From a virus (taxonomy: Duplodnaviria; Caudoviricetes): a stretch of DNA of 42,281 nt. Below, piece after piece: positions 1 to 42,281 of the stretch. The notes below the pieces were generated by a model. It searched no databases. It saw nothing but the letters and a program-made list of their open reading frames with translations, and was not told the DNA's origin. The translations under genes were made by a program, and so were the position numbers. Every line of letters starts with the position of its first letter. Positions within the stretch are counted from its first letter, which is position 1. The stretch lies in the IMG/VR virus record IMGVR_UViG_3300027790_000042, positions 1 to 42,281 of that record; one strand, given 5' to 3'.

Positions 1-127
1 TATTGGTTACGGTGGAGGAAGCGTAGCGCCGCCCGCTGTGGTTTCCACAACACCTTCGGCGGGGTCTTCTTTCTGGAGACTTTCTTTTTCACAAGACTAC
101 CCTTTTATCAGACTAAGGAACTCGGCA
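1..127. repeat. Terminal direct repeat (assembly overlap), copy 1; indicates a circular, complete contig
   Basis: 1-127 is identical to 42155-42281. 127 is a common assembler k-mer length, and the repeat cuts through coding sequence (folE end, helicase start). Confidence 0.95.
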
Positions 128-1053
128 CGTACCGAAGCGCGGCGAAATTTACCTAGGAGACAAGAGGTCACCATCTCGGCGGAGGGTTGGCGCACTCCTC
201 GGCATTGCGCACATCCATGCTGCGCTTGTACTACTACTCCGACACCATTCGTCTCTGCGTAGGTGTCCAGTGCTGTGGCAATCTCGGAGGTGAGGCGTTC
301 CTGAATTTGCAGCCTGTGCGCGTAGCAGTTGACTAGTCGAGCCAGCTTTGATAATCCCACTACTTTTCCATTCTCTTTCGGGAGGTACGCCACGTGCGCC
401 TTCCCAGAGAACGGAAGTAGATGGTGCTCGCACAGGGAACTGAATGAGATATTACGGAGGAGTACCATTTCGTCCGAGCTAGCCTCGAAACGCTTAGACA
501 ATATCTCTTCCGGGTCCTCTGTGTACCCTTCACACATCTCAGACATGGCTTTGATAAACCGTTTCGGGGTCTCCCGAAGACCATCCCGGTCCGGATCTTC
601 GCCGAGGTACTGAAGGATACGTGTCACGTTCGACTCTGGTCCCTCCTCTCCGGTATGGTCCCATGGGAATATGAACCACTTAGGATCCTCTCGGTTTACC
701 AACCGAAAGGAAACGCAATCGAACGGAAGTTTCGCGTCTCGGTATTTTATCATTGTCGTGTAGAGAGCCGGAACGCCTGTACCTTTTGAGAATTTCAGAC
801 CCCGAAGTGTAGCCCCAGAGTCCACAATATCGTCGACGACTACGGTAAAGGGTCCGGGTACCTCCGCCACCGGGAGTTTAAGTCTTTCGGCGAGTAGAAG
901 GGCGAGTGGTACCCCACCGGACGGGACACCGTAAACATCTACGATTCTCCCGGCGCGCCATAGTGCGGAGGAGCGGACAGCATCTGCCAACATTCCGGCA
1001 GCGGAGTACACGTCCTCCCATGAAATGCGCTCTTTTTCGATACCATTATCCAT
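97..1053 (-). CDS. folE: Fusion of a Gpt-like purine phosphoribosyltransferase (N-term ~130 aa) and GTP cyclohydrolase I (FolE)
   Basis: N-term has [16 protein letters not shown]-binding loop [12 protein letters not shown] and WFIFPW. C-term has [33 protein letters not shown] and HGCAQCRGV. Confidence 0.93.
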
Positions 1054-1054
1054 G

Positions 1055-1819
1055 TCAGTCGACTCCCAGAACTTTATGCGTTTGAAGAGAGACGTTCCAT
1101 TGCGGGTGCCTCCATACCCATTCGACGCACCGGTGCAATGCCATGGGGTAGAACTCCCCTGAGACCGGGTCCGCCATAGGAGAAACTAGTTTGCGCCTCG
1201 CCTTACGCAACCCATTCGGGAGGTTCTCAATATCTGGGAGTGGGTTGGTCTCCCCAATCACATACTTGAGTTCGTCTGCGAAACAGAGGGTTACGGTGGC
1301 CTCCGGGCCTTCTGTGGGTTTAGGTGAGCAGGTGACCCAATCGAGTCCAAGGCCCTCTTTATCGAAAGCGATGGTCCCATTAGTCTCGATGGCCGTAGTG
1401 GAGATGCGGGAGATCTCCGCTCCGTCCCGCAATAACGTATGCATTCGAGGTGGGAGTACTCGTCGGAACATCTCGGCGCTTTTCACAAGGGATACGACCT
1501 CCCGACTAAGTTGGACAGCCGGCTCCCCTCCGGTGAATACACAGTGTACAGGAAAATTTCCATACTTATGGAAATGTGTTTTCAACACATCCACGATACA
1601 GTCCTCCAACTGTTCGAGGGATAGCGAGGTTCCATTCTTAAAGTCCGTATCACAGAATGAACACGAGAGGTTACACCCGGCGAATCGTACAAATAGGCTA
1701 GAGGTGCCTGCATAGTGCCCCTCCCCCTGTATAGTGGTGAACACCTCCTTCACACTGTAACGGCGTTTTGCGGAGCCTTTACGACGAATGTCTGCGGCGT
1801 CTAGAGTGAGGTTAGTCAA
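1055..1819 (-). CDS. queE: 7-carboxy-7-deazaguanine synthase (radical SAM)
   Basis: [22 protein letters not shown] (CxxxCxxC), TGGEP, ETNG, SPK, SLQTHK. Start moved to TTG 1819, which follows a GGAGG SD and lies just inside the 3' end of queD. Confidence 0.93.
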
Positions 1820-2351
1820 CCGGGTACCCTCCTTCCAGAACCACGAGCTTGCGCGCGATAGCCGTGCGGAGGAATTCAATTTCAGTCCGCGCCGTACACT
1901 TGGCGGTCTCTTGTACGGCTACAGTGGCGGAGACCTCTTTCAGTAGATCTACAAGCTGGTGCATCCTGTAGTCCCGCTCCCGAGAAATGACCTCGTACAC
2001 AATGTCGAAGACTACGGTAGAGAGTCGCTTCGAAATATTCTCCGCCGTCGGAGGTACCTGCATTAAAAACAGCTTGGACCCGTCGTGTTCTACAGGACTC
2101 GCTAGCGGATCATTATTCTGTAGAATAGTCCCGTGATCCCACCGGGTGTCCACGTACTCTTGCACTTTTCCTTTCAGTTCGGAGAAGTCCATCCAATACC
2201 CTAACTCCGGGTGGACTAGACTCTCCGGGTACTGTACTTCGACCTCCACGGCGTAGTTATGCCCGTGAAGGTTACGGCACTTTCCCGGGTGGTTCTGGAT
2301 CCTGTGTGCGGAGCAAAAGTGGATCCCGGTCACTCTAAGTATCTGTGACAT
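1812..2351 (-). CDS. queD: 6-carboxy-5,6,7,8-tetrahydropterin synthase
   Basis: FCSAHRI, CRNLHGHNY, MDFSELK, WDHG, PTAEN; operon context. Confidence 0.93.
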   Translation of the reverse strand: MSQILRVTGIHFCSAHRIQNHPGKCRNLHGHNYAVEVEVQYPESLVHPELGYWMDFSELKGKVQEYVDTRWDHGTILQNNDPLASPVEHDGSKLFLMQVPPTAENISKRLSTVVFDIVYEVISRERDYRMHQLVDLLKEVSATVAVQETAKCTARTEIEFLRTAIARKLVVLEGGYPVD

Positions 2352-2619
2352 GGCAGTTCATTTCCTTCTGTGTGTCATAAGCCTGCTCCGAACATACGTC
2401 CCAAATTTTATTGAAGAACTCAAGCGGGACAGTGCGGGTGGCTTCGCAAAGGTATACATCCCCAATAGGGAACGGGTCTACGCGGAATGTCACGGCAGGG
2501 CGTAAAGCGCGGCTCTGCACAGTCGCATCCGGGTCCGGCCGGAGGGAGACATCCAATATCCGTGCGGTCCGACCACGTTCGCGGGAAATACAGTGGGAGC
2601 CGCGCTTTACTGAGACCAT
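2335..2619 (-). CDS. Hypothetical protein (94 aa) within the que operon
   Basis: ATG 2619 with GAGGAGG SD just after the queC stop; 3' end overlaps the queD start. Confidence 0.7.
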   Translation of the reverse strand: MVSVKRGSHCISRERGRTARILDVSLRPDPDATVQSRALRPAVTFRVDPFPIGDVYLCEATRTVPLEFFNKIWDVCSEQAYDTQKEMNCHVTDT

Positions 2620-2623
2620 ATAA

Positions 2624-3502
2624 TCAACCCTCCTCGTCGTTCTGGGGGAGGGTGCCGTCCTGCATCTGTTCCATGTGTTCGAGCCAATCTTCTCCGAGAA
2701 CATCCGGGGCATATTCATACCGGGTAAGGTCTTCTATCTCGGAGATTGCGAATGCCTCTCGACGTTCTACACATGTACCACATTGACCGCAATGGGAGTC
2801 CAACTCCCCGGCGTAGCAACTCCACGTCTGGGATAGGTTCTCTCCCAGAATGATACTGCCGTGCCGACAGATATCCGCCTTGGAACTTTCGATGAATGGG
2901 GCGCTTACAGGCACTCCGGGGTCATGGCACATGCCAATCGCTTGGGATAGGTGGTCGAAGAACTCCTTCCGGCAGTCCGGGTATACGGCGTGATCTCCGG
3001 CGTGGGCTCCGTAATACACCGTGTAGGGAGTAGCATTCAGATCTCCGTCGGCGTTATTACGTGCCCACGAAATCGCCACGGCGGAGGCAAGCGAGAGGAG
3101 GATCATATTGCGGTTCGGGACCACGGTGGCTTTCATAGACTCCTCTTCGTAATGCCCACTAGGTACCGGTATATTCGGATCGGTTTGAGAACTCCCCGCG
3201 AATATACCTTGGAACCCTGCCATATCCAATGTCATATGCTGGAGGAAATGTTGCGGAGTCAACCCCGTATTAGGTTCCCATCCCGGGCGAGTCTCCCAGA
3301 ACCCTACACGAAACCAGAACTCTTCAATGATAGCCGCCGCTACCTTAAGTTCACAGGAGTGGGTCTGCCCATAGTGGACACTTAACGCGACCACCTTGTC
3401 GTGCTTTTCCAGGGCGTGACGCAGGAGTGTAGTGGAATCCATCCCACCGGAGAACAACACTACAGCGCCGCCGCCGTCGTACTTTGGAAACGGTATCTGC
3501 AT
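2624..3502 (-). CDS. queC: 7-cyano-7-deazaguanine (preQ0) synthase
   Basis: PP-loop SGGMDST, HYGQ, VPNRNMILLS, YPDCR, Zn site TWSCY...HCGQCGTCVER. No glutamine-amidotransferase domain. Confidence 0.95.
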   Translation of the reverse strand: MQIPFPKYDGGGAVVLFSGGMDSTTLLRHALEKHDKVVALSVHYGQTHSCELKVAAAIIEEFWFRVGFWETRPGWEPNTGLTPQHFLQHMTLDMAGFQGIFAGSSQTDPNIPVPSGHYEEESMKATVVPNRNMILLSLASAVAISWARNNADGDLNATPYTVYYGAHAGDHAVYPDCRKEFFDHLSQAIGMCHDPGVPVSAPFIESSKADICRHGSIILGENLSQTWSCYAGELDSHCGQCGTCVERREAFAISEIEDLTRYEYAPDVLGEDWLEHMEQMQDGTLPQNDEEG

Positions 3503-3535
3503 TTTATTTCCTTTCGGTTGAAGGGTGTCAAGGTG

Positions 3536-4249
3536 TTACCGTGTACGGCGTCGTACAGGTTTCTTCTCTGTAGAGGTGTTACGTGTCCTTTCCATACGTA
3601 CACAAAATGAGGTAAGCGCCTGCACTACACACTCACTGTCCGTCATTGAGTCTGCCTTTGCTGGGTCTTTGGCCTTCCATTGCCGGCGCACCTCGGTCAC
3701 AGCGCGCTCAATCGTCTGATACTCAGCGTCCGTGAATACAAGCCGATTGCTACTCGCTACCTCTGGGGCAGGACCCGCTTCCGGAGGGGTCCAATCCGCA
3801 GCGCCGAGTAGTGGGCGGGTCTCGAAGTCTTGGAACCCTGTGGTCTCCAAGTCAAACTCAGCCTCTTGCAGTTCTTTCAAATTGGCAGTGAGTCCGGTGA
3901 AATTAAACCGGGAAAGATCGTTGGTCTTGTTATCTGCCAGCATGTAGGCGACCTCCTCCGCCTTACTGGAGAAGGTATGTTGCACACACCGGATTTCTTT
4001 CCAACCCAGACGGCACGCAGACTCATGCGTGCCATTCCCTTTTACGATTTCAAAGTCCTCGTTCAGTACGATAGGACTCCGCTGGCCGAACGACTTGAGG
4101 GAGGTCATTATTGAACGGATATTGTCCTCGTCGTGCTCTCGGGCATTCTTGGGGTGCGGCTTACACTTTTTCACCGGGAGGAGTTGGACCACTAATTGGT
4201 CTTCTAGTCCTCCGGTACTCTTGCGGCGTTTGGTGGGTTTCTTAGGCAT
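3536..4249 (-). CDS. ParB/sulfiredoxin N-terminal domain protein
   Basis: PHPKNAREH, SLKSFGQRSPIV, IVKGNGT, YMLADNKT; AAGGA SD upstream. Confidence 0.85.
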   Translation of the reverse strand: MPKKPTKRRKSTGGLEDQLVVQLLPVKKCKPHPKNAREHDEDNIRSIMTSLKSFGQRSPIVLNEDFEIVKGNGTHESACRLGWKEIRCVQHTFSSKAEEVAYMLADNKTNDLSRFNFTGLTANLKELQEAEFDLETTGFQDFETRPLLGAADWTPPEAGPAPEVASSNRLVFTDAEYQTIERAVTEVRRQWKAKDPAKADSMTDSECVVQALTSFCVRMERTRNTSTEKKPVRRRTR

Positions 4250-4267
4250 GCCATGTCCTTCAGTGTT

Positions 4268-4298
4268 GGGGGAGCCGAGGGACCATCTCGACTCCCCC
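4268..4298 (-). other. Intergenic GC-rich RNA hairpin
   Basis: GGGGGAGCCGAG / CTCGACTCCCCC; the single mismatch is a G-U pair on the minus strand; no U-tract. Confidence 0.6.
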
Positions 4299-4346
4299 TC
4301 CTATGTCCTCCAGTTGAACGGCTAGGAGAAAACCGGTAGGGTGCGA

Positions 4347-5162
4347 TTACTTCGTGCGACGGGTGGCGGGTTTCTTTTTAGCCGCAGGTTTCTTTTTGGC
4401 CACAGGTTTCTTCTTCTTCGTGGGCGCAGGAGTGGTTTCGGCAGTCTCCGTCTTCGCCTTCTTCTTCGCCGCCGCCTTCTTTTTCCGCTTCGCCGCCTCC
4501 TTCTCAGCGTTGGCAGCGCGCTTGGCGTCCTCGGCTACCTTCGCTTCCTTATCGGCCGCTGCCGCGATGGATTTGATTTCCTTCGCCGCCTTCGCCGAGA
4601 CGTCCGGGACGGTACCCCAACACCCGGTCTTCCCATGGCCATAAGAGGTGTTGAAGGAGGACTTTGCCATTTCCATGCCGTGCTTGTCGAGACACGCCTG
4701 CATCCCTGCTTTCGAGATCCCGTTCCCTCCGCAATACCGTCCGAAGGCGGTGAGGGCGAGTCCGTAGATGGTGGGTCGGGTGGAGGTGTTAGTTTCACTC
4801 ATGGTTCGTTTTCCTTTACTGGTGCTGTTTTGTGCCTCATAGTAGCACAGTTCAAAAATTTCGGAATCACTTTTCTCGTTGGCGGTAAAGCCTACTCCCC
4901 GCCCTTGATAGGCCAAGGCTTTGCGCCGCATGTCTTCTGGTAAGTTTGGCAACCCTCCCATGTCTTGTGCTTTCAGCTTAAAGTAAATAGCGCCGTGCAT
5001 GTCCGTGTACCGGGTATCTCCGGGGTCCAGTTGGCAGACGTCCTCATACTGAGTTCGAATGTACTCCCGTAAGGCTCGCACGCCTTTATCCCGACGGATT
5101 CTGTACCCTGTACGAATAAACGTGCCCGAGGCGTTCGGACTGTCTTGGACTGGATTGGACAT
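4347..5162 (-). CDS. Hypothetical protein with histone H1-like Lys/Ala-rich C-terminus; probable internal start at 4802
   Basis: GAGG SD before ATG 5162; second SD (AAAGGA) before in-frame ATG 4802; C-term KKKPVAKKKPAAKKKPATRRTK. Confidence 0.8.
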   Translation of the reverse strand: MSNPVQDSPNASGTFIRTGYRIRRDKGVRALREYIRTQYEDVCQLDPGDTRYTDMHGAIYFKLKAQDMGGLPNLPEDMRRKALAYQGRGVGFTANEKSDSEIFELCYYEAQNSTSKGKRTMSETNTSTRPTIYGLALTAFGRYCGGNGISKAGMQACLDKHGMEMAKSSFNTSYGHGKTGCWGTVPDVSAKAAKEIKSIAAAADKEAKVAEDAKRAANAEKEAAKRKKKAAAKKKAKTETAETTPAPTKKKKPVAKKKPAAKKKPATRRTK

Positions 5163-5190
5163 CGTTAATTCCTCTCATTCTTAGTGTGTA

Positions 5191-5219
5191 ATTATATACC
5201 AAATACTTCGGGTTGTAAA
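5191..5219 (-). promoter_or_regulatory. Sigma70-type promoter for the 5162 gene and downstream modification/replication genes
   Basis: Minus strand TTTACA-N17-TATAAT. Confidence 0.75.
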
Positions 5220-5265
5220 CCCCTAATTTTCCCGCCTACGTTACACCCTACCGGGTTTCCGGAGG

Positions 5266-5300
5266 TGTCCCCCTCCCCAACTTCTGGGGAGGGGTCGACA
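5266..5300 (-). terminator. Hairpin after early gene (terminator or processing site)
   Basis: CCCCTCCCCA-ACTTC-TGGGGAGGGG perfect 10-bp stem; no U-tract. Confidence 0.5.
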
Positions 5301-5310
5301 CGCCTACGGG

Positions 5311-5496
5311 CTAATGCTCCAACTCCTCGGCGGTTTCGATCATGGCGTCCAACATAGCCACCTGCGCCTGCAACTCCTCGTCCGCCTGTAACCAGTCTTG
5401 CACCTCCCTCTTCAGACGTTCCAAGGTGTCTACATCTACCATGGTAAGCGCCGCAGCCGCCTGCACCATAAGTTCGTTCGTGTTAGTCACTCGCAT
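5311..5496 (-). CDS. Small acidic helical early protein (61 aa)
   Basis: CTAGGAGAAGACAATG start directly downstream of promoter copy 1. Confidence 0.85.
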   Translation of the reverse strand: MRVTNTNELMVQAAAALTMVDVDTLERLKREVQDWLQADEELQAQVAMLDAMIETAEELEH

Positions 5497-5527
5497 TGTC
5501 TTCTCCTAGGTTGTGTTCCGTGTATGC

Positions 5528-5578
5528 CTCGTTCAACTGTAAATAGAGTATACCATAGTTGAATGGGAATGTCAACCC
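5528..5578 (-). promoter_or_regulatory. Repeated early promoter, copy 1
   Basis: TTGACA (5575-5570)-N17-TATACT (5552-5547), extended -10 TG, upstream A-tract; 28-bp block shared by all three copies. Confidence 0.9.
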
Positions 5579-5949
5579 ATTTTGGGAGAAATTTCAAATC
5601 TTTTTTTTTGGAGGGTCTCGAACAGCCGCCGGTCAACGAAAAAATCAATAACACGGAAATCCGAAAACCGATTTTCCTCGGCGTACTTGTCAATGATTGA
5701 GTCTAAGGCTTTATGCTGTTCCGGGTATTCGTCCGCAGGAAACCACACTTCGGCGTCGTCTCTGTCGGAGGCTACTATCACCGGACCACTGTCGTACTCT
5801 TGAGAATACCTATTCAGCAACATCCGTCCGAGTTTCCTTTCTGCGGCCAGTAGTTGGATAAATTGTATCCCTGCTCCATCGCATACCATAGTGACCTGAT
5901 ACCGGGTCTCGCGGGGATCTGAATTGTCTTTATTAAAGAGCATGTACAT
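5572..5949 (-). CDS. Hypothetical early protein
   Basis: AAGGA SD before ATG 5949; the stop codon falls within the -35 box of promoter copy 1. Confidence 0.65.
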   Translation of the reverse strand: MYMLFNKDNSDPRETRYQVTMVCDGAGIQFIQLLAAERKLGRMLLNRYSQEYDSGPVIVASDRDDAEVWFPADEYPEQHKALDSIIDKYAEENRFSDFRVIDFFVDRRLFETLQKKRFEISPKMG

Positions 5950-5969
5950 GGTGGGGTCCTTTATAATAT

Positions 5970-5991
5970 GGGACCCGGCGAACCGGGTCCC
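5970..5991 (-). other. Intergenic hairpin with UUCG loop
   Basis: GGGACCCGG-CGAA-CCGGGTCCC perfect 9-bp stem; the loop reads UUCG on the transcribed strand. Confidence 0.7.
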
Positions 5992-6002
5992 GTGGAGGTT
6001 GG

Positions 6003-6347
6003 CTAACTTAAACGGTTAAAGATGTTGCAGAGGGTGGTTACCATCTCAGTGATGAACGGTCCATTGTCCGGGTTGTACACTTGCAGGTCGACGGAGTACA
6101 TGTACAACTTGTTCTCGTCTTTCTCCAGTATGGTGCGGACTTGGTCGACGTGCGCGAGGATAGGTTCCTTACCCTGCCGTAGTACGTGGAGGGCACACAG
6201 TACCGCCCAAGCGTGATCGTCATCCCATGCCTCCAACTCGAAACATACCCGACAGCATGTCACATACTCCGGGTCCACCGCTTGGACCTCAGACACATCC
6301 AACACTGCCATATCCGTAACCCATACTTTCAAATTATTGTGTTCCAT
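6003..6347 (-). CDS. Hypothetical early protein (114 aa)
   Basis: CTAGGAGAATACAATG start downstream of promoter copy 2. Confidence 0.85.
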   Translation of the reverse strand: MEHNNLKVWVTDMAVLDVSEVQAVDPEYVTCCRVCFELEAWDDDHAWAVLCALHVLRQGKEPILAHVDQVRTILEKDENKLYMYSVDLQVYNPDNGPFITEMVTTLCNIFNRLS

Positions 6348-6385
6348 TGTATTCTCCTAGTTTGAGGGGCGACCCAGTGCCACCA

Positions 6386-6436
6386 CTCGTTCAACTGTAA
6401 ATAGAGTATACCATGGTTGAAAGGGAATGTCAACCC
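6386..6436 (-). promoter_or_regulatory. Repeated early promoter, copy 2
   Basis: TTGACA (6433-6428)-N17-TATACT (6410-6405); shared 28-bp block at 6386-6413. Confidence 0.9.
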
Positions 6437-6495
6437 CCAATGCAAAAAAGTTTGACCATTATATATACCAAATAAATTGGAAAAAATTACTAAAA

Positions 6496-6546
6496 GGGTT
6501 GACATACTCCATCAAGCGTGGTATACTCTATTTACAGTTGAACGAG
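6496..6546 (+). promoter_or_regulatory. Repeated early promoter, copy 3 (divergent from copy 2)
   Basis: TTGACA (6499-6504)-N17-TATACT (6522-6527); shared block TGGTATACTCTATTTACAGTTGAACGAG at 6519-6546. Confidence 0.9.
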
Positions 6547-6568
6547 GCATACAACCTAGGAGAATACA

Positions 6569-6784
6569 ATGCAAGCCAAGATTCAGAAAATTGAGATTCG
6601 GACCATAAATAGTGTAAGCGTCGTAGTCCGCACCACCTGTAAAGACTTTCAAGTAGTCGCCGAGATGGTACGGAACTTCGCCTCCACGCACGGAGGTATC
6701 ATTACCGCCACGTCTTACACCTCCCGCGAAGTGACCCTGTACATCGACGGCGACAAGGTCCCCGCCCTCCAAGAAATGTTTTAA
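6569..6784 (+). CDS. Hypothetical early protein (71 aa)
   Basis: CTAGGAGAATACAATG start downstream of promoter copy 3. Confidence 0.85.
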   Translation: MQAKIQKIEIRTINSVSVVVRTTCKDFQVVAEMVRNFASTHGGIITATSYTSREVTLYIDGDKVPALQEMF

Positions 6785-6795
6785 CCAAGTGATAT

Positions 6796-6821
6796 TCTGG
6801 GGAGGGGAAACCCTCCCCGGA
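6796..6821 (+). other. Intergenic hairpin with GAAA tetraloop
   Basis: TCTGGGGAGGG-GAAA-CCCTCCCCGGA, with one U-G pair on the plus strand. Confidence 0.7.
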
Positions 6822-6841
6822 TAACCTATGAGGTCCTAGTC

Positions 6842-7243
6842 ATGAACTTGAAACAGTATACGGCGCGGGTGGAACACCAAATCGAGGCGGGCATGATTTT
6901 GTCCCCGGAGACTCGGATACAGGTCCGGGAGATTTGCGAAAGTATGTGGGAGGTCTGCGGGGACGAGTTTACCGCGGAAAACGTACTCCGGGAACTTCGA
7001 CGAATAAACGGGCGGCACCTCCTACAAGGGAAGGGGACGTGTAACCAAGCGTTATTTGAACACAGCGGGGACACCTGTAGGGTGCGTGCAATCCTCGGTT
7101 TGGTTTCGTACATCGATAGAGACATGCCTGTACAGGAGGCGCGGGACTTGTACCGCAAGTTGCGGGATGAAGACGGATGGAGTACGCGAGAGGTCCACAT
7201 GTGGATGGGAGACGTCGCCTTCAACGCACATGTATACCATTAA
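6842..7243 (+). CDS. Hypothetical early protein (133 aa)
   Basis: GAGG SD; second gene of the only plus-strand operon. Confidence 0.75.
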   Translation: MNLKQYTARVEHQIEAGMILSPETRIQVREICESMWEVCGDEFTAENVLRELRRINGRHLLQGKGTCNQALFEHSGDTCRVRAILGLVSYIDRDMPVQEARDLYRKLRDEDGWSTREVHMWMGDVAFNAHVYH

Positions 7244-7247
7244 TTCA

Positions 7248-7283
7248 ACAGGGAGAAACCTGTTTTAGTCGGTTTCTCCCTGT
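7248..7283. terminator. 13-bp hairpin at the point of convergent transcription
   Basis: ACAGGGAGAAACC-N10-GGTTTCTCCCTGT immediately after stop 7243. Confidence 0.55.
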
Positions 7284-7440
7284 AAATAATTCCCTAATGG
7301 GGGACCCCTATATAGGGGACGTTATGGTCAGGTACGAAATAATTCCCTAAAAAAGTTAATTTTTCCCTGTACTGTATTTCATTATACAGTAACAGGGAAA
7401 AATTTTATATTTTACACCTATGTCCCCTATATACCCCTCC
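7284..7440. repeat. AT-rich non-coding cluster of direct and nested inverted repeats (candidate origin or packaging site)
   Basis: AAATAATTCCCTAA x2 (7284, 7337); palindrome CCCCTATATAGGGG (7305-7318); IR 7309-7322/7420-7433 enclosing IR 7358-7377/7384-7404. Confidence 0.65.
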
Positions 7441-7456
7441 CTAAACTGGGGATTAT

Positions 7457-8044
7457 TTACGGGGAGAAATTAGACTCAGCCGGTTTTTCCATGGCGTTTT
7501 CCAGTATCTCTCCCAACATCCGGAGGCGTAAAGTCTCGGATGTGTCCTCGCTTGTACTCCGGGTAGTCCGTTGTTCCCCCAACACCGCCAGCAGTGGGGA
7601 TAGTGTGTCTAGCGCGTTACTTAACTTTTCAAGTACCAGCTGCGTCTGGACCGTTGCCACGGCGTTCAAGAGGTCCGCTTGCCCAAGTGTGTCGGCCTCG
7701 TTATCTTTGGAGATACTGATTTCGCCGGAGTAGTCCGGGTTCCACTCATACCGCAAAGCGACGATATCATGGACCTCCACACCTGCCGGAACTCGGGACT
7801 TGTTACTGAACTCTGTCACCTGTCCGGACTCTATCACGTTCCCTTCCCTGTCGTAGGTGGGTGGTATCTCATCCCGGAATTTCAGATCCAGTTTGGTCAT
7901 CCCTCCCAAAGCCCCGTAAGGTGTCGCACACCCGGAGACCCCTACTAGGACGAGGAGTAACGAGAGGAATCCCCGTACGGGGGAACCTAGGGCGCTGCAA
8001 TTACGATTAATCCGGTACTTCTTCGACGTATGGTTGGTTCGCAT
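7457..8044 (-). CDS. Lipoprotein (possibly spanin-like lysis protein)
   Basis: Hydrophobic segment with lipobox FLSLLLVLVGVSG-C; overlaps the endolysin-like gene. Confidence 0.65.
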   Translation of the reverse strand: MRTNHTSKKYRINRNCSALGSPVRGFLSLLLVLVGVSGCATPYGALGGMTKLDLKFRDEIPPTYDREGNVIESGQVTEFSNKSRVPAGVEVHDIVALRYEWNPDYSGEISISKDNEADTLGQADLLNAVATVQTQLVLEKLSNALDTLSPLLAVLGEQRTTRSTSEDTSETLRLRMLGEILENAMEKPAESNFSP

Positions 8045-8672
8045 TGTCTTCATCTCCCTGTGGGTTGGTTTCGGTGGCTGTGGGCAGGAACCGTGCTCCC
8101 GCCTCTAGGTACATCGTAGGTGTGGCGGCTCCATCCTCTGTGTTGTAATGTGTCTTGGCGTATTGGGCCATCCCCTCTGGGGTCTCGGGAATGGCTCCGG
8201 GTTGCCGCATATAGTGAGTACGGCAAAAAATTGCGGCGAGAGTATCCCCGTCTTCGGTTTGCAGGAGTTCCAAGATACTTTGGCGTTGCGGGGAGACATA
8301 GTTCTCATCGTCTTTGTACTCCCGGAAGAGTACCCCGTGATTTTGAATGGAACGACTGAGTAGCATCCGGGTGGACAGTTCTGGGAGGAGGAGAAGGCAC
8401 CGGTCCCGTACCGCCTTATGGCGGGACAGCCATTCGAGGTTGTCCAGGATCGCCGCCCACTCGGACTGGAATAGTCCATAGGCTCCCCGTGTAAAGTTAC
8501 ACTTACCGAACCCACGCTGCCTCCGAAAAATAAATTTATCGGATTCGTGCGCAGCCGTCATAAACATAAGCGTCGCCGCCCGGATCGCATACTCCTCTCG
8601 GTCCGGGTGGAAGGCGTTGGCCACAGTGCGACACAGTGTATAAGTGTCTCGAATAATTTGTTTTGCGTACAT
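8007..8672 (-). CDS. Putative lysozyme-fold endolysin / lytic transglycosylase
   Basis: TAAHES (catalytic Glu), GAYGLFQ, FCRTHY, YAKTHYNT-x-x-G; located at the end of the late operon. Confidence 0.7.
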   Translation of the reverse strand: MYAKQIIRDTYTLCRTVANAFHPDREEYAIRAATLMFMTAAHESDKFIFRRQRGFGKCNFTRGAYGLFQSEWAAILDNLEWLSRHKAVRDRCLLLLPELSTRMLLSRSIQNHGVLFREYKDDENYVSPQRQSILELLQTEDGDTLAAIFCRTHYMRQPGAIPETPEGMAQYAKTHYNTEDGAATPTMYLEAGARFLPTATETNPQGDEDNANQPYVEEVPD

Positions 8673-8685
8673 GTGAGTCTCCAGA

Positions 8686-10014
8686 CTAGTCTGTGGGATC
8701 GGTGTAAGTACCGCACCCAGTAAGGCAGATAGGTAATAGGGTTGAATCCGTGTTTATGTTGATAAGGCTCGCTTTATGGACTTGTATCCCGTCGTCGTGG
8801 TTCGAGTATAGGGGTGGGTCTCCTCCGTCCGGTGTGTCGTCTAAAGTAGCAGTAATATCCACATACTGCGGAACCGGGGCTCCGTTCACAATACGTATTG
8901 TCCCGGACGCTGGTTCACATGTACCGTTAGCGGCTCCGGATAGAGTACGTCCGGACTGTCCACCTTCTACGAGTTCGGCGGTCCAAGAAAGGGTCTTCCC
9001 ATTCAATGCGGCGAGCACTGCGGTATTTGGGGAGTCTGCCGGGTCCGGTGTACCTCCTGTCACTGTACGAAGGCGGAACCAGAACCGTTTCGTGGATTGG
9101 GATTTCTCCCACCATCCGAACGGACAATATACTGCCGGGTCTGGCGTAGGGTGTCCGGGAGGTAATACACTTACCCGATCGCTCTGGTAGAATGAAGAAC
9201 CCTGTACATTATCCGCGTCTGAGAATCCCATACCTATATCACATGTAAAGGCTCCCGGGACGTTTCCACCCGCACTGACTCCCCATGAGATCTGATCGTA
9301 AGATTGTTTTCCATCGCGCCGCACCTCAGAAGTAATATACTTGTCGGTGTACCAGAGTCCCGTCGACTCCGTGTAGTCATACCCGGGACTAGGATTCAAC
9401 CCACCTGTCAGCACTACCGGAGGGTCCACCGGAGGGAGTGTAAGCGGAGGGAATTGCGGAGTGTATGTTTCTCCGCTGCCATAGTCGGTCCGCCACCCTG
9501 CCGCAACTGCGTACCCCCCGGACATCCAATCCAGCCATTCTCTAAGAATGACAATAATAGGTTCCCAGTCCTCCGGCTCCTTCCAATCTAGTCCAGACAA
9601 TTCACTCAGAAATACCGCACGGGTTCGTACCCCTGTCAACCCGGACCATGCCCAACGCTTACAGGTAGAAGGGTGAAGAATACCTCCGTTCGTGTATGAG
9701 GACACCGGGACCAGCATAGCCGCAATCTGGTCTATGCACGCCTCCAACGCTTTGGCGTTATGGTATACCGGACTCGTCGTAGGGTCCGAGTCGTAATCGT
9801 ATTCAGCCGGTTTTGTATCTATTGGAGCAACACCGAACGCGCCACCAGCGTCGAACCGTACTCCGGATAGGGCTTCTTTGCGGTCGTCTACCATTCGGCA
9901 CAATTGCGCAATTGCGCTTTTACCTCCACGGGCGTCGAAGGGACAGTCCAGGTCTTGCCAAGACTCTGGGAGTGGGTCGGTTAAAACATTCTCACCAAGA
10001 AAGCAGGAAGGCAC
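8686..10014 (-). CDS. Putative tail / receptor-binding protein
   Basis: Long G/T/P/D-rich ORF, last in the tail cluster; positional call only. Confidence 0.55.
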   Translation of the reverse strand: MPSCFLGENVLTDPLPESWQDLDCPFDARGGKSAIAQLCRMVDDRKEALSGVRFDAGGAFGVAPIDTKPAEYDYDSDPTTSPVYHNAKALEACIDQIAAMLVPVSSYTNGGILHPSTCKRWAWSGLTGVRTRAVFLSELSGLDWKEPEDWEPIIVILREWLDWMSGGYAVAAGWRTDYGSGETYTPQFPPLTLPPVDPPVVLTGGLNPSPGYDYTESTGLWYTDKYITSEVRRDGKQSYDQISWGVSAGGNVPGAFTCDIGMGFSDADNVQGSSFYQSDRVSVLPPGHPTPDPAVYCPFGWWEKSQSTKRFWFRLRTVTGGTPDPADSPNTAVLAALNGKTLSWTAELVEGGQSGRTLSGAANGTCEPASGTIRIVNGAPVPQYVDITATLDDTPDGGDPPLYSNHDDGIQVHKASLININTDSTLLPICLTGCGTYTDPTD

Positions 10015-10017
10015 TAT

Positions 10018-10902
10018 TTATTCCTCCTCGGGCTCTGCCGGCGTACCGGCTTTCGTTGTGTACAGGAATGGATACCAGCGAGTCAGTCCGGTACGTGTCC
10101 ACCACACTTTATTGTCTCCGGTGCCTACCTCTTCACTATCGTCTGGGTTGACTTCGTTAGTCCAGAACACCATACGGAACCGACCCGCTGTCGTCGGGAT
10201 CTCGGGAAGCGTGTACACTGTAGGACATGAAAATTGTCCCCGGGAGGCTTCCTCCGCTACAGACCCGGTACCACCTCCACCACCCAGAAGGACGAGTGCA
10301 TAGTGCCAGTTTAGCCATGGGTAGTCCACGGGCTCTTCCCATAATACGGTGTACCCGGGATCTTCGATCGACGGAGACGCGACGAAGTAGGAGTCGGACA
10401 GGGACCCGTTCGATACCACGGTTTTAGCGGTAAAGGCAGAAGGGTACAGGGGTTCCTCCACGGTCCCGAAATCGTACTGGGTTATGTCATGTATCACCTG
10501 TACCAAGACAGTCCCCATCACCCAACATTCTCCAGCGGTACCGGCTGGTATGTGGTCAAGTGGGACCACAGCCGGGTACAAGTAATCGTTTCCATTTTGT
10601 GGAGGGTAGATGTGGACTACCGGCTTATCAAAGATTCCGGGGTCGTCGTATCCATACGGAGCCCCATTCACCACAGCCGGTTGAAATGGAGACAAGTCCA
10701 CCTCCGACACGTTCTTTCCAATAATGCGGAGACCTTGCGGAGTCTGGGAGGGAGGGTCGGTCTTTTGCGCGGTTACTCCCTGCCTAGACGTGGTAAAGTT
10801 CACACCGTCTCCAGTGATATTCATTACCGCGTCGACACTCTCGGACAAGTTGTTTACATGCCGGGCGGAGAGGTGCTGTCCAGGTCTAAAGTTCTCAGCC
10901 AT
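10018..10902 (-). CDS. Putative minor tail protein
   Basis: N-term FRPGQHLSARHVNNL resembles tail-tip attachment segments; position after the hub-like gene. Confidence 0.6.
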   Translation of the reverse strand: MAENFRPGQHLSARHVNNLSESVDAVMNITGDGVNFTTSRQGVTAQKTDPPSQTPQGLRIIGKNVSEVDLSPFQPAVVNGAPYGYDDPGIFDKPVVHIYPPQNGNDYLYPAVVPLDHIPAGTAGECWVMGTVLVQVIHDITQYDFGTVEEPLYPSAFTAKTVVSNGSLSDSYFVASPSIEDPGYTVLWEEPVDYPWLNWHYALVLLGGGGGTGSVAEEASRGQFSCPTVYTLPEIPTTAGRFRMVFWTNEVNPDDSEEVGTGDNKVWWTRTGLTRWYPFLYTTKAGTPAEPEEE

Positions 10903-11755
10903 AAGGTCCTACCAATCCGAAGAGGTTGAAATTCGCATACTCGTACACTTGCGCGATGTGGATAGACTCGATGTCTCGTTTAACGCGGGTGACTCCATCT
11001 GAGGTGTTCGGCTGGTTGATATACTTAAACCACACATAATCCCAAGGTGCAGGGGTCATTTCGACTGTACTATCGTCGTATAGTTGAACAGTCTGGGTCC
11101 CTTGCCAACGACTAATTAGGAAATTGTATTCCACCACAATACGCCCATCGCTACGGCGGCGTATTTTAGCTCCGGTGAATAGTACCTCCCCGGGAGCGTA
11201 GTCAACCCAATACCCGGTGTTCACCGTTCCTCGCATACTCTCAAGCAGCAGCCGACCATTCGGGTCTATATACGGCCATGTCTTAGTCACAATCATAGAC
11301 GTGGCGGGACGGTACACTGACGCGCCCTCGGTCTTCTCTCCGTTCGCTCCGATGACAGTGCCGGTGTCTGCCGCAGCTGGCCAGTGTACTTGATAGGAGG
11401 AGTCCCGGACACTACCGATCGTCTCCTGCCGGGCAGCAATATCCCATTCCCATGTTTCATCGTTTGGAGTCACGCCGAGGGGCCATTCTTTATACGTGAC
11501 ATGGACCTTGCACTTACCTATCCCACGCTTGTCTGGCTCTATTGAGAGCCGGTCCACGTAAAGGAACGGCAGGGTAGGGTGCGGTGCATTGTGTACCCAG
11601 TACAGACCATCGTAAGGTATCAGAAACGAAATGATCCATTCTGGGGAGGAGGTCCCCACATGGAACGAGTGTGTGATCTCGGTACCTTCCGCGGTGCGTT
11701 GTACCCGTGGACTGTCGATGACCTCATCTACTAGTATTCCAAATATAAGTGACAT
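10895..11755 (-). CDS. Putative distal tail / hub protein
   Basis: Immediately follows the tape measure gene; beta-rich; GTVN...PGEVLFTGA motif. Confidence 0.6.
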   Translation of the reverse strand: MSLIFGILVDEVIDSPRVQRTAEGTEITHSFHVGTSSPEWIISFLIPYDGLYWVHNAPHPTLPFLYVDRLSIEPDKRGIGKCKVHVTYKEWPLGVTPNDETWEWDIAARQETIGSVRDSSYQVHWPAAADTGTVIGANGEKTEGASVYRPATSMIVTKTWPYIDPNGRLLLESMRGTVNTGYWVDYAPGEVLFTGAKIRRRSDGRIVVEYNFLISRWQGTQTVQLYDDSTVEMTPAPWDYVWFKYINQPNTSDGVTRVKRDIESIHIAQVYEYANFNLFGLVGPYG

Positions 11756-11764
11756 GTCATTCCT

Positions 11765-13378
11765 TTACGACGAAGTTAGTCCACCAGATTCCCGGGTGTT
11801 GCGTTCAATGAGTGTAAGGATGTCCGTTTGGTTCCGCTGTTCTTCGAGGGTACGTTCTTCTACACTACTACCCTTCGCAAAACCAAGCTGTTCCAGCACG
11901 CTTTGTCCTCCGAAGAATCCGTGGACTCCACGGGTAGGGGCGGCGATATTGGTGCTGTCGAATCCTATCCCGTCTCCCTGTGGTTCTGTAGGGGGAGAAC
12001 CGAACCCGGCGAACAACCCTTTTAGCTCTCCGACACGGTTCTTAATACTTTCCGAAAGAGATTCTTTAGCGGCGTCCGCTGCGTATAGTTCTTCGCTTAA
12101 ACGCCTGCGGTCCTCTCCCGCTTTGTACCGTCCCTCTCGGTACTCCTCGGACTTACGATTGCGTTCTGAAATCCGTTTATCTATTGCGCGGTTCTCGCCT
12201 AGGGAGTCATACTCAAAGAATATTCCTCCTTTGATTTTGTGGTATATTTGCATAACCCGGTCCAGACCGTTCAGTATCTTGGTAAGGACAAAGTCAAACC
12301 CGACCTGTATTCCCTCGAATGCGCTGAGGAACACATCCACCAGAAGGTCCGACATCCGGTTCCAGTGACCGGCGATAGAGTTGCTGCCTATTTTAATGTT
12401 GGAGAACAGCATACCGAACCCGGTGTCTACCAATCCTACGGCGTCTGCCAATCCTAGCAGTGCTATCACAATCAAAATTATCTGCCCGACTGGAGTAGCA
12501 ATTAGAGCAATCGTCGTAATAAGTCCACCGATACCGACTATGAGTCCAACGACGGTCTTAGCCATACTCACGAACTGATCTAGTAATTCGGGGTTCGTGT
12601 TTATAGCCTCCCGTATAGCCACCACATAGGCGGTCATTGTGGACAGTAGTTCTACAATATCGTCTGTCAACTCATGCCCTATTGCCGCCACTAGTCCGTC
12701 CACAGAAAGTTTAAGGCGCGCAAACCAATCCGTTACTACCTCTGCGCTTCTACTGGAGGCTTCCAGGTCTCCCCCTAGTAATGCCGCCTCCTCCCGCATC
12801 ATTTGCATACCTTCTGCCCCCTGCTGGAGGAGGGGGATCATCTGTACCCCGGCACGCCCGAACACTCGCATAGCCAGCGCCGCCTGTAACCCGGTGTCCG
12901 GTATATGCGACAAGGCTTCTACCAGCACAGAGAATCGTTCCTCTGGAGACATATTGAAAAGGTCTTGTATGGGTACCCCTAACGCTTCGAAGGCGTCTGT
13001 AGCCTCTTTCAGTCCTCGGGACCCGTCGTAGATTACCCGGTTCATACCCCGGATAGCCCGCTCCACGAACCCGGCGTTCGCTCCGGTCAATGTGAGGGCG
13101 TGTCCTATCTGGGCGTAGGCGTTGATTGTCAGTCCGGACCGCGCTGCGGACTTGGCGAGCTCATCTCCAAACTTGGCAAAAGATGTAATCAACCTACGGA
13201 TGGCCAAAGTTAAAACAGTCGCCGCAGCTGTCATAGCGAGGGACATGGTCGTGAATTGTCCCTTAAACCGCTGCATCATTCCGCGGGCTCTACGGAGTCC
13301 AGCAAGATACCGACTCTGGTCCAGGCGCAATCGTACGGCCGCTCCGCCCGCTATTACTTCGTTCGCTACTCCGGACAT
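11765..13378 (-). CDS. Tail tape measure protein (537 aa, short tail)
   Basis: Ala/Leu/Gly-rich helical sequence, AMRVFGRAGVQMIPLL motif, hydrophobic central stretch, canonical position. Confidence 0.85.
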   Translation of the reverse strand: MSGVANEVIAGGAAVRLRLDQSRYLAGLRRARGMMQRFKGQFTTMSLAMTAAATVLTLAIRRLITSFAKFGDELAKSAARSGLTINAYAQIGHALTLTGANAGFVERAIRGMNRVIYDGSRGLKEATDAFEALGVPIQDLFNMSPEERFSVLVEALSHIPDTGLQAALAMRVFGRAGVQMIPLLQQGAEGMQMMREEAALLGGDLEASSRSAEVVTDWFARLKLSVDGLVAAIGHELTDDIVELLSTMTAYVVAIREAINTNPELLDQFVSMAKTVVGLIVGIGGLITTIALIATPVGQIILIVIALLGLADAVGLVDTGFGMLFSNIKIGSNSIAGHWNRMSDLLVDVFLSAFEGIQVGFDFVLTKILNGLDRVMQIYHKIKGGIFFEYDSLGENRAIDKRISERNRKSEEYREGRYKAGEDRRRLSEELYAADAAKESLSESIKNRVGELKGLFAGFGSPPTEPQGDGIGFDSTNIAAPTRGVHGFFGGQSVLEQLGFAKGSSVEERTLEEQRNQTDILTLIERNTRESGGLTSS

Positions 13379-13655
13379 TATTTACCTCCGAACTTGTTCT
13401 CGTAAAGTTCTTTTGCTTGCCGGATTGACATACCCCGCCTACGATTTAATTTCTTTTTCTTGGCAAGTGTTATAGCGTTGTGATCGTCTGGCGTTGTCTT
13501 CGTCTTGCTTAACGAGTTGTTGATTATACTAAGCAACGACCCGGTGTGCATCCACTGGCGTTCCTGATTAATAACAGACAGCCGATACACCTGCCGAACT
13601 GTTAGTGGCGCGGTATCTGGTACTCCCGCAGACACTAACAGTTCGTAGATGTACT
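13378..13655 (-). CDS. Tail assembly chaperone extension (gpT-like), probably made by -1 frameshift from the upstream gene
   Basis: Open -1 frame overlapping the chaperone gene, no good independent start, stop coupled to the TMP ATG (TAATG). The start coordinate is approximate. Confidence 0.55.
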
Positions 13656-14051
13656 CTAAATCCCAACCTCCGGGGCCGGCTCCTGTGGTTTCGTCGGCTT
13701 CTTCACTCCCGGAGGTGTTGGAAGCTCCCCCAGAAGGTCTGAGGCCTCCGGAAAGCTCGCTACCAGAGATTCCATAAACGCTTGGAAAGCGTCCGGCAGA
13801 ATGTCTGGGGTGAGGATCTCCGCGAAGAACACGGACTCTTTTTTGATTCCGAAAATGTGGCCCGACGTGCGAGCCGTAAACCAAATCAACCGGATCAGCG
13901 AGGCGACATTCACTCGCATTTCCATAAGGTCGTCCAGGTTGATTTGGCAGGCGGTACACCCGTCGATAATCGCCGGAGTAGTAAGTTCCAGAAACCATAC
14001 CCGCCCTTCCTTGTCTACGAATGTTTGCTTTTTTCGTTCTTTCGTTTCCAT
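13656..14051 (-). CDS. Tail assembly chaperone (gpG-like)
   Basis: Between tube and TMP genes; GGAGG SD; FVDKEGRVWFLEL. Confidence 0.7.
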   Translation of the reverse strand: METKERKKQTFVDKEGRVWFLELTTPAIIDGCTACQINLDDLMEMRVNVASLIRLIWFTARTSGHIFGIKKESVFFAEILTPDILPDAFQAFMESLVASFPEASDLLGELPTPPGVKKPTKPQEPAPEVGI

Positions 14052-14095
14052 GATAATGTACCTCCCTAGATACTGTCACTGTTTTGTGCCTGTAG

Positions 14096-14479
14096 TTAGC
14101 TGAACGTGGGACGTCCCTGTCCGGACAGAGTAACGTCTACCGTTACGACTCCATTCAGTGGCTCCCGCCGGGAGAACCTGTGGATCTTACAGGACCCAGA
14201 AACGGCGTCGCCTTGGTCGTCCACCACACTGACCCCGGACAGGATTGACCCGGTGTCGAACGCGCTTTTCATAGTGTCGTACAGAGTGTCTCCCCCATGT
14301 TTCACCATAGAGAATGTCACGACCCAATTGCGGAGTCCGGCCGCAGTCGATTTCCACCCGTCATTATTCCGAGTGGTATCATCTACCTGTTCGGCGTCCA
14401 TATCGATATCGACGTCCTTGCAGTACTGCACCTCTGCTCCGACAGTAAGTGTTCCGTTGTAGCCCATTTCAGATGCCAT
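14096..14479 (-). CDS. Major tail tube protein
   Basis: DVDIDMDAEQVDDT, GWKSTAAGLRNW, VTVDVTLSGQG, typical of siphovirus tube proteins. Confidence 0.85.
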   Translation of the reverse strand: MASEMGYNGTLTVGAEVQYCKDVDIDMDAEQVDDTTRNNDGWKSTAAGLRNWVVTFSMVKHGGDTLYDTMKSAFDTGSILSGVSVVDDQGDAVSGSCKIHRFSRREPLNGVVTVDVTLSGQGRPTFS

Positions 14480-14482
14480 GGT

Positions 14483-14926
14483 CTAGTTCCTTTCTTTGGT
14501 TGCATCCAGATTTAGTGATATAGAGAACCCGGGAAATTCCCCTTGCTCGGTCAATTTCTTGGGTACACTTGTCGACGTGTTATTTACGGTCCAGTCCTCA
14601 GCGTTGAACCGCTTACCGTCTCCGCGCAGGAACAGGTCGTGTATATCCTGCGCGAGGTTTCTTAGAGACTTATCGCTGTCTAGTTGGTCTCCCCATACTT
14701 TGATCTCTACACTCATAAGTATCCCGACCTCGCCACGAGACGCGGAAGGGGAATCTTCGGTACCTCCATCCTGCATGACAGTTATCAGGGGACTCCCCGC
14801 GCTGTCTGGGGGAGGGTCCGTTAGGTGTACGGAGGGTCTTAGTGTTCCGTCTCCAAAGTCGAACGCCCCTAGGCGTACCGCCCAAGGCTGTTCGGCTATT
14901 AGGTCTCGTATTGCTTTCAAGATCAT
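14483..14926 (-). CDS. Tail terminator protein
   Basis: Size, position before the tube gene, PLITV and VEIKVW...LAQDIHDLF pattern. Confidence 0.65.
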   Translation of the reverse strand: MILKAIRDLIAEQPWAVRLGAFDFGDGTLRPSVHLTDPPPDSAGSPLITVMQDGGTEDSPSASRGEVGILMSVEIKVWGDQLDSDKSLRNLAQDIHDLFLRGDGKRFNAEDWTVNNTSTSVPKKLTEQGEFPGFSISLNLDATKERN

Positions 14927-15351
14927 TTCTTACTGTACCTCCCGTTCAGCATGGCTCCGGTCTGTGTCCGACCTAGAGGCATGTTCTGAAAATACTTGGC
15001 GAAGTTAGGCCGCATCCGAGTAAGCGCCGGGAGCATGAAAGGTCTTTTAGGGGTACCCTCCCCCAATTCGTGGCGCTTACCATAAATCTTAGTAGGGCCT
15101 ACTACCACCTCCAAACTACCATTGGCGGCATAAGTGACACTGCCAGCGAGTTCCCCGCTTTGTCTGTGCGGTGGGTCTCCCGGCTCGGACGGAATTTTCT
15201 CTACACCTCCACCCTTTTTCATACCCTCCTTCGCGAACCGTTCTACGTCTGCCGCCGCTAACAGGAGTGGTTTGATAGCAGCCTCCTCCATTACTTTTTC
15301 CATTCCACGGTAGTCGAAGTGAAAGTCTACGTCTACGTCATATGCGGCCAT
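14923..15351 (-). CDS. Tail completion protein (HK97 gp10-like)
   Basis: PSEPGDPPHRQSGELAGSV, YGKRHELG, PKRPFMLPAL. Confidence 0.8.
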   Translation of the reverse strand: MAAYDVDVDFHFDYRGMEKVMEEAAIKPLLLAAADVERFAKEGMKKGGGVEKIPSEPGDPPHRQSGELAGSVTYAANGSLEVVVGPTKIYGKRHELGEGTPKRPFMLPALTRMRPNFAKYFQNMPLGRTQTGAMLNGRYSKK

Positions 15352-17306
15352 TACAGAGTCCTCCGAACAGGACGCTTACGCGCTGTGCACTTTACTTTTT
15401 TATGTCGAGCACCATAGACCTGCTTCACCTCTCGTACCTCATACCATTGATAACTGTCCAGGTCGTCTCCGAAACCTGCCGCACGAACGTCGACCGGGTG
15501 GAGGGTAACCCCGCCAACACCGGGGATCTCCCGGTACAGCGCGCCCGAGAGGTCCGTAAAGGGTAACAATGTAATAGCGCCACGAGTGTTGAACCCATAC
15601 TGGAACGCCGAAGACATTGTCACGGAGGGGAGCTCGAACGCCCCAGAGATTCGCCATGTAGAACGACCTTCTCCGGATACCTCCAGCGCCGGGAGGGGGA
15701 CCGTACCTGCAGCCACTTTTACGATATGAGTAGCCCCGGAGAGTGTCACTGTACCAATTGAAAATGTTCCAGGAGCCTCGAATAGGGTTGGTACGAACCC
15801 ATCCACGGTGACCGCAGCCACATCGAAGGCCGCTACAGCCGTTTTAGCGTTAAGAGCGGCGCCAGACACCTCCACAGAGGGTACTTCGAATGCGCCAGAC
15901 ACCTCCTGTATCTCGATGTGAGAGGTTCTTCCGAGTACCCCGACACTTGGGAGGGTAATAGCGCCTGATCCCGTGTACGAGGTCGTGTAGGACGCCGCTC
16001 CGGACAATGTGACACTGCCAACCGTTAGGGCTCCGGACCCGGAGTGGGAATTATCCCGATCACTCGCTACACCAGACAGGGTGACCGCGCCCAGAGTGAG
16101 TGCGCCAGCGGCCTCTTCTGGGGGAGGGGTTGCGCTTGTCGCCCCGCTAAGTGTGACTGCGGATATATTGAAAGCGCCCGTTCCGGACTTGCTTACAGTC
16201 GCCACACCGTCCACTAGGAATGATTGCGCTTGTAAGAGTGTTAGTTCTCCGGTGGCGATAGAGTCTACATCGTACCCGGTCGCCGCTAGGGTGACCGCAC
16301 CTATCTCTATCACCCCCGCAGCGTCTCGAAGGGCTCCACCTCGTCCACGTACTGTGACCGCTGGGAATGTCATACCGCTGGTACCGGAGTATTCCCTGTT
16401 AGCGGTACCGGACAAGGTTACGGACCCGACCGTGAAAGCTCCTGCCGCCGTATCAAATAGTCCGGCGCTTCCGGAGAGTGTGACAGCGCCCACTTCAATT
16501 GCGGTAGAGGTTTCGCGTAGTACCGAGCCTGCGCCCGCTACAGTAATTGCGGGGAGGGATAAATCTGTATCCTCAATCAATCCAATATTGTGTGCGGCGT
16601 ACCCTTCTACAAGAATGTCCGGCAGGTTAAAAGATGCGGAGGTCTCTAGTGTCTGCTGTAGAAGTACGGTACCGTCTACCGTGACTGCTCCCGCAGTAAG
16701 TATTCCGGAGGTATGCCACCCTGTATTCGTAGCGCCATCTACTGTGACTGCTCCGATATCGAAAGCGCCCGTTGCTGTCTCGTCCGGAGCGGCCGCCGAG
16801 TAATACACTTTAACCCGGACAAGGTAGACACGGCACATGGTAGCCGCGCCACCGTCTCCAAGGAATTCAACAGCAACACCAAAGTTCGTAGCGATTATCT
16901 GGGCACGGGTGAGTCCGCCGGTCCCCCATACATCCGTAGCACCACCGAAGGTCCGTGTCACTACGGAAGAGTCCCCCCACTCGGTTCCTCCAGACGCTTT
17001 ATTAGTCCCGGTCTGCGTACCTCCTACAATGAGTTGAACTGTGGTGTCCCAACCCTCCGTCGGACCTCCGTCTTCCGTAGTCGCAGAAATTTCAATCTCT
17101 ACACCGTCAATGGTAGACCCGGAAGCAATAGCAGCAGCCAACTCAGTAGAAGCGTCCACTAATGCAGCGGTGTGACTATACTCCGCGTCCAAATCAGCGA
17201 ACGCATTAGTCCCGGAGTTGGTCAACATGTTGGTAAGACTTGACCAAGCAACATCGCCACCACTTTGCGAGGCGGAAGTGAACTCTATCCATCCGGTGTC
17301 TGCCAT
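15351..17306 (-). CDS. Fibre-like virion protein: N-terminal beta domain, ~20 repeats of ~21-24 aa, C-terminal head-closure-like peptide
   Basis: Repeat consensus G-x-F/L-x-h-x-A/S-V-T-L/V-S-G from ~aa 177 to 610; C-term WYEVREVKQVYGARHKKVKCT. Confidence 0.7.
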   Translation of the reverse strand: MADTGWIEFTSASQSGGDVAWSSLTNMLTNSGTNAFADLDAEYSHTAALVDASTELAAAIASGSTIDGVEIEISATTEDGGPTEGWDTTVQLIVGGTQTGTNKASGGTEWGDSSVVTRTFGGATDVWGTGGLTRAQIIATNFGVAVEFLGDGGAATMCRVYLVRVKVYYSAAAPDETATGAFDIGAVTVDGATNTGWHTSGILTAGAVTVDGTVLLQQTLETSASFNLPDILVEGYAAHNIGLIEDTDLSLPAITVAGAGSVLRETSTAIEVGAVTLSGSAGLFDTAAGAFTVGSVTLSGTANREYSGTSGMTFPAVTVRGRGGALRDAAGVIEIGAVTLAATGYDVDSIATGELTLLQAQSFLVDGVATVSKSGTGAFNISAVTLSGATSATPPPEEAAGALTLGAVTLSGVASDRDNSHSGSGALTVGSVTLSGAASYTTSYTGSGAITLPSVGVLGRTSHIEIQEVSGAFEVPSVEVSGAALNAKTAVAAFDVAAVTVDGFVPTLFEAPGTFSIGTVTLSGATHIVKVAAGTVPLPALEVSGEGRSTWRISGAFELPSVTMSSAFQYGFNTRGAITLLPFTDLSGALYREIPGVGGVTLHPVDVRAAGFGDDLDSYQWYEVREVKQVYGARHKKVKCTARKRPVRRTL

Positions 17307-17308
17307 GA

Positions 17309-17917
17309 CTAGTCCTTAGAAGGTTTAACGAATTCGTAGTGGAGGCACTTAGCGTTAGAGCACCTGTAGCATAGTGTTCCTTCTGGTACCTCCGGGTATT
17401 CTGGGGGAGGGCGTCTTTCGAATTCTGAGCCCTCGCACCGTTCACAGATGGGAGGTAGTTTTCCACGAAGAACAACGCCGTGTCCTTTCGGCTTGGCCTT
17501 CCGAATCACCCGCTGTAAGGATTTGCGGAGGTTCTCTGTATTGAGTACCTGCCGGTTCTCCTGTACGTGTATCGGGTATACGACCAGAGGTTTCCGGGTG
17601 CTGATGTCGCGGGAGTCCAGGTTCACGGGAGAGTCTCCGCTGTCTTTACCGGCTTCGCCGGGGACAGAGGTCCTCATTTTTTTGATTGTTCCCTCTGCAC
17701 CATTCTCACCCGGGACATGCATCTCTACCATACCGACACGTTCTGTCACACCGTCATCTATCAATAGCATAGTATCGATTTCGAACATGACAGAGTGCGG
17801 AGAGGTGCACATCTGCTTTCCGAACGTACCACGGGCGACCGCCTTGCCTTTCTCGTTGAGGAAAAACAAGACGACCATCCCATAGGTCTCGACGATTTTT
17901 TGCTGTGTTGCATTCAT
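17309..17917 (-). CDS. Hypothetical protein; N-term resembles the neighbouring 121-aa protein, C-term Zn ribbon
   Basis: GGAGG SD; CERC...CYRCSNAKC. Confidence 0.7.
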   Translation of the reverse strand: MNATQQKIVETYGMVVLFFLNEKGKAVARGTFGKQMCTSPHSVMFEIDTMLLIDDGVTERVGMVEMHVPGENGAEGTIKKMRTSVPGEAGKDSGDSPVNLDSRDISTRKPLVVYPIHVQENRQVLNTENLRKSLQRVIRKAKPKGHGVVLRGKLPPICERCEGSEFERRPPPEYPEVPEGTLCYRCSNAKCLHYEFVKPSKD

Positions 17918-17943
17918 GGAAAAACTACCTCCCAGTAGCGTAC

Positions 17944-18309
17944 TTAGGTTGCGGGTAGGGTCATGGTGAGCGAGGTCACCGATACCGTGTCACCAGCGCC
18001 AATAGTAAGCGAGGTAAGTTCAAAGTCCCCGCCTCCAGAGGTCACAGTACACGTCGCCTCCAATACTTCCGCCGCTCCAGACGTAAAGAACTTTGCGTGG
18101 TCAATTACGCCACCGGTGGCGCTGGAGTCGTCCGTAATCGAGTTGGCAGTAATAGTGCCAGTCGACCCGGAACCGAACGCAGTAGCGCCGAACGTACAGG
18201 TGGCTACCTCCACGTCTCCGGAAGTCTGGAATTCGATAGTACCACTATTACATAGGGCACCGATTGCTTCAATACCGGCGTTTCTCGCCGCAGCTGTCAA
18301 GGTTGCCAT
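17944..18309 (-). CDS. Small Thr/Gly/Ala-rich beta-structured virion protein (fibre or decoration subunit)
   Basis: TLTAAARNA...GDFELTSLTIGAGDTVSVTSLT pattern, common in phage structural regions; AAGGAG SD. Confidence 0.7.
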   Translation of the reverse strand: MATLTAAARNAGIEAIGALCNSGTIEFQTSGDVEVATCTFGATAFGSGSTGTITANSITDDSSATGGVIDHAKFFTSGAAEVLEATCTVTSGGGDFELTSLTIGAGDTVSVTSLTMTLPAT

Positions 18310-18314
18310 AAGGC

Positions 18315-18692
18315 TCATTCTCCTTTTAGTTTCGTGACCTCTGAAAGGTCTACAGGTGTATGAAGAGAGCACCCATTACACGGGAGCCCATTGACAGTCT
18401 CCACCATACGATTCACTGCCGCAGTCATAGATTCCGCTGCGACAACAGATGCCTGTATGGCTAGACTGGACTTTTCTAATGCATCCAAAAGAATGGTGCG
18501 TTGCCACTCCAATCCGTCCGAAATAACCTTCGCAAGTTCTGCCTCCCGTGCCGACGTTTCTTGTTCGCGTCGGAGTAGTTCCACATCTCGCCGCTTGTCC
18601 CACTCCTGCAACTTACGCAGGAGGTAGAAGCACGCAATACCTAAAGCGGCAGGCTGCGTTGCGATTTGTAAGAATGACTCAATGTCTTGCAT
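18315..18692 (-). CDS. Holin-like membrane protein (single N-terminal TM segment plus coiled coil)
   Basis: FLQIATQPAALGIACFYLL followed by a charged helical region. Confidence 0.5.
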   Translation of the reverse strand: MQDIESFLQIATQPAALGIACFYLLRKLQEWDKRRDVELLRREQETSAREAELAKVISDGLEWQRTILLDALEKSSLAIQASVVAAESMTAAVNRMVETVNGLPCNGCSLHTPVDLSEVTKLKGE

Positions 18693-18705
18693 GTAATCTG
18701 TCTTT

Positions 18706-18897
18706 CTACGGAGTTGGAATAAGGATAAAGTCGCCGATTTCGAGGTCTTCATCCGCGTCAATAAGAAACTCTATCTCGGGACCATGGACCTGTACATCTA
18801 CCCATAACTGCGTAGCAGACCCGATCTCCGAGTTGGACCCTTCGCCGTCGAAGTGTTTCGTCGGCCTATACTGTCTTACTGGAGTCTGTGCTTGCAC
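18706..18897 (-). CDS. Truncated head-closure (stopper)-like protein, N-terminal part (63 aa)
   Basis: GTG coupled to the connector stop (TAGTG); YRPTKHFDGEG...LWVDV...FLIDADEDLEIGDFILI; directly after the head-tail connector gene. Confidence 0.6.
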   Translation of the reverse strand: MQAQTPVRQYRPTKHFDGEGSNSEIGSATQLWVDVQVHGPEIEFLIDADEDLEIGDFILIPTP

Positions 18898-19439
18898 TAG
18901 CAGAACCTTCCAAGAGAGTACGGACGGAGCATTGTCATTAGGCTGGAATCCATAAGACCCTGCCAAGAAATACCGCCGGCCGCTGGTGAATTCTGGGAGG
19001 AGGCGTCCGGAGTGTTGTTCCAGTACCTCGCAAAGAGTTGGAGCATCGGGACTTTCAGGCCGGCAGGAATGTTCCCGTCGTACCCTCCGGTGTATACCAC
19101 CTCCCACCGTTTCCGGCCAGAAGACCAGAACCGTTGCGCTTGGGTAGTTTCTTTCTCAATCCCACGATTGTCGAGCATGTAGTTATCAGAGGATTCTACT
19201 GCGTCGTTTGTCTTATCCGTTACGGATGTGATCTCGGTCACCGGGAGCCGTGACAGGTACAAGAGGGAATGTCCACCGTCTACCCGTTCCGTTATAGTGT
19301 CCGAGGTGAAAGTCACGCCGAGCTCTCCCGCTAGCCACTCTTCTTGCGAGTCCAGGATCGCCTGAATATGTACGTCCGACACTGTAGAAGAGAGTCGGAT
19401 GGCGGACTTAGCTTCCGCTAGTGTTATGACGTTTGACAT
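18897..19439 (-). CDS. Head-tail connector / adaptor (HK97 gp6-like, with insertion domain)
   Basis: ITLAEAKSAIRL, LPVTEITSV, VVYTGGY...IPAGLK, MLRPY. Confidence 0.85.
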   Translation of the reverse strand: MSNVITLAEAKSAIRLSSTVSDVHIQAILDSQEEWLAGELGVTFTSDTITERVDGGHSLLYLSRLPVTEITSVTDKTNDAVESSDNYMLDNRGIEKETTQAQRFWSSGRKRWEVVYTGGYDGNIPAGLKVPMLQLFARYWNNTPDASSQNSPAAGGISWQGLMDSSLMTMLRPYSLGRFC

Positions 19440-19635
19440 ACTGTGCTAGTCCTCTGGAGACAAACTGTTGCGCGGCTACGGCAGGGATGCGGTACTTCTT
19501 CCCTGTCTTTAATGGAGTCTGCCCATATTTGATTGTGGTAAGCATTTTGATATGCGCCAGCTTGGGTTTCTGAGATCCGAAAACGAACCTTTCCGCGCTT
19601 GGGCTATCCTCTGTCTGCGTTGTCTGTTCTTCCAT
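19408..19635 (-). CDS. Small protein following the capsid gene
   Basis: GGAGG SD; LKTGKKYRIPAVAAQQFVSRGLAQYV pattern typical of post-capsid small genes. Confidence 0.7.
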   Translation of the reverse strand: MEEQTTQTEDSPSAERFVFGSQKPKLAHIKMLTTIKYGQTPLKTGKKYRIPAVAAQQFVSRGLAQYVKRHNTSGS

Positions 19636-19725
19636 TTCAATTTACCTCCCGGTGCCCCGGGACGATGGGGAGGTACACCATCCCGGGGCGGGTTACGGTC
19701 ACCAGTAGGGAACCGAACTCTGTGG

Positions 19726-21267
19726 TTACGCCGGATCCGTCAGTACGGCAAAGTGCTGCGGGTAGATACACTTACCGCCCGTGAAACACATCATCCGGAA
19801 CACCGTCCGACCACTCTTAAACGAGACATGGTCCGAACGTGCGATGGTGATTTCCTCCTCCATCGCGAAGGCGTAGTTCTTGGGGTTACCAAAGACCACA
19901 TCGCCTTCCACACCCAATTCCAGCGGGGTCCCCAACTCGGCACCGTACTCGTGCGCCGTGTAATTGTGACCCGCCAGAAGATTGCGGATATTGGAGTGTA
20001 CGTCCGCAGTATAGATGGGACGGTCGTCAGTGTCCACCTGCTGTTTGAGATACTTTTCAGCAGTGTCGTGGACCCAGAACTCACCCGAACGGCGCTGCGC
20101 CATAGGTACAGCGTATTCCAGGTTCGTAAGATCCGCCCAACTCACCTGCGTAGCGATGGCGCGCTGAACTGTGGTCTTGCCTGCAGCCTGCAGAATACCC
20201 TCCGGACGATTTGTCCCGGAACCGTACAGGACCATGCGAGACCATTCGGCCTGCGCAGCAGTACGGAACAGACGCATAATCAAGCTCTGGAGCTCGATCG
20301 AGGACCGGCGCATAGCGGTGTTGGACAACTCAGTCCACCCGGACAGTTCGTCGGTAGTAAGGGTAAAGTTAGTGAACACGGGTTCCGTCTCACCCTTGTC
20401 CGCTCCTTCAGTAGCCTTCCACGTGAAAGCAACTCCGCCCTGTGCTCCCGCCGTAGCCTGATCCAGCATGGGCCATTCGACCGAGCCATTGATACTACGG
20501 AAGTGCGAACACTTCGAGTAGAGGGAGGGTTCCTCTACCGCATATTCCAACAGTTGGGGCCGGAAGTCTGGGGCGAGGAGGTTGTTCGCCCCGGAGTCGG
20601 TAGAACCACCCGTGGCATCCGTGGAAAGGATCACTTTACCGCTGAGAGGGTCCTGCAACATCCCAACCCCGCCAAATTGGAGGGACTTGGCACGCATGAC
20701 CTCTGCCATGAACTCCGGCACCCGGACAGTATGTTCTTTCGAGGAGCGGGACTTGGCAGATGCTCGGGCGGAGGGGGCCAACGCCGCCAGCGCCTCTCCC
20801 TCGATCGCGCCCGGTCCCAAGGCAACCCAGTCGGAGAAGATTTTACCCTTCAACATCTGGTCCTTGGCGTAGTTCGGAACGATCTCAATCGTACCGAAGT
20901 CCGAGCGCGCGATCTGGTCCGTCTTGGCCTCGTACGTAAATTCTCCAGACTTCTTTCCTCCCGTGGTCTTACCATGGGAGCCCGGATCCCCCTCGGTACC
21001 ATCCTCTTCCGTGGAAGCGTTCAGGTTACCGACAGGTTTCGGGGTGTGAAAAGCGCGCGCTTCGGTAATGGCATTGTCAGCCGCGGCCAACGCTTTCGCG
21101 TCTTCCACCTGCTCCTTCAGGCCGTTAAATTCCGCGGACTTTTTCTCAAAAAGCACTTTGTATTCTCCACGCTTTTCGTCATTGTCCGCTTTATTCATTT
21201 TGCCGTGGTACTCTTTCATGAGAGTAGCGGCGTCTCCCATCTGGGAGATCAGTTCTTCGAGGTCCAT
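19726..21267 (-). CDS. Major capsid protein, HK97 fold with N-terminal delta (scaffold) domain
   Basis: Coiled-coil N-term; WKATEGADKGET, LYGSGTNRPEGIL, DTDDRPI, VVFGNPKNY. Confidence 0.93.
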   Translation of the reverse strand: MDLEELISQMGDAATLMKEYHGKMNKADNDEKRGEYKVLFEKKSAEFNGLKEQVEDAKALAAADNAITEARAFHTPKPVGNLNASTEEDGTEGDPGSHGKTTGGKKSGEFTYEAKTDQIARSDFGTIEIVPNYAKDQMLKGKIFSDWVALGPGAIEGEALAALAPSARASAKSRSSKEHTVRVPEFMAEVMRAKSLQFGGVGMLQDPLSGKVILSTDATGGSTDSGANNLLAPDFRPQLLEYAVEEPSLYSKCSHFRSINGSVEWPMLDQATAGAQGGVAFTWKATEGADKGETEPVFTNFTLTTDELSGWTELSNTAMRRSSIELQSLIMRLFRTAAQAEWSRMVLYGSGTNRPEGILQAAGKTTVQRAIATQVSWADLTNLEYAVPMAQRRSGEFWVHDTAEKYLKQQVDTDDRPIYTADVHSNIRNLLAGHNYTAHEYGAELGTPLELGVEGDVVFGNPKNYAFAMEEEITIARSDHVSFKSGRTVFRMMCFTGGKCIYPQHFAVLTDPA

Positions 21268-21280
21268 AATAGGATTCCTT

Positions 21281-22066
21281 CTATCGGTGGTTTCGTTGGG
21301 CGGTCTCTACAACGAGACCTGCCATGTATAGTTCGCACTCGTATAGGGTCTTCCCTGCCAGTTCGAGATCGGCGTCCCCGGAGTCGGTCTCCGGTTCTGT
21401 GTTCTCTGTGCTTGCTGGTTCTGGGGGAGGGGGAGTGCGTCGCCCTTCCAGACTTTGTACCAAGTCCTCTACACTCTTGCAGAGGGCTTGTATTCCGTCT
21501 AGTGCCACGGTGTCCGGTTCCGACTCCGAAGTAGTGGCGGCTAGTTGTGCGCGTAATGATTTGGCTCGGTGGATAACAGCCTCCTCGTTCATTGGACGAA
21601 CGGTGACAGTACCCTCGACGAGTCGGCATTCTTTGAGTTCCAAGATCCAGTCGTCCCCTTCCCGGACCTCCTCGTACCGCAGGAGCTGGAAGCCCACAGA
21701 CATCCCCCATACGATACCCTCGGTGATCTTGGTGTGGGTATCTTTTGCGAGCTGCACGCTGGACAGGTCCGCATGAATCCAAAGGCCGTAATCGTCCTCC
21801 CGCGCCTCGGTAATAAGTCCAATAGCGTCGGTGACATCTCCACCGTACGCAAAGTGTTTAACCATAAGAGGGACTTTGCCAGCGCGGACCCGTTCTTTGA
21901 TAGACTTGGCGAACGCGCCCTTGATAATACGGTCTCCGCCTTGGTCTACATTATCGAATACGGCAAGGTACCCTTCGATGTAGGGTTTACCCTCGGCCGT
22001 ATTCTTCGCCCGCAATTTCGAGTCAGGGCACTGTAGATTGTATTGTCTCTCACATACTGTTTCCAT
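21281..22066 (-). CDS. HK97-family prohead protease
   Basis: IEGYLAVFDNVDQGGDRIIKGAFAKSI, H...IG, EDDYGL, GMSVGF, LVEGTVT. Confidence 0.92.
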   Translation of the reverse strand: METVCERQYNLQCPDSKLRAKNTAEGKPYIEGYLAVFDNVDQGGDRIIKGAFAKSIKERVRAGKVPLMVKHFAYGGDVTDAIGLITEAREDDYGLWIHADLSSVQLAKDTHTKITEGIVWGMSVGFQLLRYEEVREGDDWILELKECRLVEGTVTVRPMNEEAVIHRAKSLRAQLAATTSESEPDTVALDGIQALCKSVEDLVQSLEGRRTPPPPEPASTENTEPETDSGDADLELAGKTLYECELYMAGLVVETAQRNHR

Positions 22067-22075
22067 GTTCACCTC

Positions 22076-22906
22076 TTATTGTGCGGGTAGTACGGTGCAG
22101 CGGCAGTGTGGGTGCAGTGGGGAATGCTGCACGTCCACTCCGGACTTGTACGTACCACCTTCTAGTCCCTCGACCGAATCGCCTTTGCCTACAATTGTCG
22201 TGCGGAGTCCGAACGTCTTACCATCCATAGCCATACAGAACTCGCATGTCGAATCGTCGTCTGTCGCGCTCCACTCGAACGCCGAGAATCCTGTAGCCTC
22301 GTATTGTGTTATGGCTCCCTCATTGTAAGTCCAATTTGTAGTCGTACGAGCCATAAGGGTAGCGCGCTGCTTAGTCAGAGCCGCGCCATGCTCTATAAGG
22401 GTTTGCGCTATTGCGGTGTGTGGGGCACCTTGCTGTATACCGGCCTTCACTATGTCTTCCATAGCGTTGGCAGTGGCCGCTGCCTCGTACCGGGAGGTCT
22501 CTTCGATCCACTTTCCAAGCGCGGGTTCCATCTGTTTGGCGAGTAGCCAGTCGGAGCCGAACTGTTCGGCATCTATCTGAATTGCCTTCGCGGCCACCGG
22601 GAGGACCAACGGATTCCCATAGGTATGTATGAACGTCTTGTTGCCTAGGAGGGTCCCTGCCAGCTTATAGGCGTCGATCGCGAGTGGGAACGCCCACCGG
22701 GCCTTGATTTCGGAGAACTCCTGTTCTAGCGCAACCTCAGCAGCGGCTATGACATCCATACCCTCTCCGCCAATCTCTACAGCGTCCGCTACACGTTGAA
22801 CAGTCTGGGCGATGGGAGGCGTGAGAGCACGTGCGAGGTGCCTTGTACTCACCTCGGCCTTCTTACTAATAGCCCAGAATACTCTAGGTGCGGGGATAGT
22901 TAACAC
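22076..22906 (-). CDS. Minor head protein (Mu gpF / SPP1 gp7-like)
   Basis: RATLMART, EWSATDD..TCEFC..MDG, PLHPHCRC. Confidence 0.88.
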   Translation of the reverse strand: MLTIPAPRVFWAISKKAEVSTRHLARALTPPIAQTVQRVADAVEIGGEGMDVIAAAEVALEQEFSEIKARWAFPLAIDAYKLAGTLLGNKTFIHTYGNPLVLPVAAKAIQIDAEQFGSDWLLAKQMEPALGKWIEETSRYEAAATANAMEDIVKAGIQQGAPHTAIAQTLIEHGAALTKQRATLMARTTTNWTYNEGAITQYEATGFSAFEWSATDDDSTCEFCMAMDGKTFGLRTTIVGKGDSVEGLEGGTYKSGVDVQHSPLHPHCRCTVLPAQ

Positions 22907-23166
22907 TGGTTCAATTTCTCCCCGAGAACTCTGATCTGTGCCCGCTGCTGTGCAAGAATTTGGTCCTTCTCATTAAGGTCTCGTTGCCGAGACTCCGCCA
23001 ACGCCTCCCAATGGTGTATATCCTGTTTCATTTCTCGGAGGCGCATGCTTAACGCTTTACCATAACTGAAACAGGTTTTAGGCCCGTTTGCGCTCGTGCA
23101 ATCCACGTTCTCGAAGTACTGGACTGCCGCATTAACTACACGGGGGTCTAACTTACTGTTATTCAT
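22900..23166 (-). CDS. Hypothetical coiled-coil protein (88 aa)
   Basis: ATG 23166 just inside the portal 3' end; fills the gap between portal and minor head genes. Confidence 0.6.
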   Translation of the reverse strand: MNNSKLDPRVVNAAVQYFENVDCTSANGPKTCFSYGKALSMRLREMKQDIHHWEALAESRQRDLNEKDQILAQQRAQIRVLGEKLNQC

Positions 23167-24487
23167 CGGTCTCTTCGGCATTCTCGTCCGTCCCTTCCTC
23201 GTCTTCATCCTCGTCTTCCTCGTCTTCTGGGGCGAGGAGTTGGGGGGTTCGTTCTTGGGCCTTCTGGAATTCCTCTTCCTCAATCTCTTCCAACTCGTCC
23301 GGGTCGTATCCCAATTCGAGTTGCGCGGTCCGCTTGGGAATGATACCTGCGTTGTACTCCCCTACGATCCGGGTAGACTTGGCGTTGAGATCCTCTTGGA
23401 ACTCATTCATTAGGTCATACCGGAATCGGAACTGTAGTCCCGTGACCCGTTCAGACCGTAATAGTCCACGGGTAAGCATCTGCCCATAGGTGTTCCACTT
23501 GGGTTTCAGGGTCTCCCGGTAGAACGACTTGCGCGCCTCGGCGTAATTGGCGTAGGTAGCCTTCGAGATACCGAAACGAGTACCGACAATAATTTGCGGG
23601 ACTCCGTAGGACATACAGATACGGGACTCTGTCGAACTTGAGTAGTTAGGCCAGTCCATGTCCTTAAGTGGGTTCTGCATGTTGACCTCGGCGTCCCCCT
23701 CAATAAGAAGAGGGTTGCCACGCCGCCCACGTCCGATAGCGTTGTCAATGTCCTGCTTTACCTGCTCTCGGTTTCGGGCATTAATACCAGACTTGCCGAT
23801 AATAACCAACCCGGCGACCTTGAGATTAAGCAACATTTCGGCAATGTAGTTTTCACGCTCCACGTCTAAGGCGATATCTCGACCTGCCGCATGGGTAGGC
23901 GCACACCCTCCCCAGACTTTGTCCGGGGCCATGTACTGTCCGACCACTAGGTCGTTGAACGGTACCGGGGAAGCCTCCCCCTTTATTCGATAACTTTCTA
24001 CTAGGTCCATCCCCTTGCTTTGATACTTAGGGGTGACCCACGACGTAGGGTATGGGAGGAGTCCGCGCACTCCACTGGAGGCACGTAGTTTCCGGATATA
24101 CGAGATGCCAGACAACTCCATCCGCATGCACCAAGCGTGTAAGAGTTCGTTCTGACTCATAAACGGGTTAGGCTCCGCCAGTAGGTCCAGGGCGGGGTGT
24201 GCGTCGAGTGGGTTCCATTCCTTGTTTTTATCGTAAGACCCAATCTCCAGAGGACATTCCGAGATGGAGGTGGCGATCTCATCCACGCACGCCTTCACTA
24301 CCGGGTTGTTATACGCTTCCTCTGTATCCTCTACAGACAGGACTTTGAAAATGTCATCGGAGTCTACCCACTGGTTCGGCCAGTGCCCGGAAAGGAGGCT
24401 CCACCCACGGGGGTCCCTGCCGACAATGTCTTCGACAGACTTTGCCTGCGGAGTACTACCACCGATCTGTATACCGAAAAAATTCAT
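23159..24487 (-). CDS. Portal protein (HK97 family)
   Basis: VKACVDEIATSIS, HPALDLLAEPNPFMS, ICMSYGVPQIIVG, ATYANYAEARKSFY; ATG overlaps the terL stop (ATGA); acidic tail. Confidence 0.93.
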   Translation of the reverse strand: MNFFGIQIGGSTPQAKSVEDIVGRDPRGWSLLSGHWPNQWVDSDDIFKVLSVEDTEEAYNNPVVKACVDEIATSISECPLEIGSYDKNKEWNPLDAHPALDLLAEPNPFMSQNELLHAWCMRMELSGISYIRKLRASSGVRGLLPYPTSWVTPKYQSKGMDLVESYRIKGEASPVPFNDLVVGQYMAPDKVWGGCAPTHAAGRDIALDVERENYIAEMLLNLKVAGLVIIGKSGINARNREQVKQDIDNAIGRGRRGNPLLIEGDAEVNMQNPLKDMDWPNYSSSTESRICMSYGVPQIIVGTRFGISKATYANYAEARKSFYRETLKPKWNTYGQMLTRGLLRSERVTGLQFRFRYDLMNEFQEDLNAKSTRIVGEYNAGIIPKRTAQLELGYDPDELEEIEEEEFQKAQERTPQLLAPEDEEDEDEDEEGTDENAEETDE

Positions 24488-25821
24488 GCAACACGTCCTA
24501 TCGTCATCGGTCCTTCGATCTCCATTAGCCGGGTAGTAGCCCACACCTTGGCGTCCATACGGTCCGGGGAGTCCTGTTCCTCCTCTTTCAGCTGAGGATT
24601 CCAGTCTATTTGCTGCGCCTCCAGAAGGGAGAACATACCCCAATGGCGGTCCCGCTTTTGCTGCGCCAATTGCGCTACGGGCTCGGCGCGCTTGGTCTTA
24701 CCACGGGTCGCGAACACAATCTCCACGGGTACATCTGGGTCCTCGTTATGTATAATCGCCCGCACCATGTCTCCACCGTTATTCCCTTCCCCTACGACCT
24801 CATCTGCCTTCCACTTGTTAAACACTTCAACCACTTTAGCGCCCCACTCTTCCGGGGTCGCCGCGGTCATAGTGGCGTCCTCTAACGTGTAGTAGACCGG
24901 AGGGTCCGAGTAGTCCCGGGCGCATACCACTATGCCAGTCTCGTCGCTGGTCTCCTTCGCAGTTACGGCCGGATCCACTCCTACGACGATACGCTCGAAT
25001 TCTGGGAGGCGGTGTTCTGGTACATTGATCCGGTTTGCGTCGATCCAGTCCATCTCCCACAGGGCGTTCGGGTTGTCGTCGAGGATCTCCGCATTAATCT
25101 CCTGCCTTCCGAGGCGGGTGTTTTCAAACTTGGTAATGACACGTTTGTAGAATATCGGGGATAAGTTCTTTACGTTGTCATACGTGGTCCCTGTGGTAAC
25201 GACCAGACCTTCATAGGTCAGTACCTCCTTGACAAGCTTAGTAGCCCGTGGAGTGGACGTTATAATGACACGGGGAGCCGGTCCGACCCGTACACAGAAC
25301 TGAAGAAGTTCCCACGCATGGGGGAACCGCCAAGCGGCCAACTCGTCCGCCCATGCCGCCTCGAAGTTAGGGCCTCGGAACTTTTCAGGCTTCTCCGCAG
25401 AGTAGCACTTGGCTTTCATACCGGGACGGACAGCGATTACGTCCCCGTCCTCGTTGTATACCTTGCGGTCCGGCCATTGGAGGATGTGGCTGCTCTTGTT
25501 ATACATGGGCATGTTATTTGGTGGACAGACGTTGTAAATACCGGAGGGACCTTCCAGCATAACCGTTTCCACGTCGTCGTATGTGGGGGCTATGAGGGCG
25601 ATGTACTTGTACACACCCTTTTCAGCCCACTCCCGGACCTTCTCCGCACCGGCGCGTGTTTTACCCGAACCACGGCCAGCGCAATAGAACCAGTAGGTCC
25701 AATCCACGTCGTCCGAAACGTGTTGCTCCGGACGCCGGTGCATAGACCAGCGGTACTTGATCTCCTGCAGAAGAGCTGCGCGCTCTTCGCGGGTATGTGG
25801 AAAATCAAGCATTCGGGTCAC
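24484..25821 (-). CDS. terL: Terminase large subunit
   Basis: Walker A AGRGSGKT, Walker B AWADE, ITSTP, nuclease motifs VVGVDPA, DETGIVV, SPDRMDA. Confidence 0.96.
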   Translation of the reverse strand: MTRMLDFPHTREERAALLQEIKYRWSMHRRPEQHVSDDVDWTYWFYCAGRGSGKTRAGAEKVREWAEKGVYKYIALIAPTYDDVETVMLEGPSGIYNVCPPNNMPMYNKSSHILQWPDRKVYNEDGDVIAVRPGMKAKCYSAEKPEKFRGPNFEAAWADELAAWRFPHAWELLQFCVRVGPAPRVIITSTPRATKLVKEVLTYEGLVVTTGTTYDNVKNLSPIFYKRVITKFENTRLGRQEINAEILDDNPNALWEMDWIDANRINVPEHRLPEFERIVVGVDPAVTAKETSDETGIVVCARDYSDPPVYYTLEDATMTAATPEEWGAKVVEVFNKWKADEVVGEGNNGGDMVRAIIHNEDPDVPVEIVFATRGKTKRAEPVAQLAQQKRDRHWGMFSLLEAQQIDWNPQLKEEEQDSPDRMDAKVWATTRLMEIEGPMTIGRVA

Positions 25822-26297
25822 TGGTCTACGCCTCCCTCTAATTCCAAGGTCTTACCATAATTGCGGCCACGTACACGACATCCTCGTGGGTAGACCGGAG
25901 TAGCCTTTACAGGAATGACTCCGTTCGCGTGGTCTCGTATGTCCCGGTCTAACTTGTCCAGCACCATCTGCTGTACTACCTGCATGGCGTCAATAACATC
26001 GTCGGAGTATTTCGGGCACTCCGGTGTCACCGAGATACGGGTATTTCGAAACTCCCAATTCTGGAGGGAGGGGTTGACCCGCTCCACGTTCCCGGAACAC
26101 GTGTATTGCTGGTCCGGGTTGCGTCGAAACTGGAACTCGTTATGCGCTTTGACATGCGCAACGAAATCCTCAATAGCCCCTTCCCCTTCTGTGGGGTCCG
26201 GAGCCTCTCCGGAAAAGTGGAGATCCGGACTACGGAGGTGAGGTTCCCCGCGAAGGGGCAGTGGGTCTGTGTTGTATTTGATAAAGTACTCATTCAT
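25818..26297 (-). CDS. Hypothetical protein between terS and terL
   Basis: Coupled at both ends (ATGA, GTGA). Confidence 0.65.
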   Translation of the reverse strand: MNEYFIKYNTDPLPLRGEPHLRSPDLHFSGEAPDPTEGEGAIEDFVAHVKAHNEFQFRRNPDQQYTCSGNVERVNPSLQNWEFRNTRISVTPECPKYSDDVIDAMQVVQQMVLDKLDRDIRDHANGVIPVKATPVYPRGCRVRGRNYGKTLELEGGVDQ

Positions 26298-26479
26298 GCC
26301 AGCCACCGTATCACCACGATAGCGATCCCAGCGGCCGCACAGGCGAAGGCAGTCTGCAGGAGTACGGCGATCTGTTCCTGCCGCTTCTCATACTCGGCGT
26401 CCATACGGTCTCGTTCCGCCTGCCGGCTGTTGAAATATTCGTCCAACTCTTGAGTCCATTCTTTTCGGCTGTGGTTCAT
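26294..26479 (-). CDS. Small membrane-anchored protein
   Basis: ATGA-coupled; C-terminal hydrophobic helix. Confidence 0.65.
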   Translation of the reverse strand: MNHSRKEWTQELDEYFNSRQAERDRMDAEYEKRQEQIAVLLQTAFACAAAGIAIVVIRWLA

Positions 26480-26895
26480 TTCTTTGTCCTCCTCGTTGCT
26501 GGTTTCTTTTTGGCTGTGGCACGCTTCCGCGGTTTTGATTTCTTCTTTGGGTCCTCTTTCGGGAGGTCCGTTAGGTCTGTGACTAGGTTCTGCGCGACCT
26601 TAAGCAACTCTTCGTCACTTAGTTCCGCGTATGGGTTGTCTGTGGAGGTGACGTCTACCTCCGCCTTTATGTTCTGGGCAGGGAGTCCGCATAAGTACCC
26701 GGACAGCCATTTGCGTGCAGCGGCGTTTCCCTTCTGCGCGTCTTTAAGCGCCTGTCGGATAACCTTCTTCCACTCGTCTATTGTGACAGCATCGTGGAAA
26801 GCCTTCTGGTAGGCACGTTCGCGGGACACGGGCGGGCGTCCTTTGCTGCACCCGTGTCCCTTGGCGAATGTTCCATCTGGGTTGTGATCGGCCAT
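26476..26895 (-). CDS. terS: Putative terminase small subunit
   Basis: DGTFAKGH...GRP N-terminal motif, AQKGNAAARKWL, LSDEELLK; GGAGG SD; upstream of terL. Confidence 0.7.
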   Translation of the reverse strand: MADHNPDGTFAKGHGCSKGRPPVSRERAYQKAFHDAVTIDEWKKVIRQALKDAQKGNAAARKWLSGYLCGLPAQNIKAEVDVTSTDNPYAELSDEELLKVAQNLVTDLTDLPKEDPKKKSKPRKRATAKKKPATRRTKK

Positions 26896-26913
26896 GCTAC
26901 CTCCCTAGCAGGA

Positions 26914-27333
26914 TTACAGAACGCCAGCGGCGGCTTGCTTGATAACCTCGAAACCGAAAATAAACGTACCGTCGAATGCGGCGGAAGCGTGTCGGTTTTC
27001 GAGGATGATATCGAAGGACCCCGCTCCGGGGACACCATAGAAGACTTCGGTACCTTCATCGCTGGTACCGCCTTGCCTCCATACCCGGAGGAGATCCGTA
27101 GCAGCGCACTGCGCGCATGTAATGTCCAGGGACACGGCTGCGCCGGCGGCTGTGGTCAGGGCCTCGGTAGTAATGAGACCCGCCCGGGCATTAATGGTCC
27201 CGGCGTTGGATACGAGGGTAACCGCTTGCGTATCGAATTCGAGGATCGCGTCTTCCTCGAACCGGACCTTTCCGGAGGACTCCACCTCCAACAGGTTGGC
27301 TCCGAGATCGTCGTTCTTTTCACTGTAGGGCAT
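26914..27333 (-). CDS. Putative virion structural / decoration protein
   Basis: Small-residue beta-rich sequence (AGLITTEALTTAAGAA, PGAGSFDI, FDGTFIFGFEV); strong SD TAGGAG. Confidence 0.55.
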   Translation of the reverse strand: MPYSEKNDDLGANLLEVESSGKVRFEEDAILEFDTQAVTLVSNAGTINARAGLITTEALTTAAGAAVSLDITCAQCAATDLLRVWRQGGTSDEGTEVFYGVPGAGSFDIILENRHASAAFDGTFIFGFEVIKQAAAGVL

Positions 27334-27355
27334 AATGTATTTTCTCCTATCTGTA

Positions 27356-27384
27356 GTATATCTAAGTTCAACTATATGGGAAAC
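27356..27384 (-). promoter_or_regulatory. Possible promoter upstream of the packaging/structural operon
   Basis: TATACT -10 with a poor -35 (TTTCCC) at 17-bp spacing; the spacer contains AGTTGAAC, also present in the early leaders. Confidence 0.35.
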
Positions 27385-27393
27385 CGCAGCAGG

Positions 27394-27906
27394 TCACATA
27401 CCTTGCTCTGCGGCGTAAAGTTCGGAGAGCTGCGCGTGCAGTAGTCCAATCGCCTCCCGGTGTCCATAAGAACGTCCCCCATGCTGCGCGCTCTTATACT
27501 CCCAAGACCTTACTACAGCGTCCTTAAGGGTAGAGCACAGAACACCGGCCGAAACTGTCTCCACTACCAACCGCACCATAGCGGCGGGGGATTTCTGGGC
27601 GGCGGTGGCCATAAGGGGATCGCACCCGGGGCAGGACCCACATTTCGCGGACACCAGAAGCACCGTCCCGTCTTTGGCTCGGTACGCTGCGGTCTGGTGT
27701 CCTATGTAGGTGTCCTCAGACGCTTCGGCAATATTGGTGAACTCGGCGTCCATAAACTGTGCGAGGAGGGTGTCCCACGCTGGGATCATACCCTCCGCCG
27801 AAAGGTCCTCCAGTATGTCCGGGTGTGCGGTATAAGTAGAGGACACGTATTCAAGCATCTCTTGTGAGGCGACCTGTAATAGGTCTATAAACTTGGCAGT
27901 GTTCAT
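27394..27906 (-). CDS. Hypothetical protein with CGSCPGCD motif
   Basis: ORF fills the gap; ATG 27906 follows the stop of the upstream 40-aa ORF. Confidence 0.7.
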   Translation of the reverse strand: MNTAKFIDLLQVASQEMLEYVSSTYTAHPDILEDLSAEGMIPAWDTLLAQFMDAEFTNIAEASEDTYIGHQTAAYRAKDGTVLLVSAKCGSCPGCDPLMATAAQKSPAAMVRLVVETVSAGVLCSTLKDAVVRSWEYKSAQHGGRSYGHREAIGLLHAQLSELYAAEQGM

Positions 27907-27913
27907 GTGGTAC

Positions 27914-28036
27914 CTACAGGTTGAAAATGCCAAGCGTCTGGAGTACCCCGCTGAAAAACCAAACGAGCCACACTTCCAAGCTCGCTAGTACAGCAGTGAC
28001 ACTGTCAATAACCTCGGTAAATAGTTCACTAAGCAT
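27914..28036 (-). CDS. 40-aa hydrophobic membrane peptide (not in ORF track)
   Basis: AAGGAG SD; MLSELFTEVIDSVTAVLASLEVWLVWFFSGVLQTLGIFNL. Confidence 0.7.
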   Translation of the reverse strand: MLSELFTEVIDSVTAVLASLEVWLVWFFSGVLQTLGIFNL

Positions 28037-28060
28037 GTTGACTTACTCCTTCAATAGTTA

Positions 28061-28220
28061 GGCGAGCCGGGTGTCGACGTCCAATCCAGTGGGGCAGTCA
28101 ATCCCACAAAACACCCGACCCGCCGTCGCGGTCGCCGCCTCTTTACGAGGAAACGTCTTATAAACTCTGAAACTTTCGTTCGCACCTCCTTTGGAGTCAT
28201 CGTCGCTGCCTTGACGACTC
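28061..28220 (-). ncRNA. Candidate structured RNA / leader
   Basis: 14-bp stem 28061-28074/28111-28124 with an internal GTGGG/CCCAC stem, and 8-bp stem 28194-28201/28213-28220; all three stem mismatches are G-U on the minus strand. Confidence 0.35.
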
Positions 28221-28282
28221 TTACCATTTAGATGCCTATCAACCTATACTATAGCCATATCAAACCCCACTTTGTAAAGCCT

Positions 28283-28314
28283 AAAAAAAGGCGCCCCGTA
28301 AGTAACGGGACGCC
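28283..28314 (-). terminator. Rho-independent terminator
   Basis: GGCGTCCCGT-TACTT-ACGGGGCGCC-TTTTTTT on the minus strand after stop 28326. Confidence 0.88.
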
Positions 28315-28325
28315 AACGACTTAGG

Positions 28326-29045
28326 CTACCTGCGCCTAATAGCCTTCTTTCTTTTCACAGGGACTTTTTTTCGTAGTTTTTCAAAAAGTCCGGTTTCCCA
28401 CTTGGACCACGGGAGCCACTTTCCACGGGTGTCCAAACTGGTAATAACTCCGACTGCCGTCTGCTCTGTATCGAAGTTCTGCCCACGTATCACCATTCCC
28501 CCTTCCCCTACCTCCACGTATAGCGGGGCTATGTCTCCTTTCCCGGGACACGCCGTATCCATGGCACGCAGCAGGGTAACCAAGTCCGTCCGATTCACTG
28601 CCACCTTTAGCGTGCAACCCTTGTGCACACCGTGTACCACATTACGCCACTGAATGAACGGGTCTTGCCGTGGGAACCCTCCGGTAGTCGTCGGGTCTCC
28701 TTTCTCGTCTACCGTGGTAAACCCTACCCGGTGAATGTCCCGGAGGCGAGTCATGCACAGGTGCATTAAGTGGAGCTTCTTCACCTTGGACATATTCTTC
28801 TGGATCTTACGTACCAGATCCACAGGTATCATAAAACCACGTGCGGGCGGCTCCAACGGCTCGCACACCTCCTCCGGGAACTGACTCCGTTCTTCATTGG
28901 TAGGAGACACCGCCAGCAAGATCTTCCCATTACACCCTACAGTAGCGCCGTCCTGCTCGAACTGTACTCCGTAGAGGTTCCGTTCATACGAGTCTTTCGA
29001 AGCGACATCCGCGCACGCTAGATTAGCAATCGAAAATATTTTCAA
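28326..29045 (-). CDS. DNA polymerase III beta-clamp-like protein (about two clamp domains)
   Basis: ASKDSYERNLYGVQFE...VGCNGKILL, FMIPVDLV, PFIQWRNVV and VAVNRTDL echo DnaN motifs; TTG start with AGGAG SD overlapping the upstream TGA. Confidence 0.55.
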   Translation of the reverse strand: MKIFSIANLACADVASKDSYERNLYGVQFEQDGATVGCNGKILLAVSPTNEERSQFPEEVCEPLEPPARGFMIPVDLVRKIQKNMSKVKKLHLMHLCMTRLRDIHRVGFTTVDEKGDPTTTGGFPRQDPFIQWRNVVHGVHKGCTLKVAVNRTDLVTLLRAMDTACPGKGDIAPLYVEVGEGGMVIRGQNFDTEQTAVGVITSLDTRGKWLPWSKWETGLFEKLRKKVPVKRKKAIRRR

Positions 29046-29296
29046 CTGTTTTTCTCCTTCTTGGTTTTTGCCTTCTGTACCTTCTTGAGGCACTTAGGGC
29101 ACACTGTCTTTAAGAATCCGGGACTCATGCTTTCCTTAGGAGCCGGAGTACGTACCAGCTCCCATCCCTTAGGGATGCGCTTCCCAAACTTCCACAGGTC
29201 ATCCATAGGGTGTGCATCCGTAACCGTAGTCTCATGGCACGCTTCGCAACCCTCCACGTCGCAGGTAAACCGGGCGACAACATTGAACTTTATCAT
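29042..29296 (-). CDS. Small Zn-finger protein
   Basis: FTCDVEGCEAC...PKGW...VCPKC; ATGA-coupled. Confidence 0.75.
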   Translation of the reverse strand: MIKFNVVARFTCDVEGCEACHETTVTDAHPMDDLWKFGKRIPKGWELVRTPAPKESMSPGFLKTVCPKCLKKVQKAKTKKEKNS

Positions 29297-29652
29297 ACTT
29301 TCCCCTTCCCAATATTAAGAAGGTTGAAAGCACTTACATACGCTGTCTCCCCGTGGTCCTGTAACCACTCCTCCAACTTAGCCACAGAGAACCCCTTCCC
29401 TCCTCGCAACTCTTCGTCTTCTGGGAGAGGGGTATAGTCTACGAGTCCCTGTCCCTTGGCATAGGCCATACGACAGCGCATGGACTGTATCACTATCCGG
29501 GTCATAGCCACTTCCCGCGCCTCCAACCCTCGAAGCGAATTGCACTCCCCATTTTCGAGGAATAGTGCCTGTCTCCGCAACCTGTCCAGGTCCTCTAGTA
29601 GTTCGATCTTCCCGTAGTCTTTCACTTTGACTTTGTCTAGCAGCAAATCCAT
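29293..29652 (-). CDS. Hypothetical protein
   Basis: AAGGA SD; TAATG coupling. Confidence 0.7.
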   Translation of the reverse strand: MDLLLDKVKVKDYGKIELLEDLDRLRRQALFLENGECNSLRGLEAREVAMTRIVIQSMRCRMAYAKGQGLVDYTPLPEDEELRGGKGFSVAKLEEWLQDHGETAYVSAFNLLNIGKGKV

Positions 29653-29816
29653 TATTTGTCCTTTCTGTTACGGCGTCTCCTACGTAACGCCTTTGTAATA
29701 CTGTCCAGTATCTCCGGGAGCATCGCCACGGTGACAACTAGAGACACGATTATCAGACCTCCCGCAGCCGACAGACACACTAGCCCGATCCTGAGAAAAA
29801 TATCATTTGTCTCCAC
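29652..29816 (-). CDS. 54-aa single-TM protein with basic tail (not in ORF track)
   Basis: GTG start; METNDIFLRIGLVCLSAAGGLIIVSLVVTVAMLPEILDSITKALRRRRRNRKDK; stop coupled to the next ATG. Confidence 0.65.
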   Translation of the reverse strand: METNDIFLRIGLVCLSAAGGLIIVSLVVTVAMLPEILDSITKALRRRRRNRKDK

Positions 29817-30447
29817 TAAACGCCCTTTCCACTGTGTCTACAAAATGCGCTTGCATAATACTCCAACCGCAATCATTTTTGTGTTTCCGGGATATGGTAT
29901 TAAGTGGGAGGGGTGAAAACGACATAGAAACGCTGTCTGTATCTCGGAGTAGTACAGTGAACCCTTCCCCCTCTCCGGGACCCTCGCACCACAGGTACAA
30001 GAACGTATTCAAGCAGTGTTTACAGGTAACATGCAGCCGGAGACGTACATTGTGGTGCTCCGATACTCCACCATACATCGTCTGGAACCGTACCTGTAGT
30101 CCATAAGAGGATATGTCAAATACTCGCTGAACAAAATACTCGGGAGAGAACACCCGGTAGAACTCTTGTCTGAGTCCCGGGTAGGCTTCCTCCCACAAAA
30201 CCATTTTGAAAATGGAGTGGGAGCCCCGCTCTTCCCATAACGGGGTATCGTCGTCGAAATCCTCCGGACCACTTATACCAGACCATAGGTTCATCCGAAC
30301 AACCTTCCAAAGCGAGACACCTGCATGCAGTGCTCGGTAATAGACTGTGCCGCAATGAACGTCGCATACCCTACAGTAGCCTCCCCGATTACCCGGTGCC
30401 ACTTGGTACGTTCCAATGTAATATTGATCCGGTGTTGGAGTAGCCAT
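29803..30447 (-). CDS. Hypothetical Cys-containing protein
   Basis: 214-aa ORF with CRVC and CKHC; start uncertain because it overlaps the upstream ORF by 157 nt. Confidence 0.55.
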   Translation of the reverse strand: MATPTPDQYYIGTYQVAPGNRGGYCRVCDVHCGTVYYRALHAGVSLWKVVRMNLWSGISGPEDFDDDTPLWEERGSHSIFKMVLWEEAYPGLRQEFYRVFSPEYFVQRVFDISSYGLQVRFQTMYGGVSEHHNVRLRLHVTCKHCLNTFLYLWCEGPGEGEGFTVLLRDTDSVSMSFSPLPLNTISRKHKNDCGWSIMQAHFVDTVERAFSGDK

Positions 30448-30587
30448 GCTTCCATATACGGTTCAGAACGACACCTCCCACCTATACGCAGCTCCCCTGT
30501 GGTCATGTCATACCTGAGACCGAACACACACTCCGGACTGTCCTCTGGCATTACGGTGAATTTTAAGTATTGCTTTCTGTATCCCAT
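30291..30587 (-). CDS. Hypothetical protein (98 aa)
   Basis: ATG 30587 with GAGG SD downstream of a long hairpin. Confidence 0.5.
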   Translation of the reverse strand: MGYRKQYLKFTVMPEDSPECVFGLRYDMTTGELRIGGRCRSEPYMEAWLLQHRINITLERTKWHRVIGEATVGYATFIAAQSITEHCMQVSRFGRLFG

Positions 30588-30636
30588 ATCTAAACCTCTA
30601 GCTTTCGGCTGCAACCACATTTGAATTTCAAAAGGA

Positions 30637-30708
30637 ACGACATTTCGTACCCTAGGACATAGGGAGTCCCCCGTAGGGGGACCCCTATGTCCGGGTACTA
30701 AATGCCGT
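30637..30708 (-). other. Long imperfect intergenic hairpin (~30 bp)
   Basis: Nested stems ACG/CGT, CATTT/AAATG, GTACCC/GGGTAC, GGACATAGGG/CCCTATGTCC, GTCCCCC/GGGGGAC. Confidence 0.75.
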
Positions 30709-30738
30709 AGCCCTTGTGATATTAATATACTCGCACCC

Positions 30739-31470
30739 CTATTCATTCCGCTCACTGTCAATCCAGGTCTGCCCGAGTCCCAACTTATTCACACTCGGCG
30801 TATTCTGGTTATCAAGGCGCTGTACACCTCCGACTTCGTCCCAACTGGGTAATTTCTCCCTGCTAGTGTCCGCCGGTGTGTCTTCTGGGAGAGGGGCGAG
30901 ATCCGCGCCTATCTCCTCGTCCGTTCCTTCTTCTCGCATAGCCACCTCCACCATACCGGGGAGCCAATCTGTCGTGGTTCCAGATTGCGGGGCTCTGTGG
31001 ACCTCTGTACGGGGTTTCTCTAGTACTACCCCTTCGGATGTACATCTCGGCCAAAGAACTCGCCAGTACGCCCCATTTGCGGCCGTATTTTCGCGGTTCA
31101 AAAGTCTCCACTCCCGTTCTAGGCAGTCCCAGAGCACCTCATAAGTATTCAGACCACGGTTTACCCGATTGAGTATGGACACCATTTGCGGTCCTTTGCG
31201 GAATATCTCCAGATCTGGGATAGGCTCCAATGAGGTGCGCCGGTCTGTATGCGCCTGTATTGGATACTGTGGGGAGAATATCACTACGTCTCCGTTAGAC
31301 CCACCGAACACGGGAGAACCATCCACCTCCCCCAGAAGTACGGAGTGTTCCAGATTCAAGTGAATAACCCGACAATACCCTACCCGGTCCGGGTGTTGTA
31401 CATGGGTCACTTCTGAGAAAACTTCGGCGCGCTTTGTCGATTTTGAATTTCGTGTTTCCATTTTGCACAC
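30739..31470 (-). CDS. Hypothetical protein downstream of the dpdA pair
   Basis: 243-aa ORF; AAGGAG SD (start at 31470 or 31461). Confidence 0.7.
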   Translation of the reverse strand: MCKMETRNSKSTKRAEVFSEVTHVQHPDRVGYCRVIHLNLEHSVLLGEVDGSPVFGGSNGDVVIFSPQYPIQAHTDRRTSLEPIPDLEIFRKGPQMVSILNRVNRGLNTYEVLWDCLEREWRLLNRENTAANGAYWRVLWPRCTSEGVVLEKPRTEVHRAPQSGTTTDWLPGMVEVAMREEGTDEEIGADLAPLPEDTPADTSREKLPSWDEVGGVQRLDNQNTPSVNKLGLGQTWIDSERNE

Positions 31471-32225
31471 AACTCCTTTTCTAGTTTGAGTCCGGAAATC
31501 ACATTCATAGGGATCGCTGCCCGGGCCTCGGCTCCACGTATACGCCCGAAACCTTTAGCGGCTCCGGACAGGTCACAGTCCCACCGACCCCAACGAGGTC
31601 CCCCGGTAATCCAAGAGGTAGAGTCTGCGGATTGGAATGGGTATTTCTGGAGGAGGGGTTCCGAGGCGTACCCGAATGAATGGAACTTGTGTGGGTATGC
31701 GTAGTTGAATACGGAATCCCGCCAGTGGGTACGTGCGGCGCGGGTAGGGGCGTTCATACTCCCTAGTCCAACCTTCTCCCACTGCTGGCAATACTTGCGC
31801 AGGTACTTAAGAGGTTCCCCATAGTGGAACACCGGTACTACATTCACACCTTGGCGTTCCATTTCCATGGCGTTCTCGTAGGAGGCTTTCGCGTCCCCAA
31901 TGACGTCCAAGGCTACTACCTCGGTGAAATATTTCGCAAATGGTCCCTCCAACACATACGCGATATATGCGTCGAGGGAAACGGTCCCCTCCACATTCCA
32001 GACGGTGTACGCTCCAGAGTCCAACATAATCCCCGGTGCGTCCTTTAACGAGAACCGGGAGAACAGTTCGTCGAAGTGGTTATGGTACGCAAAGGAAATG
32101 AGGACGTGCATGGGGTTCCGTACGTGGTCCCAGTCGAACAGACTGCTTTCACTCGGCGTGAGTCCCGCCATGTACAAGGTGAACTCCTCCGTCGCACTTA
32201 CAGATTTCTTAATTCGTTTTGCCAT
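31407..32225 (-). CDS. dpdA: DpdA-like TGT-fold DNA-guanine transglycosylase, paralog 2
   Basis: MLDSGAYT, ALDVIGD, PVFHYGE, VGLG, HKFHSFG, PFQSADSTSW; preQ0 pathway in the same genome. Confidence 0.82.
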   Translation of the reverse strand: MAKRIKKSVSATEEFTLYMAGLTPSESSLFDWDHVRNPMHVLISFAYHNHFDELFSRFSLKDAPGIMLDSGAYTVWNVEGTVSLDAYIAYVLEGPFAKYFTEVVALDVIGDAKASYENAMEMERQGVNVVPVFHYGEPLKYLRKYCQQWEKVGLGSMNAPTRAARTHWRDSVFNYAYPHKFHSFGYASEPLLQKYPFQSADSTSWITGGPRWGRWDCDLSGAAKGFGRIRGAEARAAIPMNVISGLKLEKELCAKWKHEIQNRQSAPKFSQK

Positions 32226-32998
32226 TGTAGACCTATCTCCTTTTCGATGCGTAGTGCGTGGGCGATCTCAAGTTTAGCGGCGTCGTAGGCTCCGCCCTTT
32301 CGAGCCTTAAAGTTTTCTCGCATACCGCCAAGGGATTTCCATTGTCCCCAACGCATACCACCTGTCAGGTAGGCGCTGGAGTCTGCTGAGTAGAACGGGT
32401 ATTGTCGGAGCAGGTCTTCTGAGGCCCATCCAAACGAATGGAACTTGTGCGGCCAGCACTCCTGAAAGCACTTGGAGATAAACCACTTCTTTTCCTTAAA
32501 CGTCCTGCCGGAGGTAGCGGCGAGACCTACGACCTCGAATTCGTCGCAGTATTTATGTAGGAGACTCCAGTCTTCCCCGCAGTGGAATACCGGTAGAGGG
32601 TCTATCCCCTGTCTCTGCATCTCTTTGGAATTCTCATAGGAGGCTTTCGGGTCTCCAATGACATCCAGGGCGGTAACGACGTCCCACCGGCGATCCCTGT
32701 GCGGACCCTCCTGTATCCAAGAGATGTATTTATCAAGGGAGATTTCCTTCCCTTGCGTGTACGCCGTGAACGCTCCAGAGTCGAGGAATAATTTCCTCCC
32801 GGCGAACTTAAATTCTACCAGTAGTTTGTCAATCCAATTCGGGTATGCGTAGGAAACTAGCACACTCGCTGGAAGTCTATCCCACTCGAACCCTCTGTAG
32901 ACTGGGACCGACTCCCCAGCGAGGTACAGAGTGAATTCGTACTCATACTCCTTTACGGCGGGAGACTTTCTTTTTCTTTTTTGGTTCTTTGGTGCCAT
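32198..32998 (-). CDS. dpdA: DpdA-like TGT-fold DNA-guanine transglycosylase, paralog 1
   Basis: FLDSGAFT, ALDVIGD, PVFHCGE, VGLA, HKFHSFG, PFYSADSSAY. Confidence 0.82.
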   Translation of the reverse strand: MAPKNQKRKRKSPAVKEYEYEFTLYLAGESVPVYRGFEWDRLPASVLVSYAYPNWIDKLLVEFKFAGRKLFLDSGAFTAYTQGKEISLDKYISWIQEGPHRDRRWDVVTALDVIGDPKASYENSKEMQRQGIDPLPVFHCGEDWSLLHKYCDEFEVVGLAATSGRTFKEKKWFISKCFQECWPHKFHSFGWASEDLLRQYPFYSADSSAYLTGGMRWGQWKSLGGMRENFKARKGGAYDAAKLEIAHALRIEKEIGLQWQNELRNL

Positions 32999-35024
32999 AG
33001 AGCCCAATCCTTTGCATAGTTTGGTAGATCTCGGGACTCATGCGCCAATTCGATCCTTCTCGAATTACCATACCCAAGAGTTCCATATCCTCTAAAACGA
33101 ACTGAATTGTTTTGCGGGGGAAGTCTGTCTCCTGTACTAGTTTGGTGATAGAAAACGCCGACGCTTGGTTCGGGCGACGACTTTTAGAATACATAGTTTC
33201 TACTATACACTCCACACGATCCGGGACGGTACCCATGGCGACCCGCGCAATAGCCTTGAACGTGCTTTGGCGTACTGTGGTGTGATCCTTGAAAATGGAT
33301 ATACCATAGGCGAGCTTCGCAAGCTGTTTTGCTAGACGTGTCGGGTGCTCTGTCATTGGCGAGTAGTGGACTACCCCGGTGAATTGGTCCCGCGGAACAA
33401 CTCCCCGCAGGTGGCTTACCCAAGTCGCAAGGTCAACTATTCGAAGCTCCATTTCTGGGGAGAGGTGAGGTATCCCAGCCTCTGAAGTGTCTACGTCTAT
33501 ACAAGCGGCAGCAGCCTCCCGGAGTTCGGTATTCATTATATCGTCTTTACCCAAAGACCGGATCGCTCGTAAGATAATGTCGTGCTCTCGGGCGTCGCGG
33601 GAACTCGTGCGGGTGAGCCTACACCGGAGGAACCTTTCACCTAACATGGTTCCTTGGGCTCCCTCTCGTTCAATGGCGGGAGTCACCCCGGCGATTATAC
33701 CGAACTTGGACTCGTACTTACGATGGACCCCGTTGCCAAGGTGCTTTTCACAATACCCGTCGTAGCAGTCCCGGAGGATACCGAAGATCTCCTCCTTTTC
33801 CACACTGTCTTTCGATAGTATGGTAGTGAAATCTTTTATCACTAGAACCCGGTCATTGAGTTTAGGGATCAGCGATGGGTCTTTGCCATTAGAGTTGAAC
33901 CCGGAAATGAGACTCGCCCGGGTAAGGCTGGACGCCTCTATAATCCCTTTCGCTCCGCCAAGGGTACGGATAAGTGCGGTCTTGGACCCTCCCGGAGGCG
34001 CTACAATCATAAGCCATAACGGGTCCCCGGGAATACGGTTCGCGAATATGGTCCCGAATAGAATGTCAATTACCTCAGTATCTGGTATGACAAGCCATTT
34101 CCGAAACGCTTCATATACGGCCTCGTACGCCATACCTTCACCGGAGTATTGCACCGGTCCATATAATTTAGCATTCTCTAGTACCTCCTCCGCTTCGGCA
34201 TCCCCTTCAATTTCTCCGGTAGGGGCGTGCTGTAGTCTGTCGTGGAGGGTGTAGTATAAACGAGGCTCCCGATCTCCCTGCAAATAGTAGTCCCGAAAAT
34301 CAAAGTCGTCCGGGGTACCTTCTGGCCAGTGAAAGAACCGGAGGTCCTTGGCGACACCTGTCAGGCGTTTGAATACTCGTACTGTTCCCTTCTCTCCCGG
34401 ACTGTCGTTATCGTAAATAACGTTGACGACCTTACCTTCGCATAACGCTGTACAGTCTGTGGGAAATGTGTTAGCCCCGGGCATGGCGTATACGTCGTGC
34501 TCTACACCACACTTTCGGAGGAGTTCCCACAGCGCCATAGCGTCCCATTCCCCTTCGCATATCCACACTGTGTCCGAGTCGTGCACTTTCTGGGGGCGGA
34601 GCATATTCAGTTTACACCCGGCAGTCGTCATCCCCCTACCGCCTACCCGGTACCGCTTAAGGTTGACAAGCCTCCCCCGGACGTTACCATGCATAGGGAT
34701 TGTGAAGAACTCTCCACTCCAACCGACGCCCCAAGCGCGGAACGTTTCTTTTTCTAAACCACGAGAACGGGTCAATTTCGCCAACGCCTTGTTCGTGGCA
34801 TGGTTTACGAATACCGTGGAGATCTGGTCTAGGAACCCTTCGAGGTTCCCATCTCTCCCGCAGGACTTACAATCCCACAACATGTTTTCTCTGTTGATAT
34901 ACATTTTCTCAGACCCGCCGCAGAAGGCGCAGTCTCCTATTACTTGCGTTCCGGAGTCTGTGCGTACTTTGAACCCAAGCTGCTCGAACGGTTTTTCCGG
35001 AGGGTGTTTCGTTTTACGAGGCAA
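32943..35024 (-). CDS. Primase-helicase: Zn finger + TOPRIM + MCM-like AAA+ ATPase + probable winged helix
   Basis: CAFC...CKSC; ICEGEWDAM; IYDNDSPG; MIVAPPGGSKT; LTRASLISG; LVIKDF; GERF. Confidence 0.85.
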   Translation of the reverse strand: MPRKTKHPPEKPFEQLGFKVRTDSGTQVIGDCAFCGGSEKMYINRENMLWDCKSCGRDGNLEGFLDQISTVFVNHATNKALAKLTRSRGLEKETFRAWGVGWSGEFFTIPMHGNVRGRLVNLKRYRVGGRGMTTAGCKLNMLRPQKVHDSDTVWICEGEWDAMALWELLRKCGVEHDVYAMPGANTFPTDCTALCEGKVVNVIYDNDSPGEKGTVRVFKRLTGVAKDLRFFHWPEGTPDDFDFRDYYLQGDREPRLYYTLHDRLQHAPTGEIEGDAEAEEVLENAKLYGPVQYSGEGMAYEAVYEAFRKWLVIPDTEVIDILFGTIFANRIPGDPLWLMIVAPPGGSKTALIRTLGGAKGIIEASSLTRASLISGFNSNGKDPSLIPKLNDRVLVIKDFTTILSKDSVEKEEIFGILRDCYDGYCEKHLGNGVHRKYESKFGIIAGVTPAIEREGAQGTMLGERFLRCRLTRTSSRDAREHDIILRAIRSLGKDDIMNTELREAAAACIDVDTSEAGIPHLSPEMELRIVDLATWVSHLRGVVPRDQFTGVVHYSPMTEHPTRLAKQLAKLAYGISIFKDHTTVRQSTFKAIARVAMGTVPDRVECIVETMYSKSRRPNQASAFSITKLVQETDFPRKTIQFVLEDMELLGMVIREGSNWRMSPEIYQTMQRIGLYGTKEPKKKKKVSRRKGV

Positions 35025-36768
35025 TGGGCACCTCCCGTTTCTTAGACCAATCTCGTTTCACTACACTCGCCTCGACTTCCAGGGGCACGTTAAACTGTGG
35101 GAAGTCTACCATCAGAGAACGTGTATCTCTTAAAACGTCCGAGAGCCACCGCATCTGGGAGCGGGGAAATTCGAACACAACTTCGTCATGGATGGGGAGT
35201 AGTAGCCGTATCTCTCCGGCGCAGCAATTTTCAAAGTAATCGTGTAAGCGTACCTGCGCCCGCTTGAGGATACCAGCGGCGGTCCCCTGAATTTTATAGT
35301 TAGTCCCTACATACGCCTTCGGACGTGGGACTCGCAACTCCCTCCCGAACGTAGTCACTACTTTACCGGTCTGTCGTACCTCCTCTTGTATAGTGCGTCC
35401 TAAAGAACTCAGGCGCGGAAACCGCGCTCCGTAGTCCATGAACCTCTGTATCCCGACGGACACTGGCAGTCCCAGAGTCTTTGTCATTTTAATCGCCGAG
35501 GCTCCATAGGGTATGGCGAAGTTTGCATTCTTAGCGGCTCCACGTAAAATCTTGCGGTCCTTGGGAGAGGCTAAGATGAATTTGTCTCGGTAGAATACCT
35601 CTGCGGCAGGCTGGTGCACGTCCCCACCGTCCCGCATTATTTGAACAAGCTCCTCCTCCCCGGAGTAGTGGACAAGCAACCGCATTTCAATTCCGGAGTA
35701 GTCCACATGCACGTTTATGTACCCGGGACGAGGACGGAACACCTCCCGCACTGGTACCGGGTATGGGACAAGTAGCGACCCGGATTTCTGTACGTTCTGT
35801 AGATTGGGACGAGAGCACGCCTGCCTACTTGTAATTGCTTTACATGTGTGAATTTCTGGGTGAAGGATGTCGTCTGTATCGGCAAGTTCCGAATACTTCC
35901 TAAGCGTAGACGCGCCTTTATCCCACGCCCGGAACTGAAGGAGGGTTTCTAGCAGTGGGTGCGGGGCCTCCTCCCGGAGAGCAAAAAGAACGTGCTTGTC
36001 TGTCTTCGGTTTGTGCGCTTTCTTGGTCTTGGCAAGTATTGGCAGTTCTAGATATTCGTACAGGAGCCACTGTACATGCTCGGACGAGTTTAGGTTCAAC
36101 CATCTCCCGGTGGCGTCGTGTACGCTTTGTGTACAATCCTCCGCCATACGTTCCAGTCGTGCCGACATCTCATCGCACCTGTCTCGGCGGAGCATAAGTC
36201 CCCGCCCTTCCATACGTGTCGTCACGCGGATCAGGTCTAGTTCGGTGTTGTAGATTTCCAAGCGAGTGGGGTCCGCCTCGATCATTGGGAAGAAGAACCC
36301 GTGCAGTAAGGCAGTACGTTCAGCGTCTAACGCTTGGTATTCATCCATTAAGAATTCGGGGACGGTGCTGTAGTCCCCGATCACGTCGTCCACGAAACGC
36401 TTCACCTGTTTCTCGTCGTTCTTCGGAATGTCCGCCAACTCATACGCCCGGTCCTTTAGACGGTGGCTCACAGCGTCATTCTCTAGAATGTGGGACTGGA
36501 TGTACGTGTCGTGAAATGGGTGCGCGTCCGCTAAATTCCTCCCGGTCAACTTCTCGGTGAAGTGTAGGTCGAATTTACTATTGTGCATGATAAGTGGTTC
36601 TTGAGAATCCAGGACGGAGGCCAAGTGCGCCGTGTTCGCTTTAGCGCGTCCTTTGTCCAACCTCCGGACCTCAATCGCCCCAGACTCGTCGCAGGTACTG
36701 TACGCAAACATATCTGCGCCACAGTAGGAGTTCAGTCCGGTCGTCTCGGTATCGTAAGCAATCGCCAT
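35014..36768 (-). CDS. polA: DNA polymerase family A (3'-5' exonuclease + polymerase)
   Basis: Exo motifs YDTETTG, HNSKFD, YQALDA; motif A DYSGIEMR; motif B RGAAKNANFAIPYG; motif C IHDEVV. Confidence 0.96.
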   Translation of the reverse strand: MAIAYDTETTGLNSYCGADMFAYSTCDESGAIEVRRLDKGRAKANTAHLASVLDSQEPLIMHNSKFDLHFTEKLTGRNLADAHPFHDTYIQSHILENDAVSHRLKDRAYELADIPKNDEKQVKRFVDDVIGDYSTVPEFLMDEYQALDAERTALLHGFFFPMIEADPTRLEIYNTELDLIRVTTRMEGRGLMLRRDRCDEMSARLERMAEDCTQSVHDATGRWLNLNSSEHVQWLLYEYLELPILAKTKKAHKPKTDKHVLFALREEAPHPLLETLLQFRAWDKGASTLRKYSELADTDDILHPEIHTCKAITSRQACSRPNLQNVQKSGSLLVPYPVPVREVFRPRPGYINVHVDYSGIEMRLLVHYSGEEELVQIMRDGGDVHQPAAEVFYRDKFILASPKDRKILRGAAKNANFAIPYGASAIKMTKTLGLPVSVGIQRFMDYGARFPRLSSLGRTIQEEVRQTGKVVTTFGRELRVPRPKAYVGTNYKIQGTAAGILKRAQVRLHDYFENCCAGEIRLLLPIHDEVVFEFPRSQMRWLSDVLRDTRSLMVDFPQFNVPLEVEASVVKRDWSKKREVPIAS

Positions 36769-36785
36769 CGGTAGTATCCCCTTAA

Positions 36786-36815
36786 ACGGCGGACCCTGCT
36801 ACCAGAGTCCGCCGT
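36786..36815 (-). other. Intergenic hairpin between the SSB-like gene and polA
   Basis: ACGGCGGACCCTG-CTAC-CAGAGTCCGCCGT; the mismatch is G-U on the minus strand. Confidence 0.6.
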
Positions 36816-36854
36816 ACCGTTCGTGTCAAAGGAATAGTCAGCTAGGAGACGGGA

Positions 36855-37772
36855 TTACTTGCGTTTACGGCTGGATGCCTTCGCCTTGGCCTTGGCAGGA
36901 GCCTTCTTGGCAGGAGCCTTCTTGGCAGGAGCCTTCTTTTTGGGCTTGGGCTTGGGCTTGGGCTTGGCCAATACGCCGTACCGCTGGAGCACTTCGATTT
37001 CCGTCTCGTCGAGTTCGTCCGGGGAGATATCATACCCCTTAAGCTCGGAGGCCATCTCCTCCTCGGTCATGTCCTCTGCGACGCCCTCAATCGAGAAAGC
37101 GTCAGCAATGGCAAGAAGGACCTCGGCGTCTTCGGACAATTCCTCGTCCTCTTCGTCCACGCCATCGTCATCTCCGTCCTCCTCCTCCTCGCCATCGTCT
37201 GGTTCCTCTTCGTCTTCTTCCTCGTCTTCTCCATCCTCCTCGTCTCCATCCTCGTCCTCGTCCCCGTCTTCCTCGTCCGTTTCATAGACCTCTTCTCCCT
37301 CTTCCTCGTCCTCGTCGTCGAGGTCGATTTCAACGTCCTCCTCGTCGACAGTCTCTTCGACTCGGATGTTAATGAAATCCCCGTTGTGCTCCACCGTGGC
37401 ACGGTACGGGGTACCATCCTCGACAATGTCCCCGTACAGGTCGTCGAACTCATCGATGTCCGCAGGGGGTTCGTGTCCCATGAGTTCGATGAACTTGGCG
37501 GTAAAATAGGGACCGCCGTCGTTTTCGAAACCGATCCGGTCCGTGATCTCACTGCCGGCATGTTCTCCGGAAAGTACCACATGCTTCCGTACCGTCTGGA
37601 GCTTCTTGCTGGACTTGGCCTCCTCGAACTTAAGGCTGGAGAGCCGCATGAAATACGTTCCAGGCGGAAGTCCGGGGAGCTTGTCTTTCCCGGTATTCCA
37701 CATGCTCTGCATCTGCTTCTTACGGTTTCCGAAACGGGACTTGCTTGTCTTGGTCTGTTTACGTGCAGCCAT
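36855..37772 (-). CDS. SSB-like protein (DUF669-like N-term) with long acidic tract and basic H1-like tail
   Basis: LPPGTYFMRL...GEHAGSEITDRI; located between the Sak4-like ATPase and polA; D/E tract followed by KPKPKPKPKKKAPAKKAPAKKAPAK. Confidence 0.7.
   Translation of the reverse strand: MAARKQTKTSKSRFGNRKKQMQSMWNTGKDKLPGLPPGTYFMRLSSLKFEEAKSSKKLQTVRKHVVLSGEHAGSEITDRIGFENDGGPYFTAKFIELMGHEPPADIDEFDDLYGDIVEDGTPYRATVEHNGDFINIRVEETVDEEDVEIDLDDEDEEEGEEVYETDEEDGDEDEDGDEEDGEDEEEDEEEPDDGEEEEDGDDDGVDEEDEELSEDAEVLLAIADAFSIEGVAEDMTEEEMASELKGYDISPDELDETEIEVLQRYGVLAKPKPKPKPKKKAPAKKAPAKKAPAKAKAKASSRKRK
36891..36966. repeat. Coding tandem repeats (15-bp x3; 6-bp x4-5)
   Basis: (TTGGCAGGAGCCTTC)3 encodes KKAPA repeats; (TTGGGC)n encodes KP repeats. 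Confidence 0.8.
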
Positions 37773-37774
37773 GA

Positions 37775-38734
37775 TTAGACTTTCCTTGCTCGTTTTGCCG
37801 CCCGAGTACGGGCAGACGTTTTAGTGGTGACAGGTTTCTTTTTCTTCCGGTCTGTTGCTTTGGCCGACTTAAGCATCTCACCTGCGGTCTGACTAGTCTT
37901 TCGGCTAGGCATTAACAGTTTGGACTCGATACCAAGATCAGCGCCGCGCATACTCTTCTCTAGGTCGCTATACCCTCCTTCCTTGGGTAATTCCATAAAC
38001 CGGGGGAGACCAACACTATTCTTAGCGTCGATAATTTCGTCTCCCTCCGTTATCATTACACGGACGTCCTTTCCGCGAAGAGTACGCATCCAGTCCATGT
38101 AAATTGTGACGTCTGTTATAGACTTGGCGATGTCGTACGCCTGTCCAGAACACGAGGGCTCGATCCGGGTATGCTCCTCCCCAGAAGGAGCCACAATAGT
38201 GGACTCCCTACAATGCGAGGTCAGGACAAGTCCTAGACCCATACGAGGCACCCGCAGCAAAGTCTCCCGAAACTCGGACCGTATGGCTCCCCACACTTTT
38301 CCGAAGTCATTGTGCGGAGGGTATTTGCATCCGTGTAATGCACACACATGGGTCAAACACATCTGGTACAATGCGTCGATCGTGTCTACTCCCACAGCGC
38401 GGAATTCGTGGTCCGTCTTTTCGAGGAGGTCCAATCCCCGTAAGAAAATCTTCCAGGAAGTCACCCCGCCGTTTTCCCAGTTGAAATCGTATAGGGAAAG
38501 TCCACGACTAACACGTTCGCACGACATAAGGATTAATTCGGGGTATGAGGCGAGAAAGGTAGTTTTCCCTACTCCAGCGCGCCCGTACACCATTGTAATA
38601 TAATTCAACAATTCGGTGTCCGCTTCTCGCTTCGCCTTGGGAAGCGCCAATTGCGAAACCGATTGCCGAGCTCTGGGAGTGGTGTTTTTCTTGGCCCGGC
38701 GTGGGGCCCGTCCAGTTGTTTTCTTTACTGCCAT
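37775..38734 (-). CDS. Sak4-like / AAA phage NTP-binding recombination protein
   Basis: VYGRAGVGKTT, VGVDTID, LVLTSH; ATG 38734 coupled (TAATG) with GGAGG SD. Confidence 0.85.
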   Translation of the reverse strand: MAVKKTTGRAPRRAKKNTTPRARQSVSQLALPKAKREADTELLNYITMVYGRAGVGKTTFLASYPELILMSCERVSRGLSLYDFNWENGGVTSWKIFLRGLDLLEKTDHEFRAVGVDTIDALYQMCLTHVCALHGCKYPPHNDFGKVWGAIRSEFRETLLRVPRMGLGLVLTSHCRESTIVAPSGEEHTRIEPSCSGQAYDIAKSITDVTIYMDWMRTLRGKDVRVMITEGDEIIDAKNSVGLPRFMELPKEGGYSDLEKSMRGADLGIESKLLMPSRKTSQTAGEMLKSAKATDRKKKKPVTTKTSARTRAAKRARKV

Positions 38735-39687
38735 TAGTCCTCCGATAATTCTGGGTGTACCCTGTTCCGTGTGACATACCCTCGCGGCTTTCCGCTGGCG
38801 CAAGCGTCGAGGTATGTACACTGCCCCATAGTAAGGCATACCGAAGAGTTCGGTATAGCCGGAGAGCACCCGTTTCTTACCCATGGTACGAACTCAGTGA
38901 GAAGGGCGGCGAGGTGTTTCCGAAACACCCGTGTCTGTCTTAGGGAGTATGCGCATTCGTACCGGTGCGTGTAATAAGTCGGTTTCTTTTCAATCTCCTT
39001 TCTCATCCTGTCCCGGTACTCCTCCGGGGTTTCGTTGACTTTCTGCTTACTACCCGGCTTCCGAATGAGGTTGTAATATGTACCCCAACACCGGGCCGCT
39101 ACCTCGTCTTCGGTGGCTGTAAGATAAAACAGGTTCTGAAAGTCAAACTCTAGCTGGCGCATTTTAGCAGAACCCTTGTCCTGCGAAATGGTTTTCGTTT
39201 CAAACGTGTACAACCGCTTTCCCTCGGGACCACGTCTGCGCCACTGGAATAGACCGTCTCTCTTACCCCGGAGCAGCACCCATTCTCCGGGGGCGTATTC
39301 AAATGGCTGCGTAAACTCTACCTCCAATCCTTTCCACTTGATTTTGCGGTCGGTGGGCTTCCACGTCCACTTGTACACGTCGAACAGGATTTCCCCCACC
39401 GCTATCAAATTGGCTTGGTCTTGAGACGCTTTCTTCGGGTTGAATTTATCTGCATCCTTCCGTGAGAGGGAACGCCTATACTCAATCCAGTCCGACACCT
39501 CCGGGGAGTTCCCTTGATAATGGTGCTCTAGCAGCCAGTGTATCATGTCCCCAAACCAGAAATAGTCCGGCTCTGGTCTTCCAGTACTCAGACCAGAGAG
39601 AGAGTGCGCGCACTTCTGCCGACATGTCAGGTATGTGGTTAGAATGCTCTGGGTTACCCCGTGTTGGTCTATATCGTAGAAAGACAT
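38734..39687 (-). CDS. Cas4/RecB-like PD-(D/E)XK exonuclease with Fe-S staple
   Basis: TCRQK; FGDMIHWLLE; LRGKRD...FETKT; QNLFY; C-term CLTMGQCTYLDAC. Confidence 0.88.
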   Translation of the reverse strand: MSFYDIDQHGVTQSILTTYLTCRQKCAHSLSGLSTGRPEPDYFWFGDMIHWLLEHHYQGNSPEVSDWIEYRRSLSRKDADKFNPKKASQDQANLIAVGEILFDVYKWTWKPTDRKIKWKGLEVEFTQPFEYAPGEWVLLRGKRDGLFQWRRRGPEGKRLYTFETKTISQDKGSAKMRQLEFDFQNLFYLTATEDEVAARCWGTYYNLIRKPGSKQKVNETPEEYRDRMRKEIEKKPTYYTHRYECAYSLRQTRVFRKHLAALLTEFVPWVRNGCSPAIPNSSVCLTMGQCTYLDACASGKPRGYVTRNRVHPELSED

Positions 39688-39690
39688 ACT

Positions 39691-40293
39691 CTAACCCTCC
39701 TCGAACCGTCTAAGGTCCTGTGGGCGTTGTACAGACGGAGCGAATTTCTTGCCGATGTCCATAAGCATCCATCGAATGGACACAATCAATGTCCGGAACT
39801 CTGGGGATTCGACTCCACCCCGGTCCATCACATAGTCCAGGTCTAGGACTTTGCTTGCCGTCGGAAATTGTTTCTTCAGTACCGAGTTCGCTGCGGATCC
39901 TACTAACGCCACCCGCTTTGGCTTGATATCCTGTACTACATTGACCACGTTCTTACGACATTCCCAATGGCAAGATTCTGGGAGGGAGGTCATGTCTAGT
40001 CCCGGGACCCCGCATTGAATGGCGTAGGTGATTTCGTACCGCGCCTGTATCGCGCAGATCTCTTCCGCACGTTTCCAGGCTAGGGCTAGCATTTGAAACC
40101 GTGGACCGACTCCACTTCGCCGGAGGGCGATATCTGGTGCTGTAGGGCACGGGAGTATGAATAAGACCCAAGGGTCTCGGTTACCACGTTTCGCCGTACC
40201 CGGGAACTGCGTAGGCTGGTGCTCTGACGAAACCAGTGAACACCGGTCACAATAGTCCGGACCCGAAAAGGTTCTCACAGTGCGTTCTGCCAT
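39691..40293 (-). CDS. Degenerate family-4 uracil-DNA glycosylase-like Fe-S protein
   Basis: CDRCSL, ITYAIQC, ECRKNV, IKPKRVALVGSAA; canonical GEAPG and HPA motifs absent. Confidence 0.65.
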   Translation of the reverse strand: MAERTVRTFSGPDYCDRCSLVSSEHQPTQFPGTAKRGNRDPWVLFILPCPTAPDIALRRSGVGPRFQMLALAWKRAEEICAIQARYEITYAIQCGVPGLDMTSLPESCHWECRKNVVNVVQDIKPKRVALVGSAANSVLKKQFPTASKVLDLDYVMDRGGVESPEFRTLIVSIRWMLMDIGKKFAPSVQRPQDLRRFEEG

Positions 40294-40859
40294 GCCATCC
40301 CCATTCCTACAGCGTCCGCCGCATGGTTATCAAACACGGTTCCCAACTGTGCGGACAGCCGGCGAATCACTACGTCCTTCCCTAGCTGTCCCTTCCATTC
40401 CTGCGGGGTAGTAAGGTGGACCGTGGAGTCGGAACGCTGCTCGCTAATGCGCCCTGCCATGACCCCGACCAGTATGGATAGTTTGATAAGGTCTCCATTG
40501 TTATTGGACACAGCGCCACGGGAGTGCATGCCCCATACGTTCGGGGTCTCCAGCAGTATCAGTGGATAGGGCGCTTTGGACTCGGTATTTACAGAGTGAA
40601 ACTCCGCCAGCAACCGATCCACCATAAGATCTGCCCGTTCCCAGATTGGGCGATAGTGGGCTCCCATGTGTTGACCTCCCCGATACGTAGCCTTGTCGAA
40701 CTCCGCACACGTCGCCGGGATTGTTCCCCAGTTTGCAGGGGGTACGAACTCCGCTGGTTTCGGACCTATGCTAGCGGACGGAAAGTACGCCCACCCGGTA
40801 CCCTGTAGTCCGGGATCGATACAAAATAATGGACCGGTAGGTGCTCCGCGATTACCCAT
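40275..40859 (-). CDS. RuvC-like Holliday junction resolvase
   Basis: CIDPGLQGTGWA, LLETP, TPQEWK, NHAADAVG; ATG 40859 with GAGGAG SD. Confidence 0.85.
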   Translation of the reverse strand: MGNRGAPTGPLFCIDPGLQGTGWAYFPSASIGPKPAEFVPPANWGTIPATCAEFDKATYRGGQHMGAHYRPIWERADLMVDRLLAEFHSVNTESKAPYPLILLETPNVWGMHSRGAVSNNNGDLIKLSILVGVMAGRISEQRSDSTVHLTTPQEWKGQLGKDVVIRRLSAQLGTVFDNHAADAVGMGMAWQNAL

Positions 40860-42246
40860 TGTGATATCTCCTCTGTAGGTTGCGACCGATAATTGAACTA
40901 AGCATACGGTCACTACGCGCGTGCTTCGACTGTAACGCTGCGTGGATGTCCTCCTCCACCGTGTTGCGGGTTATGAGTTCGAGGTACAGGAGTGGACCTT
41001 CTTTGGTGAGGTGGAGAATCCTATCTTCTGTCTGTTGTTTCGTTAGGAGTCCGCAAGGTTCTGAAAAATACACGGCGACGCTGGCGGAGCTTAGATCCAT
41101 CCCGGTCATGGCCGCTTGCTCCTGTACGCATAACACCCTTGGACCGCGCTTACTTTGGAATTTCTTCCGTAGGTCTTCCCGCTCTTGTGCGGTCTTACCA
41201 CCGAGCATTAGTTCGGCGGGTACCTTATTTTCATTGAACCATTTCCAAGCGTGTATCGCCGCCCACCGGAACGAGAACCATACAACGACTTTATCGTCGA
41301 CTAGCTCGGTCTTCAACAACTCTCCCAGACCATTCAATTTTCCGTTCCACAACTGGTTCCCATCCGGGTCCAGACCGGAGGCGATCTGTCTGAGACGCAT
41401 GTACTGCTCTAGTTTCCAGACTAGCCGCTCCTCCTCCCTATTCTCGATCTCTAGAATGAAATCTGTTTCTAGCTTGTCGTACACCCTCCGGGATATGGCG
41501 TCGAGGTCGAAGTACCGGGACTCCCGCACTTTAACCTTATCCATACCCACATCCTTCCGGCGAATGATTATACTCCGGGAGAATACCTCTTCCTTTACCT
41601 GCTCCCGGACTCCGGGGTTCGGGAGCATAAGCCAAGACAGTTTTGCATGCCTATGGTACTTGGTGAATTTGAACTCATAAAATTTTTCAAACCGGAGGAA
41701 GTCTCCGTGCGTGAAAAGGAATTGGCATACAAAGTCCAATTCAGACTCTGGGTTTGGTGTACCTGTGAGGCAGTACCGGAACCGACACTCCCGAAAATTT
41801 TTCAGGAAGAAATGAGTCACACCAGCGTCCGGACTCTTGATGAATGTACTCTCGTCCAGCACTACCGCATCAAACCGTCCCGGGTCCCCGATTTCTGGGA
41901 GTGGGAGCCACCCCTCTTTATTGATTAGGTTCCACCGCCGTCCCTCCTCCATCCGTTGTAGCCGTTTCTCGGGTTTCCCGTGAGATAGGTCTGAGATGTC
42001 CGAGGCTGGCACACCTTCCTGCCGGAGTTCATTCATCCAGGAACCTAGTGCGCTGTTCGGGGCTACAATGAGAATATTCCCTTTACACCTTCGCTGTAGA
42101 AACCGGATCATTGTTAGGGTCTTGCCAAGGCGCATCTCCATGAAGACCCCGCCGTATTGGTTACGGTGGAGGAAGCGTAGCGCCGCCCGCTGTGGTTTCC
42201 ACAACACCTTCGGCGGGGTCTTCTTTCTGGAGACTTTCTTTTTCAC
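40852..42246 (-). CDS. SNF2-family helicase
   Basis: MEMRLGKT, LIVAP, VVLDES, LTGTP, LRQIASG, GMDL, QTEDRI; on the circle it starts 5 nt after the folE stop. Confidence 0.92.
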   Translation of the reverse strand: MKKKVSRKKTPPKVLWKPQRAALRFLHRNQYGGVFMEMRLGKTLTMIRFLQRRCKGNILIVAPNSALGSWMNELRQEGVPASDISDLSHGKPEKRLQRMEEGRRWNLINKEGWLPLPEIGDPGRFDAVVLDESTFIKSPDAGVTHFFLKNFRECRFRYCLTGTPNPESELDFVCQFLFTHGDFLRFEKFYEFKFTKYHRHAKLSWLMLPNPGVREQVKEEVFSRSIIIRRKDVGMDKVKVRESRYFDLDAISRRVYDKLETDFILEIENREEERLVWKLEQYMRLRQIASGLDPDGNQLWNGKLNGLGELLKTELVDDKVVVWFSFRWAAIHAWKWFNENKVPAELMLGGKTAQEREDLRKKFQSKRGPRVLCVQEQAAMTGMDLSSASVAVYFSEPCGLLTKQQTEDRILHLTKEGPLLYLELITRNTVEEDIHAALQSKHARSDRMLSSIIGRNLQRRYHNG

Positions 42247-42281
42247 AAGACTACCCTTTTATCAGACTAAGGAACTCGGCA
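42155..42281. repeat. Terminal direct repeat (assembly overlap), copy 2
   Basis: Identical to 1-127. Confidence 0.95.

Follow-up and report, generated by a model that had tools for sequence, protein, structure and literature searches.

A siphophage stopper encoded in two pieces, the second at the end of a predicted neck-fiber protein

What closes the head of a siphophage whose genome seems to have no head-closure gene? Proteins with this function, the head-closure or stopper proteins, include SPP1 gp16, lambda gpFII, the RcGTA stopper, PBSX XkdH, and 80alpha gp50 (PF05521). The window analyzed here, a stretch of 42,281 nucleotides, is a complete circular phage record with a 127-nt end repeat, and its genome encodes a tail tube and a tape measure protein. 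We postulate, with a probability of about 0.78, that its only stopper gene is interrupted at a single predicted beta-turn and that the detached C-terminal piece, or tail, completes the stopper barrel, tying a rope-and-bead fiber to each subunit of the neck ring. That the stopper is naturally split, the core of the original prediction, was borne out by profile alignments and a fold search, by the existence of intact relatives, and by ten further split loci.

All parts of the stopper locus lie on the minus strand. The head-tail connector, or adaptor (180 aa; 18897 to 19439; phrog_442, E 1e-22, and context), ends in a TAG stop that overlaps the GTG start of a 63-aa open reading frame (ORF; 18706 to 18897), which has GGAAGG upstream of its start and whose C-terminal end is DLEIGDFILIPTP, followed by a stop. 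Three genes follow in order, as had been claimed, encoding proteins of 125 aa (18315 to 18692), 121 aa (17944 to 18309), and 202 aa (17309 to 17917), and then comes a 651-aa ORF (15351 to 17306). The tail is the C-terminal 32-residue stretch of the 651-aa protein (15351 to 15449), starting with QWYEV, where ~33 had been predicted. The 651-aa stop is coupled (TAATG), as first described, to the gene for the tail completion or Neck1 protein (HK97 gp10-like; 14923 to 15351; phrog_5, E 6e-8, and context), beyond which lie the genes for the tail terminator (14483 to 14926; phrog_123, E 0.002, and context) and the tail tube protein (14096 to 14479; PF06199, E 5e-9, and context). The two pieces together occupy the position of a stopper gene, the N-half after the connector and the tail adjoining the Neck1 gene, as separate ORFs whose distance, measured between the stop of the N-half and the first (Q) codon of the tail, is 3,256 nt. 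The 125-aa protein has one hydrophobic N-terminal stretch, a helical tail, and look-alikes in relatives; it matched no family in Pfam, PHROG, and NCBIfam searches, and a holin-like role is a guess from its hydropathy.

Genomes of this kind seem to be without a head-closure gene because neither half matches a head-closure model in Pfam, PHROG, or NCBIfam, and we found no second stopper in the complete genome. A profile built only from intact relatives ranked the 63-aa ORF first (E 4e-8) among the 1,176 segments given by six-frame translation of the window, and an intact-only profile from 12 sequences found it at E 1e-10, in agreement with its proposed identity as the N-terminal part of a stopper. 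The missing piece was located where the original prediction had put it, since a tail profile from which the window, its relative P0009, and intact sequences had been excluded placed the C terminus of the 651-aa protein first among the 1,176 segments (E 0.0013). These leave-out tests replace a first two-half profile scan that was circular for its seeds; P0068 and P0118, which scored low, had been put with the tails on visual judgment. In hhalign comparisons, the N-half family aligned with residues 2 to 60 of the intact protein at probabilities of 98 to 99.5 (shuffled maximum, 13), and the tail family aligned with residues ~59 to 92 at 91.5 and 96.9 (shuffled-column maximum, 2.4). Both alignments break at the same predicted beta-turn of the intact protein, and the tail corresponds to its last two strands (~62 to 92).

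A profile of the intact C-terminal third scored more than 2 bits near the C terminus of 14 of 20 tail carriers (9 at E <= 0.002) and missed the window's own tail. That tail was also absent from the matches of the intact-only profile that gave E 4e-8 and reached 5.2 bits (E 1.8) with the 12-sequence profile, so it is through the other split tails that it connects with the intact protein. It is 59% identical to the tail of P0009 (rope, 41%; N-terminal domain, 32%) and 23% identical to that of locus L191, where its conservation does not exceed that of the rope (24%). Taken together, these comparisons confirm that the 63-aa ORF and the 32-residue tail belong to one family, of which they are complementary parts.

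The uninterrupted gene that a split would imply was found in 12 non-redundant relatives, each of which carries one intact gene of 90 to 103 aa directly after the connector. The AF2 model of one intact relative (pLDDT 83) had the neck stopper XkdH as its top fold match (Z 11.0; rmsd 2.7, 86 residues aligned), with further matches to XM1 (Z 10.5), GTA (10.1), and Pam3 (10.0). Foldseek returned the necks of Pam3, Douge, GTA, XM1, and SPP1, none at E <= 0.001. Against the curated head-closure models scored (PF05521, PF05354, and NF049848), intact relatives stayed below the cut-off, the best reaching 20.5 of 25 bits with PF05521, and PDB sequence searches with the intact and N-half profiles returned no stopper. 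Intact members are predicted from the model to have the gp16-type stopper fold, and profile alignment carries this predicted fold over to the halves in the window. Strands E62-69 and E77-85 of the intact model are the part that the tail would supply.

The split recurs. Among 234 loci scanned, both halves were present in 11 non-redundant loci, the window included, and the ten others are distinct, uncultured relatives. Pairwise identity among the N-halves is only 15 to 45%, and the stop falls 8 to 14 residues past the start of the GD motif in all 18 N-halves seen. The cargo between the halves differs and spans 1 to 5 kb, and the tail ends unrelated proteins of 128 to 893 aa, including ropes, a LamG lectin protein, and small domains of 128 to 147 aa. 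In all 11 loci with both sides visible, it sits at the carrier's C terminus and adjoins the gene for tail completion. We found no N-half without a tail among loci that reach the tail-completion gene and, in the 234 loci, no gene that runs as a single chain through a long insert; a search of the 63-aa ORF against longer proteins also returned nothing, which is weak evidence against a single-chain insertion form.

A tree of the connector (33 rows) needs 6 to 9 changes between split and intact states and is mostly unresolved. With connector plus Neck1 (21 rows, from which outgroups, L118, and loci without one or the other gene were omitted), 3 changes are needed, and the tree test does not reject a single split clade (p-AU 0.084). 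Searched directly against viral contigs, the 63-aa ORF matched nothing, and in the Atlas it gave only sub-0.9 matches to a TNT cluster, which we treated as chance. No cultured phage had this connector or Neck1 protein, and an N-half search of cultured phages gave chance matches only. Prokaryote genome scans identified no host, one returning nothing and the other one 1.7-kb contig.

All split loci are broken at one and the same point, as they would be with a site-specific element. An alternative hypothesis is that a single-chain stopper is restored by loss of the insert from RNA, DNA, or protein (as an intron, excising element, ribosomal hop, or intein). We regard this as very improbable. The window's junction repeat is only 5 nt, not above background, and 10 of the 11 loci lie within the null range, the exception being L189 (10 nt; null maximum, 9). 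No junction word is common to the split loci (the best occurs in 3 to 4 of 11), Rfam gave no match (best E 0.32, a snoRNA model), and the window ORFs scanned contained no match to an integrase, recombinase, homing endonuclease, or reverse transcriptase, in keeping with the original remark that no att or intron signature flanks the insert. No open frame runs through the insert. N-halves end in stops at differing distances, with ordinary ribosome-binding sites after them, and the inserts carry ordinary genes, such as endolysin and methylase. Scanning for promoters and terminators gave nothing beyond chance.

The sequence is present in one public run only, as it might be if misassembly had joined two phage genomes at the split points. 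That possibility is negligible: a 30.4-kb Logan contig (depth, 72) crosses both junctions as one unitig without differences or joints, and the same layout in ten other contigs from other datasets already refutes it. Because the Logan contig probably comes from the source sample, it is a check of the assembly rather than an independent isolate.

In the proposed assembly, the two strands of the 32-aa tail would slot into the 63-aa protein and so close the barrel. Complex prediction for N-half and tail scored 0.39, versus 0.01 for the best control, a band in which, according to the tool, predictions are more often wrong than right unless the pairing was likely beforehand. The runs agreed in at least 84% of contacts, with a partner pLDDT of at least 62. 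At scores of 0.60 or under, passes were obtained for 18 of 157 solved pairs and 2 of 215 mismatched ones, and the pass seen here may be explained by likeness to solved stoppers. Of the strand complementation first proposed, the complementarity of the halves stands; their re-assembly is something we infer, with the complex score weakly in its favor.

Could the 63-aa protein instead form a minimal neck ring alone, for example by strand swapping, with the tail a relic or a dock for the fiber on another neck protein? Some phages, such as DT57C, are without a separate stopper ring (discussed in PMC11661146), and the window's tail has diverged. We nonetheless consider this improbable: the tail is kept C-terminal beside the tail-completion gene in every one of the 11 loci on unrelated carriers, the loci that reach this gene hold no tail-less N-half, and the strands that would be missing are two of the long ones of the predicted barrel.

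If the two chains do form one barrel, the remainder of the 651-aa protein indicates what the neck would carry. Residues ~177 to 613 (15468 to 16778) make up a rope of ~20 repeats of 21 to 23 aa, 17 to 18 of them recognized by a profile that was seeded from the window and favors close relatives, and the rest by eye. The 121-aa protein (phrog_3758, E 1e-6) is predicted to have the whisker or Fiber-I bead fold; its AF2 model (pLDDT 96) matched 9rkv (Z 13.8; rmsd 1.9, 120 residues aligned), the Sf14 neck chain 9c39_K (Z 9.5), six Bas63 chains (9mt4), and GP4 8jou (Z 5.4), and its sequence matched 9rkv_A at E 4e-6. The 202-aa protein is probably a second bead, judging from family alignment: it has a bead-like N-terminal ~120 aa and a C-terminal four-cysteine motif, and its family aligned with the bead family at an hhalign probability of 90.7, while the bead HMM does not match the window's own copy directly. 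A bead gene in the insert is accompanied by a repeat carrier in 7 of 7 split loci (6 by profile, L008 by eye), compared with 0 of 4 split loci without one, and none of the 12 intact loci has a bead gene within the DNA fetched. We also detected the bead gene in 5 cultured records, one of which has P22-like genes for head and injection and no annotated stopper of the split kind. The N-terminal ~172-aa domain (16791 to 17306) is widespread in phage proteins among the matches listed, most of the 150 listed phmmer matches covering residues ~1 to 175; it belongs to no named family, and its Atlas neighbors are without names.

We propose that dimers of the 121- and 202-aa proteins are strung along the rope, joining its repeats through sheet augmentation in the manner of Bas63, GP4, and A1002; were one dimer to take one repeat, the fiber would hold ~20 bead dimers and measure ~50 nm. 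The N-terminal domain would then be the distal tip, making reversible contact with the host or a particle. Stopper subunits would form a six-fold ring and there would therefore be six fibers, so that rope-and-bead neck fibers, six per virion, are likely. The long neck fiber of the original prediction holds in that the repeat protein ends in the stopper tail, and it is refined to a probable rope-and-bead fiber whose bead genes lie inside the insert; it is not general, the tail ending a protein without a rope in 4 of the 11 split loci. In this proposal, fiber display would be obligatory because the tail would be needed for head-tail joining, and the neck would bear the product of any gene fused to the tail.

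Six long fibers may crowd a small ring, and the halves might re-assemble with a short tail freed by an internal start or proteolysis, leaving rope on some or none of the ring positions. Several loci have an in-frame ATG or GTG 5 to 15 codons upstream of the tail, and in the window a GGAG stands a short way upstream of an in-frame CTG. The 11 right junctions, however, have no start codon or ribosome-binding position in common, and the six-fold nozzle of podophage A1002 carries six ropes in the part of its description used here (PMC13730344). We give this version, too, little credence.

Returning to a stopper completed by the rope protein itself, we tentatively suggest, at somewhat less than even odds, that the last ~32 residues are a portable, obligatory neck-display tag for unrelated cargo, that the break serves for exchange, lineages having switched there between the intact and the split state more than once, and that the likeness to A1002 is convergent. 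If so, a natural split-protein tag has moved onto ropes, a LamG lectin protein, and small domains, and a gene-exchange site lies inside an essential gene. The main reading by itself shows that a part of long-tailed phages which ranks among their most conserved single-chain ones can be cut in two and, as proposed, serve to mount variable fibers. The occurrence of a split ring plus rope in a podophage and in an unrelated siphophage fold suggests convergence, by which splitting a core ring and fusing its strands to a rope would have arisen in two folds and two morphotypes. The 63 and 32 residues would make a natural pair for complementation, readily tested in vitro.

Compared with known stoppers, the one described here shares gene position, the predicted fold of its intact relatives, and the GD-h and Y-x-V strand motifs. 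Known stoppers are single chains, whereas this one is two. Canonical members also have a loop of 13 to 17 residues between two barrel strands by which the split stopper and its intact relatives are shorter; the missing loop is probably the gating loop, to judge from PMC11661146. The stopper gp97 of Staphylococcus phage 812 is a barrel with an extra outward-facing domain in a single chain, in the portion of PMC12886913 considered.

Likewise within the portions considered, the bead fold predicted for the 121-aa protein is that of the Bas63 and Sf14 collar whiskers and GP4 Fiber-I, in which bead dimers sit on an extended rope that completes their beta-sandwich, and Bas63 and Sf14 bear such rope-and-bead fibers at the neck (PMC12609058). 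The rope in those phages is a separate Ig-like collar or rope protein on an intact neck and holds 2 to 5 dimers, whereas here it has ~20 repeats and is fused to part of the core stopper. Cyanophage A-1(L) also has a bead-chain fiber at the neck (gp80-82; PMC10966104), described there as trimeric beads joined head to tail, without a rope, and anchored on gp5 of an intact neck; we dropped it as an analogue, no A-1(L) neck-fiber chain being among the fold matches of the 121-aa protein.

The original prediction knew of no description of such an architecture. For the principle this does not hold, since cryo-EM of A1002 shows nozzle-base gp42 completed by nozzle-rope gp39, along which sit bead dimers of two kinds, gp40 and gp41 (PMC13730344, in part). 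For a split siphophage stopper it does, as we found no paper in the open-access literature, and two passages that speak of "split into two" concern other proteins; the principle is published for a podophage nozzle of unrelated fold, and the siphophage version is new as far as these sources go. A1002 proteins were absent from our fold and PDB-sequence matches. As described in the same part of that paper, A1002 and the window share a ring protein below the adaptor whose C-terminal part ends a rope protein (~620 aa in A1002), an N-proximal beta domain plus rope in the carrier, and two bead proteins encoded between the halves (by gene numbers in A1002). The A1002 ring is a beta-propeller nozzle completed by ~150 residues, with the missing strands seen by cryo-EM to be supplied in trans; the siphophage ring would be a gp16-type barrel completed by ~32, for which sequence argues complementarity and the complex prediction weakly agrees. 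Unlike A1002 as reported there, this stopper has intact relatives, and the same tail ends unrelated carriers.

The window represents a complete circular phage record with direct terminal repeats (127-nt end repeat), and its sequence was present in one marine sediment run. Family profile searches identified terminase, portal, capsid, tail tube, and tape measure genes, indicating a long-tailed, siphophage-type genome; prokaryote genome scans found no host. On the minus strand, the stop of the connector gene (19439-18897) overlaps the start of a 63-aa ORF (18897-18706), which is followed by genes of 125, 121, and 202 aa, by a 651-aa ORF (17306-15351) coupled to the HK97 gp10-like tail-completion gene (Neck1), and then by the terminator and tube genes. 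The 63-aa ORF stops soon after a GD-hydrophobic motif, and the 651-aa protein ends in a 32-residue stretch, starting at QWYEV, that lies 3,256 nt beyond it. The original prediction read these as the two halves of a head-closure (stopper) gene with three genes between them, and profiles of both halves do align to the intact stopper of relatives. Misassembly at the junctions had been raised as a concern; a single 30.4-kb contig, probably from the window's source sample, covers both at a depth of 72 with zero differences.

Other features of the genome were also observed. A 43-aa ORF without a family match lies between the capsid and connector genes (19509-19640), and similar short ORFs flank the connector, before or after it, in several relatives. 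Overlapping frames of 131 and 233 aa between the tube and tape measure genes (13378-14079) have the layout that we would expect of a frameshift-made tail-chaperone pair. A 7-deazaguanine DNA-modification set, an already known sort of gene set, occupies 97-3502 and 31407-33007; it comprises GTP cyclohydrolase (with an N-terminal phosphoribosyltransferase-like part), QueE, QueD, QueC, and two adjacent tRNA-ribosyltransferase-like genes.

Relatives settle the identity of the 63-aa ORF and the 651-aa C terminus as stopper pieces. Connector, Neck1, and 121-aa protein alignments were used to collect loci from viral and metagenome contigs, and 234 were profile-scanned for stopper halves. An uninterrupted gene of 90 to 103 aa after the connector, which the original prediction had proposed to look for, was found in 12 nonredundant loci (L009, L010, L011, L087, L112, L113, L114, L116, L118, L128, L129, and L157). 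Both halves occurred apart in 10 nonredundant loci besides the window (L008, L012, L018, L083, L084, L085, L091, L109, L189, and L191), the N-half alone in seven more, where the contig ends, and the tail alone in two. At least seven further proteins, two of them chosen by eye, end in a stopper tail among 150 listed matches of the 651-aa protein. The other loci scanned were duplicates, were too short to judge, or came from more distant relatives, whose stoppers were canonical (100 to 120 aa) or whose necks were of other kinds.

Profile-profile alignment placed the N-halves on residues 2 to 60 of the intact stopper (probability 99.5; shuffled-column maximum, 13) and the tails on residues 59 to 92 (96.9; maximum, 2.4), so that the split falls at the turn separating model strands 56-59 and 62-69. 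The structure that AF2 predicted for an intact member (pLDDT 83) matched the neck-stopper folds of XkdH (Z 11.0), XM1 (10.5), GTA (10.1), and Pam3 (10.0); Foldseek also returned the neck-stopper class, with no match at E ≤ 0.001. Among 1,176 window segments, the intact-only profile ranked the N-half at the top, detected no second stopper, and did not match the tail significantly; the tail was matched at E = 0.0013 by a tail profile built without the window. Fourteen of 20 carriers, the proteins bearing the tail, scored >2 bits near the C terminus with the intact C-third profile. We conclude that the split stopper is real and clade-wide, a two-chain form of the gp16-type stopper.

We consider it likely (probability roughly 0.78) that the tail supplies, in trans, the two strands that the barrel of the 63-aa protein lacks. 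Modeling the two chains as a complex, as originally suggested, lends this pairing weak support: the score was 0.39 versus 0.01 for the best control, with contact agreement of at least 84% and partner pLDDT of at least 62. Solved pairs passed at similarly low scores in 18 of 157 cases and mismatched pairs in 2 of 215, and the two parts of a split gene can owe a pass to their resemblance to solved stoppers.

An insert that is spliced or excised would be an alternative to two chains. As already noticed in the window alone, no att or intron signature emerged: no junction repeat exceeded background in 10 of 11 split loci (the exception, L189, has a 10-nt repeat, where the null maximum is 9), no junction word was common to the 11, and neither an Rfam match nor, among the ORFs scanned, a recombinase or endonuclease match was found. 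Judging from sequence, the insert appears to be neither spliced nor excised.

Inserts range from 1,008 to 4,957 nt. The carriers, 128 to 893 aa long, include a LamG lectin protein as well as repeat proteins and small domains; additional cargo includes an endolysin and a DNA methylase. L109, with a single carrier gene alone between the halves, is the simplest state. Pairwise identity among N-halves is only 15 to 45%. The better tree, based on connector and Neck1 (21 rows; outgroups, L118, and loci lacking either gene left out), needed three changes, and a single split clade was not rejected (p-AU 0.084). The membrane-type 125-aa gene (18315-18692) lies between the halves in the window and after a complete stopper or after the tail elsewhere (L009:7983-8348, L109, L116:1306-1602, and L129), a shifting place that suggests that the DNA near the end of the stopper was rearranged repeatedly. 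A short conserved C-terminal Neck1 extension, present in most split loci (window 14923-14970; also L083, L084, L085, L091, L008, and L018) and missing from the aligned intact loci (L009, L010, and L087) and from split L012, may mark the clade or provide a compensating contact. The L118 connector (5098-6126) is, at 342 aa, roughly double the normal size; connector matches extend across 327 of its residues, and it is possibly duplicated or fused.

The 121-aa protein (AF2 pLDDT 96) is predicted to have a whisker/Fiber I fold, here called a bead. It matched a chain of the phage 7-7-1 tail-fiber entry 9rkv (Z 13.8), the Sf14 neck (9c39_K; Z 9.5), GP4 Fiber I (Z 5.4), and six Bas63 connector chains. 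The 202-aa protein belongs to a family that aligns with the bead family (probability 90.7). From residue 177, the 651-aa protein carries repeats of 21 to 23 aa (17 to 18 by profile, about 20 by eye), here called the rope; its N-terminal ~172 aa make up an unnamed domain, common in phage proteins, with a putative binding role. Where a split locus had a bead gene, it also had a repeat carrier (seven of seven, that of L008 recognized only by eye); none of the four split loci lacking a bead gene did, and no bead gene was found in the 12 intact loci within the DNA fetched. Bead genes also adjoin rope proteins with other C termini, with no split stopper, in L194, L200, L201 to L204, L205, and L208; given such cassettes in unrelated loci, the cassette is not tied to the stopper anchor. 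In L189, the connector itself (8-1030) bears N-terminal rope repeats (six matches), besides the rope on the stopper tail.

We propose that six pairs of N-half and tail would form a ring between connector and terminator, each pair trailing a rope that bears bead dimers of two types and has the tip domain at its end. Both split and intact stoppers of the clade have 13 to 17 residues fewer than canonical members, probably the gating loop; with this loop probably absent, the clade's stoppers may connect the head to the tail but not plug the DNA themselves.

The original prediction knew of no description of such an architecture. No split siphophage stopper was found in the open-access literature; the principle itself is known from podophage A1002, whose nozzle, as shown by cryo-EM, consists of gp42 and the rope protein gp39, the latter providing the missing nozzle strands and bearing gp40 and gp41 dimers (PMC13730344). 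A1002 has 11 dimers on ~270 rope residues spanning ~300 Å (PMC13730344); on that scale, the rope here would bear some 20 dimers and measure about 50 nm. In Bas63, such whisker dimers are strung bead-like along a "rope" that they wrap, and the rope completes their beta-sandwich (PMC12609058); Bas63, Sf14, and GP4 share the bead fold of the 121-aa protein, but on intact necks. In phage 812, the stopper carries an additional domain (PMC12886913). The design proposed for the window equals that of A1002, but the A1002 ring is a beta-propeller; the split stopper would work like the A1002 split nozzle, yet lies outside that family.
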